A stretch of 40,829 bases of DNA, taken from positions 1 to 40,829 of the forward strand of contig CAZWYD010000002.1 in NCBI GenBank assembly GCA_964637815.1, read 5' to 3'. The translations under genes were made by a program, and so were the position numbers. Shown here piece after piece: positions 1-40,829 of this stretch. The DNA is from an uncultured Planctomycetia bacterium (GTDB taxonomy: Bacteria > Omnitrophota > Gorgyraeia > Gorgyraeales > Gorgyraeaceae). The notes beneath the pieces were generated by a model that made no database searches, had not been told where the DNA came from, and worked only from the letters and a program-made list of their open reading frames with translations. Numbering within the stretch: position 1 is the stretch's first letter; each line of letters begins with the position of its first letter.

Positions 1-187
1 TCAACCTGAGCGATTTAGAGTCGCTTACCGAGGTAACAGTACAGCTATTAATCACACATATATCAGCCTCATCAATATTCTCTACCTCAATATAGCCCCC
101 CTTTAAAAAATTCTCGCGTATCACTTGCGACTCATACTGATTTACCTTACACCCCAATGTTTTTATATAAAAAGTCTTTTTTGTCAT
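1..187 (-). CDS. MiaB/MtaB/RimO-family methylthiotransferase, N-terminal fragment (continues past the window edge)
   Basis: Minus-strand ATG at 187. My translation is MTKKTFYIKTLGCKVNQYESQVIRENFLKGGYIEVENIDEADICVINSCTVTSVSDSKSLRL. The FYIKTLGCKVNQYES and CVINSCTVT motifs are the hallmark N-terminal MTTase (UPF0004) domain. Confidence 0.75.
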   Translation of the reverse strand, partial: MTKKTFYIKTLGCKVNQYESQVIRENFLKGGYIEVENIDEADICVINSCTVTSVSDSKSLRL

Positions 188-328
188 TTCTTCGTAAACG
201 CAGTACAGGAATCTAAGGCCTTTATTACATTGATATTTCTGATCCAGGCCACTTTCTCTTGAGTCCATGAAGGAACGTGATTGCCCTCAATACATCCCCT
301 GCAGCTAAAAGCTTTATAATCAGGATCC

Positions 329-2164
329 TCATTTTTCTCTCGATGCTATTATTGAAGCTTTCTCATATTCAAGAGCGGCAATATCAAACATGCCTAGCCT
401 AACATAAAGATTGCCAAGGCTATTGTAGAAGTCAGCTCCTCCTTCGTTAAGATATAAACATGTCTCATATTCTCTCAGAGCATCTCCAATAGCCCCCTTT
501 TTAAGATAAATAGTACCTAGATAATAATGGGCATCAAAGTTGTCCCTATTTAAGGTCAAGGCCTTTGTAAGTTCTATCTCTGCCTTGTCGAGTTCACCCA
601 TATTAAAATAGATAGTTCCCGAAACACGATATGGCCTATAGTAGCCAGGATTAAGTTCTATGCATTTAGTTATGGCGCTAAGTGCCTTATTAAAATGACC
701 CAATGTATTATATGCTACAGCAAGATTTAAATACGGCATGGAAAGTTCTTTATCTAACTTAATAGAGGTCTTAAAATTCTTGATTGCATTTACATGATCA
801 CCCTTGTCAGCATAGAAAATACCCAGATTACTATAAGCTCCAGCAGCCTTTGGTTCTAAAGATATAGCATAGCGAGTCTCTCTCATTGCTTCTTCGTACT
901 TGCCGTCATGAAAATATGCCAGCGCAAGATTAATGTGAACTGAATAAATGTACGGATTATCGCTATTGTGTTTTATGGTGTTTTTAAATAAACTTATGTT
1001 GTTTTTCCACACCCTGCCATGGACGACTGTAGTAATTGTAAAATACAATAAAAAAATAGTTATAATAGCGCGGCTGACTCTCTTAGGAGTTATTTTCAAC
1101 AATATGGTGCTAAGAATGAAAAAAAATCCTATACAGGGTACATAAAGCCACGCTTCATGCAAAAATGTCGACAATGGATATATATTTAAGACTGGTAAAA
1201 GCGCTACAAAAAACCACGTTACCCCGAATAAAATCTGAGAATGATCTCGTGATATCCTTTTAATAGTAATCGCTAGTAGAGAGATAAGGCCTATGCAAAA
1301 CACAAGCGCTGGTTCCAGTATAGAACTCGCTGGCTGAATATACCAACCCATATGTAAATTAAAAGGAAGCACTAATAACCTTAGATAAATAATCAGTACC
1401 TTAAAATCTGTCAGGAGCCTATATAAAAGAGGTGTCTGGCTAATGTAATTATCTATTACAAGGCCATCAGGCCCTGTGTTAAAATTTAAAACAGTGAGTC
1501 TAATAAAAATATAGATAAGTGCTATAAAAAAGTATGGGAGAATGTTTTTTGTGCGGGGTTTTTGAACAAGTATTAATAAAAACGGCAAGATAATAGCATT
1601 TTCTCTACTTAAAAGTGCCATGATAAACAATAGGATTGATATGACATAAAGCCAAGGACTTTTTTGCTTTTGATGTTCGATAAAAGTCAGCGCACAAAGC
1701 AACATAAACATCGCTACCAGCAAATCTGCCCTAGCAGAAATATAATAAGTAACACTTGATATGGCAGGCGCACTTACAAACATCAGAGCTGTTAAAAGAC
1801 CTACACCAGAGGAGCCAAAGATCGTCAATATAAGAAGATAGACAAGAATAGCATTCATTGCATGCAACATTAGATTCGTGAAATGATAGCCGAATGTGTT
1901 TAAGCCCCAGATCGAATATTCCACCATATATGACATTAATTGCAATGGTCGATAATAATTATTGACTTTATTGTCACCATGATAAATATCTTTTGTAAAA
2001 ATAACGTCAAGATTATGCCAGCTTTTTATATAGGGGTTTTTGACTATTAGAGATGTATCGTCCCACACAAATTTTGAATTTAGGGAATTCGCGTATACAA
2101 TCACTACTGCTAATATGATAAGCAGGATATGAGTGGATTTAGTAGATTTAAAGAATATATTCAT
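329..2164 (-). CDS. Polytopic membrane protein with C-terminal TPR repeats (TMTC/PMT-like GT-C fold glycosyltransferase architecture)
   Basis: 611-aa ORF starting at an ATG. About 10 hydrophobic helices in the first ~390 aa (YYRPLQLMSYMVEYSIWGL motif). These are followed by ~6 TPR units (e.g. AYSNLGIFYADKGDHVNAIKNFKTSIKLD, YLGTIYLKKGAIGDALREYETCL). Confidence 0.7.
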   Translation of the reverse strand: MNIFFKSTKSTHILLIILAVVIVYANSLNSKFVWDDTSLIVKNPYIKSWHNLDVIFTKDIYHGDNKVNNYYRPLQLMSYMVEYSIWGLNTFGYHFTNLMLHAMNAILVYLLILTIFGSSGVGLLTALMFVSAPAISSVTYYISARADLLVAMFMLLCALTFIEHQKQKSPWLYVISILLFIMALLSRENAIILPFLLILVQKPRTKNILPYFFIALIYIFIRLTVLNFNTGPDGLVIDNYISQTPLLYRLLTDFKVLIIYLRLLVLPFNLHMGWYIQPASSILEPALVFCIGLISLLAITIKRISRDHSQILFGVTWFFVALLPVLNIYPLSTFLHEAWLYVPCIGFFFILSTILLKITPKRVSRAIITIFLLYFTITTVVHGRVWKNNISLFKNTIKHNSDNPYIYSVHINLALAYFHDGKYEEAMRETRYAISLEPKAAGAYSNLGIFYADKGDHVNAIKNFKTSIKLDKELSMPYLNLAVAYNTLGHFNKALSAITKCIELNPGYYRPYRVSGTIYFNMGELDKAEIELTKALTLNRDNFDAHYYLGTIYLKKGAIGDALREYETCLYLNEGGADFYNSLGNLYVRLGMFDIAALEYEKASIIASREK

Positions 2165-2870
2165 ACTTTAAAGACGACAGGATATAGATAGCTGCTGTTT
2201 CGACCCTTAAGACCAATGACCCAAGAGAACAGATTCTACAACCCTCTTGCCTTGCCATGTGAACCTCCTGTTCGCTAAAATCGCCTTCTGGTCCGACAAA
2301 CACAGATACGCTATTTGGCTGCGATCCCTTCAATGTTGCGTTTAATGGCGTTGTATCCTTATCCAGTGCAGCAAAAAGCCTTAAATCCGTTTTCCTCGAC
2401 GCTGTTAAAGCATCGCTGAATTTCATGACATCTAATATGTCTGGCAATCTTACTCTACCGCACTGTTTAGACGCTGCCATAGCGATCCTCTTCCATCGGT
2501 CGATCTTTTTATTCTTTATCTGAGGGATTGTCCTATCAGTAACCACAGGTACAATCGTACTAACTCCCAATTCAACAGCCTTTTCTATTATAAAATCCAT
2601 GTTTTTCTTTGGAATAGCCTGATAAAGCGTAATATCAATATTAGTATCCGTGTCGAGGTCTTTGACCTCTTTGATCTCCATAACTATCTTCTCCCTAGCC
2701 ATATCCTTTATATTGCATATATATTCCTTACCCTGGCCATTGAATATAGATACAGCCGCACCCTTACCCAGCCGCATCACATCGCGTATATGATGGATCT
2801 CGGCCTTATCCCGTATCTCGATCAAACTTTTTTCAGGAAATATAAATTCCGGAGAAACATAAAATCGCAT
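2148..2870 (-). CDS. rsmE: 16S rRNA (uracil1498-N3)-methyltransferase RsmE
   Basis: MRFYVSPEF N-terminus, GPEGDFSEQE and LGSLVLRVETAAIY C-terminal motifs are typical of RsmE. I chose the ATG at 2870 (GGTGA 5 nt upstream) over the GTG at 2897 used in the ORF track. Confidence 0.85.
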   Translation of the reverse strand: MRFYVSPEFIFPEKSLIEIRDKAEIHHIRDVMRLGKGAAVSIFNGQGKEYICNIKDMAREKIVMEIKEVKDLDTDTNIDITLYQAIPKKNMDFIIEKAVELGVSTIVPVVTDRTIPQIKNKKIDRWKRIAMAASKQCGRVRLPDILDVMKFSDALTASRKTDLRLFAALDKDTTPLNATLKGSQPNSVSVFVGPEGDFSEQEVHMARQEGCRICSLGSLVLRVETAAIYILSSLKYEYIL

Positions 2871-2945
2871 GAGTTCACCTTTGAGAAGGTCCTTCACTTC
2901 GCTATGAGGCTCCTATTCGTCGCCTCATTACGCTCGTTCAGGATC

Positions 2946-2966
2946 AAAGTCGCCTTCGGCGACTTT
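2946..2966 (-). terminator. Short GC hairpin abutting the tRNA-Leu 3' CCA (possible terminator or processing signal)
   Basis: AAAGTCGCC-TTC-GGCGACTTT gives a 9-bp stem. There is no clear U-tract on the minus strand, so function is uncertain. Confidence 0.3.
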
Positions 2967-3053
2967 GGTGCCGGAGGTGGGAGTCGAACCCACATGAGGG
3001 GTTGCCTCACACGATTTTGAGTCGTGCGCGTCAGCCAGTTCCGCCACTCCGGC
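2966..3053 (-). tRNA. tRNA-Leu (anticodon CAA), class II with long variable arm, CCA encoded
   Basis: The reverse complement is GCCGGAGTGGCGGAACTGGCTGACGCGCACGACTCAAAATCGTGTGAGGCAACCCCTCATGTGGGTTCGACTCCCACCTCCGGCACCA. Acceptor stem GCCGGAG/CTCCGGC; anticodon stem CACGA/TCGTG with loop CT-CAA-AA; variable-arm stem TGAGG/CCTCA; T-arm GTGGG-TTCGACT-CCCAC. Confidence 0.92.
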
Positions 3054-3057
3054 ATTT

Positions 3058-3134
3058 CCGTTTAGCCCGTTTGCCCGTTGCCCGTTGACCCGTTAACGGG
3101 CATAACGGGCTAAACGGGCAAACGGGCTAAACGG
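3058..3134. repeat. Imperfect ~77-nt palindrome made of CCCGTT / AACGGG units, between accA and tRNA-Leu
   Basis: The left arm carries 4 full plus 1 partial CCCGTT. The right arm carries 4 full plus 1 partial AACGGG. The centre is CCCGTT|AACGGG at 3094/3095. The outer 21 nt of the arms (CCGTTTAGCCCGTTTGCCCGTT) pair perfectly. The right arm overlaps the accA stop codon (3127-3129). Confidence 0.85.
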
Positions 3135-4077
3135 AACTACCCATATTTCTGAATTTCTTGTAACGTTTTTCTAGTAATTTATCTACAGGAACTGTCTTGA
3201 GTTCCTTTAATGCCTTTTTTATGCACTTTTTTACTGCCTGAGCTGTTTTTTCAGGGTCCCTGTGCGCACCGCCCATTGGCTCTGGGATCTCACCGTCGAT
3301 AATCTCGAGTTTAATAAGATCCTTGGCAGTAAGCTTCAGCACCTCTGCTGCTTCAGGCGCCTTTAATCTGTCTTTCCATAAAATAGCGGCGCACCCTTCC
3401 GGAGATATCACTGAATAGTATGCATTCTCCATCACATAAACCCTGTCGCCTATACCTATGCCAAGCGCGCCTCCTGAGCCACCTTCTCCTATGACCACCA
3501 CAACCACTGGTACCTTTAGAGATATCATCTCCATTAGATTATGCGCGATGGAATTTGCCTGGCCACGCTCTTCAGCGCCTATCCCAGGATATGCGCCAGG
3601 TGTATCAATAAAAGTGACTATAGGTGCATTAAATTTCTCGGCAAGCTTCATCAGTCTCATTGCCTTACGATACCCTTCTGGATGAGCGCTGCCAAAATTT
3701 CTCATGAGATTCTCTTTTGTATCCCTGCCTTTTTGATGACCGATCACCATGACCTTTTCTCCGTCAATCTTGGCAAAACCACCGATCATGGCCTTGTCAT
3801 CCTGAAACATGCGATCGCCATGCAGCTCAACAAAGTCCACCATTATCATGTGGATATAATCAGTGGTGTACGGCCTTTTCGGATGCCTGGCGATCTGTAT
3901 CTTCTGCCATGGCGTAAGAGAATCAAAGATCTCTTTCTTGACCTTCTCGAGTCTTGCCTCGAGCGTCTTTATCTCTGCAGAAAGATTTATGCTGCCATCT
4001 GATGCAAGAGACTTTAGCTCTGCTATCTTCAACTCCAGCTCTAATATAGGTTTTTCAAAATCCAATCCATTCGCCAT
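3127..4077 (-). CDS. accA: Acetyl-CoA carboxylase carboxyltransferase subunit alpha
   Basis: 316 aa. [12 protein letters not shown]-terminus, [26 protein letters not shown] and [12 protein letters not shown] are canonical AccA motifs. Confidence 0.95.
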
Positions 4078-4085
4078 AATCTATC

Positions 4086-4919
4086 TCACTCTACTGTCGT
4101 GACCTGTGTCCCGACTGGAATAATAGCATATAACTCTTCCACGTCGGCATTGAGCATCCTTACGCAGCCTTGTGTAGCCTGTTGGCCCACACTATCTGGA
4201 TCTACTGTCCCATGAATGCCATAACCTTTTTCAGAAAGTCCAAGCCAGCGCGAACCAAGAATATTCTCAGGACTCTCAGCAGGCACTATTGCACCTTCTT
4301 TATACCAGACAGGGTCTTCCATTCTATTGATTATAGTAAAAGTCCCTACTGGTGTAGATCCATTTTTGCCTGTTGAAACTGGATAGACCTTTACAGTATC
4401 CTCATCCCCAGAAAAAATCGTTAAAAGATTTTGAGACTTATCTATTAATATCTTATATCTGGCAGTCGAGACCTTTAGTCTTGAATTGGCCAGTATAGTA
4501 TTGCTTTCCAGTGAATTTGAAGCCTTAATAAGCTCGATCGTTGTCTTGAATTTCTTTGCAATCTTTGTAAGGCTGTCGCCTGGCTCCACCTGATAGAGCA
4601 CATCTGTATCTGTGATAATAGGAGAAAAAAGTATCTCTATATTAAGTTCTCCAAGTTTCTCCTGTATCTGAAGTATATTGTCGACATTCTGGTATTTACT
4701 CAATATCATCTGATAGGCATCCCTTGCCTTAACGATCTCTCCTTCTTTCTCGTAAGATTTTGCGAGATCAAAATAGGCCTTGCCTGTTTCAGCTGAATTT
4801 GAATCTTTACCTGCTGATAATCCATCTATCTTAGCCTGATCTTTAGGGCCCAATACAATAACCATAACCACCAATATCAATGCCAAACCAATCCCTATGC
4901 CAATAAGCTTATTGTTCAC
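4086..4919 (-). CDS. LysM domain-containing L,D-transpeptidase (YkuD family)
   Basis: LysM segment YQVEPGDSLTKIAKKFKTTIELIKASN. YkuD catalytic segment GIHGT...QGCVRM. N-terminal TM anchor. Start set to the GTG at 4919 (AAGGAG 6 nt upstream), which removes the overlap with the upstream gene. Confidence 0.85.
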   Translation of the reverse strand: MNNKLIGIGIGLALILVVMVIVLGPKDQAKIDGLSAGKDSNSAETGKAYFDLAKSYEKEGEIVKARDAYQMILSKYQNVDNILQIQEKLGELNIEILFSPIITDTDVLYQVEPGDSLTKIAKKFKTTIELIKASNSLESNTILANSRLKVSTARYKILIDKSQNLLTIFSGDEDTVKVYPVSTGKNGSTPVGTFTIINRMEDPVWYKEGAIVPAESPENILGSRWLGLSEKGYGIHGTVDPDSVGQQATQGCVRMLNADVEELYAIIPVGTQVTTVE

Positions 4920-4932
4920 TACTAACTCCTTT

Positions 4933-5379
4933 CTAACGATAACAAAAAATTGCCACAAGAATACCCAGGGCAGCGCCTATAAATACCTGTATAGGCGTAT
5001 GACCTAAGAGCGCTATAAGGCGATCCTGTTTAACGCCCTTTTGTAAATAAATATCCTCTATAATCTTATTGAGTATCTCTGCCTGCTGGCCGCTTTGTCT
5101 TCGCACGCCCTGGGCATCAAACATTATGATAAGCGCAATGAAAAACGCGAATGCAAAAAATGCCGACGAAAAACCAAAGGTAAATCCAATAGAAGCGGCA
5201 AGCGCTGTCACAGTAGCGGCATGAGAACTCGGCATGCCCCCTGCGCCCACGAACCATCTAAAGTTAAACCGCTTCTCGCGTATCACACCGATTGCCACCT
5301 TTATGGTCTGCGCTAAAAGCCATGCTAGCGAGGCAGTCAAAAACACCTGGTTCTTCCCTAAGTCTACAAAGAAATCCAC
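4933..5379 (-). CDS. Divergent PAP2 / DUF212 (acid phosphatase-vanadium haloperoxidase-related) membrane protein
   Basis: 148 aa with a GTG start preceded by GGAGGT. The GGMPSSHAATVTALA motif and 4 TM helices are typical of the YuiD/DUF212 family. Confidence 0.8.
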   Translation of the reverse strand: MDFFVDLGKNQVFLTASLAWLLAQTIKVAIGVIREKRFNFRWFVGAGGMPSSHAATVTALAASIGFTFGFSSAFFAFAFFIALIIMFDAQGVRRQSGQQAEILNKIIEDIYLQKGVKQDRLIALLGHTPIQVFIGAALGILVAIFCYR

Positions 5380-5452
5380 TCTAACCTCCTAAGTTATGTA
5401 ACATTATATATAATAGATAGGAACTATGGCAAGGAAAAAGATAGGATACTCT

Positions 5453-6295
5453 TTAGAACTTCACTGTGCCGCCAAGGGTCAGGGCAGTCTCATTTAGGAG
5501 CCTGAGCTCAAAGTTCAGCAAGTAGTAGCTTAAATAGAACGGCATTATATCGCAGCCAAGTACAAGACCAAATTCATTTTCATCATTCGCATTATATGTA
5601 GAATAAAGCTGACCGGAAGTAGACCGCATAAAATTCACATCTATGTCTGACGCTAAATAAGTTAGGCCGCCATACGGGATAACATAGCAGTCACTTGCCC
5701 CTAATGGAATAATGAATTTCTTGCTGGCCAGCAAGCTCGTCTGCCATTCATCTATTGTGAAATCTTCGTTAATACGAGAAGCGGTTGATTCTGAACCGTT
5801 TACCTTTGCCTTGTCAAAACCCAGATCACTATGCCTATATTGTAAATCCATTGTAAGATCAACGTCATAATTCTTCAGCTCCCATAACTTTGCCTTGAGA
5901 CCCGCGCCCCAGGAAAGGCCAATGTTTGATTCCACTTTAACAGCATCACCATGCTGCTCCCATTCTACTTCAAGACTGGATGTCCCTATTTTTATATAAG
6001 GCTCAAGCATATCTTTATAATTATTGGAAACCTTGAAGATGAAATTATAACCGTCCATCTCAGCGTCAGTGACATCCGTAGCAGAAGAAAGAATTCTTTT
6101 GGTAACTATTTCCATGTCCAGGCCGACCTTTATGTTCACCTCTTCTTCAAATTTATCAAGGGCGTTTTTTATTGCCTGCTCCTTCAGGAACAGAGAATCC
6201 TCTGGAACGCTCATATCAGGACCGCCTACTGTTGCTGCCAGCGCAAACGAAGAGCTACATATTATAAAAAATGATATCAATATTATCTTTTTCAT
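5453..6295 (-). CDS. Outer-membrane beta-barrel protein, paralog A
   Basis: Signal peptide ending ALA-AT. Alternating amphipathic beta pattern. C-terminal LTLGGTVKF with a terminal Phe (BAM signal). Paralogous to 6314..7174. Confidence 0.7.
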   Translation of the reverse strand: MKKIILISFFIICSSSFALAATVGGPDMSVPEDSLFLKEQAIKNALDKFEEEVNIKVGLDMEIVTKRILSSATDVTDAEMDGYNFIFKVSNNYKDMLEPYIKIGTSSLEVEWEQHGDAVKVESNIGLSWGAGLKAKLWELKNYDVDLTMDLQYRHSDLGFDKAKVNGSESTASRINEDFTIDEWQTSLLASKKFIIPLGASDCYVIPYGGLTYLASDIDVNFMRSTSGQLYSTYNANDENEFGLVLGCDIMPFYLSYYLLNFELRLLNETALTLGGTVKF

Positions 6296-6313
6296 TGCCT
6301 AGCCTCTTTCTTT

Positions 6314-7174
6314 TTAAAACTTCATGGCGCCGCCGAGCGTAAGCGCCATCTCATTAATAAGCCTGACCTCTATGCTATATATAAACGAACTTGACAAGGT
6401 CGGCATAATGTCACATCCCAGAAAAAAACCAAACATGGAATCATTACTTGCATCATAGGTAGTACAATCAAGCGCAGGATGACTTGAATTTGTAAAGCTT
6501 ACGTCTACCGTTGAATCAGAAAGCGTCAAACCTGTATAAGGCACTAAGTAGATATTCTGCCATTTTAAAGGAAGTTCATACTTTTTGCTCATAGCAATGG
6601 ATGCCTGCCATTCCTCTACTTTAAAATCCGCGCCTGTATCAGTTATGTTAACACCTGCCCACTCAATATCGCTTACGTCCAGATCTGCAATTCTATACTG
6701 AACATTACCTGTCAGGCGAATACCCGGACCATCGAAATCCCAGATAATCCCCTTTATGCCACCGCCCCATGCAAAACCCTGATCAGATGTAACTTCTATA
6801 TCATACGTACTGCTCTGTCTCCATTTCGCGTCTAACCTTGATGTGCCTATTTTGATATAAGGCTCTACCCTGTCTAAAATAGTAACACCCAGCTTTGCCA
6901 TGCGCCACTCTCCCTTTAGCTCAGCGTTTCCTACTTCCTTAGGTCCACTCAGATCCTTATCAAATAGAAATTCCATATCCAGCGCTGCCTTTATCTTTAT
7001 CATCTGTTCATAGCCGTCAAGGGCTTTATTCACAGCCTCCTGTTTCAATATAGCAGAGGTGTTTGGCACATCAAGATCAAGGGAATTACCTACAGTTGCA
7101 GCAAACGCAACCCCACTGCTAGCAACAAATATAGCTGTAATCACTAAAGAATATAAAATATAGAGTTTCTTCAT
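6314..7174 (-). CDS. Outer-membrane beta-barrel protein, paralog B
   Basis: Signal peptide ending AFA-AT. Blocks shared with paralog A include EPYIKIGTS, EEWQ/DEWQ, FLGCDIMP/VLGCDIMP and the C-terminal LTLGGAMKF. Confidence 0.7.
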   Translation of the reverse strand: MKKLYILYSLVITAIFVASSGVAFAATVGNSLDLDVPNTSAILKQEAVNKALDGYEQMIKIKAALDMEFLFDKDLSGPKEVGNAELKGEWRMAKLGVTILDRVEPYIKIGTSRLDAKWRQSSTYDIEVTSDQGFAWGGGIKGIIWDFDGPGIRLTGNVQYRIADLDVSDIEWAGVNITDTGADFKVEEWQASIAMSKKYELPLKWQNIYLVPYTGLTLSDSTVDVSFTNSSHPALDCTTYDASNDSMFGFFLGCDIMPTLSSSFIYSIEVRLINEMALTLGGAMKF

Positions 7175-7209
7175 AATAAAGTATAATACTCCAGTTTATT
7201 TTATAATGA

Positions 7210-7238
7210 AGTATACATTACGATATAGGTATTGTCAA
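7210..7238 (-). promoter_or_regulatory. Sigma70-like promoter for the tandem OMP genes
   Basis: The minus strand reads TTGACA-N17-TATACT, about 35 nt upstream of the ATG at 7174. Confidence 0.45.
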
Positions 7239-7242
7239 GGGA

Positions 7243-7369
7243 GGACAGCGATTTAAGTCGCTGTCCGAGCTTGACCCCCGCTGATTCGTTTTGCATTCGC
7301 AAAAGCGAATCAAAACAGCGGGGGTTAATTCGTCCCCGTTGCTTCGCTTTGCGAAGCAAAGCGACGGGA
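7243..7369. repeat. Cluster of three GC-rich stem-loops in the divergent OMP/comM intergenic region
   Basis: Hairpin A 7243-7266: GGACAGCG...CGCTGTCC. Hairpin B 7275-7324: CCCCCGCTG...CAGCGGGGG, with an inner ATTCGC-AAAA-GCGAAT. Hairpin C ~7333-7369: TTGCTTCGC-TTT-GCGAAGCAA, overlapping the alternative CGCTTTGC-GAA-GCAAAGCG. Confidence 0.75.
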
Positions 7370-7418
7370 ACTCATTAAAAAAATTGAAAGAAAACTACCC
7401 CTTAGATGTGTCTACTAT

Positions 7419-7452
7419 AATAGTAGCCCAGGTTTAAACCTGGGCTACTATT
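7419..7452. repeat. Perfect 34-nt palindrome centred on GTTTAAAC, immediately upstream of the comM RBS
   Basis: AATAGTAGCCCAGGTTT|AAACCTGGGCTACTATT. It is related to the palindrome at 9041-9066. Confidence 0.85.
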
Positions 7453-7470
7453 AAAAAGGAGGTGGGCTAT

Positions 7471-9000
7471 ATGCTATCAAAGGTATTTTCAGCAACAACT
7501 ATTGGTATTGAAGCAAGAGAGATCGAGATTGAAGTAGATATAGCGAAAGGGCTGCCGCAGGTGGCTATTGTAGGGCTCCCTGATACTGCTATACGAGAGT
7601 CCAGGGACAGGGTGCGTTCGGCAATAAAAAACAGCCAGTTCAAGTATCCTTCCAAAAAGATAACAGTAAATCTTGCGCCATGTGACATAAAGAAAGAAGG
7701 TCCATGTTTTGATCTTCCTATTGCAATAGGTGTACTTGTTGCATCTGAGCAGATAGCTTATAAGAACGTAAAGGATTTTGTATTTCTGGGAGAGCTTGCC
7801 CTTAATGGCAGGATAAGACCTGTAAAAGGGGTCCTGCCTATTGCAATATCTTTAAAGAACTCGCGTAAAAAACTGATCCTGCCAGAAGAAAATGCATATG
7901 AGGCCAGCGTAGTAGAAGGCCTGGAGGTCTATCCTGTAGACAGGCTCAATAATGTGTGTGATTTCATAAACGACATAAATTCGCTCTCGCCCTTACCTTA
8001 TACTGCCCAGATCCATCTAAATAAAAGACGCGACTATGATGTTGATTTCTCAGACGTAAAAGGTCAGGTCTATGCAAAGAGGGCCATGGAGATCGCTGCA
8101 GCAGGAGGTCACAATATCATCATGATAGGCCCTCCTGGCAGCGGAAAAACAATGCTCGCTAAGAGGCTGCCCACGATCATGTCTGATATGACACTTGAAG
8201 AAGCTATTGAGACCACAAAGATATACAGCATATGCGGCCTTGTGCCAACAAAAAAGGCAATGATAAATACAAGACCCTTTAGGACGCCACACCACACCTC
8301 ATCTGATTCATCGCTTGTGGGTGGCGGAAGCACGCCAAAGCCAGGCGAGGTAAGCTTGGCGCACAATGGTGTGCTTTTTATGGACGAGCTGCCTGAATTT
8401 CACAGGAATGTCTTAGAAGCACTGCGGCAGCCTCTTGAAGACGGATACGTAACTATTTCCAGGGTAAGCGCTACCTTGAGATTCCCGTCCAAGTTTACTC
8501 TTGTGGCGTCGATGAACCCGTGCCCGTGCGGTTTTTTAACTGATCCAAAAAAAGAATGCCTTTGCACATCTCCAAGAATACAGAAATACATGTCCAGGAT
8601 CTCAGGTCCGCTCTTGGACAGGATCGACATCCACATAGAGGTCCCTCCTGTCAGATACAAAGAACTATCTGATGAGACCTGTGGAGAAAAATCAGAAGTG
8701 ATAAAGGCAAGGGTTGAAGCTGCAAGAAAGATTCAGCTGGCTAGACTCAAAGACCATGGCATATTCGCAAACTCCCAAATGCCTCATAAGCTCATAAGAA
8801 AATACTGCCGACTAGACGAGGCCGCGCAAAATCTCCTGAAACAAGCAATAACAGAAATGGGCTTCAGCGCCAGATGCTACGACAAGATCCTGAAGATCTC
8901 CAGAACAATTGCAGATTTGGAAGGAAAACCCAAGATAGAACCCAACCACGTCTCTGAAAGCATACAACTAAGAAGCTTAGACAAAACCGGCTGGATGTAA
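7471..9000 (+). CDS. comM: YifB/ComM family Mg-chelatase-like AAA+ ATPase
   Basis: N-terminal Lon-like domain (GLPxxxIVGLPDTAIRESRDRV). Walker A GPPGSGKT. FMDELPEF Walker B/sensor region. C-terminal Mg-chelatase subunit ChlI-like region. Start set to the ATG at 7471, with AAGGAGGT 7 nt upstream. Confidence 0.9.
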   Translation: MLSKVFSATTIGIEAREIEIEVDIAKGLPQVAIVGLPDTAIRESRDRVRSAIKNSQFKYPSKKITVNLAPCDIKKEGPCFDLPIAIGVLVASEQIAYKNVKDFVFLGELALNGRIRPVKGVLPIAISLKNSRKKLILPEENAYEASVVEGLEVYPVDRLNNVCDFINDINSLSPLPYTAQIHLNKRRDYDVDFSDVKGQVYAKRAMEIAAAGGHNIIMIGPPGSGKTMLAKRLPTIMSDMTLEEAIETTKIYSICGLVPTKKAMINTRPFRTPHHTSSDSSLVGGGSTPKPGEVSLAHNGVLFMDELPEFHRNVLEALRQPLEDGYVTISRVSATLRFPSKFTLVASMNPCPCGFLTDPKKECLCTSPRIQKYMSRISGPLLDRIDIHIEVPPVRYKELSDETCGEKSEVIKARVEAARKIQLARLKDHGIFANSQMPHKLIRKYCRLDEAAQNLLKQAITEMGFSARCYDKILKISRTIADLEGKPKIEPNHVSESIQLRSLDKTGWM

Positions 9001-9040
9001 AGGCTAACAAAAAAACCTTAAAAATTATAAAACCGTGACC

Positions 9041-9066
9041 GTAGGCCGGGTTTAAACCCGGCCTAC
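9041..9066. repeat. Perfect 26-nt palindrome centred on GTTTAAAC, 40 nt downstream of the comM stop
   Basis: GTAGGCCGGGTTT|AAACCCGGCCTAC. It matches the core of 7419-7452 at 22 of 26 positions, and the 4 differences occur as 2 compensatory pairs. Confidence 0.85.
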
Positions 9067-9217
9067 TACTGAAAGATAAATCTCTGGAAGAATGGTTTGT
9101 CTGGACACTGGAAGAGTTCTCAAAGAATCCTGAAATTGATCCTACATCACTGCTGCCTTAAATATTAACATGCCTATACATTATCTCTGTTAACTCACCG
9201 ATTATGGGTATTTTGGC

Positions 9218-9385
9218 CTACCTACTCGTAAGTGCCTTTTCTAGGTCTACTCGCAACTGGTTGACTATGGCCTTTGGCACGCAGAATTGGGAACGCAATA
9301 ATGGGGAACTCACTGTGAATTCGAACATATTGGGATTATTGGGGAGTTTGCGGAATTTCAGTTCGATCTTGGTTACATTGGACAT
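9218..9385 (-). CDS. Hypothetical 55-aa ORF, apparently translationally coupled to the histidine kinase (not in the supplied ORF track)
   Basis: The ATG at 9385 lies 9 nt after the kinase stop and has GAGGTG 4 nt upstream. Translation: MSNVTKIELKFRKLPNNPNMFEFTVSSPLLRSQFCVPKAIVNQLRVDLEKALTSR. No motif I can name with confidence. Confidence 0.3.
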   Translation of the reverse strand: MSNVTKIELKFRKLPNNPNMFEFTVSSPLLRSQFCVPKAIVNQLRVDLEKALTSR

Positions 9386-9394
9386 ACAACACCT

Positions 9395-12055
9395 CTACTT
9401 TGGCAGGTTGAAGATAAAGGTTGAACCTTTACCTGGGGTGCTCTCTACTCTCATGCGGCCTTTGTGGAGTTCTACTATGTCTTTTGCTATTGGAAGGCCA
9501 AGACCTGTGCCTTCTTTTTTCTCTGCAACAACCCTTACGAATTTATCAAAGATCTTCTCGCACTCTTCTTTTGTCATGCCCGGGCCAGTGTCCTGGATTT
9601 CCACCTGCACCTCATCCTGCAATTCGGCAATCTTTACAGTAACACCTCCCTTGTCAGTGAACTTCAGGGCATTGCCTACAAGATTCACAAAGACCTGTGT
9701 CAATTTGTCTTCGTCTGCCTTGATGCTAACGGCCTTATCTGGAAATTCTCGTTTTAGGTCCACCTTCTTTTTCCTGGCTACACTATCAAATTCTTTAAGA
9801 ACTCCTTTTGCCAGTTCTACCACATTCAAAGTTTCCTTCTTGAGTGACATTTTGCCTGATTCGATCTTGGATAAATCCAGAAGATTATTCACGAGCCTCG
9901 CGAGCCTGTTTACAACCCTGAACACGTCGCCCAGTATCTCCTGTTGTTTTGGCTGGACCTTCCCTGCAAAACCTTTATCAATATTATCTAAATTACCTGT
10001 TATCAGGGTAAGTGGCGTCCTTAATTCATGCACTACGTTTGCCACAAAGTCTGACTTCATCCTGTCCAGCTCTTTAAGCTTAGAATTGATCTTCTCTAAT
10101 TCATCTTTCTTGAAAACAAGGGTCTTGTTTGCCTCTCCCAGCTGAGCAGTCCTTTCCTTTACCTTGTTCTCTAAATTTGTATAGAGTTCCTTGAGCTCCC
10201 CTGCCATTGTGTTAAATCCCTCTGCAAGATCCTGTATCTCATCCCCTGTCTTTATGTTCAATCGATGATCCAGGTTGCCCTTACCTATTATGCCAGCGCC
10301 ACTGTAAAGTTCTTGGATAGGATTCGTTATGGAGCTCGTAGTGTAGAAAATAATAAATACTGCTATAAAAGCCACTACACCTATTATGATAAATATCACG
10401 ATATTGATAGTCCTTATCCTATTCGTAAGCTCTTTTTTGTTCCTTTCAATCTGACCAATCTCTGCCTCCACTGCCTTGGCTAAGCGATCTTTTAAATCAC
10501 CCTGTAATTCTATAAGGGTCCACCCGCGTTCCTTCATAATGCTATCATGACTATCAATAACACCTAAGACAGCGCTATTGAAACTATCTAGCTGCAGCTC
10601 TATTTCTTTTATAAACACAGAATCAGCACGCTTCTTAGAAAGATTCCTGTATCTATTCATGTATTTTTTCATATCAAAATACGACTCTGAATACTGGTCC
10701 TTGTACTTTAGTTCCTGTTCATCTAAATAATCCATAATGAACCTGGACGAACATGAAAGTCCATCCTTGAGATGCATCAATATCCACCTCGCAGGCACAA
10801 GCTTCTCCAAGATATCCTGCGGATCCTTTGCCTCTTTTATCAAAGAATCCTTTTGCGCCAGAAGTTCGTCAATCTTGTTTTCAATCTCTAATCCTATGGA
10901 CAAAAACTCTGAAAGGCTGCTCTGTTTCTTGTCAAAGAGTGCCATGTTAGAATCTATAAGCTTTAAAATAGCATTGTCTGATTCTATGATATCGTCTAAA
11001 AACTTCTCTGTGTCCCTGAGTCGCGCATGACGGCCATAATCCTTAAGGGCCTTATCTATATTCTGTCTAAGCTGATGATAGCGAGCTATGTATGTTTCAT
11101 CTCCAGTCAATATATATCTGCTGCTTGCCCTCCACGACTCTGCCAGATCCTTTTCGATCTTGGAGATATTGTGTATGGCTGGTATATCCTCTGTAAGCGC
11201 AGCCCCTGCTCCCAGCTTTGAAGAAATACCACTTTTCTTAAGTGCTATTATCTTATCCAGCGCCTCCATAAAATCCTTGTCTTTAGCCAAGAGCAGATCC
11301 ACGCAACTCCCTGCTTTAGCCCTAAGATCAATTATTGAGCTGACAATTGATTTAATTTCAGTAGAGGACTCTATAAGTTCAGTCGCAAGACTGCGCTCTT
11401 TATCAGAAAGAGAATATCCGTAGTAATTTTTGTAATCTCTTAAGGATTTCTCCAATATCAAGACATCTTCTTCATTAAGGTCTGAGAGTGCCTTTGAAAA
11501 CCTCAGGCGAGCCTCTGTTATAAGGTCTGAGGCAGGGAGATACTGCGTCTGGACCAACAAAAAATCCTTCTCATCCTGTATCTTTTTTTCTTCAAAATCA
11601 AAGAGGCTGTCGAGTTTCTTTGTAAATTTGATCTCTATTGCCCTGAGATCCTTGTATAGAGTGTCTATATCTTTTCTGTTTTTAAATATATCCTGCGCAG
11701 CTCCATTTATCTGGGCGGTTAAATCCTCTACCTCTTCAAAAAGCCCTGTTTCCTCCTCCTCAGATATAAACTTTGTAAGAGATGATATATCCTGCTCTAT
11801 TCCTTTATGCGCCTTTTCGTAATTTATCTTAAAATTCTCGTTTCCCGTTATGAGAAAATTATTGATTTCAGAAAGAAGTTTTTCCATTGAAATGGCTATC
11901 TGGTAGGTAGACCTGGATGCAGGCAGATCCCTTGCAAAGACCTGACTCAAGCCTCTATATATATGCCTTAGACTATAGATGGAAAGTGCACCAAGAATTA
12001 TAACGAGTAGAAAGGTTACGAAAAAACTAATCCCAATCTTTCTGCTTATACGCAT
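9395..12055 (-). CDS. Sensor histidine kinase with a large extracytoplasmic helical (CHASE3-like) sensor, HAMP, HisKA and HATPase_c domains
   Basis: TM1 ISFFVTFLLVIILGALSIYSL. A ~540-aa helical ectodomain with two LTG(D/N)E..Y-type CHASE3-like signatures (FLITGNENFKINYEKA and YILTGDETYIARYHQL). TM2, then a HAMP domain (GDEIQDLAEGFNTMAGEL). H-box HELRTPLT. N/G boxes (VNLVGNALKFT, DTGPGM, GTGLGLPIAK). Confidence 0.9.
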   Translation of the reverse strand: MRISRKIGISFFVTFLLVIILGALSIYSLRHIYRGLSQVFARDLPASRSTYQIAISMEKLLSEINNFLITGNENFKINYEKAHKGIEQDISSLTKFISEEEETGLFEEVEDLTAQINGAAQDIFKNRKDIDTLYKDLRAIEIKFTKKLDSLFDFEEKKIQDEKDFLLVQTQYLPASDLITEARLRFSKALSDLNEEDVLILEKSLRDYKNYYGYSLSDKERSLATELIESSTEIKSIVSSIIDLRAKAGSCVDLLLAKDKDFMEALDKIIALKKSGISSKLGAGAALTEDIPAIHNISKIEKDLAESWRASSRYILTGDETYIARYHQLRQNIDKALKDYGRHARLRDTEKFLDDIIESDNAILKLIDSNMALFDKKQSSLSEFLSIGLEIENKIDELLAQKDSLIKEAKDPQDILEKLVPARWILMHLKDGLSCSSRFIMDYLDEQELKYKDQYSESYFDMKKYMNRYRNLSKKRADSVFIKEIELQLDSFNSAVLGVIDSHDSIMKERGWTLIELQGDLKDRLAKAVEAEIGQIERNKKELTNRIRTINIVIFIIIGVVAFIAVFIIFYTTSSITNPIQELYSGAGIIGKGNLDHRLNIKTGDEIQDLAEGFNTMAGELKELYTNLENKVKERTAQLGEANKTLVFKKDELEKINSKLKELDRMKSDFVANVVHELRTPLTLITGNLDNIDKGFAGKVQPKQQEILGDVFRVVNRLARLVNNLLDLSKIESGKMSLKKETLNVVELAKGVLKEFDSVARKKKVDLKREFPDKAVSIKADEDKLTQVFVNLVGNALKFTDKGGVTVKIAELQDEVQVEIQDTGPGMTKEECEKIFDKFVRVVAEKKEGTGLGLPIAKDIVELHKGRMRVESTPGKGSTFIFNLPK

Positions 12056-12061
12056 AGAGAG

Positions 12062-12090
12062 ATTGTATCACACGGGATTTCATACTTCAA
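12062..12090 (-). promoter_or_regulatory. Sigma70-like promoter placed for a leaderless kinase mRNA
   Basis: The minus strand reads TTGAAG-N17-TACAAT, followed by CTCTCT and then the ATG at 12055. No Shine-Dalgarno sequence is present. Confidence 0.35.
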
Positions 12091-12139
12091 GTTTAGATTT
12101 GTAGGGTGTCTGCAGGATAGGTTTCTTTCGCTTTTTACT

Positions 12140-13012
12140 TTAGAATAGCGTCAGAGAAGGTTTTTTTATCTTATATGACTTGAGGGCCTTTTGCCATGAG
12201 GGAGAGATGATTTCTTTTTTTACCCATCCACCCATGCCTCTAAATCTGCCGCAATATTGACAGATGACTGTTGTCTGGTCTAGCATTGGATCGCCTGGCA
12301 GGGGCAGCTCTTTTCTTCCAATATCAAAACCAAAGACTCTATCAATGCCTCCGGCCATTGGGCAGACATAATAACCATATGGTGTCACTCCCAGCCCACA
12401 CGCGTTCATTCCCCTGCAACCTACAGAGTAGTCAGCAAATTTATAATATGCAAGATCCCGCGGCGCAAGATTAAAAGCAAAAAACCTCTCTTGAACCCTG
12501 GATTTTTTTGCTGTGTTGGCTATCTTAACCTCTCCTCGAACCTTGGACAAGATACTCTTTACCTTTTCGCCGTAACCATTGCTGACAATTTCTATGCACG
12601 TATCCGGGGCATAGTTACGTTTATACTCCACCAATAAGTCCAGGATCTCAAAGATATCAGGGTGCAAAGTTGCTTCGCCGCCCATCGCCCTTATCTTTCC
12701 CCATTTTATATTATTATCGATATTTGCCTTAATAAATTTTTTTACCTGTTCTACGGTCATCCGGTCACTGCTCGGAGCTAACCCACAGGACCTTATGCAA
12801 TTCACGCAATCCATGTTACAGACATAAGTCAAGTCCAATTCTGCGATTTCAGGTGTCCGCGTAAAAATAGGCCCGAAGAGTTTTGTTACAGGCTTCTGCG
12901 CTATAATAAAAAAACAGACCCTTTTTAGGGTTTCGTGCTTAAGCACAAAGTTCTCCGCAAGCTTTGAAAAATATTTCTCAAAAAAAGTTCTTTTTTGCAC
13001 GTTCTTCTTCAT
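12140..13012 (-). CDS. Small radical SAM enzyme with a Cys-rich C-terminal (SPASM/twitch-like) region
   Basis: 290 aa. CNMDCVNC is the CX3CX2C radical-SAM cluster motif. GGEATLHP is the SAM-binding GGE motif. C-terminal cysteines: CRGMNAC, YYVCP and CQYCGRF. Confidence 0.8.
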   Translation of the reverse strand: MKKNVQKRTFFEKYFSKLAENFVLKHETLKRVCFFIIAQKPVTKLFGPIFTRTPEIAELDLTYVCNMDCVNCIRSCGLAPSSDRMTVEQVKKFIKANIDNNIKWGKIRAMGGEATLHPDIFEILDLLVEYKRNYAPDTCIEIVSNGYGEKVKSILSKVRGEVKIANTAKKSRVQERFFAFNLAPRDLAYYKFADYSVGCRGMNACGLGVTPYGYYVCPMAGGIDRVFGFDIGRKELPLPGDPMLDQTTVICQYCGRFRGMGGWVKKEIISPSWQKALKSYKIKKPSLTLF

Positions 13013-13043
13013 CCTTTTCTAATCCTCGTGAATTCGAACATCA

Positions 13044-14480
13044 TTAATAATGTGAAGCAGGGTCATCGTATCCGTTAGTGGGCGGTGGAAATTCAGGCGG
13101 GGGCTTAGGTGGTATATATGTCTCAGCTACAGGCACTATCCTACCTAGTACGCAGATAATATCATCCTCTGTAACCATTGCAACAGGCGCATAGAGTCTA
13201 TAACTTACCCTTATGGGAGAATTTACCATAGGGATCTTGCCTTTTTTATCATCTCCGAAATAAACACTCGCGTAATTTCCTGAGTCGAGCTTAACTACGT
13301 AATCCTTGCTCGCTAAAGAACTCTCGAAGAAACTCTCTTGCTTATACCACTCTTCATATCCAGATCCTTCGTCTACATATGCGTGTAAATCGTATATGAC
13401 AAAACCTGCATTCTTGAGCTCAAAACTCTGACCTTGAGCGCCATCACTTATGCCAATAATCTCCTGTACAGGAGAATCATACAAGACCCTGGCAAGCTCT
13501 TCGCGAGTCAATAACTCATCTGGCTCAGTGCCAACAAATATATCAATGCCGTGCTTACGAAGTATCTCAGCCTGAAGTCGATATGCTTCCTTTTCCGTAA
13601 GGATACCATAATTCCACGGCAGCTGGTCCTGTATGTGCCTTGTCTTTATAAGAAGGTCTACAAAATTTGCCCTTGTAAGTAGTCTTGATGGATTGTATTT
13701 ATCTTTCAATGACCTTGCCACATCTGGGTCAGAGAGAAGCATTACTACTTCACACTCTGTCACCATCTCATCATCCCTTCCAAAAAACTTGTATATTGTC
13801 TTTAATCTTGAACCTGCTTTAGGGATCCTGCCCTTTTCATTATCACCGAACACTACCATTGCGTCATCACAAGAATCCAGCTTTGCAACATAGTGTTCTG
13901 CGCTAGCTTCGCTTTCCTCAAACGTCCTTTTCCTTTCCCATAGCTCAAATCCTTTTCCTTCATCCGCATATACTTCGACATCATATACAATAAATTCATC
14001 GTTCTTTAGATCAAACATCTGGTCTGGCAGTCCGCTTGAAAGGCCCAAATACTTTTCTACAGTGATATTCTTTAATACTGTAGCCAGCTCTTCTCTTGTA
14101 AGAGGAGATAAAGGCTTGGTACCAACAAACATATCTATGCCCTTACGATCCAAGAGTTCTGCCTTTAAAATATACCTCTCTTCATCGCTCAACCTATGTA
14201 CATTCTGGGCAAATTCCTTATCCAGTCGTATCACCTCCGACAGAATATCCACGAATAACAACTTCGCAATAGGCATATATTTGGCAACAGGCTCTTCCCT
14301 GCAATCCTTTGCAGCCTTTAATAAATATTCATTTTCAGGCGCACAAGGGTCTCTCTCAAGACAGATAACTCCCTCATCAACCCTGCATCTGGTCCGGCAC
14401 ACATCTGCATCTTGCTTAGCCATCGCAGACGTAATTGTTAATATGCTAAATACTATTATTACAGATATTATCTTTCTCAT
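13044..14480 (-). CDS. Secreted protein with a Cys-rich N-terminus, two ~190-aa tandem repeats with SLH-like segments, and a Pro-rich C-terminus
   Basis: Signal peptide ending SAMA-KQ. Six Cys fall within residues ~27-60. Repeat 1 (ERYILKAELLDRKGIDMFVGTKPLSPLTREELATVL...FDLKNDEFIVYDVEVYADEG) matches repeat 2 (EAYRLQAEILRKHGIDIFVGTEPDELLTREELARVL...FELKNAGFVIYDLHAYVDEG). Tail is PPKPPPEFPPP. Strong RBS (GGAGG). Confidence 0.75.
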   Translation of the reverse strand: MRKIISVIIVFSILTITSAMAKQDADVCRTRCRVDEGVICLERDPCAPENEYLLKAAKDCREEPVAKYMPIAKLLFVDILSEVIRLDKEFAQNVHRLSDEERYILKAELLDRKGIDMFVGTKPLSPLTREELATVLKNITVEKYLGLSSGLPDQMFDLKNDEFIVYDVEVYADEGKGFELWERKRTFEESEASAEHYVAKLDSCDDAMVVFGDNEKGRIPKAGSRLKTIYKFFGRDDEMVTECEVVMLLSDPDVARSLKDKYNPSRLLTRANFVDLLIKTRHIQDQLPWNYGILTEKEAYRLQAEILRKHGIDIFVGTEPDELLTREELARVLYDSPVQEIIGISDGAQGQSFELKNAGFVIYDLHAYVDEGSGYEEWYKQESFFESSLASKDYVVKLDSGNYASVYFGDDKKGKIPMVNSPIRVSYRLYAPVAMVTEDDIICVLGRIVPVAETYIPPKPPPEFPPPTNGYDDPASHY

Positions 14481-14515
14481 ATGTCCTCCTTAAAAACTTT
14501 TTAAATACTTATATA

Positions 14516-14544
14516 ATTATACCAAATATACAATGCTTTTGCAA
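14516..14544 (-). promoter_or_regulatory. Sigma70-like promoter upstream of the secreted repeat protein
   Basis: The minus strand reads TTGCAA-N17-TATAAT, about 35 nt upstream of the ATG at 14480. Confidence 0.45.
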
Positions 14545-14555
14545 GTAAAATCTTA

Positions 14556-15116
14556 TTAATCTTTTAGATGCACGTCTGCGTAAACTGCGAGCATTTCCTG
14601 GACTTTTTTAGGCGGTAAAATGACAAAGTAGTGGTCTACTATACAGTGTGCCATCTCGTGGGCGAGAAGACCTTCTCTTATGGCGCGTTCTGTTGTGTAA
14701 ATGGTGTTGGTCTTGTAAATATAAAAAGAATCTGCTGTATTTGGCTGGTGAAATATGTCTTCATATGCCTCGTTCAGACCATGTTTTGTCTTATAGATAT
14801 TAATGGCAACGTGTATCTTAGAAGGAAACATATCCAGTATATCTTCGACCTTCATGAATACAGCGTCGAGTTTGTCTGACAGGATCTCCTCCATTGAAAG
14901 ATCTGCCTTTTTCCTATAGCTACGAGCACTATAAAAATCAGAAAACCTGAGATTAATACGCCTGTTGACTATCTTCAAGTTCACATCCTTTTCATAGAAT
15001 ACAGTGCAGAATCTCGTCGAGAATATATTCCATTCCCTCTCTTGCGAATAAGCAAAATCCGCAACAGTAAGCACTAAACATGCAATAATTAAAATAACAC
15101 CTATTTTAACTTTCAT
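14556..15116 (-). CDS. Secreted small HExxH protein (putative zinc metallopeptidase-like)
   Basis: 186 aa. N-terminal signal/anchor. LLAHEMAHCIVDH contains HExxH. No other family-level motif recognised. Confidence 0.6.
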   Translation of the reverse strand: MKVKIGVILIIACLVLTVADFAYSQEREWNIFSTRFCTVFYEKDVNLKIVNRRINLRFSDFYSARSYRKKADLSMEEILSDKLDAVFMKVEDILDMFPSKIHVAINIYKTKHGLNEAYEDIFHQPNTADSFYIYKTNTIYTTERAIREGLLAHEMAHCIVDHYFVILPPKKVQEMLAVYADVHLKD

Positions 15117-15117
15117 A

Positions 15118-15717
15118 TTAGCGGCTTATCTTGAAATACGAAAGTGCCTGATTAAGGTCCTTTTTATCCTTTTTTAACTCAGAGACTATCTTCTTAATAT
15201 CCTCTTTCAATAGCAGTTCCTGGTTCGAACTGTCTGTAAGCTCGTCGATCAAACCGTCCAGCTTTTCTGAAACACCAACTACTTTTAAAAGCCCCACGCT
15301 CAGGCCTTGGGTCATGTTGTTAAAGGCGCTGACCATATTCTGAAACTGGTCTTTCTTCCTTATCTTTAGATCAGGAGTGAGCTCGCCATTTCCGATCTTC
15401 TGGGCATATTTTTCAAACCTATACATAGGCCCTGCGAGCCGATGCGTCATGAAAAGCACTATAATACTCGCTGCTATTGCCAATAGCAGGCCTACTATAA
15501 GCCCTCCCAATAGCAAACCAGGCAATATGTAATCAGCTGTACTTTTCACTACCAGTCTCGAATTTTCGAAAGACGTGGTAAGCGTGCGGCTAGAAGACGC
15601 GTATAAAACTATCCCAAAGACCACACAGCCAATTGCCACCAACGTACAAAACTTCAATATAAACTCTGTCTGAAAACTCTTGTTTATGAAATAATTCCTG
15701 CGCTTGTATTTTGCCAT
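15118..15717 (-). CDS. Two-TM HAMP domain membrane protein
   Basis: 199 aa. KRRNYFINKSFQ N-terminal box. Two TM helices. HAMP-like segment RLAGPMYRFEKYAQKIGNGELTPDLKIRKKDQFQNMVSAFNNM. Strong RBS GGAGG. Confidence 0.75.
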   Translation of the reverse strand: MAKYKRRNYFINKSFQTEFILKFCTLVAIGCVVFGIVLYASSSRTLTTSFENSRLVVKSTADYILPGLLLGGLIVGLLLAIAASIIVLFMTHRLAGPMYRFEKYAQKIGNGELTPDLKIRKKDQFQNMVSAFNNMTQGLSVGLLKVVGVSEKLDGLIDELTDSSNQELLLKEDIKKIVSELKKDKKDLNQALSYFKISR

Positions 15718-15727
15718 GGTCTCCTCC

Positions 15728-16291
15728 TTATCTGCTGGAAAGCACTTCTTCCAAAAGTTTTTTATTTATCTTTATGTATGATTTTTTCCTTAACTCCTTT
15801 ATCCATGCCCTCATTGCCTCTGTCTCTTTTCCTTGCCTGATAGCCCTTCTTATATCAGCTCGGACCTTTGGAAGCGGAAGATCTTCGTTGCTCTCTCTGT
15901 AATATTCCTCCACCTCATTATCATATACATGGATCAGGCCTGAGATCTCTTTGCTCTTTTTCTCAAGCAAAAGCCTTAAAAGCGCCTGTTCCCAGTAACT
16001 CTCAATGCTCTTCATGAAATCTTTTTCCCTGTCCAGACCCTGACGCTGCGCCTCCTGCAGAAGGAGCTCTTTTTCCAGCAATCTATCTATGTACCGCGTC
16101 CTTCCTGCTGCTGTATCCAGAAGCGCTATTTCATCATAAGGTATATTCTTTAATTCGTACTTCAAGTCCTCCGCGCTCATCTTGTATTTACCCGCCTGCG
16201 CCACTGCACGCTTATCTCCTCCATCAACAGGACACGTACAACCTGACAGTATAAAACATGAAACTAGCAAAACAGAAAATATTATTTTCAT
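15728..16291 (-). CDS. SurA N-terminal-domain-like lipoprotein (periplasmic chaperone-like)
   Basis: Start reset to the ATG at 16291 (GGAGGT 5 nt upstream), giving MKIIFSVLLVSCFILSGC with a lipobox (LSGC). The remainder is helical and resembles the SurA/PpiD N-terminal chaperone domain. The longer ORF-track start would overlap the upstream gene by 109 nt. Confidence 0.65.
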   Translation of the reverse strand: MKIIFSVLLVSCFILSGCTCPVDGGDKRAVAQAGKYKMSAEDLKYELKNIPYDEIALLDTAAGRTRYIDRLLEKELLLQEAQRQGLDREKDFMKSIESYWEQALLRLLLEKKSKEISGLIHVYDNEVEEYYRESNEDLPLPKVRADIRRAIRQGKETEAMRAWIKELRKKSYIKINKKLLEEVLSSR

Positions 16292-16302
16292 ACCTACCTC
16301 CG

Positions 16303-17751
16303 TTACCTCGCGCCTACCGAAAAAATCACCGCGGGTACTGTTTTTAATAAAATCTTTAAATCCAATGTCAATGACCAGTTGTCTATGTATTCTAAATCCA
16401 TCTTCATCCATTTTTCAAAATCAACATTATTGCGGCCATTCGCCTGCCAGAGACAGGTAAGCCCGGGCTTCATGCTGAGACGCCTCCTCTGCCAAATCTG
16501 GTACTTCTCCACTTCTAATGGTATAGGAGGTCTCGGACCCACTATGGACATCTCGCCTTTCAGTACATTAAAAAGCTGCGGCAATTCATCTAAGCTGGAT
16601 CTACGTAAAAATCTGCCTAGCTTAGTTACGCGCGGGTCCCTGTGCATCTTAAATGCAGGACCATCCATTTCGTTATGAACACGTAACGCACCCAGCTTGG
16701 CCTCTGCACCATTTACCATGGTCCTGAACTTATACATCACAAACCGCCTGCCATTGAGGCCGCTTCTTACTTGTTTAAATATTGCCTGCTCATGCGAAAG
16801 AAATCTTATCGTAAAAGCTATTATCGCAAAAATAGGCAACGCTACAACTATTCCTACCAATGATAATAGTATATCAGATAACCTCTTAACTAACAATTGC
16901 CATTCTTCTCCAACTGTTGTCTTAAAGCCCAGCATGGGTATGCCTCCGACATCACCGGCGCTCCAGCGTGCTATCTTCAGGTTGAAAAAATCTGCGGCGA
17001 TATTGGTCTTAACTCCCTGCATCTCGCAAGCAAGCACGCTCTCTTCTATGATAGGGATCCACTTTCTCGGTATTATAAACACTGCTTCATCTACGACATT
17101 GCCAATAAGTACCCTGGGTATATCCTCAAGAAGCCCGATTACCTTTTCACCGCCCACAGTTTTTCCCAGCATCTTTTTCTCAGCATCTATTATGCCGACA
17201 ATCTTCAGACCCCACTCATTATGCCTGTGAAGAAGCTTTATAAAATTCTCTGCCCTCGCTCCTGTGCCCACTATTAAAACATTTCTGAAGTTATAGCCTT
17301 TCTTTCTAATAGACCTAAGATACGACATAACAATCCATCGTTCTAATATTAGTAACGCAGTCGTAACAAAAAATAAAGTCGCTATGAAAGATCTACTGAT
17401 AAAGACTAATTTAAAGGATGATATGGCAGTCGCAAAAACCAGCATGACAAAAAACGCACTTTTTATAATACGCCATGTTATTCTAAAAAATCCTTCTCTC
17501 CTCAGTGATTCGTACAGTCCGCAAGAATTGAGCGCTATCCACCATGTAAAAATAACCAACGGCAGGATATTTAAATATTTAGACAATGCATACAGATCAC
17601 CCAAGACTTCTTTTTCTGGAAAGAGGTCCAGCGCATATAGCATATGTATATTCTGTCTCAGTGCATAGGCAATAAAAAATGAAACGCACACCACGCATAT
17701 ATCCAACGCCATAGATAATCTTCTAAAAAGTTGCTGTTTTGCTTTTAACAT
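16303..17751 (-). CDS. Polyprenyl-phosphate glycosyl-1-phosphate transferase (WbaP/large PGT type, Bac_transf domain)
   Basis: 482 aa. N-terminal TM bundle, central Rossmann-like region (VLIVGTGARAENF), C-terminal bacterial sugar transferase motifs (RFVMYKFRTM, SLDELPQLFNVLKGEMSIVGPRP). Confidence 0.9.
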   Translation of the reverse strand: MLKAKQQLFRRLSMALDICVVCVSFFIAYALRQNIHMLYALDLFPEKEVLGDLYALSKYLNILPLVIFTWWIALNSCGLYESLRREGFFRITWRIIKSAFFVMLVFATAISSFKLVFISRSFIATLFFVTTALLILERWIVMSYLRSIRKKGYNFRNVLIVGTGARAENFIKLLHRHNEWGLKIVGIIDAEKKMLGKTVGGEKVIGLLEDIPRVLIGNVVDEAVFIIPRKWIPIIEESVLACEMQGVKTNIAADFFNLKIARWSAGDVGGIPMLGFKTTVGEEWQLLVKRLSDILLSLVGIVVALPIFAIIAFTIRFLSHEQAIFKQVRSGLNGRRFVMYKFRTMVNGAEAKLGALRVHNEMDGPAFKMHRDPRVTKLGRFLRRSSLDELPQLFNVLKGEMSIVGPRPPIPLEVEKYQIWQRRRLSMKPGLTCLWQANGRNNVDFEKWMKMDLEYIDNWSLTLDLKILLKTVPAVIFSVGAR

Positions 17752-17753
17752 AG

Positions 17754-20528
17754 CTAAATCCTTATGATCTCATAATATATGGCTTCTTGCTCTCCGGAGA
17801 AATTAAAATTATAAAAATTACGAGTGAGCCTTGCGGGGATTTTCTCTTTTCTACAACCTTCTTCATCCAAAGAGAATATTTTTAAATCTTTCTGCCTTCT
17901 TTTTTTCTTTATAAAAATCTCACCTTTTACTCCCTCTACCAAAATTGGAGCTTCTCCAGTATCCAGTATATACACGTCTCTACGAAGATCTTCTGGTTCT
18001 TTGGTTATATGTGGAGTAAGTTTCTCTCCTTTGTTCTTAACACGGCCGACCACTGCAAGCAAAAGTCGTTTTGAACTAGATATGTCTTTGCCGTCCAAAG
18101 AGGTTATCGTAACTGTAGTAAAATCCGATTCGATCGAAAACCTTATACCACTAAACTCCTCTTCTTCATTGCCTACGAATCCAGAAAAGGAAAACGTCCT
18201 TGGCGTTTTTAATGTAAAAATACCTTTTTTAGAATCTCTTGTAATCTGGCCCGTGTCAGATATGACCTTATCTCTATCTTTTACCACTTCCACAATATAA
18301 GGATAGTCCAAGCTTGATTCGTAAAGTTTCTTTTCCAGCTTCGATCGATACATGATACCAGCCAATTTATGTCGGTCAGGAATTAGATCAACCATATCAA
18401 AAAGACTATCTAAACTATAAGATGCATAATGTGTATTTGATGCGACCTTCACGTCCTGTCTTAAAAAGATCAACGCGCCCAAAGGGAATAGTCCCATTTT
18501 AGCAGGGTCATTAAATACCACTGTTGGATAATATATTTTTTTTTCCAAATTGTCCCATGATAGGCCCCATCCACCATTGTAGGAGTATAAAAATAACGCA
18601 TCCACGTCATTTAACGCCGCATATGCTGCTGTAGTCAGAACATCCACTGCCCGCCATTCATTAGGCCACATACTATCCCACTCTGTAAGTATAAGAGGTT
18701 TATTGTAAACCTTAGCCCTTGAGGCTATATTAACCAATGTCTCGGGATTCAGGTGGCTCTGTTTAATAAGTGGGCGGTTATGTATTATCTCTCTTTTATA
18801 TATATGATCCCAATATGGATGGATATCTGTAAAATCCATATTGCTATCAGCTGCGAGATCTAGATTATCGTGAGGCATGTTCGAAGCACCTATTGGACAT
18901 TTGACTCCTATTGAACGTAAATACCCGTACATCTCTTTTTGATATGTATCCTGCAGCTCAAACTTAAATTCCCTGTCGTCATACCATTTCTTATGTTCTG
19001 TCTTCAAATCGCCTTTTTTTTCTTTAAGCCAGGTCTTCCATAAATCATCTATCTCATCTTTATAGTATGCAGTAAATCGATCTACTATCCAATTTCCAAA
19101 AAGCGTATTTTCATTGCTCATCTCGACCATCGCAACTGCAGGCTCATTGAGATAGCTGCTTCCTGTATAAGGATTTATATGCGATAGAAAATCCAAGGCA
19201 AATTTTTTGCTGAGCTCTATAATCCTTTCATTAAAAAAAGAGATGCCGCCTGCACCAGACCTTATCTTGTTATAATCAACCACCCCGTCTCCTTCTTTAA
19301 ATCTCCTTGCCCCCAATCCCAGCACGTCGAATACAACATATATGCCATTTTCTTTTAATTTGTATATAAAATAGTCCAGTTTGTCCATCTGTGATTCTGA
19401 AAAATGTTGTGAATCATTGCCATTTGATTGTACTATCCCATGTGGCGCCTCATTATCAAGAAGATGCATCCTAACTGCATTACAGCCGAGCTGGGCGAGC
19501 CTCTTTGCAATACTCTCTGCCTGGGCATGGGTAGGAAAACATGCCTTACCAGAATGTATATTAACACCCCAAAATCTTGCACGTTTTCCATCTTCAAAAT
19601 AAAAATGCCCGTCTTTCATAGTTACAAAACCATGACTTCCAGCAGGCCTTTCCAATAAAAAACTAAAATCAATCTTTGATCCTTCACAATAACTCCATGG
19701 TACATAAAAAGGGAACTGATCTTTCTTCTCTTCTGTTTGAAAAAGATGTGAGGGTAAAAATGCAAGGCTCAGCAGAAAAAGAGCTGCTGTAACGCTTCTC
19801 CACTTTTTCTTAAACACTAGCCACATAAATAAGGTATTCCCGACTAAATAGCGCTTCCACATCCTCTTTGGCTCACTCAAAAACCTAAAAAACCACTCCA
19901 TCCCTATTTTCTGCATCCATCTTGGGGCCCTTTTTACTAATCCTGCAACCACATCAAAACTCCCGCCTACTCCCATGCAAACAGGCACATCCAGATACTT
20001 AAGATTATTCCTTATCCAGTACTCCTTCTCCGGTGTACCCATTGCAACAAACAAGATATCTGGCTTGAGCCTTTTTATCTCATTAATCACTGTCTTTTCC
20101 TCTGCTCTTGATTCAAAATACCCGCCATGCCAACCCACAATCTCTATCTTAGGAAATTTCTTCCTGTATATATCGACTAGCTTTTGCACTACCTCTTCTT
20201 TTGCCCCAAGAAAATACATACTGTATCCTTTAATAGAAGAGCGCTTGATGATCTCGCTCATAAGGTCTATACCAGCTACTCTTTCCTTTAACCTACAACC
20301 CAGAAATCTTGATGTGCCTACTATAGCCTGGCCATCAGCAAAGATAAGATCACTGGAATCAATGAGTTTAGCTAGTTTTCTATCTTGCTGCATCTTTACG
20401 ATCTTTGCAGCATTGACTGCTACGAGCTGGTGTGGCCGCTTAGAATCAACAAATCTATCCACTTGACTAAGGGCCTCCTGCATAGAAATGTTATCTATAT
20501 GAAAATCTAAAAATTTAACGCGTACCAT
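17754..20528 (-). CDS. Fusion protein: GT26 (WecG/TagA/CpsF) glycosyltransferase - TM segment - clan GH-A (GH5-like) TIM-barrel glycoside hydrolase - C-terminal beta-rich domain
   Basis: Residues 1-~245 carry WecG/TagA motifs (ADGQAIV, YFLGAKEEV, ILFVAMGTPEKEYW, GVGGSFD, EWFFRF). A hydrophobic segment VTAALFLLSLAFLP follows. Then RFWGVNIH...VRMH...EMSNENT (acid/base NE) ...LILTEWDS (nucleophile E). The ORF is uninterrupted, with GGAG 7 nt upstream of the ATG. Confidence 0.85.
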   Translation of the reverse strand: MVRVKFLDFHIDNISMQEALSQVDRFVDSKRPHQLVAVNAAKIVKMQQDRKLAKLIDSSDLIFADGQAIVGTSRFLGCRLKERVAGIDLMSEIIKRSSIKGYSMYFLGAKEEVVQKLVDIYRKKFPKIEIVGWHGGYFESRAEEKTVINEIKRLKPDILFVAMGTPEKEYWIRNNLKYLDVPVCMGVGGSFDVVAGLVKRAPRWMQKIGMEWFFRFLSEPKRMWKRYLVGNTLFMWLVFKKKWRSVTAALFLLSLAFLPSHLFQTEEKKDQFPFYVPWSYCEGSKIDFSFLLERPAGSHGFVTMKDGHFYFEDGKRARFWGVNIHSGKACFPTHAQAESIAKRLAQLGCNAVRMHLLDNEAPHGIVQSNGNDSQHFSESQMDKLDYFIYKLKENGIYVVFDVLGLGARRFKEGDGVVDYNKIRSGAGGISFFNERIIELSKKFALDFLSHINPYTGSSYLNEPAVAMVEMSNENTLFGNWIVDRFTAYYKDEIDDLWKTWLKEKKGDLKTEHKKWYDDREFKFELQDTYQKEMYGYLRSIGVKCPIGASNMPHDNLDLAADSNMDFTDIHPYWDHIYKREIIHNRPLIKQSHLNPETLVNIASRAKVYNKPLILTEWDSMWPNEWRAVDVLTTAAYAALNDVDALFLYSYNGGWGLSWDNLEKKIYYPTVVFNDPAKMGLFPLGALIFLRQDVKVASNTHYASYSLDSLFDMVDLIPDRHKLAGIMYRSKLEKKLYESSLDYPYIVEVVKDRDKVISDTGQITRDSKKGIFTLKTPRTFSFSGFVGNEEEEFSGIRFSIESDFTTVTITSLDGKDISSSKRLLLAVVGRVKNKGEKLTPHITKEPEDLRRDVYILDTGEAPILVEGVKGEIFIKKKRRQKDLKIFSLDEEGCRKEKIPARLTRNFYNFNFSGEQEAIYYEIIRI

Positions 20529-21630
20529 GTCTCTTCTCCAGCTCCTTGATTAGTATCTTTACAATCCTCTTTGCTGCCTTACCATCCCAGTACCTCGGTC
20601 TCTTACCTTTTTTAACCTTATCTGATATAATCCTGAGCCCCTCTTTAACTATTTTAGCCTTGTTCCTGCCCACAATAATATTCGTGCCTTTTTTAACTGT
20701 CACTGGTCGCTCTGTATTTTTACGAAGCGTGAGGCACTGTATACCCAGGGCAGTGGTCTCTTCCTGGATCCCCCCTGAATCTGTCAGTACAAACTTGGAA
20801 CCTGACATCAGCTTTAAAAAATCCAGATAACCCATTGCAGGCACCATTTTGAAATTGGTCATTCTTGATATATAACCATTAAATCTAAATCGCTTCAGCA
20901 TCTTTTTCGAACGGGGATGAACAGGCCACACGATCACAATCTCCTTCTGTATATCATTCAGGGCCTCAAAGATATCCATAAAGGCCTTTTTTTTATCAAC
21001 ATTGCTCGGCCTGTGTAGCGTCAGTACAGCATATTTCCCCTCTTTTAAGTTCAACCTCTTTAAGGCATCTCTCTTATGGGCTCTTTTCTTATTCTCCAGC
21101 AATGCATCGATCATTACATTGCCCACAAAATAGGTCTTAGTCTTGCCTTCTTTTAATAAATTAGTCTTGGCGCTTTTCTCTGTGATGAATAAGTAGTCTG
21201 CGATTGCATCGGTCAAGATCCGATTGATCTCCTCTGGCATATTTTTGTCAAAACTCCTCAGACCAGCTTCTACATGTGCAACCGGTATATGCATCTTTGT
21301 CGCGCATAAGCTACAGGCAATAGTAGAATTTACATCTCCCACGACCAATACTAAATCAGGCTTCACCTTTAGCAATATCTTCTCGAATCTCTCCATGATC
21401 TTTGCAGTCTGGACAGCATGTGAACCTGTGCCCACGCCTAAATAGAAATCTGGTTTAGGAAGGCCTAGATCCTTGAAAAATAATTTCGACATCCTGTAAC
21501 CAAAATGCTGGCCCGTATGCACTAATATAGGAACGATTTTATCCGGATAGCGTTCCATCTCTTTCATGATAGGGGCCATCTTAATGAAATTTGGCCTTGC
21601 ACCGACTACGTTAATTATCTTTAACTTCAT
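20515..21630 (-). CDS. wecB: UDP-N-acetylglucosamine 2-epimerase (non-hydrolysing)
   Basis: 371 aa. The VVGARPNFIKMAPI N-terminus, HTGQH, VVGDVNST, HVEAGLRS and TDSGGIQEE are canonical WecB/MnaA motifs. Confidence 0.92.
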   Translation of the reverse strand: MKLKIINVVGARPNFIKMAPIMKEMERYPDKIVPILVHTGQHFGYRMSKLFFKDLGLPKPDFYLGVGTGSHAVQTAKIMERFEKILLKVKPDLVLVVGDVNSTIACSLCATKMHIPVAHVEAGLRSFDKNMPEEINRILTDAIADYLFITEKSAKTNLLKEGKTKTYFVGNVMIDALLENKKRAHKRDALKRLNLKEGKYAVLTLHRPSNVDKKKAFMDIFEALNDIQKEIVIVWPVHPRSKKMLKRFRFNGYISRMTNFKMVPAMGYLDFLKLMSGSKFVLTDSGGIQEETTALGIQCLTLRKNTERPVTVKKGTNIIVGRNKAKIVKEGLRIISDKVKKGKRPRYWDGKAAKRIVKILIKELEKRHGTR

Positions 21631-23579
21631 CTCAAATCCCTCTCTAACTGACCAAGGTCAAGCCTTTTATTTGAAACATAGAGCATAGTGTCAAATTTTC
21701 CTCTGTCTCTTATAGTAGCTGTATTAACAAGTGTAAGACTCTTCCTCTTCACCCCAAATGCATCTGAGACCCAGCCAGCTATCGGAGAACTCTCGCCCTG
21801 TTTTATCTCTACAGAAAGAGCCCCATCTATCACCAAGTATAAAAATACCTTGCCGTTTTGAACCTCTATTACATTGGTCTCTAATCTTGCTACCTTAGAA
21901 CCATGGGCTAAGTGGAAATACTGCTCTACAGTATTAGTGCCTTTTGCATTTAAAAAATCCTCTATGAACCACGATTCTTTCTTTTTATCAAAAGATACTA
22001 TCCTTCTATGTTTCGCCTGAGGGTTGTTATATGAGGCATCGACATAGTCTCTATCCTTTGAACTCTCCCACTTATTTATCTTTGACACAGGTCTCTTGCC
22101 CCACATAAAAGGCCCTGTGATCTCTGACTGATTTACGCTATTTACTGTAAAGGTATTATGCGCGCTGGTACCCCTAAAATAATTTCTCCAGGAATCCTCA
22201 GAATGATAAAGATATGTGCCTGGATCTATAAGAAGTCTTACGCCATCTACAGAAAGCGTCACGCTTAGTAGATCTGCATGGCCATGAGCTGCTATGGAAA
22301 GATAACCCAGCTGGCCACAATCCATCATAAGGACTTTCTCGCTCCCATTAGATGAACCACCTCTAAATACAGCATAACCGCCTTCTTTAAAAAGCATGGA
22401 ATCCAATCGAAGCCTTGTCTCTTTAGTGGACTCGTACATATTGAAACCTCTCATCCCGAATAACCAATAGTGCTCTTCTCCAAATCCATTGCCTCTGGTT
22501 TTAAAATCCCCTCGCTTTGAAAATATGCTGGCGCTGGATAAAATAGATTTGAACACCTTGGATTCCTCAGAAAGCAACGCTGCCCTGGCATTATCCGAAT
22601 CCCCTACATTAGGCACTTCCCCAGCCTTGTCCATAACATTCATAATAAACTCGCACATATTAAAATACCTATCGAGGACGTCCTCTGGAATCTCTATATC
22701 ATTTTTTATGAGAAGTGTGGCTGTAAGCAAAAATGATTCCATAATAAAACCCTGATAGCCAAATGCCTGCTCTTTTGTAACCCCGTCTCGATACGTCTGT
22801 CGCATAATCTCTCTAAAAAGTATTTTTTTACCCTTATCCAGCCATTTCCTGGCATCTTTGAATTCCGGAAACGTAAGACCTGTTATTACCAAACCGCAGG
22901 CCTCTCCTATTAAATGATTATTCGCAGAGGAATATCCCGAAAGATTATTTCTTATAAATTCCGCCTGCATATATACTGATTTTAAAAAACATGCCTTGTC
23001 TTCTTGTGTAAAAATCCCTGATGGCTCTATAAATTTATATGTCCAGCACCACGAAATAAGTCTTAAACTCAGCTCAAGGGAACTTATCCAGTTAATCCCT
23101 GTATAAGGAGGGTTCTGGGTTATCCACGAAAGCATCTGATCCTTTACTTCCCTGGCATATTTCTTATTCCCTGTTAAAAAATACGCCTTGGCCAGAGTCA
23201 CAAAATGCTGATGCCTGTTAAATTCCCATACAAACCTAATATTCTCGAAAATACCTCCACGCCAATCGATATCCGAGCCCGCATCCCACTGCACATCAAA
23301 TACCTTAAAGTTATGACTGCACAATCTATCTGCCTGATTAGCTATCTTTACTATTCTTCGAGGAAAGAGTTTTGAAAATTCCTTTCTGATCCTTGGCTGT
23401 TGGGTTGCATCAAAATAAAAAAGCGTATGCGTATTTGTCCCTTTAAGGACCCTTCTTAAATCTATATCCCTTTTTACAGATCTTCTGAGCGTAGCCCTAA
23501 CAAATCTATTTGTCCTCAAGATCACTTCTTGAATAGACATGCAGGATAATCTTCTTAAAAACCAGATGGATTTATTCAT
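21627..23579 (-). CDS. Heparinase II/III-like protein (polysaccharide lyase/epimerase-like fold)
   Basis: NNHLIGEACGL and AAHGHADLLS motifs are typical of the heparinase II/III family. Start tentatively placed at the ATG at 23579 (GGGGA upstream); the ORF-track start is 23618. The stop overlaps the wecB start as ATGA. Confidence 0.8.
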   Translation of the reverse strand: MNKSIWFLRRLSCMSIQEVILRTNRFVRATLRRSVKRDIDLRRVLKGTNTHTLFYFDATQQPRIRKEFSKLFPRRIVKIANQADRLCSHNFKVFDVQWDAGSDIDWRGGIFENIRFVWEFNRHQHFVTLAKAYFLTGNKKYAREVKDQMLSWITQNPPYTGINWISSLELSLRLISWCWTYKFIEPSGIFTQEDKACFLKSVYMQAEFIRNNLSGYSSANNHLIGEACGLVITGLTFPEFKDARKWLDKGKKILFREIMRQTYRDGVTKEQAFGYQGFIMESFLLTATLLIKNDIEIPEDVLDRYFNMCEFIMNVMDKAGEVPNVGDSDNARAALLSEESKVFKSILSSASIFSKRGDFKTRGNGFGEEHYWLFGMRGFNMYESTKETRLRLDSMLFKEGGYAVFRGGSSNGSEKVLMMDCGQLGYLSIAAHGHADLLSVTLSVDGVRLLIDPGTYLYHSEDSWRNYFRGTSAHNTFTVNSVNQSEITGPFMWGKRPVSKINKWESSKDRDYVDASYNNPQAKHRRIVSFDKKKESWFIEDFLNAKGTNTVEQYFHLAHGSKVARLETNVIEVQNGKVFLYLVIDGALSVEIKQGESSPIAGWVSDAFGVKRKSLTLVNTATIRDRGKFDTMLYVSNKRLDLGQLERDLR

Positions 23580-25791
23580 TTTTACCATCCCCAGATAACA
23601 AGTCTCTATATACCTCAAAGAATTTATTGATTACACGATCTAATCTAAACATCGAATCAATCTTATTGATATTATTGACTCCCATTCCTTTCCTGAGTCT
23701 CTTATCTTTAAGAAGCTCTATAATCCGTTTTCCTAATTCCTGTTTTTGTCCTGGAGCTGTCAAGAAACCATTCTTTCCATCTTCTACTACCTCGGGTATC
23801 CCTCCAACCCTTGTTGAAACAACAGCTAATCCTGAAGCCATTGCTTCAAGTAGTGCAACAGGAAGGCCTTCATGATAGGAAGGTAACAAAAATACTGATG
23901 CATTCTCAAGCTCTTCTAACAATCTATCTTTGTAAAGCCAACCTAATAAAATTACATTCTTTTCAATCCCTTTTTGTAAACATAGTTTCTTTACATTTTC
24001 CAACTCACCATCACCTGCAAGGTAAAATTTAGCATTCGGGACTTCCTTCAAAACAAAAGGTACTATATCTAATATGTCATATGTGCCTTTACGCCATTCA
24101 AGGCGCCCCAATGTCAACACATTAAATCCATTGTGTTTTCTGTTGATGCTGATAGATTTAAAAATATCAGCATCAACAGAATTTGGTATTATTTTTATGT
24201 TTTGATTTCTGGTCATCTTGCTAACTTCTAAAAGCCATGTTTTTGATAAAACAACTATGATGTCAGAAAAATCCAATGCTTTCCTTATACAGAATCTTCT
24301 TATAGCATGAGAATAATTATAAAAGACGTCAAAACCCCCGGCCTCTATATGGAATATAGTTTTTTTCATAAAGAGTTTTGACAGTAACAAGACTGCTGCT
24401 TTTCTATAAAAACTACCTCTGGAGGCAGTAAAGATATGAACAATTTTTATATTTCTATCTAATGCTAGCATTGCAAGGAAAATAACTACGCTCTTCAGAA
24501 AGAAAAATGACTTCAATATTTTACTGCCATCAGTAGCCGTAGAGAGATAAGTTATATGAAATTTTTTGACTAATTCTGACTTGAGGCAATATTTCGCAAA
24601 TGAAGATATCCCTCCTTTAACATCCAGTCGCGGACCTACCATTATCACGCGTGTTCTTCTCTGATATTTTTCACCATTTGAAATGCAGTCCATGAAAAAT
24701 CTCTCCATTTTGCCCATCATCTGTTCCAAAGAAAACTTATCTTCTGCTATCTTTCTCGCCAACCTCCCCATAATCCTGCCCTTTTTCTCATTCTTAAGCA
24801 GCTCTATAATTTTTATGGCAAGCGCCTTAGGATTATCGGGCGGCACAAGAAAACCTGACTTTGTATCGACTATAATCTCAGAATTTCCGCCAACATTTGT
24901 TGCAACAATAGGCTTGGAAACTGCCGTGTATTCCAATAATGCAACAGGAAGAGATTCGTCTCTTGAGCAAAGAACAGCAATATCAAATAGAGAAATAAGA
25001 TCGGCTATATCTTTTCTTTCCCCTAAAAAAATTACGCTCTCCCCAATCCCCAAGTCAGTGACCAATTTTTCGAGAGATGCCCTTTCTTCACCATCACCAA
25101 TGATCAAGAATTTGGCGTTAGGGAAATCCACTAAAATATCTTTAGCTGATTTTAGCAGGACATCATGGCCTTTTTTTCTCACCAATCTCCCCACCATACC
25201 TATGATCTTGTCGCCTTCGGATATACCTATCTCTTGTTTGAGTCCATTTCGTTGTTCAAGATCCGTAAATTTCGCTATGTCTATTCCATTAGGAATCAAT
25301 ACTATCTTTTCAGGTTTTAAGTTATATTTTTTTACTAAAGATTTTAACTTTGCGTTTGACACAACTCCGATCTTATCCAATCTGTGCAAAATAAATCTGT
25401 TTATTATGTCTTTCTTAAACCTAACACGCCTATCTGGCTTCATAGTAGCATGGATAACTGTTGCAATACGTGGTACATTGAGAATCCTTGCACATATAAA
25501 TCCCCAGAATAAAACCAAGGGTGAATTTTCTGCAAACAATAGGTCTGGAGATTCTTTTTTAAGCAACTGAAATAATCTATAAGCCCCGTATAAATCGTAC
25601 TTACTCTTCATTAGGCCATGGTTCAACTCTATGCCTTCATTTATAAGCTCTTGGCCAATAGAACCTGGGCCATAAAGGCAGCACACTTTTAATCGGAACC
25701 TGGTCCTATCAAGATGCCTTACTATCTCATAAGCCATCTTCTCGGCTCCGCCAACATTTAAGGTTGGATGAAGAAAAAATATCTTTTTCAT
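23572..25791 (-). CDS. Two-module GT4 glycosyltransferase (two complete GT-B retaining-type modules in one polypeptide)
   Basis: Module 1 spans ~1-370 (LNVGGAEKM; ESLPVALLEY = EX7E). Module 2 spans ~385-740 (GGISSF; EGLPVALLEAMASG = EX7E). Start set to the ATG at 25791, 5 nt after the stop of the upstream small ORF; the ORF-track start at 25800 is a TTG. Confidence 0.85.
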   Translation of the reverse strand: MKKIFFLHPTLNVGGAEKMAYEIVRHLDRTRFRLKVCCLYGPGSIGQELINEGIELNHGLMKSKYDLYGAYRLFQLLKKESPDLLFAENSPLVLFWGFICARILNVPRIATVIHATMKPDRRVRFKKDIINRFILHRLDKIGVVSNAKLKSLVKKYNLKPEKIVLIPNGIDIAKFTDLEQRNGLKQEIGISEGDKIIGMVGRLVRKKGHDVLLKSAKDILVDFPNAKFLIIGDGEERASLEKLVTDLGIGESVIFLGERKDIADLISLFDIAVLCSRDESLPVALLEYTAVSKPIVATNVGGNSEIIVDTKSGFLVPPDNPKALAIKIIELLKNEKKGRIMGRLARKIAEDKFSLEQMMGKMERFFMDCISNGEKYQRRTRVIMVGPRLDVKGGISSFAKYCLKSELVKKFHITYLSTATDGSKILKSFFFLKSVVIFLAMLALDRNIKIVHIFTASRGSFYRKAAVLLLSKLFMKKTIFHIEAGGFDVFYNYSHAIRRFCIRKALDFSDIIVVLSKTWLLEVSKMTRNQNIKIIPNSVDADIFKSISINRKHNGFNVLTLGRLEWRKGTYDILDIVPFVLKEVPNAKFYLAGDGELENVKKLCLQKGIEKNVILLGWLYKDRLLEELENASVFLLPSYHEGLPVALLEAMASGLAVVSTRVGGIPEVVEDGKNGFLTAPGQKQELGKRIIELLKDKRLRKGMGVNNINKIDSMFRLDRVINKFFEVYRDLLSGDGKNE

Positions 25792-25796
25792 AAAAA

Positions 25797-26111
25797 TCAA
25801 TTTGTCGAACCTCTACTTGAGTAGAATATATCTGAAGTCGTTGGGAGATAGGCCCTGTCTTGAAGCTTGAATATTTTTACAAAAAGACTCTCATCGAATC
25901 TGATATCCAGGCCCATCTCTTGAACGCTGTCCCTTGAAAGAATAAACCTTATATTCTCTCCAGGTTTTACTAAAACTTCGTTCTTCTGGTCATTATTACC
26001 ATTGTTTATAATACGCGAGTATATTAGAGATTTCTTATCGTGACTCGCATTATTTATCTCTACATGAAGCAACCAAATCTCATCATTCCATTTATATCTG
26101 AACGTCTTCAT
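25797..26111 (-). CDS. Hypothetical 104-aa protein, no recognisable motif, translationally coupled on both sides
   Basis: The ATG at 26111 has GGGAGA ~6 nt upstream. It overlaps the radical-SAM 3' end by 20 nt and ends 5 nt before the GT4 ATG. Sequence looks beta-rich, with no signal peptide or TM segment. Confidence 0.55.
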   Translation of the reverse strand: MKTFRYKWNDEIWLLHVEINNASHDKKSLIYSRIINNGNNDQKNEVLVKPGENIRFILSRDSVQEMGLDIRFDESLFVKIFKLQDRAYLPTTSDIFYSSRGSTN

Positions 26112-27171
26112 ATATCTTCTCCCTATTCTTTAATGCCCTTATATCCGTACCACTCTTGCATATCCTACATATATAGCCTCTACAGTTAAGCTCTAAGTCA
26201 ATGACCCTGGCATTCAAACCTCTTCTTTCTACAAGGAGGCTGCCACAGTTAGCACAATACGTATTAGCGCCTTCATGCATAAACACATTACCTAAATAGC
26301 AATGTCTGATGCCCGCCTTAATAGCCAGATCTCTGGCTCTCTGAAGCGTCTCTACAGCTGGCCTTGGAACATCTGTATATTTATAGTTAGGGTGAAAGCG
26401 GACAAAATGAAGCGGGACATCCACTGAAAGATCCCTCTTAGCCCAGTTGATTAAATCCATGTAGTCCTTTTTATTATCATTCGCACCTGTTACTATAAGA
26501 TTACTTATCTCTATATGATGCCTCTTGGCATCAAAGATCATTTTTGTGCCCTTGATAACGGGATCAATCCATCCGCCTGTCAGCCGACGGTAAAATTCTG
26601 GATTTAGGCTCTTTATTGAAATACTGAAAATATCTATCACTTCCATGAATGCCTCAATGGCCTCAGGAGTCAGAAACAAGGCTGACTTAAAAAGGCTTAA
26701 AATACCATGTCTTCTGGCTAACCGAGCTGTATCCTGTATAAACTCTAACCAGATTGCAGGGTCATTATAGGTCCATGATATAATCTTTATACCCTTATCT
26801 AGTGCCATCTGTACAATCTGTTCTGGGGTATACTCATATATATCCTCTTCTTTAATATGCTCGAGCTGTGAGAATCTCCAGTTCTGGCAAAACTGGCACG
26901 AGAGATTGCACCCTACATTGCCAACAGACAATATCCTGCTGCCAGGCGCAAAGTGAAAGACTGCCTCAGTCTCTATCACTTCTTCTGCTACATGCACTGC
27001 CCTGCCATAGCTTATTGCGTAGAGCGTGCCTTTCTTGTTCATCCTGACCCCGCAGCGCCCTGTTGCCTCGTCTTCTATCACGCAGCGCCTGGGACAAAGA
27101 CTGCACTGGACCTTGCTATCTTTCAATTTCTTGTACAACCTCGCTTCATGATTCGCATTTAACTTTGTCAT
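26092..27171 (-). CDS. Radical SAM enzyme of the AmmeMemoRadiSam / PflA-activase-like branch
   Basis: VQCSLCPRRCVIEDEATGRCGVR (N-terminal Cys cluster), FHFAPGSRILSVG, GCNLSCQFCQNW (CX3CX2C followed by QNW), and a C-terminal Cys4 ribbon (CANCGS...CRICKSG). Start set to the ATG at 27171 (GGAGG 5 nt upstream). The ORF-track extension to 27306 reads through an inverted repeat and overlaps the upstream gene. Confidence 0.85.
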   Translation of the reverse strand: MTKLNANHEARLYKKLKDSKVQCSLCPRRCVIEDEATGRCGVRMNKKGTLYAISYGRAVHVAEEVIETEAVFHFAPGSRILSVGNVGCNLSCQFCQNWRFSQLEHIKEEDIYEYTPEQIVQMALDKGIKIISWTYNDPAIWLEFIQDTARLARRHGILSLFKSALFLTPEAIEAFMEVIDIFSISIKSLNPEFYRRLTGGWIDPVIKGTKMIFDAKRHHIEISNLIVTGANDNKKDYMDLINWAKRDLSVDVPLHFVRFHPNYKYTDVPRPAVETLQRARDLAIKAGIRHCYLGNVFMHEGANTYCANCGSLLVERRGLNARVIDLELNCRGYICRICKSGTDIRALKNREKIYEDVQI

Positions 27172-27180
27172 GACATCCTC

Positions 27181-27240
27181 CCTGTCCGACCTCGTAGGTC
27201 GGATTATTAGATTATTGTCCGACCTACGAGGTCGGACAGG
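27181..27240. repeat. 60-nt nested inverted repeat between the CapK-like gene and the radical SAM gene
   Basis: CCTGTCCGACCTCGTAGGTCGGA - 14-nt AT-rich spacer - TCCGACCTACGAGGTCGGACAGG gives 23-nt perfect arms. Each arm is itself a hairpin (TCCGACCT-CGT-AGGTCGGA). The 27218-27240 arm contains the CapK-like stop codon. On the mRNA, the 27181-27203 arm directly abuts the GGAGG RBS of the radical SAM gene. Confidence 0.85.
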
Positions 27241-28609
27241 TAACCTCGGATATAAACTGCTTAAATTTTCCTCCATCTGTCCTTGAGATACTTGCAACCT
27301 TTTCAACCTGTATATTTATATCGTCTCCGAGAAAATTCTTGATGCTCTTCCTGAGCCTTGATTCATCAGAATCAGAATATCTATCACCTGTCACAACCTT
27401 TACCCTTATCTTGCCTATATCCTCCTGTATGAGCTGCGTCTCTATAACATTGTTCAAATCTATAGAAAGCATCCCTGAAAGAAGTGAGATATGGCGACCA
27501 TCCTTTGTAATAAAAAAATTATCTGTCTTTCTGCCATCTATAGACTTTATCCTCTCAAAATTCCTGCCGCATAGACACTTTTCAGAGGACAGCGTAACGA
27601 TATCCCCTGTCTTATACCTTAAGAGAGGCATTGCAAAATTATTCAATGTCGTTCCTGCGATTTCAAAAGAACCTTCTCTTCCTTTTAAAGGCACTAATTC
27701 TGTAACTGCATCCTCCGGATATATATGGTAACTCCCTTTTTCGCACATACCTATACTAGAGACACGCTCTGCTGTTCCATAATGATCAATGACCCGTGTG
27801 CCAAACTCTTTTTCCATAAACTTTTTCTGGTGCGGCATGAGGACTTCTGAAGACGTAAACACATATTTAAAATCCAACTTCAGGCCCTTGCATCTTAATA
27901 ATTTTGCCATTAGATAACCTGCTGAAGGGACTGTCTCTAGGGCAACTGGTTTATATTTTTTAATCTCGTTAAAATAGTATGCTATATTTTCCTTCGAGAG
28001 GTGATATGCTGAAATAAATAGGCTTTTCTGGAAAAGATCCTTTCTCCAAAAAGGCGGCCTTTTTACATTTGACGGCACAATAGGGCTCGAACGTAAAATC
28101 ACCTTTCTATCGCCAAGATCAAACCCTGCCCAACTTTGCTCTCTTTTTATTATTGCGCGTTCAAAATTGATAGAATGGAGGTCTCGGTAAAGTTTTAAAG
28201 GCGAACCCGTTGTCCCACTTGTAAAGATCTTCCTTGTGAATAACTTCTTTATATTAACGGCTAAAAAATCCTCTGGGTTATTCTTAACATTCTGTTTGGA
28301 AATAAATGGGAGCTTTTTTAGATCATGGACGTTCTTGAAATCTGCAGGCGTCAGAGAGAGTTCCTTGAAAAGCCTCCTGTAATAAGGAACGTTCTCGTAT
28401 GAATGTTTTATAATCAGTTTAAGTTTTTCGCTCTGCAACTCTCGCAATTCTTCCCTTGAATAGTATTGGCTCTTTTCTAAAGAAGAAAGGGCCCCTTTAA
28501 AGGTCAGACCTTCTCTTAATAGCTTGAAAGCTAGGCCCTGCAAAGAAATAATGCATTCTTGCATATTAAGCGGGCTGTTTATATAAAATTGCGTCATAAA
28601 GATATTCAT
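27224..28609 (-). CDS. CapK / PaaK / coenzyme F390 synthetase-like adenylate-forming enzyme
   Basis: 461 aa. The FTSGTTGSPLKLY P-loop-like AMP-binding motif, YGTAE, and the overall length and architecture fit the phenylacetate-CoA ligase-like (CapK) family. RBS GAGGT. Confidence 0.85.
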   Translation of the reverse strand: MNIFMTQFYINSPLNMQECIISLQGLAFKLLREGLTFKGALSSLEKSQYYSREELRELQSEKLKLIIKHSYENVPYYRRLFKELSLTPADFKNVHDLKKLPFISKQNVKNNPEDFLAVNIKKLFTRKIFTSGTTGSPLKLYRDLHSINFERAIIKREQSWAGFDLGDRKVILRSSPIVPSNVKRPPFWRKDLFQKSLFISAYHLSKENIAYYFNEIKKYKPVALETVPSAGYLMAKLLRCKGLKLDFKYVFTSSEVLMPHQKKFMEKEFGTRVIDHYGTAERVSSIGMCEKGSYHIYPEDAVTELVPLKGREGSFEIAGTTLNNFAMPLLRYKTGDIVTLSSEKCLCGRNFERIKSIDGRKTDNFFITKDGRHISLLSGMLSIDLNNVIETQLIQEDIGKIRVKVVTGDRYSDSDESRLRKSIKNFLGDDINIQVEKVASISRTDGGKFKQFISEVTCPTS

Positions 28610-28621
28610 ATCACGACCTCG

Positions 28622-29443
28622 TTATTTCTTAAGAATCAAAATGCATTCGCCACAATATCTATTTAAAAATGGGAAAATTCCCAGTATGACATCGTCTAGC
28701 CTTTTTACGATCAGCAGAAACCATCGTACTAATGGAAGGTTTAAATGCTTTACAAAAACCCTCTTGATCATAAACAAAAAAGACATCATTTCAATTTTAT
28801 ATTCTGAGAAACCTCGAGCAAAACTCTCCATATCGCTCAGAGAAAGCTCTACGTCTCCTTTTGTTTTTATTTTCCGCGTAGTAAAAAACCTTCCAAGCTT
28901 AAAAAATATATTCCCTCTTAGAGTTTCTGCACAAATAACCATTCCGCCTTTTTTAACCACTCTGAGTACCTCCTCTTTTACATTCGGATACTTAGTTGCG
29001 TGGTGTAATACTTCATGAAAAATAACTATATCAAAAGAATCATTCGGATAGCTTATGGATGAAGCATTCTGTACAGAAAAATGACACATATCCTTAACCT
29101 TGTTTGCCCTTGCAAGCTTGTTAGCTACCGATATGCCAGCAGGTGAAATATCGAAACCATAGACTATCGCTCCTAATAAGGCAAAAAATACAGAATACTG
29201 TCCATTCCCACATCCAACATCTAATATGACTTTATCCTTTAATGTCTTTAAATTAACTATTTCAAAAACCCGCTTCGTTCTGTGTCCTCTGTCGCTCCGC
29301 CTTCCTGCTTTAAAACAGTAATCCTGCCACCATATTACATGCCTCGGATCTATCACATATGTCTTAAAATCAAACGGAAGGCTGTTTCTATAGTGAATAT
29401 CATGCTCTTTCCTCTCTATTTGCTCCCAATCATTAATAAACAA
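28622..29443 (-). CDS. Class I SAM-dependent methyltransferase
   Basis: ILDVGCGNGQYS (motif I) and DIVIFHEVLHH (motif II/III region). TTG start with GGAGG 7 nt upstream. Confidence 0.85.
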   Translation of the reverse strand: MFINDWEQIERKEHDIHYRNSLPFDFKTYVIDPRHVIWWQDYCFKAGRRSDRGHRTKRVFEIVNLKTLKDKVILDVGCGNGQYSVFFALLGAIVYGFDISPAGISVANKLARANKVKDMCHFSVQNASSISYPNDSFDIVIFHEVLHHATKYPNVKEEVLRVVKKGGMVICAETLRGNIFFKLGRFFTTRKIKTKGDVELSLSDMESFARGFSEYKIEMMSFLFMIKRVFVKHLNLPLVRWFLLIVKRLDDVILGIFPFLNRYCGECILILKK

Positions 29444-30947
29444 CTTGTTGCCTCCTCTTCAATATCAGACCTATGTGTTCAGACAATTTAATTCTTTTGT
29501 TTAGATGCAACATGAATGGTATAGAAACCCCTATAAGTATTAGTACTTTTAGAAAAACAAATATTAGATCTGTCAAAAAGACATTATTGTCTTTTAATGT
29601 AAAATTTAAAGCTATTGTAACAACAAGCGTGATCAGATAAGGAAAATAAATATTTGCACATATGGCAAGGTAATCGAGCCATTTTTTAAAATAAAAACTC
29701 GCCGCATAAAGAAAAAATGACGTCCCTAACAAAAAACTTACAATTGCCGTTGTAAAGGCAACACCTCTTATACCAAAACCCATTTTTAAAACCAAGAAAT
29801 CTAATAAGGCGCTTAAAAATGCAGCAATTAAATAAAAATATGGTACTCTATTCTGCTTATTGACTGCAGTAAGAAAACTTACAGTAGTAGGGGCGAACAG
29901 CAAAAAGAACTTCCCAAAAAGGACAATAAAAAGAGGCCCCAATGAAGGCATATAGTAAGGCATGAAATATCTGATGACAAAAGATGAGATAAAGTAAACT
30001 ATGCCTATAAACAAAGGTAAAAAAGTAGCCATTGCTTTAGTGGGAACCAATAGATATTTTTTCAAAGATTTGATATCTTCTGTTTCACCATATTCGCGGA
30101 AAAGCCGCGGTTCAACCACTCTGTTGACAACCATGGGTAAATAAGTAATGAATCTGAAGATTAGTAGTGCCAGCGCGTAATAACCAAGTTCAGTAGCACC
30201 AAGGAATTTCAATATTAATATCTTATCTACTGTAAAAAGGATAAAAGGAAATAAAAATAGTGATAACAAAGGAAGGCCTATTTTTACTAATTTAAATATA
30301 ATTTTGAAATCGAGCCTTATCCTAGGTTTATAGCGCGTCTTGAAATAAAAAAACGAAATTATTGCAAGAGGACCAAAGATTGCAACTGCATATATGCCAT
30401 AAATATTCCATTTGGTGACAAGCAAAATCGTAAGCACTACACACACTACTGGAAATAAAAAATCTGCCATAGCTATAATTGAAAATCTTTTTATAGAAGC
30501 AAGGGCTAGTCTATAAAAGGTCACTGTGTTTTGCACTACTATTAAAATTGAAATAGTGACTATGCCTGCCATTCCTGTCAGGCCGAGGCGCTCTCTGAAA
30601 AACAAAGAACATATAACTATTAAAATAGCTATTATGATAGATGTAATTATACAAAAACCAAACGCATTGGCACGCACAACATCTGCTTTTCTCTCGTCGC
30701 CTTTTCCTAAATTATAAGGTATCTCTCTAGACATACCCTGCAGCACGCCCATATGAGCATAAAAACCAAAGCTCAATATAATATTAAGGCCTGCCCAAAG
30801 ACCATACATGCTAGGCCCAACAATGCTTGCATTTAGAAACCCCCGCAAGAAATATGCTATATTTGCAAAATACGAGCTAACAGAAAAAATAGATATATCC
30901 TGCATCATTTCTACTTTTTTACTTTTGTTATCTATAATGTCTTGCAT
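29433..30947 (-). CDS. wzx: Wzx-type oligosaccharide flippase (MOP superfamily)
   Basis: 504 aa with ~12-14 TM helices. Polysaccharide-biosynthesis-protein-like organisation and position next to the Wzy genes. Confidence 0.75.
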   Translation of the reverse strand: MQDIIDNKSKKVEMMQDISIFSVSSYFANIAYFLRGFLNASIVGPSMYGLWAGLNIILSFGFYAHMGVLQGMSREIPYNLGKGDERKADVVRANAFGFCIITSIIIAILIVICSLFFRERLGLTGMAGIVTISILIVVQNTVTFYRLALASIKRFSIIAMADFLFPVVCVVLTILLVTKWNIYGIYAVAIFGPLAIISFFYFKTRYKPRIRLDFKIIFKLVKIGLPLLSLFLFPFILFTVDKILILKFLGATELGYYALALLIFRFITYLPMVVNRVVEPRLFREYGETEDIKSLKKYLLVPTKAMATFLPLFIGIVYFISSFVIRYFMPYYMPSLGPLFIVLFGKFFLLFAPTTVSFLTAVNKQNRVPYFYLIAAFLSALLDFLVLKMGFGIRGVAFTTAIVSFLLGTSFFLYAASFYFKKWLDYLAICANIYFPYLITLVVTIALNFTLKDNNVFLTDLIFVFLKVLILIGVSIPFMLHLNKRIKLSEHIGLILKRRQQVVY

Positions 30948-32350
30948 TTGATTTGCCTTTCATATAATCCTACTATAATACCTGCCAACAGATAAAAAAT
31001 AACATTATGAAACAAATGGTATTTCATATCTATAAAAAATGCATTAATTATATAAGCTATTGCCATTGCCCAAAAAGCGACAACAATTCCTTTACTCATA
31101 AATCCTTCGCCTTTTAGCTGCCTAAATAGAAAAAGGCTCTTTCGAAAAATTAACATTAATATAGAAATAAATACAAGGAATCCCACCCCCCCTAACTCTA
31201 CTAGCGTACCAGCAAATGTGTCGTGTATCGTCGGAATAGAAACGACATAAGGATCGTCTCTCTTACGCTTGCTAAAATATTCATGACTATAGCGATTAAA
31301 ATTTGCAAATCCAAATCCTAAAAATGGTCTATCTTTAAACATGGCTAGGTATGTATGATAAAGGTTTATCCTGTCATATACAGGGCCCACTTGATAGACT
31401 CGCGACTCTAATCTCTCCATATCTACTATTTTTAAATGCAATGGGATTAATAGAATCAAACCCAACAATACAAGACAGACAATATATTTTCTAAATTTGC
31501 GATTTAAAAATAACATAAACGTAAAAGACAATAAAAAAGCAAGCCATGCAGCCCTTGTGTAAGTAAAAAAGATTGCTACAGGTGATAAAATAGAAATTGC
31601 GATAAAAAAGATTTTGCGGAGACGCCTTGCATTGATTGCCATGTATAAATTCGTAATGGACAACATACCTAAAACAGTTCCATTTATGGCTGCCTGGAGA
31701 AAAGGCCCTCTTGAGCGGCCAAAATGTATCCCTATTGCTGGATTCATTATATCCTTGGGAAAGAGCAGATTAGTCAATTTAAAATTCTCAAAAATAGAGG
31801 TTGCACTTAAATATAAAAGGATGATGCTTAAAAACACGAATAACTTATGTATCTTCTGTTCATCGTTAATAAAATCCTTCGCAATAATAAAAGCAGTAAA
31901 GGAAACTATGTATGTATTAAATAAAAAAGAATAGGCATCGAGAATCTCTCTTGAAAGAGAAGTGCCTTTCATCCTTATTATAGAAAAGATGCTCACGCTA
32001 CATAATACAAGCATCAATGCCTCTATTGCTCTATATCTAAGATGAACCCGACTTGTTACTACATGCAGAAAATAATAAGTAACCAAAAAAAGATACAGCA
32101 CTCTATCAAGCGATAAACTAGGCAACCCTATACCAAGAGGAATTTTAGTAAACATCACGAAAAGCAAAGATAAAAGCCACACAATAACACCGTTTGTCAT
32201 ATCTTTGAATGAGAAATAAAAAAGAAAAAGAGTTCCCAAAAGAATTATCTGAAGCATTAGAAAATTTATAGGCGTAATCAGGACAGCTATCAAAAGCGCC
32301 AATCCAAATACCACCGTTAAGCCTAAGGTTTTATATAAGATCTTCATCAT
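30932..32350 (-). CDS. Wzy_C (O-antigen ligase/polymerase family) membrane protein
   Basis: 472 aa, polytopic. FFTYTRAAWLAFLLSF is the characteristic Wzy_C loop/helix signature. ATGA overlap with the upstream gene. Confidence 0.8.
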   Translation of the reverse strand: MMKILYKTLGLTVVFGLALLIAVLITPINFLMLQIILLGTLFLFYFSFKDMTNGVIVWLLSLLFVMFTKIPLGIGLPSLSLDRVLYLFLVTYYFLHVVTSRVHLRYRAIEALMLVLCSVSIFSIIRMKGTSLSREILDAYSFLFNTYIVSFTAFIIAKDFINDEQKIHKLFVFLSIILLYLSATSIFENFKLTNLLFPKDIMNPAIGIHFGRSRGPFLQAAINGTVLGMLSITNLYMAINARRLRKIFFIAISILSPVAIFFTYTRAAWLAFLLSFTFMLFLNRKFRKYIVCLVLLGLILLIPLHLKIVDMERLESRVYQVGPVYDRINLYHTYLAMFKDRPFLGFGFANFNRYSHEYFSKRKRDDPYVVSIPTIHDTFAGTLVELGGVGFLVFISILMLIFRKSLFLFRQLKGEGFMSKGIVVAFWAMAIAYIINAFFIDMKYHLFHNVIFYLLAGIIVGLYERQIKCKTL

Positions 32351-34818
32351 AGTGCCTTTAATTTAACGCTACTGATATAGAGATTCCTATCTTCCCCGGC
32401 CTCTACGTCGTAATAGTCGTTATCAAATATAATCTCAAACCTATTAATAGGATAATCTACGATTACAATCCCCGGATAAAAATCCCAGGATTCATTATCT
32501 ACATAAGCATCCATGGACTTTTTATCATTAAATCTCACTATCATATGAGGCCAGATATCTACTGCTTTCTTCCCTCTTGCCTTAATATTAAATTCATATA
32601 TTCCTGCTGGCAAAATCATGTCCAAGTTTAATCTCCCATCCTTGTGCATACCTTTTCTGATTTCAAATTTCACTTCAAAATTACTATCATCTAGATCAAA
32701 TGCCACAGATGCGCCATTAAATGCCAATATATTAGATGCATCCTCTGGCTTTTTCAGTAGCTTATACTTCACCTGATAGCCTTCTGGATTTTTAGAATCT
32801 AAGGTGATTGACCTTTCTGAAAATCTTTTAGCTGTTTCAGTAAATCCTTTCCTTAGATAATAATCAGATAATGCTGCAAATAATACTGATTTAGTCTTTC
32901 TCGAAGAAGTCATCTCTTTAAATTTATTAAAAGCCTCTGCTACAGAAAATATCTTCATGTAACACCGTAACTGCCCTAAATGAGCAGGTTCTTTAGATTC
33001 AAGAAACCCCTCTGCTATACTATAAAACACCAATGCCTTATTGTAATCTTTGGAAAGAAAAGCCAAGTTCCCTGCATCCAGATAGCTCTCGCCATCAGGA
33101 TGTTTGTCGTAACTGGACATTACATATGAGGCCTTTCTGTACATCTGGCTCGAAAGGTGCGAAGCTCCTGTATTTAACAAGAATTCTGCGGATTTCGTCA
33201 GGTAATAAGAATTCAAGGGGTCTAACTCAACTGCCCTATTATAAGCTGAAACTGCTGATTTAGAAATTCCTTGATCCTTGTAGACATCAGCCAATCCTAT
33301 CCATGACCATGCATCTATAGGATTTAGACGCAGGGCCTGTTTGAAACTTTTTTCGGACTCTTTCATATCGGCCTTTTTACGGTAAATACCGGCAAGCTTA
33401 TAAGGATAAAGATAATTCAATGGGCTTAATCTTGTAGCCAGAATACCCATATGCCTTGCCTTCTCTAGTTCATTTTTGTAGAGGGCCTTGGTAGATGCCG
33501 ATGAGCAGAGTTCTGCAAAGAAAAGACTTCCCATGAAAACGATCAATGCCGCTACAGTTACAAAAATCGCCGACTTCAAAAATCTATAGATAACCGGGCG
33601 CTGTCTTAAAATAATAGATTCATATCCTTTTTCTTTCTTCGAGGTCAGATTAAATATAAGAGCAGAAAATACTGTAAATATTATGACATTTGCCGGTATA
33701 TAAAAATTAAAATCTGCTATCGCATGAATCGATAGACTTAAAATGGCTGTTGATAAAGCAAGTGAAAGCCATTTCTTAAAGGACGTCCTTGCTATACTAT
33801 GTGTCCTAAAGCCCTTTCGAATTATCATAGCGACAATCAGGACCATTAGCATAAAACCAAAGATACCCATATCAGAAAAGACTTGCAGGTAATCATTATG
33901 AGCGAAATTTGCAAACCGATTTAACTCCGCAGGTCTATATTTTGGGAAATTATAGATAAAACTTCCCGGGCCTGTGCCAAGAAGCCAGTTATCCTTTATT
34001 ATGCCGACTGACCCTTTCCAAATTAACGATCGGCCTGATAGATCAAATTCAACGTAGCTGGATATCCTTTTGAACAATACGTCAATATGGGCGCTATTAA
34101 ATATAAAGACTGCCATGGTTACCAAAAGAAGTATAATTATGAAAAGACTGAATCTGGCCCTGCCTTTTCTAAATATGGCCGTGAACATGAAAATCATTGC
34201 GATTGTCAACGCAAACCATCCACCACGGGACAGGGAAAGTAAAAATGCTATAGACATAATTAAAAAAGAATATACGTACATTGTCTTTTTCCCTATCTCT
34301 TTTTCTGATAAAATCATGCCCACACATAGAGGCATACAAAGTTCCATTAGTCCTGCGAAATGGTTATGATTGACATATGTAGCAGAAAGAAATCTAGAGA
34401 CATCCCACCATGATCTATTTATTACTCCCAGATATTGAAGTATGCCGAACAGGGCAATACCTGTGCCTGTTATCAAAATTACATCTAGTAATTTTTTTAT
34501 ATCGCGTTCTTTGTTTATAAAATTTATTACTATATAAAATATGGCTGCCAGACTCAACAGTCTTACAAATTCCGCAAGCGTTGCATAAATATAGCTGGAA
34601 TTAAAAGATGCTACAACAAAGACAAAGAAAAAAGCTAGTATCGGTATATCCAGTGGAGTCCTCTTTATCTTTATATCCTTTTCTGAAAAGATCTTGAAGA
34701 TACAGAAAAGCCCGAGTGATAACGCCAGGATCTGTACAGGCGCAAAGGCCCATGCACGCGTTGCTCCTCTCGCTATAGGTGCAAATATCAGTATTGAGAT
34801 TAAGAAAAGTTGTATCAT
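32347..34818 (-). CDS. Wzy_C family membrane protein fused to TPR repeats and a C-terminal beta-sandwich (CBM-like) domain
   Basis: 823 aa. LSLSRGGWFALTIAMIF Wzy_C signature within ~12 TM helices. TPR units follow (SWIGLADVYKDQGISKSAVSAYNRAVELDP). The terminal ~140 aa are beta-rich and end in NDYYDVEAGEDRNLYISSVKL, which resembles carbohydrate-binding modules. Confidence 0.8.
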   Translation of the reverse strand: MIQLFLISILIFAPIARGATRAWAFAPVQILALSLGLFCIFKIFSEKDIKIKRTPLDIPILAFFFVFVVASFNSSYIYATLAEFVRLLSLAAIFYIVINFINKERDIKKLLDVILITGTGIALFGILQYLGVINRSWWDVSRFLSATYVNHNHFAGLMELCMPLCVGMILSEKEIGKKTMYVYSFLIMSIAFLLSLSRGGWFALTIAMIFMFTAIFRKGRARFSLFIIILLLVTMAVFIFNSAHIDVLFKRISSYVEFDLSGRSLIWKGSVGIIKDNWLLGTGPGSFIYNFPKYRPAELNRFANFAHNDYLQVFSDMGIFGFMLMVLIVAMIIRKGFRTHSIARTSFKKWLSLALSTAILSLSIHAIADFNFYIPANVIIFTVFSALIFNLTSKKEKGYESIILRQRPVIYRFLKSAIFVTVAALIVFMGSLFFAELCSSASTKALYKNELEKARHMGILATRLSPLNYLYPYKLAGIYRKKADMKESEKSFKQALRLNPIDAWSWIGLADVYKDQGISKSAVSAYNRAVELDPLNSYYLTKSAEFLLNTGASHLSSQMYRKASYVMSSYDKHPDGESYLDAGNLAFLSKDYNKALVFYSIAEGFLESKEPAHLGQLRCYMKIFSVAEAFNKFKEMTSSRKTKSVLFAALSDYYLRKGFTETAKRFSERSITLDSKNPEGYQVKYKLLKKPEDASNILAFNGASVAFDLDDSNFEVKFEIRKGMHKDGRLNLDMILPAGIYEFNIKARGKKAVDIWPHMIVRFNDKKSMDAYVDNESWDFYPGIVIVDYPINRFEIIFDNDYYDVEAGEDRNLYISSVKLKAL

Positions 34819-35585
34819 ATAATCTTAGTAAAAACCTCTACAATGTCCCCGTCAAATTGCGTGCCCCTGTGCTGTATAAGCTCAGCTATAGCCATATCCT
34901 TTGAAATAGACGTCTTGTAGGAATGCTCTGAAATCATTGAATCATACGCCTCTGCAATAGCTATAATGCGCGCGCCCACATGGATATCATTTCCTTTAAG
35001 GCCTTTTGGATAACCAGCGCCATCTATCCTCTCATGATGCTGGATCACAAGATCCTCAACACCATTCAATTCCTTTATCGAACTCAATGTCTGGTGGCCC
35101 AATACAGGATGTTTCTTTATCAATTCATATTCCCGGGAGCTCAATGGCCCTGATTTCAAAAGTATGCGCTTGTCTATGCCTATATGCCCTATATCATGAA
35201 CAAGGCCTGCTATTTTTGTGCGATTTAGCTCTGGATCATTTAAACCCAGCTTTTTTGCTGTCTGGGCGCATAGCTCCGAGACCTTTTGCACATGTAGGGC
35301 CAGGGATCTTCCTGCAGGGCCGATCGCATTAAATAAGGCCATGGTGATATTGGACAAGAATACGGCTGAAGAATGTCTGCTTGCTGCATCTTCAGGCTCT
35401 GCACTGCTGCAATCCATGGTGACCATAAGTTCCGTCTTGCTAATCCTGTGGTGGCCTCCTGGCGTTCTAAGTGTCCTGAGCTTGCCTGCATAGATGTAGT
35501 TCTTGATAGTAGACAGGCTCAGATTAAAATATTCTGCAGCCTGTTTTGGTGTAAAATAAATGTCTCCTTCGAATTGCTTTTTCAT
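34815..35585 (-). CDS. BldC/excisionase-type HTH fused to an HD-GYP domain (apparently catalytic)
   Basis: N-terminus: FTPKQAAEYFNLSLSTIKNYIYAGKLRTLRTPGGHHRISKTEL (HTH with a TPGGH.R motif). C-terminus: LALHVQKV, HDIGHIGI, KKHP, HHERIDGAGYPKGL and GARIIAIAEAYDSM, which together form a complete HD-GYP signature. GGAG RBS. The stop overlaps the Wzy-TPR start as ATGA. Confidence 0.85.
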   Translation of the reverse strand: MKKQFEGDIYFTPKQAAEYFNLSLSTIKNYIYAGKLRTLRTPGGHHRISKTELMVTMDCSSAEPEDAASRHSSAVFLSNITMALFNAIGPAGRSLALHVQKVSELCAQTAKKLGLNDPELNRTKIAGLVHDIGHIGIDKRILLKSGPLSSREYELIKKHPVLGHQTLSSIKELNGVEDLVIQHHERIDGAGYPKGLKGNDIHVGARIIAIAEAYDSMISEHSYKTSISKDMAIAELIQHRGTQFDGDIVEVFTKII

Positions 35586-35611
35586 TATTTTTCTCCTTTT
35601 TTTAGCCTGTT

Positions 35612-35631
35612 ATTTCCGCGAAAGCGGAAAT
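35612..35631. promoter_or_regulatory. 8-4-8 palindrome upstream of the HTH-HD-GYP gene (candidate operator or RNA hairpin)
   Basis: ATTTCCGC-GAAA-GCGGAAAT lies 27-46 nt upstream of the ATG at 35585, in the only sizeable gap (137 nt) inside the polysaccharide operon. Confidence 0.4.
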
Positions 35632-35722
35632 CTATTGTGTTGCGATTTTAATTGATTTTATGTTTTTTTAAGCACTTTATGTTAAGACTGTCCTTCTAGT
35701 TCTCTGATGCAATAATCAGGAA

Positions 35723-37783
35723 TTAAGCTACGCTGTAATTCTTTCCGTAGTAATACTGCTGGTAGGAATAATCGCTAGTTAGGGATATATTGTTAACTAT
35801 GACGCCTAAAATCTTTGCGTCTACCTTTTCTAAGAGTTCCTTAGATTTTGTCAACAGGTCCTTTGTTGCCCTGCCGCCTTCAGCTATCAGGAGTACCCCC
35901 GTACAGACACTCGAGAGTAATGCCGCGTCTGTCACAAGCGTGACAGGCGGTGTGTCAAATATGATCTTTGAAAATCCAGCTGAGGCCTTTTCTATGAAAA
36001 GTTTCATCTGGTCTGAAGAAATCAATTCGGCAGACCTGCTAATAGAACCTCCAGAAGTAACAATACTTAAATTATCTATGCCAGAAGGCTTGAGAATACT
36101 TTCAAAATCTGCTTCTTTTGATAAAAACTGTGAAAGGCCTATAGCATTATCATCATTAAATACTGTGTGAAGCCTTGGCTTTCTCATATCAGAGTCTACT
36201 AAAAGCACTCTTTCTCCGCTATTAGCTATCATGAGCGCGAGATTCGCCGCAGTAATGGTCTTTCCCTCTTGGGGCACAGAACTCGTTATAACTATAGTCT
36301 TCGCTGAGCCAGAATGATTTAGAGAGAATAACAGGTTTGTCCTTATTGAACGGTAGGCCTCTGAGGCCAATGAAGTAGAATCTTTCTCAACAACACGATC
36401 AATATCACTCTTTTTCTTTATATAATTCCCGTCTAATCTAACCCTAGGTATAGACCCTAATAAAGGCAGCTGAAGCACACTGGCTATCTCACTGGAATCC
36501 TTCAAGCTGATATCCATGTAATCCCTGAAGAACGCAAGGGCAATACCGCCTATCAAACCTACGATTATGGAAAGTGCAATATTTAATTTCTTCCTTGGCC
36601 TTATTGGTTCTCTGGGACGCTCTGCTAGATCCTGTACACGCACATTATTTGCCTGTATCTGGCTTGCAATGGATGTCTCTTTTAATCTATTTAAAACAAT
36701 CTCTAAGATACGGTTGTTTGTTTCAATCTCCCTATTTAAAGCGCCATACTCTATAATATTGCGCTCTAATTCTAAGGCATTTTTCTTTTGATAAACAAAG
36801 GCCTGTTCAAACTTTTTCTCTTCCTCGACAGAACTATTATATTCGTTCCCGATCTCATTCTTTATGCGCGATTTAAAATAATCTATATTCTCTAAGAGTT
36901 TTATCATCATGGGATGTTTATGTTTATAAACCTTTTTGTATTCTACCAAGAGCTCCTCTTGTTTTAGATAATTATCCTTCAAGAGCTGCAGGGACTTATT
37001 ATCTGTTAGGAGTGTTGGCAGATTCTCCATGGTTATATTCCCTTCTCTATCAATAAGACTATTATAGGTAGTCTCTGCGGCTATCCTCCTCTCCTGTGCT
37101 GCCAGATAGCTGGCATTTAACTTAACCAAGCCATCGTTGATCATGGTCTCCTGATTTTTTATAGAGACAATGTCATTCTGCTCCTTATAGGCCTGGAGTT
37201 TCAGCTCTGATTCCCTTACCTTTTTCTTCTGAGTCTCAACCTCTTCCCTCAACCAATCCTGCGCATCCTGCGACATCGTCATCTTTAGCGCAATATTGGA
37301 TTTGACATAGACATCTGCAAATTCGTTTGCTATTGCAGAGGCTATCTTGGGATCATTATCCTCTGCGTGTATATTGATAATCCTTGTGTCACGCAATAAT
37401 TCTACCTTTATCTTTTCAAGAAGGGTCTCTATAGGGTCTTTGGACTCATCAAACTCGTCTCTTTTGGATAGCCTTAGATTTTTTATGACATGATGGGCTG
37501 TGCGTCTACCCCTTATTATCTCCTGCTGTGTTTCTATATAATCCCTGTATGCAAAATAATTGGGCTCGCCAAGCTTGACAACATCCTTTACTGATAAGAT
37601 AGCAGGGCTCTCCACATCCACTATTACTGTGGCCGTAGCCCTGTAGACCTCTTCCTGCATAAAAGACGCCAACGTCACGAGCGTAACGGTGATCAGGAAA
37701 AAGCTTATGAGGATCCACTTCCTGCGACGGATTATATTAAGGTAATCACGCATGTGTATCTCTTTATTGAAATTAATATGCAT
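35723..37783 (-). CDS. wzc: Wzc-type polysaccharide co-polymerase with C-terminal BY-kinase (PCP-2a)
   Basis: Wzz-like N-terminus with 2 TM helices flanking a long coiled-coil periplasmic region. Walker A SSVPQEGKT, Walker A' LLVDSDMRKP, Walker B IIFDTPPV. C-terminal Tyr cluster DYSYQQYYYGKNY. Start set to the ATG at 37783 (AAGGAG 5 nt upstream). Confidence 0.9.
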   Translation of the reverse strand: MHINFNKEIHMRDYLNIIRRRKWILISFFLITVTLVTLASFMQEEVYRATATVIVDVESPAILSVKDVVKLGEPNYFAYRDYIETQQEIIRGRRTAHHVIKNLRLSKRDEFDESKDPIETLLEKIKVELLRDTRIINIHAEDNDPKIASAIANEFADVYVKSNIALKMTMSQDAQDWLREEVETQKKKVRESELKLQAYKEQNDIVSIKNQETMINDGLVKLNASYLAAQERRIAAETTYNSLIDREGNITMENLPTLLTDNKSLQLLKDNYLKQEELLVEYKKVYKHKHPMMIKLLENIDYFKSRIKNEIGNEYNSSVEEEKKFEQAFVYQKKNALELERNIIEYGALNREIETNNRILEIVLNRLKETSIASQIQANNVRVQDLAERPREPIRPRKKLNIALSIIVGLIGGIALAFFRDYMDISLKDSSEIASVLQLPLLGSIPRVRLDGNYIKKKSDIDRVVEKDSTSLASEAYRSIRTNLLFSLNHSGSAKTIVITSSVPQEGKTITAANLALMIANSGERVLLVDSDMRKPRLHTVFNDDNAIGLSQFLSKEADFESILKPSGIDNLSIVTSGGSISRSAELISSDQMKLFIEKASAGFSKIIFDTPPVTLVTDAALLSSVCTGVLLIAEGGRATKDLLTKSKELLEKVDAKILGVIVNNISLTSDYSYQQYYYGKNYSVA

Positions 37784-37793
37784 TTTTTCTCCT

Positions 37794-38360
37794 TTAGAAG
37801 AAACTCTCAGGTACAACAACAATATCGCCTGGCTTTACAGGTATGTCTTTTTCTTTTTCGCCTTTTTTCGTTATATCTGTTATCTTTACGGATATAGTAA
37901 GTTCTTTGCCATTATCCACACGCAGCACCTTGGTTCCATTCTGGGCTGCGCCTTCTTTAAAGCCGCCTGCCATTGCAATTGCCTCCATTACTGTGGTAGG
38001 CCTATCTTTGAAGAGTTCGTATTCGCCAGGCTTATTCACAAAACCCATGACAAATACCTTTTTCTCTGTGTATTTTTCTATAAAGACATTGACCTGAGGA
38101 TCTACAAGATAGTCTTTTTCAAGTAAGGACATTATCTCTTTCTCTATCTCATTTACTGTAAGATCCTTTACATGTACCGTGCCGATCAGAGGAAAGGTGA
38201 TCTCGCCTTTTGAGCTGACACGCGCCTTAGTAGTAAGGTCTGCCTGCTCATACACAGTAATAAGAAGCACATCCCCAGCATCCACCTTGTACTCTTCAGC
38301 ATGAAGCGCGAAAGGATTTAATACTAGAGTTAGTGTTAGTAGAAGGGCTAGATATCTCAA
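37794..38360 (-). CDS. wza: Short OPX (Wza-like) polysaccharide export protein: Poly_export + SLBB only
   Basis: 188 aa. Signal peptide ending LHA-EE. YKVDAGDVLLITVYE...GEITFPLIGTVHVKDLTVNEIEKEI (Poly_export/PES motif). SLBB-like C-terminus (PGDIVVVPESFF). It lacks the long C-terminal OM-spanning helix of E. coli Wza. TTG start. Confidence 0.8.
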   Translation of the reverse strand: MRYLALLLTLTLVLNPFALHAEEYKVDAGDVLLITVYEQADLTTKARVSSKGEITFPLIGTVHVKDLTVNEIEKEIMSLLEKDYLVDPQVNVFIEKYTEKKVFVMGFVNKPGEYELFKDRPTTVMEAIAMAGGFKEGAAQNGTKVLRVDNGKELTISVKITDITKKGEKEKDIPVKPGDIVVVPESFF

Positions 38361-38362
38361 GC

Positions 38363-39535
38363 TTAAAATACCGCCTTTGCAGTAAGTGTGGCTAGGTTCT
38401 GTTCGTAATCAAATCCATCAAAATTAGAATCCCTGTCCACATGTTCGAGCTGCAGAGTAAATGTCAGCCATTTTCGCATATAATACCTGAAACCAGCGCC
38501 CAAAGAAGCATATCTATCTTTTCTCTTCTGCGTCTCTGTCCCTACTGTAGTTTCTCGTGGATAGGAATTGATTTGGTAGATGCCATTTATAAAACCAAGC
38601 AGTTTGGGTGTGAAATAGTGATCATATATCGCAGTAACGTTTTCTACAGTGTAATAATTATTTACGTCGTAGGTCGATTCATGTGCGGTACGAGTAAACG
38701 AGAGCTTTAAGGCATCCTTATCTGAAAAGGTATGTGTCAGATCTGCGTATAACACGGCTGTGTCAAAATCAGTCTGAGCTTCATTGTCATAATCGCGCGT
38801 CTGATAACCTGCCTTTATTGTAGCAGTTGTCTTTGGAGTCAGCTCTCCTATTGCGCCAATAAGAAACTGGTGATAATCCGAATCTGAACGTGTATTCTCA
38901 TCATATCTGATTTGGCCAAAATCATATTCGAAAAGAAGCTTTGTCTTTGAAAATGTCTGGTGGGTAACTATAAAAGAATATATATCTTCGTCTCTGTCAT
39001 AGATATCATAGGCAGGGTTATCCCTGTACTCGCGTATGAAATGTTCATAACCAAGCTGGATACCGAGCCGCTCTTTCTGAAAGGCAGCCTTTATGCCCGT
39101 TGCATTATCAGTTCGTTTTGTCCTTTCAGTATCCTCTGTGGATGGTCTCTCATATAGGCGCTTATAGTCATTGTATACATTAAAGGTAATATCCCGCCAG
39201 TTTACCTCCATGTCTCCAGACAAATAGTGGCTAGTGCTATCCTGGGAACTTTCATTTATATACTGGCTGATCTCTGCATGATAGTCAAGCTTTAGGAGAT
39301 TGTCACTGAATGGCCATTCGACAGATACACCTGGTACAAGAGTAACTATAAAATCATCCTTTTCATCATCAGAATCCAGGTATATATTATCATCATATTG
39401 AAGTCGTATCTCACCCCAAGGGATGATCTCTGCGTCGCCCATCTTTAGTCCTTCTGCAGCATATAATGTGGGGTTAATTACAAGAATGGAAGTCAAAAAG
39501 CACAAACTTACTACAATTTTACACACCTTCTTCAT
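38363..39535 (-). CDS. Outer-membrane beta-barrel protein, first gene of the export module
   Basis: 390 aa. Signal peptide ending LYA-AE. Repeated Y/F-x-aromatic beta-strand pattern. C-terminal TLTAKAVF with terminal Phe. RBS GAGGTGG. Confidence 0.7.
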   Translation of the reverse strand: MKKVCKIVVSLCFLTSILVINPTLYAAEGLKMGDAEIIPWGEIRLQYDDNIYLDSDDEKDDFIVTLVPGVSVEWPFSDNLLKLDYHAEISQYINESSQDSTSHYLSGDMEVNWRDITFNVYNDYKRLYERPSTEDTERTKRTDNATGIKAAFQKERLGIQLGYEHFIREYRDNPAYDIYDRDEDIYSFIVTHQTFSKTKLLFEYDFGQIRYDENTRSDSDYHQFLIGAIGELTPKTTATIKAGYQTRDYDNEAQTDFDTAVLYADLTHTFSDKDALKLSFTRTAHESTYDVNNYYTVENVTAIYDHYFTPKLLGFINGIYQINSYPRETTVGTETQKRKDRYASLGAGFRYYMRKWLTFTLQLEHVDRDSNFDGFDYEQNLATLTAKAVF

Positions 39536-39583
39536 AAACCACCTCTTATTTTGTTACTACGATTTTATATGATATTGTATGAT

Positions 39584-39612
39584 AGTATACCATATGAACC
39601 TTATGCTGTCAA
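39584..39612 (-). promoter_or_regulatory. Sigma70-like promoter of the OMP-wza-wzc export operon
   Basis: The minus strand reads TTGACA-N17-TATACT, about 45 nt upstream of the ATG at 39535. The hexamers are the same as in the 7210-7238 promoter. It sits in a very AT-rich 182-nt gap. Confidence 0.5.
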
Positions 39613-39717
39613 ATACTTTTTTAATATTTTTTAAAACTTATCTTAACATTTCATATATATCATATATATTATTTAGAAAGCATTAAATTATAAAGATTAG
39701 AATACTTTGGTAGGAAA

Positions 39718-40629
39718 TTATACTATCTCAAGGAACACGTTAACTAAGTCAGGATCAAACTGGGAACCTGAACTTTCCTTAATAATTGCTTTTGCCTCTT
39801 TCCCAGAATAGGCCTTTCTGTAAGACCTATTGGATATTAAAGCCTGATACACATCTCCTATTGCAATTATGCGTGCGCCTAAGGGAATATCTTCACCCTT
39901 AAGTCCATCTGGATAACCGCTCCCATTGAAGCTTTCATGGTGATGACGGACTAAAGGCTTTGTTTTTTCTAAAAATTTTATATCACTCACGATCCTCTCT
40001 GCAATCTTTGGATGCTCCTTTATTACCTTGAATTCCTGCTCTGTCAACTTTCCTGATTTTCTTAAGATCTGCTCGCTTACTCCGATCTTTCCAATATCGC
40101 GTAAAAACGCTGCGAGTTCCACAGTCCTTTTTTCCTCTGCAGATAAATTTAGACGCTCAGCTATTTTTAACGAACACTTTGCTGTAAAACCCAGATACGC
40201 ATCATCCCGTGTCTCTCTCATCTCTAATGCCTTTACCAATGCCCTGATAATTACAATGTAGGTCTCGTGAGGATCCTGGTGTATTTTATTGCCATTGGTC
40301 TTGATGAATTCATTTGTGCCATTTGTCAGCTCTTCCATAAATGCCTCTTCGAGCTGAGCAGGCAGATCTTGGCGAAGGATGCGGTGGTGACCGCCTGGGG
40401 TCTTAAAGGATTTTATTTTTCCTTGGTAGATGTAATTCTTAATGGTTTGAACGCCGACCTTCAATAATCTCGCAGCTTCCTTTGTTGTCAGGATGGGTTT
40501 TTTATATAGGCTAAGATTATTGTGATTTTCTTTGTCGTTTTTCACTATTAAGTAAAAAATTAAAATAACTGCATGCAAACCACTAACTCTATGTTTATTA
40601 TATATTTGACTAAACATTTTTGCAAGCAT
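39718..40629 (-). CDS. BldC/excisionase-type HTH fused to a degenerate HD-GYP domain (HD replaced by RD)
   Basis: LTTKEAARLLKVGVQTIKNYIYQGKIKSFKTPGGHHRILRQDL, then AAFLRDIGKIGV (RD where HD is expected), KEHP, HHESFNGSGYPDGL and GARIIAIGDVYQAL. The first ~40 codons (a hydrophobic stretch, no RBS seen) may not be translated, so the start is uncertain. Confidence 0.8.
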   Translation of the reverse strand: MLAKMFSQIYNKHRVSGLHAVILIFYLIVKNDKENHNNLSLYKKPILTTKEAARLLKVGVQTIKNYIYQGKIKSFKTPGGHHRILRQDLPAQLEEAFMEELTNGTNEFIKTNGNKIHQDPHETYIVIIRALVKALEMRETRDDAYLGFTAKCSLKIAERLNLSAEEKRTVELAAFLRDIGKIGVSEQILRKSGKLTEQEFKVIKEHPKIAERIVSDIKFLEKTKPLVRHHHESFNGSGYPDGLKGEDIPLGARIIAIGDVYQALISNRSYRKAYSGKEAKAIIKESSGSQFDPDLVNVFLEIV

Positions 40630-40657
40630 TTTTTAAGAAAAATCGACTGGCAAGGAT

Positions 40658-40686
40658 TTGAATATAGGTTAACCATGTGGTAAACT
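40658..40686 (+). promoter_or_regulatory. Possible sigma70-like promoter for the pilin gene
   Basis: TTGAAT-N17-TAAACT, about 35 nt upstream of the ATG at 40721. Confidence 0.35.
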
Positions 40687-40720
40687 TGTAGTAGAGGAAA
40701 GAAAGGGGGTGATAAAAGTG

Positions 40721-40829
40721 ATGGGATTAAAAACCAGGCACGGTTTCACGCTCGTAGAGATCATGATAGTCGTTGCAATTATATCTTTATTGGCAGCAAT
40801 TGCCATACCGAATTTGCTACGAGCAAGGC
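40721..40829 (+). CDS. Type IV pilin / T2SS pseudopilin-like protein, N-terminal fragment (continues past the window edge)
   Basis: MGLKTRHG|FTLVEIMIVVAIISLLAAIAIPNLLRAR carries a prepilin peptidase site G|F with Glu at +5 and the hydrophobic alpha1-N helix. RBS AAGGGGGT. A GTG at 40718 is an alternative start. Confidence 0.8.
   Translation, partial: MGLKTRHGFTLVEIMIVVAIISLLAAIAIPNLLRAR

Follow-up and report, generated by a model that had tools for sequence, protein, structure and literature searches.

Within the 40.8-kb window (the whole stretch of 40,829 nucleotides that was analysed) lies an exopolysaccharide locus of the Omnitrophota, in which the first-pass annotation placed four tightly coupled genes coding for a methyltransferase, a CapK-like enzyme, a radical SAM enzyme, and a 104-aa protein. 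The coordinates hold for all four open reading frames (ORFs), which are on the minus strand (Table 1), and searches with Pfam and NCBIfam profiles gave the same domain assignments for the first three. The coupling holds in part. The small ORF overlaps the radical SAM gene by 20 nt and has a good ribosome-binding site of its own (GGGAGAAG), both as first described, but the CapK-like and radical SAM genes do not overlap if the latter starts at ATG 27171. The mechanical ORF of the radical SAM gene spans 26092–27306; the likely start is this ATG, which is preceded by GGGAGG and gives a product of 359 aa, exactly as long as every close orthologue. The small ORF is followed by a translationally coupled gene for a double GT4 glycosyltransferase. 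AMMECR1 and Memo domains, already reported missing from the window, were not found when 29 of its ORFs (most of those of at least 150 aa) were scanned against Pfam.

Table 1. Genes and other features at the locus, in window coordinates
Feature	Position	Strand	Evidence
Class I SAM-dependent methyltransferase, 273 aa	28622-29443	minus	Pfam Methyltransf_31/11/25
CapK/PaaK-like adenylate-forming ligase, 461 aa	27224-28609	minus	Motifs TSGTTGSP, YGTAE, YKTGD, GGKFK
Perfect 23-bp hairpin, CapK-radical SAM spacer	27184-27237	minus	Inverted 21-mer copies, RNA fold
AmrS-like (PFL-AE-like) radical SAM, putative catalytic subunit, 359 aa	26092-27171	minus	TIGR04337, Pfam Radical_SAM
Putative β-sandwich partner subunit, 104 aa	25797-26111	minus	Orthologues, profile search, AF2 model
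Double GT4 glycosyltransferase	23572-25800	minus	Pfam Glycos_transf_1 twice

With the start at ATG 27171, the CapK-like and radical SAM genes are separated by a 52-nt spacer containing a very strong hairpin. Its arms are two inverted copies of a 21-mer, for which no shuffle gave a match, and the RNA fold has an energy of -52.2 kcal/mol (z = -9.3). The 3′ arm abuts or overlaps the ribosome-binding site of the radical SAM gene. The hairpin has no genuine family match in Rfam.

The radical SAM enzyme and its relatives

Membership in the radical SAM superfamily is indicated by the match to PF04055 (Radical_SAM, E = 1.3e-21) and by a CX3CX2C motif (GCNLSCQFCQNW). Residues Cys88, Cys92, and Cys95 are kept in 29–30 of the 30 aligned sequences, and the N-terminal cysteines 23, 26, 30, and 40 and the C-terminal cysteines 306, 309, 335, and 338 are also conserved. 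The enzyme passes the AmmeMemoRadiSam model TIGR04337 (291.3 bits, cutoff 220) and has the N-terminal Cys cluster, the CX3CX2C motif, and the C-terminal Cys4 ribbon of AmrS, the family of this model. To this extent the early assignment to the AmmeMemoRadiSam branch stands. However, the enzyme is only 34–37% identical to AmrS proteins encoded next to amrB, and amrB-linked AmrS score 305–625 bits on the same model. Its orthologues in Omnitrophota are 57–99% identical to it, and its closest relatives elsewhere are at ~50% identity, with 450–510 aa where they are fused to the partner domain described below.

In a neighbour-joining tree (three outgroup sequences, no bootstrap), the window clade nests among the enzymes with a β-sandwich partner, and the AmrS of Ideonella, Segatella, and Trichlorobacter are set apart from all of these by a long branch; the window enzyme does not group with amrB-adjacent AmrS. 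Neither AMMECR1 (AmrA) nor Memo (AmrB), whose co-occurrence characterises AmrS, was found in the window or within 6–10 kb in any of the relatives' loci examined. The clade of the window enzyme is defined by its partner domain, and the enzyme itself is encoded within a polysaccharide operon. Judged by sequence, the partnered enzymes are a subfamily separate from the canonical amrB-linked AmrS, and it is in this respect that the first assignment has to be amended. A grouping within a characterised sugar-modifying clade, which had been named as one of the results that would refute the initial reading, was not observed, and that reading survives on this point. The suggestion of C-methylation by this enzyme finds no support, as no B12 or HemN-type domain is present.

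Among solved structures, the closest fold is that of PFL-AE (PDB 3cb8 and 8fo0; Foldseek E = 3e-12, target-normalised TM 0.74–0.79), which is also the sole sequence-level match in the PDB and is likewise a partial-TIM-barrel radical SAM enzyme. The identity is ~16%, and three features of the window enzyme are absent from PFL-AE, namely its N-terminal Cys cluster, its Zn-ribbon, and its β-sandwich partner. PFL-AE abstracts the Cα hydrogen of a backbone glycine, whereas the window has no gene for a glycyl-radical enzyme and the locus no corresponding Gly motif. The radical SAM enzymes BlsE, DesII, NeoN, and AprD4 act on sugars, the substrate of BlsE being a uronic acid. BlsE ranks 42 among the Foldseek matches, but these four enzymes belong to other radical SAM clades, have no specific sequence relationship with the window enzyme, use nucleotide- or aglycone-linked small molecules as substrates, and have no β-sandwich partner.

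The 104-aa protein

The 104-aa protein has no match in Pfam or NCBIfam, but it is not the motif-less orphan it was first taken for. Ten aligned orthologues, with identities down to 38%, keep W8, R55, and the segment D85-R86-A87-Y-L-P invariant; in the family at large, D-R-A is followed by Y/H, by Y/L/F, and usually by P. In all 21 pairs compared, third-position differences exceed those at first and second positions. Both the homologues and the coding signature whose absence had been feared are thus found, and the reading of this ORF as a gene is not refuted. An exhaustive profile search with this family gave at least 61 clusters at 50% identity, mostly free-standing proteins of 95–100 aa, with radical SAM fusions making up 3 of the 61. 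The same profile matches the C-terminus (residues ~365–460) of long radical SAM homologues of ~50% identity, of which ~90 were counted among the best matches to the window enzyme. P0156 is an example of a full fusion. Most of the long fused homologues that carry a source name are labelled "AmmeMemoRadiSam system radical SAM enzyme."

Where relatives in other phyla are split, an adjacent ORF of ~97 aa comes directly after the radical SAM gene. This is the case at every resolvable metagenome locus, the radical SAM enzymes there being 46–53% identical, and the same succession is found in a Bacillus genome and in a Clostridia MAG. The structure prediction called for in the first-pass annotation gives an eight-strand sandwich for the 104-aa protein (AF2, pLDDT 81.7), and the prediction for one of the fused homologues (AF2, pLDDT 88.5, pTM 0.89) fits a compact two-domain enzyme. 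The invariant DRAY(Y/L)P segment is placed by the model in the loop after strand 7. The family has no invariant Gly, a near-C-terminal one being variable, and no conserved Cys; the glycyl-radical motif RVxG[FWY] is absent from the small protein.

By these comparisons, the 104-aa protein represents an unannotated β-sandwich family and is the C-terminal domain of the radical SAM subfamily, split off here as a separate gene. Since elsewhere this domain is either part of the radical SAM enzyme or encoded next to it, the two proteins almost certainly form one two-component enzyme. Their docking is inferred from the fusions and from the pTM value of the modelled fusion.

The conserved trio and the CapK-like ligase

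The first-pass annotation asked whether the CapK-like, radical SAM, and small ORF genes recur together in other polysaccharide loci. They do so in at least eight Omnitrophota loci (the window, L001, L002/L013, L003/L004/L011, L005, L006/L014, L012, and L015), ordered either CapK-radical SAM-small or radical SAM-small-CapK, and contigs of equal length in the match lists for CapK and for the radical SAM enzyme suggest about six more. These Omnitrophota trios lie inside Wzx/Wzy-type exopolysaccharide loci, which also code for a UDP-GlcNAc 2-epimerase, a WecG/TagA-family transferase, and a heparinase II/III-like protein, and often for a UDP-sugar dehydrogenase. The double GT4 is a conserved downstream neighbour of the trio in four related loci. 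Its full-length orthologues in L002 and L003 are 54–58% identical, and in L001 the small ORF is immediately followed by a double GT4 fused to a heparinase II/III-like domain. In L001 and L002, the trio also has FemAB-like and polysaccharide deacetylase genes as neighbours.

The conserved unit is therefore this trio, and not a quartet including the methyltransferase. The latter is a class I enzyme by its matches to the Rossmann-fold SAM-binding domains Methyltransf_31/11/25 (E ~1e-21, range 1e-18 to 1e-22), below every NCBIfam equivalog cutoff, and is without an orthologue throughout the related loci L001–L015. It is co-transcribed with the trio yet is a variable accessory gene outside the conserved module, contrary to its first inclusion in the cassette, and would provide a separate decoration that varies by strain. 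Outside Omnitrophota, the radical SAM/small protein pair is found in varied contexts without any CapK-like gene, and the link with CapK may therefore be lineage-specific.

The CapK-like protein is an adenylation enzyme of the ANL/PaaK type: its translation contains all the adenylation motifs, the C-terminal catalytic Lys included, which it has in common with PaaK (PDB 4r1l and 2y4o), and P0186, which is identical to it, carries the Pfam domain CapK_C (PF27533). Its orthologues (51–79% identity) also carry CapK_C and adjoin the radical SAM gene. Among solved structures, PaaK comes nearest (4r1l, E = 1.6e-24). The CapK-like protein is not an equivalog of PaaK, however, as its matches to the PaaK, DVU_1553, and F390-synthetase models of NCBIfam are partial and all below cutoff: at 113–129 bits it stays far under the equivalog cutoffs of 300–700 (for PaaK, 113–121 against 646–700). 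PaaK acts in aromatic catabolism, whereas the CapK-like gene has a glycan-synthesis context, and some of its homologues are fused to GT4 (the CapK_C-GT4 proteins P0265 and P0274). CapK paralogues without a radical SAM gene are found in L016 and as a second copy in L003.

A functional parallel comes from VpsH of Vibrio cholerae, a PaaK/CapK-like protein of a Wzx/Wzy locus that is likewise equipped with a UDP-GlcNAc 2-epimerase and with a WecG-like transferase module (PMC13463779). Genetics show that VpsH is needed for the addition of glycine in VPS biosynthesis, the acceptor being the hexosaminuronic acid of a lipid-linked disaccharide (PMC13463779). The likeness is one of family and locus type, and the vps cluster as described names no radical SAM enzyme or small partner (PMC13463779). 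By this analogy, the CapK-like enzyme is predicted to be an amide-forming ligase that tailors a glycan, a role for which the CapK_C-GT4 fusions and the FemAB-like and deacetylase neighbours of the trio also speak.

Function and alternatives

On balance we consider it probable, if by no means certain, that the ligase adds an amide-linked substituent and that the two-component radical SAM enzyme makes or modifies this same substituent. The CapK-like enzyme would adenylate a carboxylate at the expense of ATP and create an amide on the lipid-linked repeat unit. As with VpsH, the most likely partners in this bond are a hexosaminuronic acid on the one side and an amino acid or amine on the other; the reverse amide, with an acid on a sugar amine, is also conceivable. 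The window contains no UDP-sugar dehydrogenase, and a uronic acid acceptor is therefore not assured at this locus. The radical SAM enzyme would cleave SAM and abstract a hydrogen atom from the substituent, before or after ligation, thereby creating or altering an amino-acid-like decoration, and the β-sandwich would bind the substrate or close the active site. By analogy with PFL-AE, the most economical guess is an attack at the Cα of an N-acyl amino acid, which could result in epimerisation, desaturation, or oxidative cleavage. No biochemical data for members of the AmrS family were found in the literature, and the proposed reaction is to this extent conjectural. In favour of an amino-acid-like substituent are the NRPS genes, aminotransferases, and Cys/Met PLP enzymes that recur beside relatives elsewhere. 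The CapK paralogues without a radical SAM gene, and the radical SAM pairs without a CapK-like gene outside Omnitrophota, speak against a fixed partnership of ligase and radical SAM enzyme.

A variant with another order of steps, which we hold to be rather unlikely, is that the radical SAM/β-sandwich enzyme supplies a non-standard building block made from a free amino acid or small acid. Activation and installation would follow, by the CapK-like ligase or, in other lineages, by an NRPS adenylation domain, and the radical step would never touch the glycan. This would account for the genes that recur beside the relatives, namely NRPS genes (L017 and L018), aminotransferases (L017 and L031), and PLP enzymes of Cys/Met metabolism (L010, L026, and L031), as well as for the many pairs that are self-contained two-gene units without a macromolecular partner. 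Yet these neighbour families are inconsistent from locus to locus, polymer-bound groups are the typical targets of PFL-AE-like enzymes, and the Omnitrophota pair is translationally coupled to glycosyltransferases and not to genes of precursor synthesis.

Since most relatives have the counterpart of the small protein as a domain of the enzyme itself, this protein is also unlikely to be what the enzyme acts on, as had been proposed at first. One would have to suppose a radical or other post-translational modification of the β-sandwich, for example in the D-R-A-Y loop, followed by a role in glycan synthesis. That PFL-AE is a protein-modifying activase and that the DRAY(Y/L)P loop is invariant speak for such a scheme, but the protein has ~100 aa and no evident catalytic fold, offers no conserved Gly or Cys, and models as a compact unit with the enzyme, which makes the scheme very improbable. 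Less probable still is that the enzyme is an ordinary AmmeMemoRadiSam member whose AmrA/AmrB partners are encoded elsewhere in the genome, its place in a glycan locus being incidental. The TIGR04337 score and the Cys features, all common to AmrS, would be explained. Left unexplained would be the conserved linkage to CapK and glycosyltransferase genes, which persists down to 57% identity and in no fewer than eight loci, as well as the low identity to amrB-adjacent AmrS, the nesting of the window clade inside the partner-domain subfamily, and the lack of AMMECR1/Memo within 6–10 kb in the relatives' loci examined.

Returning to the joint action of ligase and radical SAM enzyme on one substituent, a more far-reaching version is no more than tentatively put forward. 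The partnered enzymes may constitute a class of their own, not described so far and mislabelled as AmmeMemoRadiSam, of two-component radical SAM enzymes that abstract hydrogen from groups of the N-acyl-amino-acid type, in Omnitrophota on a CapK-amidated lipid-bound glycan. If so, polysaccharide tailoring by a PFL-AE-like radical SAM enzyme would have its first known case here, and NRPS and multi-radical-SAM natural-product clusters would make use of the same module.

The canonical AmmeMemoRadiSam family is related to the human AMMECR1/MEMO1 partner systems. The present analysis separates from this label a large and phylogenetically broad set of proteins, whose defining feature is a partner domain that lacks annotation and lends itself to a family model. 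The glycan operon gives a genetic context for the function of an AmrS-like radical SAM enzyme, and mass spectrometry or NMR should be able to reveal the product of the adjacent predicted amide ligase. Omnitrophota are uncultured, ultra-small, and often host-associated, and the locus suggests that these bacteria have a surface polysaccharide of an unusual kind, decorated with amino acids.

The window locus and its conserved trio

The minus strand of the window carries a polysaccharide locus, and the nearest named relatives of its proteins are found in Candidatus Omnitrophota. In the direction of transcription, Pfam identifies an outer-membrane barrel, Wza, Wzc, and an HD-domain regulator, and then two Wzy-like proteins and Wzx. 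These are followed by the methyltransferase, the CapK-like gene, the radical SAM, and the 104-aa ORF, after which Pfam identifies a double GT4 glycosyltransferase, a heparinase II/III-like protein, a UDP-GlcNAc 2-epimerase, a WecG/TagA-family transferase with a long extension, and an initiating phosphoglycosyltransferase. The four central genes lie where the first-pass annotation placed them, and its domain assignments are upheld by Pfam and NCBIfam scans. The methyltransferase belongs to class I (E about 1e-21, Pfam). The CapK-like protein is a PaaK/CapK-type adenylate-forming enzyme with every core motif present; it scores under all NCBIfam equivalog cutoffs, and among solved structures its best match is PaaK (4r1l, E = 1.6e-24). 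The radical SAM exceeds the cutoff of TIGR04337, the model of the AmmeMemoRadiSam system radical SAM AmrS (291 bits vs. 220), and the next NCBIfam model, PflA, gives only 51 bits. Its start is most likely the ATG at 27171, with GGGAGG ahead of it, giving 359 aa as in all close orthologs. The 104-aa ORF has no match in either the Pfam or the NCBIfam scan. No AMMECR1 or Memo domain is found among the 29 window ORFs scanned against Pfam (most ORFs of at least 150 aa).

Coordinates of features in the window and in related loci (L numbers)
Locus	Positions	Feature
Window	28622-29443	Methyltransferase (minus strand)
Window	27224-28609	CapK-like gene (minus strand)
Window	27184-27237	Perfect 23-bp hairpin (minus-strand transcript)
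Window	26092-27171	Radical SAM (minus strand)
Window	25797-26111	104-aa ORF (minus strand)
Window	34815-35585; 39718-40629	Paralogous HTH_17 + HD_5 (HD-GYP-like) proteins
Window	21627-23618	Heparinase II/III-like protein
Window	17754-20528	WecG/TagA-family protein, 924 aa
Window	12140-15116	Block with second, unrelated radical SAM (290 aa)
L001	11381-15556	Heparinase II/III-like protein fused to double GT4
L015	12900-15681	Heparinase II/III-like protein fused to double GT4
L003	4710-6056; 10208-11470	Second CapK-like paralog (41% identity) and ATP-grasp-like gene
L008	8001-12278	Fused form and the genes after it, Micromonospora genome
L009	8001-13719	Fused form and the genes after it, Chloroflexi MAG
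L010	5828-6961	CdhD-like + 2x[4Fe-4S] ferredoxin fusion beside split pair
L022	168-1301	CdhD-like + 2x[4Fe-4S] ferredoxin fusion beside split pair

The hairpin (-52.2 kcal/mol, z = -9.3) lies in the 52-nt spacer that separates the CapK stop from the start of the radical SAM. Both of its arms are palindromes in themselves, and the 3' arm reaches into the GGGAGG ribosome-binding site of the radical SAM. In L001 and L002 these two genes have no spacer between them. An Rfam search gave a single match, miRNA-like, spurious, and under the gathering score. The hairpin might act on translation or mRNA stability, or it might be a small repeat that was inserted.

Gene order in related Omnitrophota loci
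Locus	Order
L001 (Ca. Gorgyraea atricola)	Wzy, Wzy, Wzx, GT4, FemAB-like, deacetylase, CapK, radical SAM, small ORF, double GT4 fused to heparinase-like domain, UDP-sugar dehydrogenase
L002/L013	As L001, heparinase-like protein separate
L003/L004/L011	CapK, radical SAM, small ORF, double GT4, second CapK, heparinase-like, epimerase
L005	WecG-like, CapK, radical SAM, small ORF
L006/L014	Radical SAM, small ORF, CapK, GT4, WecG fusion, phosphoglycosyltransferase
L007 (truncated; radical SAM same as L006)	Heparinase-like, dehydrogenase, radical SAM, small ORF
L012	CapK, radical SAM, small ORF
L015	Deacetylase, two GT4, CapK, radical SAM, small ORF

The CapK orthologs that accompany a radical SAM share 51-79% identity with the window protein, and contigs of identical length in the match lists of CapK, radical SAM, and small ORF suggest about six more co-located cases. 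The methyltransferase was rejected as a member of the cassette, since no syntenic locus in the table has an ortholog of it. In L016, a related Omnitrophota locus, a 43%-identical CapK paralog adjoins a GT4 gene and has no radical SAM. Hence, the conserved module consists of the CapK-like gene and the radical SAM/small-protein pair, of which the pair is the tighter unit. The interpretation of the first-pass annotation holds in part. None of the results that it had named as contrary to this interpretation was obtained; its four-gene cassette is made up of three conserved genes and a methyltransferase that varies.

Several other features of these loci deserve mention. The second CapK and the ATP-grasp-like gene of L003 suggest several independent amide decorations on one glycan. 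The heparinase-like protein is retained in the window, L001, and L015, and its fusion to a double GT4 in the latter two speaks for an enzyme that works on the lipid-linked glycan in the cytoplasm, e.g., by uronate C5-epimerase-like chemistry, rather than for a secreted lyase. The WecG/TagA-family domain covers only residues ~1-245 of its protein; the C-terminal extension (~680 aa) matches no family and is 58-61% identical in L001, L002, L006, and L014. The second radical SAM of the window has weak MoaA/mycofactocin-maturase-like matches and is followed by a 478-aa protein (weak baseplate-assembly-like match) and a 186-aa protein (no match). This block lies between histidine kinase and HAMP/SurA-like genes, and a similar one is present in L016. 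The HTH_17 + HD_5 paralogs flank the Wzc, Wza, and beta-barrel export genes and may link the locus to cyclic-nucleotide signaling.

The 104-aa protein as a detached domain

The 104-aa ORF is a genuine gene. Its orthologs (38-100% identity) each lie directly 3' of an orthologous radical SAM, and in most cases the 20-nt overlap is kept. Nucleotide differences are in excess at third codon positions in 21/21 pairwise comparisons; between L001 and L002 there are 13, 9, and 29 differences at codon positions 1, 2, and 3, and 22 synonymous vs. 17 nonsynonymous codon changes. The aligned orthologs share W8, E18, N21, Y31, G51-E52, R55, S59, and E65, as well as the block F-x-L-x-D-R-A-Y-L-P-x-x-x-D. The glycine of the C-terminal SRGS is not conserved, and the protein was therefore rejected as a glycyl-radical substrate. 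The AlphaFold2 model of the window protein is an eight-strand beta-sandwich (pLDDT 81.7). Foldseek against the PDB gave nothing under E = 0.016 and only generic sandwiches (CBM22, TM1070), so that a fold-based function was dropped; the profile of the domain matches no PDB sequence, and the domain lies outside Pfam coverage.

A scan of genome contigs with an alignment of closer relatives of the small protein found only four loci, all from Omnitrophota. An exhaustive profile search of 1.84 billion representative proteins gave 61 clusters, most of them free-standing proteins of 95-100 aa and three of them C-terminal fusions to radical SAM proteins. Among the fusions, P0156 (453 aa) combines a complete AmrS-like radical SAM (302 bits) with the beta-sandwich domain at its C-terminal end. 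When a second profile of 25 family members was searched against the proteins collected in the analysis, it matched residues ~365-460 in about 90 radical SAM relatives of 450-510 aa. These are the best matches of the window radical SAM outside Omnitrophota (~50% identity). Their sources include Micromonospora, Actinoplanes, Streptomyces, Chloroflexi, Planctomycetes, and Thermoanaerobaculia; where a source name is given, it is in most cases "AmmeMemoRadiSam system radical SAM enzyme". The model of a fused homolog is a compact two-domain protein (pLDDT 88.5, pTM 0.89). Shorter radical SAM relatives, in Bacillus sp. FJAT-27264, a Clostridia MAG, and metagenome contigs, are followed by a separate ORF of ~97 aa. 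Fused and split architectures thus alternate within one subfamily. The 104-aa protein, previously regarded as an orphan, is the C-terminal domain of these AmrS-like enzymes in detached form, and the enzymes make up a subfamily of their own.

Relation to AmrS and contexts outside Omnitrophota

This partnered subfamily was compared with amrB-adjacent amrS genes on Ideonella and Segatella plasmids and with the lone amrS of Trichlorobacter, to which the window radical SAM is 34-37% identical. The TIGR04337 scores of these AmrS (305-625 bits) overlap those of the partnered subfamily (287-306 bits), and hence the model score does not tell the two apart. In a neighbor-joining tree with few outgroups and no bootstrap, the Omnitrophota clade falls within the partnered subfamily, with a long branch to the three AmrS sequences. 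The Cys features singled out in the first-pass annotation are all common to the partnered subfamily and AmrS; they are family-wide traits and no mark of the Omnitrophota clade. No AMMECR1 or Memo gene occurs within 6-10 kb in any relatives' locus inspected, and a search of plasmids gave canonical AmrS only, with no partnered form. As far as can be seen, the partnered subfamily lies outside the AMMECR1/Memo system. A literature search found no paper on the function of AmmeMemoRadiSam or AmrS.

Outside Omnitrophota there is no universal partner family, though some families recur. Downstream of the fused form, L008 and L009 encode a conserved 501-aa radical SAM and a HemN-like one; these are uncharacterized three-radical-SAM clusters. 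The Chloroflexi locus has in addition a flavoprotein and a methyltransferase-CdhD fusion. A RiPP precursor upstream of the fused forms was rejected, as the upstream ORFs of both loci contain no convincing conserved peptide. Split forms adjoin NRPS genes, PLP enzymes of Cys/Met metabolism (L010, L026, L031), aminotransferases (L017, L031), CdhD + Fer4 proteins (L010, L022), metallo-beta-lactamases (L010, L018, L022), other radical SAMs, and MFS transporters. The pair looks like a portable tailoring module, mostly near amino-acid or secondary-metabolite chemistry. The layout of the CdhD-ferredoxin fusions resembles fused HgcA/HgcB, and in L010 a UbiE-type methyltransferase is close to the split pair.

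A proposed model of glycan tailoring

The system is best seen as a case of radical SAM tailoring within a biosynthetic cluster, and its ligase has a recently characterized analog. In Vibrio cholerae, the VPS disaccharide linked to undecaprenyl diphosphate receives glycine on its hexosaminuronic acid, a step that requires the PaaK/CapK-like VpsH, in a locus that also uses a UDP-GlcNAc 2-epimerase, a dehydrogenase, and a WecG-like module (PMC13463779). The VpsH data are the sole experimental anchor for the mechanism, on the ligase side only. The epimerase/dehydrogenase/WecG-like module is common to the Omnitrophota loci, CapK_C-GT4 fusion proteins exist, and in L001 and L002 the trio is flanked by FemAB-like and deacetylase genes. 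Together with the role of VpsH, these observations suggest that the window CapK-like enzyme attaches a decoration to the lipid-linked repeat unit through an amide bond.

The closest solved fold to the radical SAM is that of PFL-AE (target-normalized TM 0.74-0.79, 16% identity). PFL-AE takes the C-alpha hydrogen from a backbone glycine, and an amino acid amidated to a uronic acid offers the same N-acyl-amino-acid group. In the preferred model, the two-component radical SAM would abstract a hydrogen from the amide-linked amino acid substituent, resulting in epimerization, desaturation, or oxidative cleavage, and the beta-sandwich would serve to bind the substrate or to seal the active site. The C-methylation proposed earlier is unsupported, as the enzyme has neither a cobalamin nor a HemN-type domain.

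The main alternative reverses the order, with the radical SAM making an unusual amino acid that CapK attaches afterwards; it is somewhat favored by the NRPS, aminotransferase, and PLP-enzyme neighbors found elsewhere. The small protein is unlikely to be itself the substrate, because its family lacks a conserved Gly or Cys and most relatives carry it as part of the enzyme. Memo-AMMECR1-radical SAM contexts have reportedly been tied to nucleotide-base and isoprenoid modification by Burroughs et al. (J Biol Chem 2019). In view of those contexts, the polyprenyl carrier lipid is a possible target, although nothing in the present data points there. The most useful results are the partner domain without annotation and the mislabeled AmrS-like subfamily.

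Follow-up and report, generated by a model that had tools for sequence, protein, structure and literature searches.

Gene content and organization of the cluster

The window (the whole 40,829-nucleotide stretch of DNA that was analysed) encodes a protein, here called the target, in which an N-terminal HTH_17 domain is fused to an HD-GYP domain ('clade A' of its family; Table 1). A Shine-Dalgarno sequence, AAGGAG, can be read 8 nt 5' of its ATG. The first-pass annotation had placed the gene inside a polysaccharide operon, and a Pfam and NCBIfam scan of the neighbours bears this out: on the 5' side lies an export unit consisting of an outer-membrane porin, an exporter and a tyrosine autokinase (with NCBIfam matches to EpsL, EpsE and EpsF/G-like models, all under their cut-offs), and on the 3' side the Wzy_C-TPR-CBM60 gene, which always comes next after the target gene in the related loci compared. 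Gene order (porin, exporter, Wzz-kinase, gap, HTH-HD-GYP, Wzy-TPR-CBM60, Wzy, flippase) is fixed, being identical in the related loci L091 (83% identity), L001 (82%), L003 and L093 (both 56%), L095 (52%) and L005 (48%). The ATGA overlap between the target and Wzy_C-TPR-CBM60 genes, which had been noticed earlier, is conserved in related loci (L001, L003, L093 and L095); it would couple the two genes translationally, and suggests that target and polymerase are co-expressed. In the uncultivated phylum Omnitrophota, the target is a constant and conserved component of a cluster for the export of a sugar polymer. No diguanylate cyclase or PilZ gene was seen in the window.

Table 1. Features of the polysaccharide cluster and of the target gene (coordinates of the window)
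Feature	Coordinates	Strand	Basis
Wzy_C (O-antigen ligase/polymerase-like) + TPR + CBM60 gene, 823 aa	32347..34818	-	Pfam
ATGA stop/start overlap, target and Wzy_C-TPR-CBM60 genes	34815..34818	-	Read from sequence, 4 nt
Target gene, HTH_17 + HD-GYP (clade A)	34815..35585	-	ORF, 256 aa, ATG start
HD-GYP domain of target, aa 98-248	34842..35294	-	HD_5 match, PmGH alignment
BldC/excisionase-like winged HTH of target, aa 10-54, motif TIKNYIYAGKLRTLRTPGGHHRI	35424..35558	-	HTH_17, TIGR01764, BldC alignment
8-bp perfect hairpin, ATTTCCGC-GAAA-GCGGAAAT	35612..35631		Between box and ribosome-binding site
Conserved 52-nt non-coding box	35642..35693	-	Alignment, nhmmer profile
Upstream export unit (porin, Poly_export, Wzz kinase)	35723..39535	-	Pfam, synteny
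Wzz-GNVR tyrosine autokinase gene	35723-37822	-	Pfam
Poly_export/SLBB exporter gene	37794-38360	-	Pfam
BBP2_2/EpsL-like outer-membrane porin gene	38363-39535	-	Pfam
Best sigma-70-like site of the region, TTGACA-17 nt-TG-n-TATACT	39584..39612	-	Consensus match alone
Second HTH_17 + HD-GYP gene (clade B)	39718..40629	-	Cluster head; 35% identity to target

Non-coding sequences

The 137-nt gap 5' of the target gene (35586-35722), at a position where all related loci have a gap, contains a conserved 52-nt box composed of TTAACA, 19 nt with TTAAAAAAAC, TAAAAT and CAATTAA. A profile search of the window, L001, L003, L005, L091, L093 and L095 found exactly one copy per locus, always in this gap and nowhere else (nhmmer, E 4e-12 to 4e-8), and the intergenic sequence around the box is not conserved. 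Neither a consensus RNA structure nor an obvious repeat or palindrome was found in the box, which is probably the promoter and/or operator of a second transcription unit. The nearby hairpin, a lineage-specific insertion, lacks such conservation: apart from the window, only L001/L092 have it, in extended form; L091 has a different insert in its place, and L003, L005, L093 and L095 have none. The best sigma-70-like site of the region falls in a 182-nt gap 5' of the porin gene and is probably the main promoter of the cluster. The gap before the target gene had been described as the only large one in the operon, which is about right within the cluster, an apparent 291-nt gap (25801-26091) being occupied by a 104-aa open reading frame, but leaves out the 182-nt gap 5' of the porin gene.

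A second HTH-HD-GYP gene

The clade-B gene at the head of the cluster was not flagged in the first-pass annotation. Translation probably begins at the GTG at 40545, which would give a protein of 275 aa, since its orthologues have 272-276 aa. Its metal site is degenerate, with Tyr at the position of H98 of the target (H189 of PmGH), RD in place of HD, and Gln at the position of D215 (PmGH D305), and RxYR is kept; it thus has the feature of a degenerate receptor, namely loss of the metal residues with retention of the nucleotide pocket. The sister of clade B (P0134) adjoins PEP-CTERM and PrsK/PrsR-like genes.

Domain architecture of the target

Both domains assigned to the target on first reading are upheld by Pfam scores above the curated cut-offs, HTH_17 matching residues 10-54 (E 2.2e-10, 41.1 bits, cut-off 27) and HD_5/HD-GYP residues 98-248 (E 2.6e-35, 122.1 bits, cut-off 27.2), and by Foldseek, for which the best matches to an AF2 model (pLDDT 86) are the HD-GYP structures 4mcw, 9rbz and 4r8z and, for the HTH, BldC. 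Sequence matches in the PDB are 4mcw, 5z7c, 9rbz and 4r8z. Packing of the two domains against each other, which a structural model had been proposed to reveal, is not supported: the AF2 monomer has no sign of it, and the inter-domain linker (residues 59-71) has a pLDDT below 50.

The HTH (helices 13-19 and 24-32 and strand 46-49 in the model, pLDDT ~87) matches the excisionase-type model TIGR01764 (38.6 bits, cut-off 28.8, E 1e-9), and its closest solved relative is BldC (6amk/6ama, E 4e-5). It is best described as BldC-like in sequence and outside the BldC family proper, its score against NCBIfam NF033787 being 34.2 bits (cut-off 77) in a protein of 256 aa with a second domain. It likewise falls short of the MerR family (18.8 bits, cut-off 28.2), and in the AF2 model the disordered linker follows the HTH in place of the long coiled-coil dimerization helix that, along with a C-terminal effector site, marks MerR-type proteins. 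Residues K28, I31, Y32, T41-G44 and R47 are invariant among 79 family members, and the recognition helix is nearly identical between clades of the family whose genomic contexts differ, which is odd for site-specific regulators with different targets. Many close relatives of this HTH are small stand-alone or tandem-repeat proteins; among the larger relatives of its subtype, the partner domain other than an HTH is mainly HD-GYP (20 of 48), so that HTH and HD-GYP form a coherent family.

Distribution of the fusion

HTH_17 is fused to HD-GYP in at least 220 protein clusters, which come from Omnitrophota, Ratteibacteria and Thermodesulfobacteriota, and the architecture is therefore not rare; annotation pipelines already label the members by both domains. 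The architecture had been thought uncharacterized, and no characterized member was indeed found in the literature. The usual partners of HD-GYP, as the first-pass annotation had it, are REC, GAF, PAS and membrane sensors (Galperin and Chou), and the text of that census makes no mention of the fusion with HTH_17. The nearest canonical relatives (P0108 in L174, and P0106 in L175 of a Ratteibacteria MAG) belong to other lineages and stand, like the clade-B gene of the window, at the head of a cluster of this type (BBP2_2/Bac_transf/Poly_export/Wzz). Many members in Thermodesulfobacteriota are encoded away from polysaccharide genes, between an M48 peptidase gene and BFN_dom-panB-panC.

Metal site and replaced residues of the HD-GYP domain

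The binuclear metal ligands of PmGH (4MCW; H189, H221, D222, H250, H276, H277 and D305) were used for comparison, and all seven are present in the target (H98, H130, D131, H159, H183, H184 and D215), as is the HHExxDGxGYP signature (HHERIDGAGYP, residues 183-193). Every motif quoted in the first-pass annotation can accordingly be found (H98; H130-D131 of HDIGH; H183-H184-E185; D188-G-A-G-Y192-P193). Among about 100 clade-A orthologues, H98 and H130 are retained in 100 of 100 and D215 in 96 of 100, and at D131, H159, H183, H184 and the GYP motif there is hardly any variation in the full alignment of 226 family members. This retention in the clade and the family implies that the metal site and nucleotide pocket are under selection.

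The description of the domain as catalytically complete thus holds for the seven ligands and the GYP motif, but not for the equivalents of PmGH D183, E185, K225 and R314, the replacement of which persists across about 100 orthologues of the target, nor for the KPG motif, which reads KSG. The equivalent of D183 is Gly92 (G or A in 95 of 100 clade-A orthologues), and that of K225, the Lys of HDxGK, is His134 (H in 64, L in 15, Q in 6, N in 5 and K in 3 of about 100); in PmGH these two residues are a putative catalytic pair, and D183A and K225A abolish activity (PMC4159591). Ser94 takes the place of PmGH E185, which is the third-metal ligand of the trinuclear subfamily that hydrolyses pGpG to GMP, so the domain would be of the binuclear type. 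The equivalent of R314 in the guanine-recognition motif RxY[K/R] is His221 (Y in 40, H in 33 and S in 15 of about 100), the motif reading HSYK, with the Arg replaced and the Lys kept; since R314A, like K317A, hardly affects the activity of PmGH (PMC4159591), this loss says little. Also conserved are Y192 of GYP, K224 (at the position of PmGH K317) and K144 of the KPG motif; PmGH contacts the nucleotide by the side chains of Y285 and K317 and by the main chain of K235. With the equivalents of D183 and K225 and the guanine-contacting Arg replaced throughout the clade, turnover is doubtful, and a role as a sensor appears at least as likely as one as an enzyme.

Comparison with known systems

PdeL (YahA) of E. 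coli resembles the target in having an N-terminal HTH and a C-terminal domain of c-di-GMP-hydrolase type in one polypeptide; it binds to the promoter region of its own gene, an activity modulated by c-di-GMP (PMC5052742). The suggestion made in the first-pass annotation, that the fusion would link the nucleotide domain to promoter occupancy, is therefore reasonable, with a precedent in another enzyme domain, and as the target gene lies directly behind a conserved promoter-like box, autoregulation is plausible, as in PdeL. Neither domain is homologous, however (LuxR HTH and EAL in PdeL, HTH_17/BldC-like and HD-GYP in the target); PdeL is a proven active enzyme, whereas the target lacks two residues needed in PmGH, and PdeL is encoded outside any polysaccharide operon. 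The target, having no EAL domain, does not belong to the trigger phosphodiesterases of the PdeL/PdeR type, in which an EAL domain with PDE activity also controls a macromolecular target, and the resemblance is functional alone.

PmGH (4MCW), PA4781 (4R8Z), V-cGAP3 (5Z7C) and the RpfG family have the same fold as the HD-GYP domain of the target (Foldseek E 3e-10 to 4e-5; TM-score, normalized to the target chain, ~0.71-0.78 for the isolated HD-GYP domains of 4r8z and 9rbz). Canonical HD-GYP proteins share with it the H...HD...H...HHE...D ligands and the HHExxDGxGYP motif; the target differs from them in the replaced equivalents of D183, E185, K225 and R314, and in having a DNA-binding domain as N-terminal partner instead of REC, GAF, PAS or a membrane sensor. 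Second among the structural matches to the target model is DvhD of Desulfovibrio vulgaris (9RBZ/9RC0), a non-catalytic c-di-GMP-binding switch that shifts its N-terminal helices (PMC13090378). Its metal ligands are lost (HD to SQ, HH to MN), whereas the target keeps all binuclear ones and is thereby excluded from the degenerate receptors of this kind, and its architecture is that of a membrane dCache-PAS protein, with a protease under its control and no counterpart of the HTH of the target; DvhD is the best analogue for the degenerate clade-B copy. BldC of Streptomyces (6AMA/6AMK), a small regulator of the MerR superfamily and excisionase-like, has the pattern AGKL..(I/L)RT.GGH.R in common with the target (TM-score ~0.75, normalized to BldC), but is a stand-alone protein of 68 aa that forms head-to-tail multimers on direct repeats and has no sensor domain. 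Finally, SLUN_31535 of Streptomyces lunaelactis, called unique by its authors and uncharacterized, also joins an HD-GYP to a DNA-binding domain, a C-terminal LuxR HTH (PMC6205966); the domain order is the reverse, the HTH is of another type, the GYP residues are missing, and it is a single occurrence, whereas the fusion in the target represents a large family.

Proposed role

We lean, with slightly better than even confidence, towards the target being a one-component, cyclic-dinucleotide-responsive transcription regulator dedicated to the polysaccharide cluster; we infer its DNA binding, target site, ligand, direction of regulation and level of catalysis. The BldC/excisionase-type winged helix would bind DNA, most likely at the 52-nt box 5' of its own gene, and the box would be the promoter of a second unit comprising the regulator, Wzy-TPR-CBM60, Wzy, flippase and modification/glycosyltransferase genes; the box could also be a promoter that the target protein does not bind. 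The HD-GYP domain would be the signal sensor, holding a two-metal centre and binding a cyclic dinucleotide, most likely c-di-GMP. HD-GYP domains act as dimers, and occupancy by the ligand would shift the two N-terminal HTHs relative to each other, and so alter promoter occupancy, in a manner comparable to the helix movement of DvhD. Given strict retention of the metal ligands but loss of the D183/K225 pair, slow or no hydrolysis is expected, which would make the target a sensor or, like PdeL, a slow 'trigger' phosphodiesterase, not a bulk degrader of c-di-GMP. For the clade-B copy, which heads the cluster, the most likely role is that of a pure nucleotide receptor or regulator acting on the export unit.

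We consider it unlikely that the target is first of all an active phosphodiesterase of c-di-GMP (or cGAMP), which would lower the messenger, globally or just around the polysaccharide machinery, for other effectors to read, with the HTH serving in autoregulation or tethering. The strict conservation of the seven ligands and GYP in clade A and the HD_5 score of 122 bits agree with such an enzyme, as do the activity of the closest solved relatives (PmGH, V-cGAP3 and PA4781), the activity that binuclear HD-GYPs can retain without E185 (Galperin and Chou), and the retention of D183 and K225 equivalents in the canonical relatives that head similar clusters; strictly retained metal ligands would suit an enzyme no less than a sensor, and His at the K225 position might partly substitute for Lys, making catalysis possible. 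However, the D183/K225 pair, essential to PmGH activity by Ala substitution, is missing from at least 95% of clade A, the K225 position is varied (H, L, Q, N and others), as expected if the chemistry needs it no more, no c-di-GMP effector of the PilZ, MshEN or GGDEF I-site type is evident in the cluster, and a plain enzyme needs no DNA-binding domain.

Distinctly unlikely, in our estimate, is a DNA-binding regulator of the cluster whose HD-GYP di-metal (probably di-iron) centre senses metal, redox, O2 or NO, or binds or hydrolyses another nucleotide. The clade is strict in retaining the metal ligands but has lost residues tied to the recognition or chemistry of c-di-GMP (R314, the Pro of KPG, K225/D183), and the host phylum, Omnitrophota, is largely anaerobic. 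HD-GYP activity depends on ferrous iron and is abolished by oxidation (Galperin and Chou). Against this, Y192, K224 and K144, the equivalents of nucleotide-contacting residues of PmGH, are conserved, RxYR in the degenerate clade-B copy fits guanine recognition, and no HD-GYP protein acting purely as a sensor of metal or redox state was found. That the HTH is an excisionase remnant, or a module for protein-protein contacts or nucleoid association, and the fusion without direct role in transcription of the cluster, would agree with its matches to excisionase-type models (HTH_17 and TIGR01764), the near-invariant recognition helix in clades with different neighbourhoods and the many stand-alone or tandem-repeat relatives, but is very improbable given the fixed position in the cluster over 48-83% identity, the strong purifying selection on the HTH, the lack of any integrase or recombinase among the annotated neighbours in the loci inspected, and the fact that its closest solved relative, BldC, is a genuine regulator of transcription.

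The two HTH-HD-GYP proteins of the window have complementary losses, the target keeping the metal centre without the guanine-contacting Arg, and the clade-B copy keeping RxYR without the metal centre. A speculative and rather improbable reading is that they are a division-of-labour pair, possibly heterodimers, forming the first HD-GYP-based cyclic-dinucleotide-sensing transcription switch, and that the family is a widespread and novel class of transcription factors responsive to c-di-GMP in uncultivated anaerobic phyla, directly gating the export and polymerization halves of a Wzx/Wzy-type pathway.

Implications

c-di-GMP is read by transcription factors from many unrelated families, and to our knowledge, the enzymes that double as DNA-bound c-di-GMP sensors all have EAL domains. 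An explicit open question in a review of 'trigger' enzymes was whether HD-GYP proteins, too, can play this part, and the HTH-HD-GYP family is a direct test case: its protein has a simple two-domain build, its genomic target, the polysaccharide cluster, is fixed, a candidate operator is conserved, and the active site occurs naturally in intact, partly altered and degenerate forms. Should the target prove to be just a weak enzyme whose HTH serves autoregulation, the result is a useful correction of annotation and little more. A regulator of the kind proposed would offer a first handle on the control of surface polysaccharides in Omnitrophota and neighbouring uncultivated phyla, which include ultra-small, possibly host-attached cells.

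An HTH_17 domain fused to an HD-GYP domain

On the minus strand of the window lies a long Wzx/Wzy-type polysaccharide cluster, one gene of which encodes a 256-aa protein (the target) in which the first-pass annotation had seen an HTH fused to an HD-GYP domain. The fusion is borne out by an HMM domain scan with Pfam, in which HTH_17 (aa 10-54, E 2.2e-10) and HD_5, the model covering HD-GYP (aa 98-248, E 2.6e-35), are both well over their curated cut-offs; in NCBIfam, an excisionase-type HTH is also recognized above cut-off (TIGR01764), and a BldC-like match is sub-threshold (34 bits vs a cut-off of 77). Among solved structures, the N-terminal part matches BldC, and the C-terminal part matches three HD-GYP enzymes (PmGH, 4MCW, 1.7e-28; V-cGAP3; PA4781) as well as the non-catalytic receptor DvhD. 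An AlphaFold2 model from an alignment of 79 family members (mean pLDDT 86) consists of a winged helix, a low-confidence linker (aa 59-71, pLDDT < 50) and a helical HD-GYP domain; in Foldseek, HD-GYP structures rank first, and BldC is found for the HTH. Packing of the HTH against the HD-GYP domain, a question raised at first pass, is not supported by this model, a monomer that is silent on dimer geometry and on coupling between the domains. The target gene has a good ribosome-binding site (AAGGAG, 8 nt ahead of the ATG), and its stop codon overlaps the start of the Wzy-TPR gene as ATGA (34815-34818), just as had been noticed. Given the domain matches, the structure matches, the model and the overlap, the fusion is real, far beyond chance.

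Features of the polysaccharide cluster and its surroundings
Feature	Coordinates	Strand	Basis or remarks
tRNA gene	2969-3053	-	sole Rfam match in the window
Large sensor histidine kinase	9395-12055	-	4HB_MCP, CHASE3, HAMP, HisKA, HATPase; distal end of cluster
Protein without Pfam match	13044-14480	-	
Protein without Pfam match	14556-15116	-	
Small HAMP-only protein	15118-15717	-	flanks distal end of cluster
WecG fusion, 924 aa	17754-20528	-	N-terminal WecG/TagA glycosyltransferase; weak GH5 cellulase-like match (E 2e-4) in long C-terminal extension
Heparinase II/III-like protein	21627-23618	-	N- and C-terminal domains about 5e-43 and 3e-42
Double GT4 glycosyltransferase, 742 aa	23572-25800	-	two complete GT4 modules
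Unannotated ORF, 104 aa	25797-26111	-	occupies apparent gap
Radical SAM protein and CapK/F390-synthetase-like AMP-ligase	26092-28609	-	methyltransferase adjoining
Wzy_C-TPR-CBM60 protein, 823 aa	32347-34818	-	Wzy_C (O-antigen ligase/polymerase-like) membrane domain, TPR, C-terminal CBM60
Target, HTH_17 + HD-GYP, 256 aa	34815-35585	-	ORF call
Perfect 8-bp hairpin, GAAA loop	35612-35631		between box and target ribosome-binding site
Conserved box, 52 nt	35642-35693	-	profile match, E 4e-12 to 4e-8
Best sigma-70-like site of the region	39612-39584		upstream of porin gene; TTGACA-17-TGnTATACT
Second HTH_17 + HD-GYP gene	39718-40629	-	both domains; 35% identical to target

Active site of the target

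The active site had been described as catalytically complete, which holds for all seven binuclear-site ligands (H98, H130, D131, H159, H183, H184 and D215, aligned to PmGH) and for the signature HHERIDGAGYP, but not for four other positions of PmGH: the third-metal ligand E185 (S94 in the target), the putative catalytic pair of D183 (G92) and K225, the Lys of HDxGK (H134), and R314, the Arg of RxY[K/R] that contacts guanine (H221). The KPG motif has become KSG. In PmGH, the substitutions D183A and K225A abolished activity, and R314A and K317A had little effect (PMC4159591). The replacements are no quirk of one sequence: 226 homologues were aligned, and residues were counted from the conserved first His. 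Of 113 general family members, 92 have D at the D183 position and 112 have K at the K225 position; of 100 target orthologues (clade A), 95 have G or A at the former, and the latter is H (64), L (15), Q (6), N (5) or K (3). All 100 orthologues retain H98 and H130, and 96 retain D215; D131, H159, H183 and H184 are almost invariant over all 226 homologues. The pocket and its metals are therefore under selection, with residues linked to the chemistry lost and one of them drifting. As judged from the aligned residues, the pattern is better explained by binding or slow turnover than by efficient catalysis, and proves neither.

On balance, the target is probably a one-component regulator that responds to a cyclic dinucleotide, with slow or absent turnover. 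It is unlikely to be an active phosphodiesterase whose HTH serves only for autoregulation, a reading for which the seven ligands and the intact signature speak and against which the replaced D183/K225 pair does. Somewhat less likely still, the protein, with its conserved metal site and altered guanine contact, may be a regulator that senses metal or redox state, or that hydrolyses or binds another nucleotide. It is very improbable that its HTH binds no specific DNA.

Size and spread of the family

The HTH_17-HD-GYP fusion occurs commonly in metagenomes. In a search with the target, nearly all of the top 120 clusters (90% identity level) have HTH_17 together with HD_5; those that are named belong to Omnitrophota, with Candidatus Gorgyraea atricola (82%) the closest, and one Ratteibacteria member was also found with this query. 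When the second copy of the fusion in the window is the query, both domains are present in about 108 of the top 120 clusters, MAGs labelled Thermodesulfobacteriota and Deltaproteobacteria among them. Such proteins are labelled 'excisionase family DNA binding protein / putative nucleotidyltransferase with HDIG domain' by the JGI pipeline. The HTH alone (target aa 1-70) has 554 relatives among 1.8 billion representatives, mostly small stand-alone or tandem-repeat HTH proteins; HD_5 occurs in 20 of the 48 relatives of at least 150 aa, and no GGDEF or PilZ partner is present among the 25 most frequent families listed. A single-protein metagenome search gave only five full-length close loci, the remainder being generic HD-GYPs. 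A family-alignment profile search of genome contigs returned at least 80 loci, which were ordinary HD-GYPs and mostly lacked the HTH; it is uninformative on the taxonomic spread of the fusion since the profile caught the generic HHExxDGxGY pattern. The HTH motif TIKNYIYxGKLxxxKTPGGHHRI is almost invariant throughout the family.

A neighbour-joining tree has three groups. The target belongs to clade A, with which five canonical intermediates group, and the second copy belongs to clade B, which is small; the third is a general canonical clade G. Polysaccharide loci are not the only setting of the family, since clade-G genes of two Thermodesulfobacteriota-type contigs (L008 and L010, about 6300-11400 on each) lie between a divergent upstream M48 peptidase gene and a downstream BFN_dom (bifunctional nuclease)-panB-panC series. 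The sister of clade B (P0134) has as neighbours a PEP-CTERM protein and a two-component pair resembling PrsK/PrsR, and other clade-B genes precede giant Pfam-less proteins or a C39-peptidase/purple-acid-phosphatase-like pair, which in Gorgyraea is just upstream of the porin. The giant ORFs beside the clade-B genes of Ca. Gorgyraea and a relative have 4154, 1283, 1000 and 1511 aa and no Pfam match (L007 1-18180; L171 2232-6767).

A degenerate second copy

The second copy, which heads the same cluster, probably starts at a GTG at 40545 (275 aa) and its annotated ATG is probably too far upstream, since its orthologues have 272-276 aa. Its metal site is degenerate (first His replaced by Tyr, HD by RD, last Asp by Gln), and its guanine-recognition motif (RxYR) is intact as RSYR. 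In all 13 clade-B members, the HD histidine is replaced by R or K and the Asp by Q. An HD-GYP domain without metal ligands can be a c-di-GMP receptor, as in DvhD (PMC13090378), and by this precedent the second copy is best read as a putative non-catalytic receptor-regulator. The losses of the two copies are complementary, which invites the idea that they may work jointly.

Gene order of the polysaccharide cluster

From its head, the cluster consists of the second HTH-HD-GYP gene, a BBP2_2/EpsL-like porin, Poly_export, a Wzz-GNVR tyrosine kinase, a 137-nt gap, the target, Wzy_C-TPR-CBM60, a second Wzy_C protein, a flippase, a methyltransferase, an AMP-ligase-like protein, a radical SAM protein, a double GT4 glycosyltransferase, a heparinase II/III-like protein, UDP-GlcNAc 2-epimerase, the WecG fusion and a priming sugar transferase. 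The likeness of the components to PEP-CTERM-associated Eps proteins is only distant, as every NCBIfam match is below cut-off. The Wzy_C-TPR-CBM60 architecture is unusual, and its gene is predicted to be translationally coupled to that of the regulator; the heparinase-like protein is of a lyase type within a biosynthesis cluster, and the radical SAM, AMP-ligase and methyltransferase genes suggest an unusual sugar modification. The 478-aa protein at 13044-14480 has a weak sub-threshold match to TIGR02243, 'putative baseplate assembly protein' (5e-12, 45 bits vs a cut-off of 156). There are no response regulator, GGDEF, EAL or PilZ genes within the window.

The core order of porin, exporter, kinase, gap, HTH-HD-GYP, Wzy-TPR-CBM60, Wzy and flippase is identical in six independent loci (L001, L003, L005, L091, L093 and L095), with regulators 48-83% identical to the target, and the overlap of the regulator stop with the Wzy-TPR start is retained in most of the six. 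The nearest canonical relatives, with D and K intact, head the same type of cluster: one (P0108, locus L174) overlaps the BBP2_2, Bac_transf, Poly_export and Wzz series that comes directly after it, and that of Ratteibacteria (P0106, L175) is followed by Bac_transf, BBP2_2 and Poly_export. This head position is that of the second copy in the window. A mobile-element excisionase is rejected as an identity for the target, as the synteny is fixed and no integrase or recombinase is present among the annotated neighbours.

A conserved box upstream of the target gene

Alignment of the window with related loci reveals one conserved stretch (the box) amid otherwise unrelated gap sequence. A profile built from eight copies matches exactly once per locus, always in this gap, in all related Omnitrophota clusters, and nowhere else in the approximately 170 kb searched. 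The consensus, GG..T(C/T)TT.A.ATAA....TTAAAAAAAC(A/T)TAAAATCAA(T/C)(T/C)AA, has a -35-like hexamer (TTAACA or TTGATA) separated from a -10-like TAAAAT by 19 nt that include an A-tract. Where the loci are simplest, the box ends 15-35 nt ahead of the start codon, the distance expected of a promoter with a short leader; the window, L001/L092 and L091 have additional hairpin-bearing sequence inserted after the box and ahead of the ribosome-binding site. The insertions of L001/L092 and L091 are hairpin-rich, longer than that of the window and different from it, and lie at the same point, which suggests a hotspot for insertion of small repeat elements. We infer that the box is a promoter, and possibly an operator, of a second transcription unit that starts with the regulator; the predicted sigma-70-like site ahead of the porin gene would be the promoter for the export unit.

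Other roles for the box were considered. No consensus RNA structure was found, and an RNA element is therefore rejected; Rfam at the gathering threshold detects no riboswitch, for c-di-GMP or otherwise, in the gaps. The profile finds no further copy upstream of the porin gene or near clade-B or clade-G genes, and an operator shared by both transcription units is therefore not supported. Repeats in three intergenic regions are AT-rich and of low information, with no clear operator. A MerR-type mechanism, prompted by the 19-nt spacing, was set aside because the target does not pass the MerR model and has no coiled coil, and because the spacer is not palindromic.

Possible regulatory mechanism and relation to known systems

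As a one-component regulator, the target would bind a cyclic dinucleotide at the two-metal site of an HD-GYP dimer, which would shift the entry helices and with them the two HTHs; occupancy of the box would change, the polymerase/flippase unit would be expressed differently, as would the regulator itself, and the target would turn the nucleotide over slowly or not at all. Its closest functional analogue is PdeL of E. coli, a trigger phosphodiesterase in which a LuxR-type HTH is joined to EAL rather than HD-GYP, so that the principle of an HTH with a c-di-GMP-hydrolase domain is already known. According to a review of PdeL, every trigger phosphodiesterase known so far has an EAL domain, and HD-GYP proteins might act in a comparable way (PMC5052742).

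The running text of a census of HD-GYP architectures, its Table 3 aside, gives REC, GAF, PAS, GGDEF/EAL, DUF3391 and membrane sensors as partners, and the terms HTH, DNA-binding, MerR and transcription never occur in that text. A Streptomyces protein in which a LuxR HTH comes after the HD-GYP domain was described as unique and was not characterised (PMC6205966). No literature on HTH_17-HD-GYP proteins was found, in a search for which absence is not proof as most subscription journals are outside its coverage. Both domains are known, and the fusion is visible in databases yet unstudied; the first-pass annotation, which did not give it as a characterised architecture, is in line with the literature covered, and among metagenome clusters the fusion is common. 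To that annotation are added a corrected active site, a measure of how large the family is, a gene order that stays fixed, the box in the gap, and a second copy with a degenerate metal site. The target would be no surprise to a specialist, and is a good experimental entry point.

Follow-up and report, generated by a model that had tools for sequence, protein, structure and literature searches.

A degenerate HD-GYP domain joined to a helix-turn-helix beside a polysaccharide export locus of Omnitrophota: a putative c-di-GMP receptor

A polysaccharide export locus of an uncultivated member of the Omnitrophota is bracketed by two proteins that join a helix-turn-helix (HTH) to an HD-GYP domain, and one of them reads RD at the place of the catalytic HD dyad. 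This raises the question of what such a domain does next to export genes. We addressed it in a contig stretch of 40,829 nucleotides (hereafter, the window). Profile matches identified an export module (35723..39535, minus strand) made up of a BBP2_2/EpsL-like OMP gene (38363-39535, minus), a Poly_export/Wza-like gene (37794-38360, minus) and a Wzc-like chain-length/tyrosine-kinase gene (35723-37822, minus). On one side lies the open reading frame of the RD-type HTH_17-HD-GYP protein (39718-40629, minus), and on the other its Q256-type paralogue (34815-35585, minus), which has the same architecture according to the ORF list and Pfam and overlaps the Wzy/TPR gene by 4 nt. Thus, a preliminary description of this DNA was right that two paralogues flank the OMP-Wza-Wzc genes, and also that they share an HTH and an HD-GYP domain, given that both match HTH_17 and HD_5 and are 35% identical.

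The listed frame of the RD-type gene has a mechanical start at 40629 and encodes 303 amino acids, and the residue numbers used here (protein Q303) refer to this frame. A sigma-70-like promoter, TTGCAA-17-TATAAT (40597..40625, minus), is located within this longer ORF, and TTGACA..TATAAT promoters occur at the equivalent place in the loci L001, L002, L009 and L054. Because of this internal promoter, and because the homologues begin at the position of GTG 40545 (MKN...LYKK.ILTTKEAA), we dropped the start at 40629; the true coding sequence is probably 39718..40545 (minus), with 275 amino acids. The N-terminal winged HTH (residues 47-89; 40363..40491, minus) is of the HTH_17, excisionase or BldC-like type: it matches HTH_17 (PF12728) with 47 bits (cut-off, 27) and TIGR01764 with 37.8 bits (cut-off, 28.8), matches the NCBIfam BldC model NF033787 below its cut-off, and is aligned by Foldseek with BldC-DNA complexes and Xis at a TM of about 0.8. 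The C-terminal degenerate HD-GYP domain (residues 141-295; 39745..40209, minus) matches HD_5 (PF13487) with 130.9 bits against a cut-off of 27.2. The AF2 model of the protein has a pLDDT of 85, rising above 90 across the HD-GYP domain, and the best Foldseek matches of this domain were PA4781 and c-di-GMP-bound DvhD (E about 1e-11, TMt 0.77).

We then judged the RD substitution by comparison with about 230 homologues and with three HD-GYP enzymes of solved structure. In the phmmer alignments, LRDIGK stands opposite LHDIGK of V-cGAP3 (5z7c), MHDIGK of PmGH (4mcw) and LHDIGK of PA4781 (4r8z), so that the earlier reading of RD in place of the catalytic HD was correct; the codons are CGC GAT (40096..40101, minus), with CGC at 40099-40101 encoding R177 and GAT encoding D178. 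Eight metal ligands have been given for PmGH (PMC4159591), of which E185, H189, H221 and D222 correspond to R141, Y145, R177 and D178 of Q303, and H250, H276, H277 and D305 to H206, H230, H231 and D259. The preliminary description had proposed scoring the ligands of both proteins against solved structures. The RD-type protein retains five of the seven binuclear ligands (H189, H221, D222, H250, H276, H277 and D305), with Y145 and R177 replacing the other two, and the Q256 type retains all seven.

These features are not confined to one sequence. Q303 belongs to a monophyletic RD clade of 12 members with 63-100% identity, all of which have R or K at the His position of the HD dyad, where 106 of 107 canonical relatives have H. 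The H..R motif of PmGH (H189, R192) is replaced by Y145..F148 (40186..40197, minus); the R192 position is F in 11 of the 12 members and R in 106 of the 107 canonical relatives. At the H189 position, seven members keep His, so its loss does not define the clade. Therefore, the claim that the upstream metal-ligand His is missing holds for Q303, where Y145 directly precedes 'LGFTAK', but not for the clade as a whole. At D259..Q262 (39844..39855, minus; PmGH D305 and D308 in the alignment of the clade), the D308 position is invariably Q, and the D305 position has gone from D/E to G in nine members and is still D259 in Q303. The alignments show coordinated substitutions centered on one metal site, the middle (M) site, which has been dismantled.

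The rest of the pocket is preserved. The motif HHESFNGSGYP (39910..39942, minus) keeps the His pair of the G site and the GYP loop in the alignments, and H230, H231, E232 and G238-Y239-P240 are conserved throughout the clade. The equivalents of PmGH D222, K225, H250, H276, H277, E278, GYP and I294 are likewise kept, the equivalents of R314 and K317 are R in all 12 members, and the D183 position is still acidic. R268 is invariant in the RD clade, and the same column holds L, S, R or F in canonical relatives. The dN/dS of the degenerate domain is 0.07-0.19, which equals or falls below that of the Q256 type (0.13-0.20). At the level of sequence, this shows purifying selection on the second (G) metal site, the pocket Lys, the GYP loop and the Arg residues that contact guanine. 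Since metal residues have been lost while selection has kept the domain, the RD-type protein likely senses c-di-GMP rather than degrading it. The H221A mutation abolished the activity of PmGH (PMC4159591); together with the four M-site substitutions, the dN/dS values and the analogy with DvhD, this is consistent with the earlier proposal of a catalytically dead but functional protein.

For the same genome pairs, dS is higher in the RD gene than in the Q256 gene (0.98 and 0.45, respectively, between the window and L006). Saturation may explain this, or else RD copies may have recombined with one another, since Ca. Gorgyraea atricola has two of them. A search of 1.84 billion representatives with an RD-clade profile gave no clear new members, and tandem HD-GYP proteins dominated the list. 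RD for HD arose independently in the second domains of long tandem HD-GYP proteins (P0246, P0260 and P0264), as found with a noisy regular expression.

What, then, is the paralogue? The Q256 protein keeps the full binuclear ligand set and reads HDIGH instead of HDIGK. In its clade, all seven binuclear ligands are invariant (98 of 98 sequences), and the equivalents of PmGH D183 (G/A) and K225 (H/L/Q/N) are absent. Alanine mutants of PmGH at D183 and at K225 are both dead (PMC4159591). Judging from these residues, the Q256 type is not clearly an active phosphodiesterase. In a neighbor-joining tree, the RD clade is sister to the canonical P0014, within an HTH-HD-GYP clade separate from the Q256 type, and the RD-type protein is 50-56% identical to canonical relatives, as against 35% to Q256. 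A recent tandem duplication is thereby ruled out, and by this phylogeny the two types are old paralogues. At least 13 further species of Omnitrophota have the Q256 type, located between Wzc and Wzy, and lack the RD type. Of the active/inactive pair that had been suggested, the inactive half is in keeping with the lost HD dyad, but the active half fits less well, and the two proteins are not a recent pair. HTH_17-HD-GYP relatives are numerous: we obtained 4764 metagenome matches at E<=1e-10, and most of the best ones share the architecture.

We also compared gene order among relatives. The RD and Q256 types bracket OMP-Wza-Wzc in the window, in L006, L009 and L054, and in Ca. Gorgyraea atricola, where there is a 10-kb insert; the pairing with export genes is thus conserved. 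In the species with the Q256 type only, the OMP gene is preceded by housekeeping genes. Elsewhere in the Omnitrophota, the slot upstream of this gene is taken by a canonical HTH-HD-GYP protein (L066) or by an HTH-only protein (L040, L042 and L046), so that the HTH appears to be the constant element. Divergent from the RD gene is a prepilin-type gene (40721-40829, plus strand; MGLKTRHGFTLVEIM...IPNLLRAR). Its N-terminus, GFTLVEIM, agrees with the type IV pilin reported before, but the end of the window cuts the gene; a full-length homologue (L054:8-454) matches IV_pilin_GFxxxE and falls below the cut-offs of the PilA and GspG models. The pilin gene adjoins the RD gene in the window, L054, L009 and L002. 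In other loci the adjacency is broken by a riboswitch and a small ORF, by an IS91 transposase, or by DUF1016/GIY-YIG genes, and NCBIfam gave no family for the small riboswitch-controlled ORFs or for two proteins upstream of a FapD-like peptidase. None of these comparisons shows the suggested switch between polysaccharide export and pili, which is hypothetical.

Several of these junctions point to c-di-GMP. In L054, L002, L067 and L056, the RD-type gene is preceded, at a distance of 450-2400 nt, by a riboswitch of the c-di-GMP-I class, and L051 has one upstream of a canonical sister of the RD type. In L054 and L051 the scores exceed the thresholds of the standard c-di-GMP-I models, and three of the five matches score best with the GGC variant model, on whose ligand we found nothing usable in the literature. 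An Rfam search of positions 39400-40829 of the window at E<=1 gave no riboswitch or other match, and neither the window nor about 1 Mb of related loci yielded a GGDEF motif. A preprint reports GGDEF and PilZ in Omnitrophota, so that the case for c-di-GMP synthesis in this lineage rests on that report and on the riboswitches.

If the RD-type protein is a regulator, its operators may lie at the promoters of the locus. The OMP-Wza-Wzc promoter, TTGACA-17-TGgTATACT (39584..39612, minus), is conserved across the phylum. Eight nucleotides after its -10 hexamer there is a tandem repeat with a 10-bp period, AATATCA-N3-AAAATCG (39560..39576, minus), and a second copy, AAAATCA-N3-AAAATCG (35643..35659, minus), is found in a promoter-like block between the Wzc and Q256 genes. 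These two, one at each promoter, are the only exact matches in the window. Across 18 loci, the two promoter zones contain 18 occurrences of the repeat and the remaining roughly 290 kb contain three, counted with a pattern that was defined after inspection of the promoters. We regard the conserved tandem AAAATCR repeat at both internal promoters as a candidate shared operator. The two types have nearly the same recognition helix and wing (TIKNYIY.GK helix and TPGGHHR wing, invariant columns in both clades), which makes shared operators probable. The repeat is also present in genomes lacking the RD type; hence it could serve the Q256 type only, or it could belong to another factor.

We propose that the RD-type protein is a non-hydrolyzing, c-di-GMP-sensing one-component transcription regulator that controls exopolysaccharide (EPS) export, an account that we find plausible and that could equally well prove wrong. 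A winged HTH of the BldC/excisionase type would form its N-terminal part, followed by a helical stalk and, at the C-terminus, an HD-GYP domain turned from enzyme into receptor. The degenerate domain would bind c-di-GMP and no longer hydrolyze it, and binding would re-orient the stalk helices and hence the two HTH domains of a dimer, as in DvhD. This would change the occupancy of the AAAATCR repeats that overlap the transcription start of OMP-Wza-Wzc and the promoter region of the Q256-Wzy operon. The RD and Q256 types would share operators and differ in their response to, or consumption of, c-di-GMP. The output would be control of exopolysaccharide export and possibly of adjacent pilin or fiber genes.

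Other explanations have to be weighed against this one. A less probable one, which nevertheless deserves serious attention, is that the domain binds no nucleotide and acts as a dimerization or protein-contact module of a constitutive or partner-controlled DNA-binding regulator, for example through the GYP loop, which has been proposed to contact GGDEF proteins in RpfG, or through heterodimers with the Q256 type. Inactive HD-GYPs working by protein contacts have been described (PA2572, HnoD and RpfG), the GYP loop does not vary within the clade, and the HTH-only proteins in the same slot elsewhere indicate that a ligand-free regulator can suffice. However, purifying selection reaches pocket residues with no obvious structural role, such as R268, and the riboswitch linkage indicates c-di-GMP biology at the locus. 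There is little chance, in our estimation, that the protein still acts as a phosphodiesterase with a mononuclear or rearranged metal center, in which the Arg/Lys at position 177 provides a surrogate positive charge. The intact G-site ligands and K225, the acidic D183 position and D259 of Q303 would allow it, and metal sites do vary among HD-GYPs, with RpfG reported to be active in spite of lacking H189 and E185. Nevertheless, PmGH H221A is inactive (PMC4159591), three or four residues of the M-site shell have changed together with D305 lost in nine of 12 members, and the HD-GYPs with an altered HD dyad in the sources cited here (DvhD, HnoD and ECA3548) are all inactive.

It is just as improbable that the domain senses another nucleotide, such as 3'3'-cGAMP, pGpG or c-di-AMP, instead of c-di-GMP. 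Among PDB sequences it is closest to the cGAMP-specific V-cGAP3, DvhD also binds 3'3'-cGAMP (Kd about 0.5 uM; PMC13090378), and three neighboring riboswitches prefer the GGC variant model; on the other hand, the standard models also pass their thresholds, the guanine-contacting R314/K317 equivalents are kept, and we saw no sign of cGAMP synthases here. Finally, a single-nucleotide change, CAC to CGC, would be sufficient to make RD, which might suggest a decaying pseudogene or a sequencing artefact. We refuted this possibility, whose probability is now negligible: an identical protein occurs in another data set, an ENA metagenome (P0001), R or K is accompanied by F and Q across the 12-member clade, dN/dS is near 0.1, and the gene has an unbroken frame and a conserved promoter of its own.

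A broader and much more tentative extension, which we consider doubtful as a whole, is that HTH_17-HD-GYP proteins form a large class of c-di-GMP-responsive one-component transcription factors. Their HD-GYP domain would be the sensor; canonical members would use it as a trigger enzyme, and in the RD clade it would be a receptor and nothing more. Within the Omnitrophota, these proteins would be devoted to regulating the OMP-Wza-Wzc-Wzy polysaccharide locus, which occurs throughout the phylum, via tandem AAAATCR operators. In the Gorgyraea-like lineage, the non-hydrolyzing RD type and the metal-containing Q256 type would compete for these operators; if so, this competition would amount to a c-di-GMP-dependent switch of matrix production. 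Known c-di-GMP-responsive transcription factors span many folds (FleQ, VpsT, BldD, BrlR, MrkH and CdbA). In the literature searched, and in the text of a survey of HD-GYP domain architectures, there was no description of an HD-GYP-based DNA-binding effector. If our proposal is true, it gives a first handle on the regulation of a conserved polysaccharide export locus in uncultivated Omnitrophota, in a compact and testable system with a degenerate variant beside its presumed target promoters, a candidate operator and, in relatives, riboswitches at the junction.

Finally, we compared the RD type with characterized systems. Its HTH_17 domain resembles BldC of Streptomyces (6ama/6amk; PMC5859096) in sequence, below the cut-off, and in fold (TM about 0.8). 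On direct repeats, BldC forms head-to-tail multimers (PMC5859096), which fits the 10-bp-period direct repeats at the promoters of the RD locus; however, it is a stand-alone protein of 68 amino acids that has no effector domain. PmGH (4mcw) and PA4781 (4r8z) have in common with the RD type the fold, HHExxxGxGYP, the K of HDxGK and R314/K317, but the RD type replaces the His of HD, the Arg of HxxR and the D308 equivalent; its family belongs to the Y/F (binuclear) subgroup and not to the E/D-T-G trinuclear subgroup. Bd1817, PA2572 (YN-GYP), HnoD (SE; QLE) and ECA3548 (HT; ANE) also have altered motifs and regulatory rather than catalytic roles. They differ from the RD type in their substitutions and partner domains (REC, PilZ) and have no DNA-binding domain, and Bd1817 lacks the Tyr of GYP that the RD type keeps.

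The trigger phosphodiesterase PdeL (YahA) of E. coli (PMC5052742) likewise has an N-terminal HTH fused to a c-di-GMP-binding PDE domain and couples the c-di-GMP level directly to promoter binding. However, PdeL combines a LuxR-type HTH with an active EAL domain of unrelated fold, whereas the RD type has an HTH_17 and a predicted inactive HD-GYP; a trigger phosphodiesterase is an active one, and the RD type has lost the catalytic dyad. The closest precedent is DvhD of Desulfovibrio vulgaris (9rbz/9rc0), which also carries a degenerate HD-GYP after a helical stalk. It binds c-di-GMP without metal (Kd about 99 nM) and does not hydrolyze it, and binding splays its stalk helices (PMC13090378). The two domains retain the same fold (Foldseek E about 3e-11, TMt 0.77 for 9rbz), and ligands are lost in both. 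With a numbering offset of 490 inferred from seven of seven letter matches, and with the contact Y523 outside the printed alignment, seven DvhD contacts can be mapped to Q303. Four are identical (L577/L195, the Tyr of GYP at Y239, R650/R268 and Y652/Y270), one is conservative (M646 to L264) and two are different (K582 to F and E668 to S). DvhD differs: it sits in the membrane as a LapD-like receptor (periplasmic domain-PAS-HD-GYP) and controls a protease, while the output of the RD type is an HTH. In DvhD, SQ replaces HD and MN replaces HH, so that both metal sites are gone, whereas the RD type has RD for HD and keeps the HH/H of the G site. As far as these alignments can tell, this suggests that the R/F/Q/G substitutions mark a defined route from enzyme to receptor that keeps one metal site, unlike that of the metal-free DvhD.

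A 303-aa protein (Q303) is encoded by the mechanical minus-strand ORF 39718-40629. It combines a DNA-binding domain of the HTH_17/excisionase type (residues 47-89; PF12728, 47 bits, cut-off 27; also TIGR01764, 37.8 bits, cut-off 28.8) with an HD-GYP domain (residues 141-295; PF13487 HD_5, 130.9 bits, cut-off 27.2). The listed ORF contains a promoter, TTGCAA-17-TATAAT (40625..40597), within its first 11 codons, and equivalent TTGACA...TATAAT promoters were found 5' of the orthologues in four loci from related genomes (L009, L054, and L001 and L002 of Candidatus Gorgyraea atricola). The orthologues begin with MKN..(N)..LYKK.ILTTKEAA, which matches GTG 40545 in the window. Based on these starts and on the promoter inside the listed ORF, the protein is most likely 275 aa long, starting at this GTG; residue numbers are nevertheless kept in the 303-aa frame.

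We compared the domain with the reference enzyme PmGH (4mcw), which has eight metal ligands (E185, H189, H221, D222, H250, H276, H277 and D305); Ala mutation abolishes activity at all of them but E185 and D305 (PMC4159591). Activity likewise requires D183, K225 and D308, and c-di-GMP is contacted by Y285, R314 and K317 (PMC4159591). Ligands were mapped by phmmer against the PDB and by MAFFT with 120, then 157, homologues. The preliminary description had read RD in place of HD and the loss of the first metal-ligand His, and the alignments bear out both for the Q303 sequence, in which H221 corresponds to R177 and H189 to Y145. The other equivalents are R141 (E185), F148 (R192), D178 (D222), K181 (K225), H206 (H250), H230/H231 (H276/H277), Y239 (Y285), D259 (D305), Q262 (D308), R268 (R314) and R271 (K317). 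Given that the E185 position is I/F/L/V across the HTH-HD-GYP family as a whole, the family belongs to the subgroup predicted to be binuclear (PMC4159591).

In an NJ tree, the 12 closest homologues (63-100% identity, with P0001 identical to Q303) are monophyletic, and the canonical P0014 is their sister. We counted residues in this RD clade (n=12) and in canonical HTH-HD-GYPs (n=107). The H221 position is R in 10 and K in 2 (canonical: H in 106), the R192 position F in 11 (R in 106), the D308 position Q in 12 (D in 104), the D305 position G in 9, D in 2 and A in 1 (E/D in 103), and the H189 position H in 7, Q in 3, Y in 1 and D in 1 (H in 107). The equivalents of D222, K225, H250, H276, H277, E278, G-Y-P, I294, R314 and K317 are kept; that of R314 is an invariant Arg in the RD clade and L/S/R/F in canonical relatives. 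M-site ligands are lost clade-wide, and the residues of the other metal site (G site) and of the pocket are retained. Since R192 and D308 of PmGH hydrogen-bond to each other and to H189 (PMC4159591), the substitutions strike a single linked shell about the M site, sparing the G site. The degenerate domain is under purifying selection (pairwise dN/dS 0.07-0.19 in five genomes; 0.13-0.20 for the gene of the paralogue type Q256 in the same five). This indicates that the RD-clade domain is functional yet very probably non-catalytic. The long tandem HD-GYP proteins P0246, P0260 and P0264 likewise have RD for HD (AARLRDIGQ), in their second HD-GYP domain, so that the H-to-R replacement appears to be recurrent.

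An AF2 model of Q303 is confident (mean pLDDT 85; HD-GYP domain throughout above 90), and two long helices (88-111 and 120-139) join this domain to the HTH. Foldseek matched PA4781 (E 1e-11, TMt 0.77) and, for the HTH, BldC-DNA complexes (TM about 0.8). BldC, the closest structural relative of the HTH, forms head-to-tail multimers on direct repeats (PMC5859096). In the degenerate HD-GYP of DvhD, SQ replaces HD and MN replaces HH; it binds c-di-GMP without metal (Kd about 99 nM) and leaves it unhydrolyzed, and binding splays the stalk helices N-terminal of the domain (PMC13090378). We mapped seven of the reported DvhD contact residues onto Q303 via the phmmer/PDB alignment (numbering offset 490, residue letters matching in 7/7). 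L577, Y621, R650 and Y652 are identical (L195, Y239, R268, Y270), M646 is conservatively replaced (L264), and K582 and E668 differ (F200, S287).

Profile matches agree with the earlier reading that two HTH-HD-GYP paralogues flank an export module, comprising genes for a BBP2_2/EpsL-like outer-membrane protein (OMP, 38363-39535), a Poly_export/Wza-like protein (37794-38360) and a Wzz-GNVR-P-loop Wzc-like protein (35723-37822). The paralogue, Q256 (34815-35585, minus strand, 256 aa), has the domain architecture of Q303 at 35% identity. Its gene overlaps by 4 nt a Wzy_C-TPR-CBM60 gene, beyond which lie a second Wzy_C, a flippase, glycosyltransferases, an epimerase and a priming transferase. By this gene content, the minus strand from about 12 kb to 40.6 kb is a single Wzx/Wzy-type polysaccharide cluster. 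At its distal end are a 4HB_MCP/CHASE3-HAMP histidine kinase and a small HAMP protein (9395-12055 and 15118-15717), and no cognate response regulator for this kinase was seen within the window. A tRNA is located at 2969-3053 (minus strand). The nearest relatives are Omnitrophota MAGs, including G. atricola, and at least 18 species-level genomes keep the order OMP-Wza-Wzc-[Q256 type]-Wzy/TPR-Wzy-flippase; of the two paralogues, the conserved one is the Q256-type gene, found phylum-wide. This paralogue had been called the active partner, and all seven binuclear ligands are indeed invariant in 98/98 Q256-type sequences. However, in the same 98 sequences the equivalent of D183 is missing (G in 81, A in 13), as is that of K225 (H in 63, L in 15, Q in 6, N in 5), giving HDIGH (or L/Q/N) for HDIGK. 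Because both residues are essential in PmGH, the label is an assumption.

The proposed pairing of the RD type with export genes recurs in relatives. An RD-type gene lies upstream of OMP only in the window, L006, L009, L054 and G. atricola (with a 10-kb insert between the two genes), a synteny conserved in one lineage, whereas in other Q256-type species the slot 5' of OMP holds PurH, a Mur-ligase-like gene, MnmE and GTP cyclohydrolase I. A second RD copy in G. atricola (P0009, L002) lies away from Wza/Wzc. In more distant Omnitrophota, a canonical HTH-HD-GYP is directly 5' of OMP (L066), and stand-alone KTPGGHHR-type HTHs of 65-80 aa directly precede OMP-Wza-Wzc at L040:9965-10210, L042:9899-10177 and L046:2795-3019. 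This HTH type was also seen fused to a SIS-like domain (L037:148-1008) and with a TOBE/Mop-like C-terminus in an Acidobacteriaceae locus (L047:9947-10405). The divergent pilin-like gene noted beside the RD gene was found in the window and also in L054; the two genes are separated by an IS91 transposase in L009 and by DUF1016 and GIY-YIG genes in L002. In G. atricola (L001:1-9933), a giant gene (>4154 aa, running off the locus) is immediately 5' of the RD-type gene, followed by two further big ORFs (1283 and 1000 aa) with no Pfam match. C39 peptidase and Pur_ac_phosph_N/Phenol_MetA_deg genes lie 3' of the G. atricola RD copies and of the canonical P0018 (L052:6301-8475, L001:18742-20822, L002:4733-6571). 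They resemble, below family cut-offs, FapD/FilB and FapF/FilC of functional-amyloid or Fil-pilus secretion. The ancestral setting of the RD type's HTH-HD-GYP clade may have been a fibre-secretion cassette.

RD-type genes are also linked to riboswitches. Aptamers of the Rfam c-di-GMP-I clan, all above the gathering score, were found at L054:610-692 (RF01051, 58.2 bits), L051:7402-7480 (RF01051, 59.8 bits), L002:914-996 (RF03167, the GGC variant, 62.8 bits), L067:1798-1880 (RF03167, 62.9 bits) and L056:169-246 (RF03167, 59.2 bits). The RD-type gene (in L051, the canonical sister instead) begins 450-2400 nt downstream of them, and 3' of each of the five come a hairpin resembling a terminator and the gene for a small secreted protein with repeats. 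The window has no such unit. The fetched DNA gave no GGDEF motif; GGDEF and PilZ are reported in Omnitrophota by a preprint. The small proteins form one family (L002:1082-1582, L051:7578-8054, L056:332-661, L054:~778-1005, L067:1965-2192), and had no NCBIfam match. Besides a signal peptide and repeats, for example ANINAVNSATVVQSNFNVNV...NTNTA(T/I)V(I/T)N, they carry a motif, LTDAELDQ(I/V)NAG, that recalls double-glycine leaders. They may be fibre/amyloid subunits processed by the nearby C39 peptidase.

A cis-element is common to the OMP and Q256 promoters. The extended -10 promoter of OMP, AAAAAGTATTGACAA-N14-TGGTATACT, is conserved phylum-wide (39612..39584 in the window). A tandem direct repeat, AAAATCR-N3-AAAATCR (10-bp period, 39560-39576), starts 8 nt after its -10 hexamer, and a second copy (35643-35659) lies upstream of the Q256-type gene (region 35643-35690), in the conserved block that separates this gene from Wzc. 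Both strands of 18 loci (295 kb) contain 21 matches, of which 18 fall in these two promoter zones on the coding strand, against a mean of 0.06 in shuffled zones; since the pattern was derived from the same data, this enrichment is indicative and falls short of a clean test. In the HTH, the recognition helix TIKNYIY.GK and the wing TPGGHHR are (nearly) invariant across the RD-type and Q256-type clades. Both paralogues may occupy these repeats, a candidate operator. As the repeats overlap the region where transcription starts, the simplest effect of occupancy would be repression. A perfect 8-bp stem hairpin, ATTTCCGC GAAA GCGGAAAT (35612-35631), sits between this element and the start of Q256; this site in relatives has different, longer hairpins (L003, L006) or none (L009). 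It may represent either an attenuator or an insertion of the REP-like type.

We propose that the RD-type domain would bind c-di-GMP without hydrolyzing it, and that the ligand would change DNA binding via the stalk. OMP-Wza-Wzc and the Q256-Wzy operon would be the regulated targets, in interplay with the Q256 paralogue. This idea is unproven and concerns an uncultivated lineage, but it is plausible, well delimited and directly testable; the switch between EPS and pili in the preliminary description is speculation. A degenerate HD-GYP receptor (DvhD), inactive HD-GYPs (PA2572, HnoD, ECA3548 and Bd1817) and an HTH-fused trigger phosphodiesterase (PdeL) are already known. We found no description of an HTH-HD-GYP protein in the literature searched, and the text of an HD-GYP architecture survey mentions no DNA-binding fusion. 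Therefore, the RD type is a variation on known kinds, and what would be new is the combination of a partly metal-retaining RD-type HD-GYP, as a putative receptor, with a BldC-like HTH at the head of a polysaccharide export locus.
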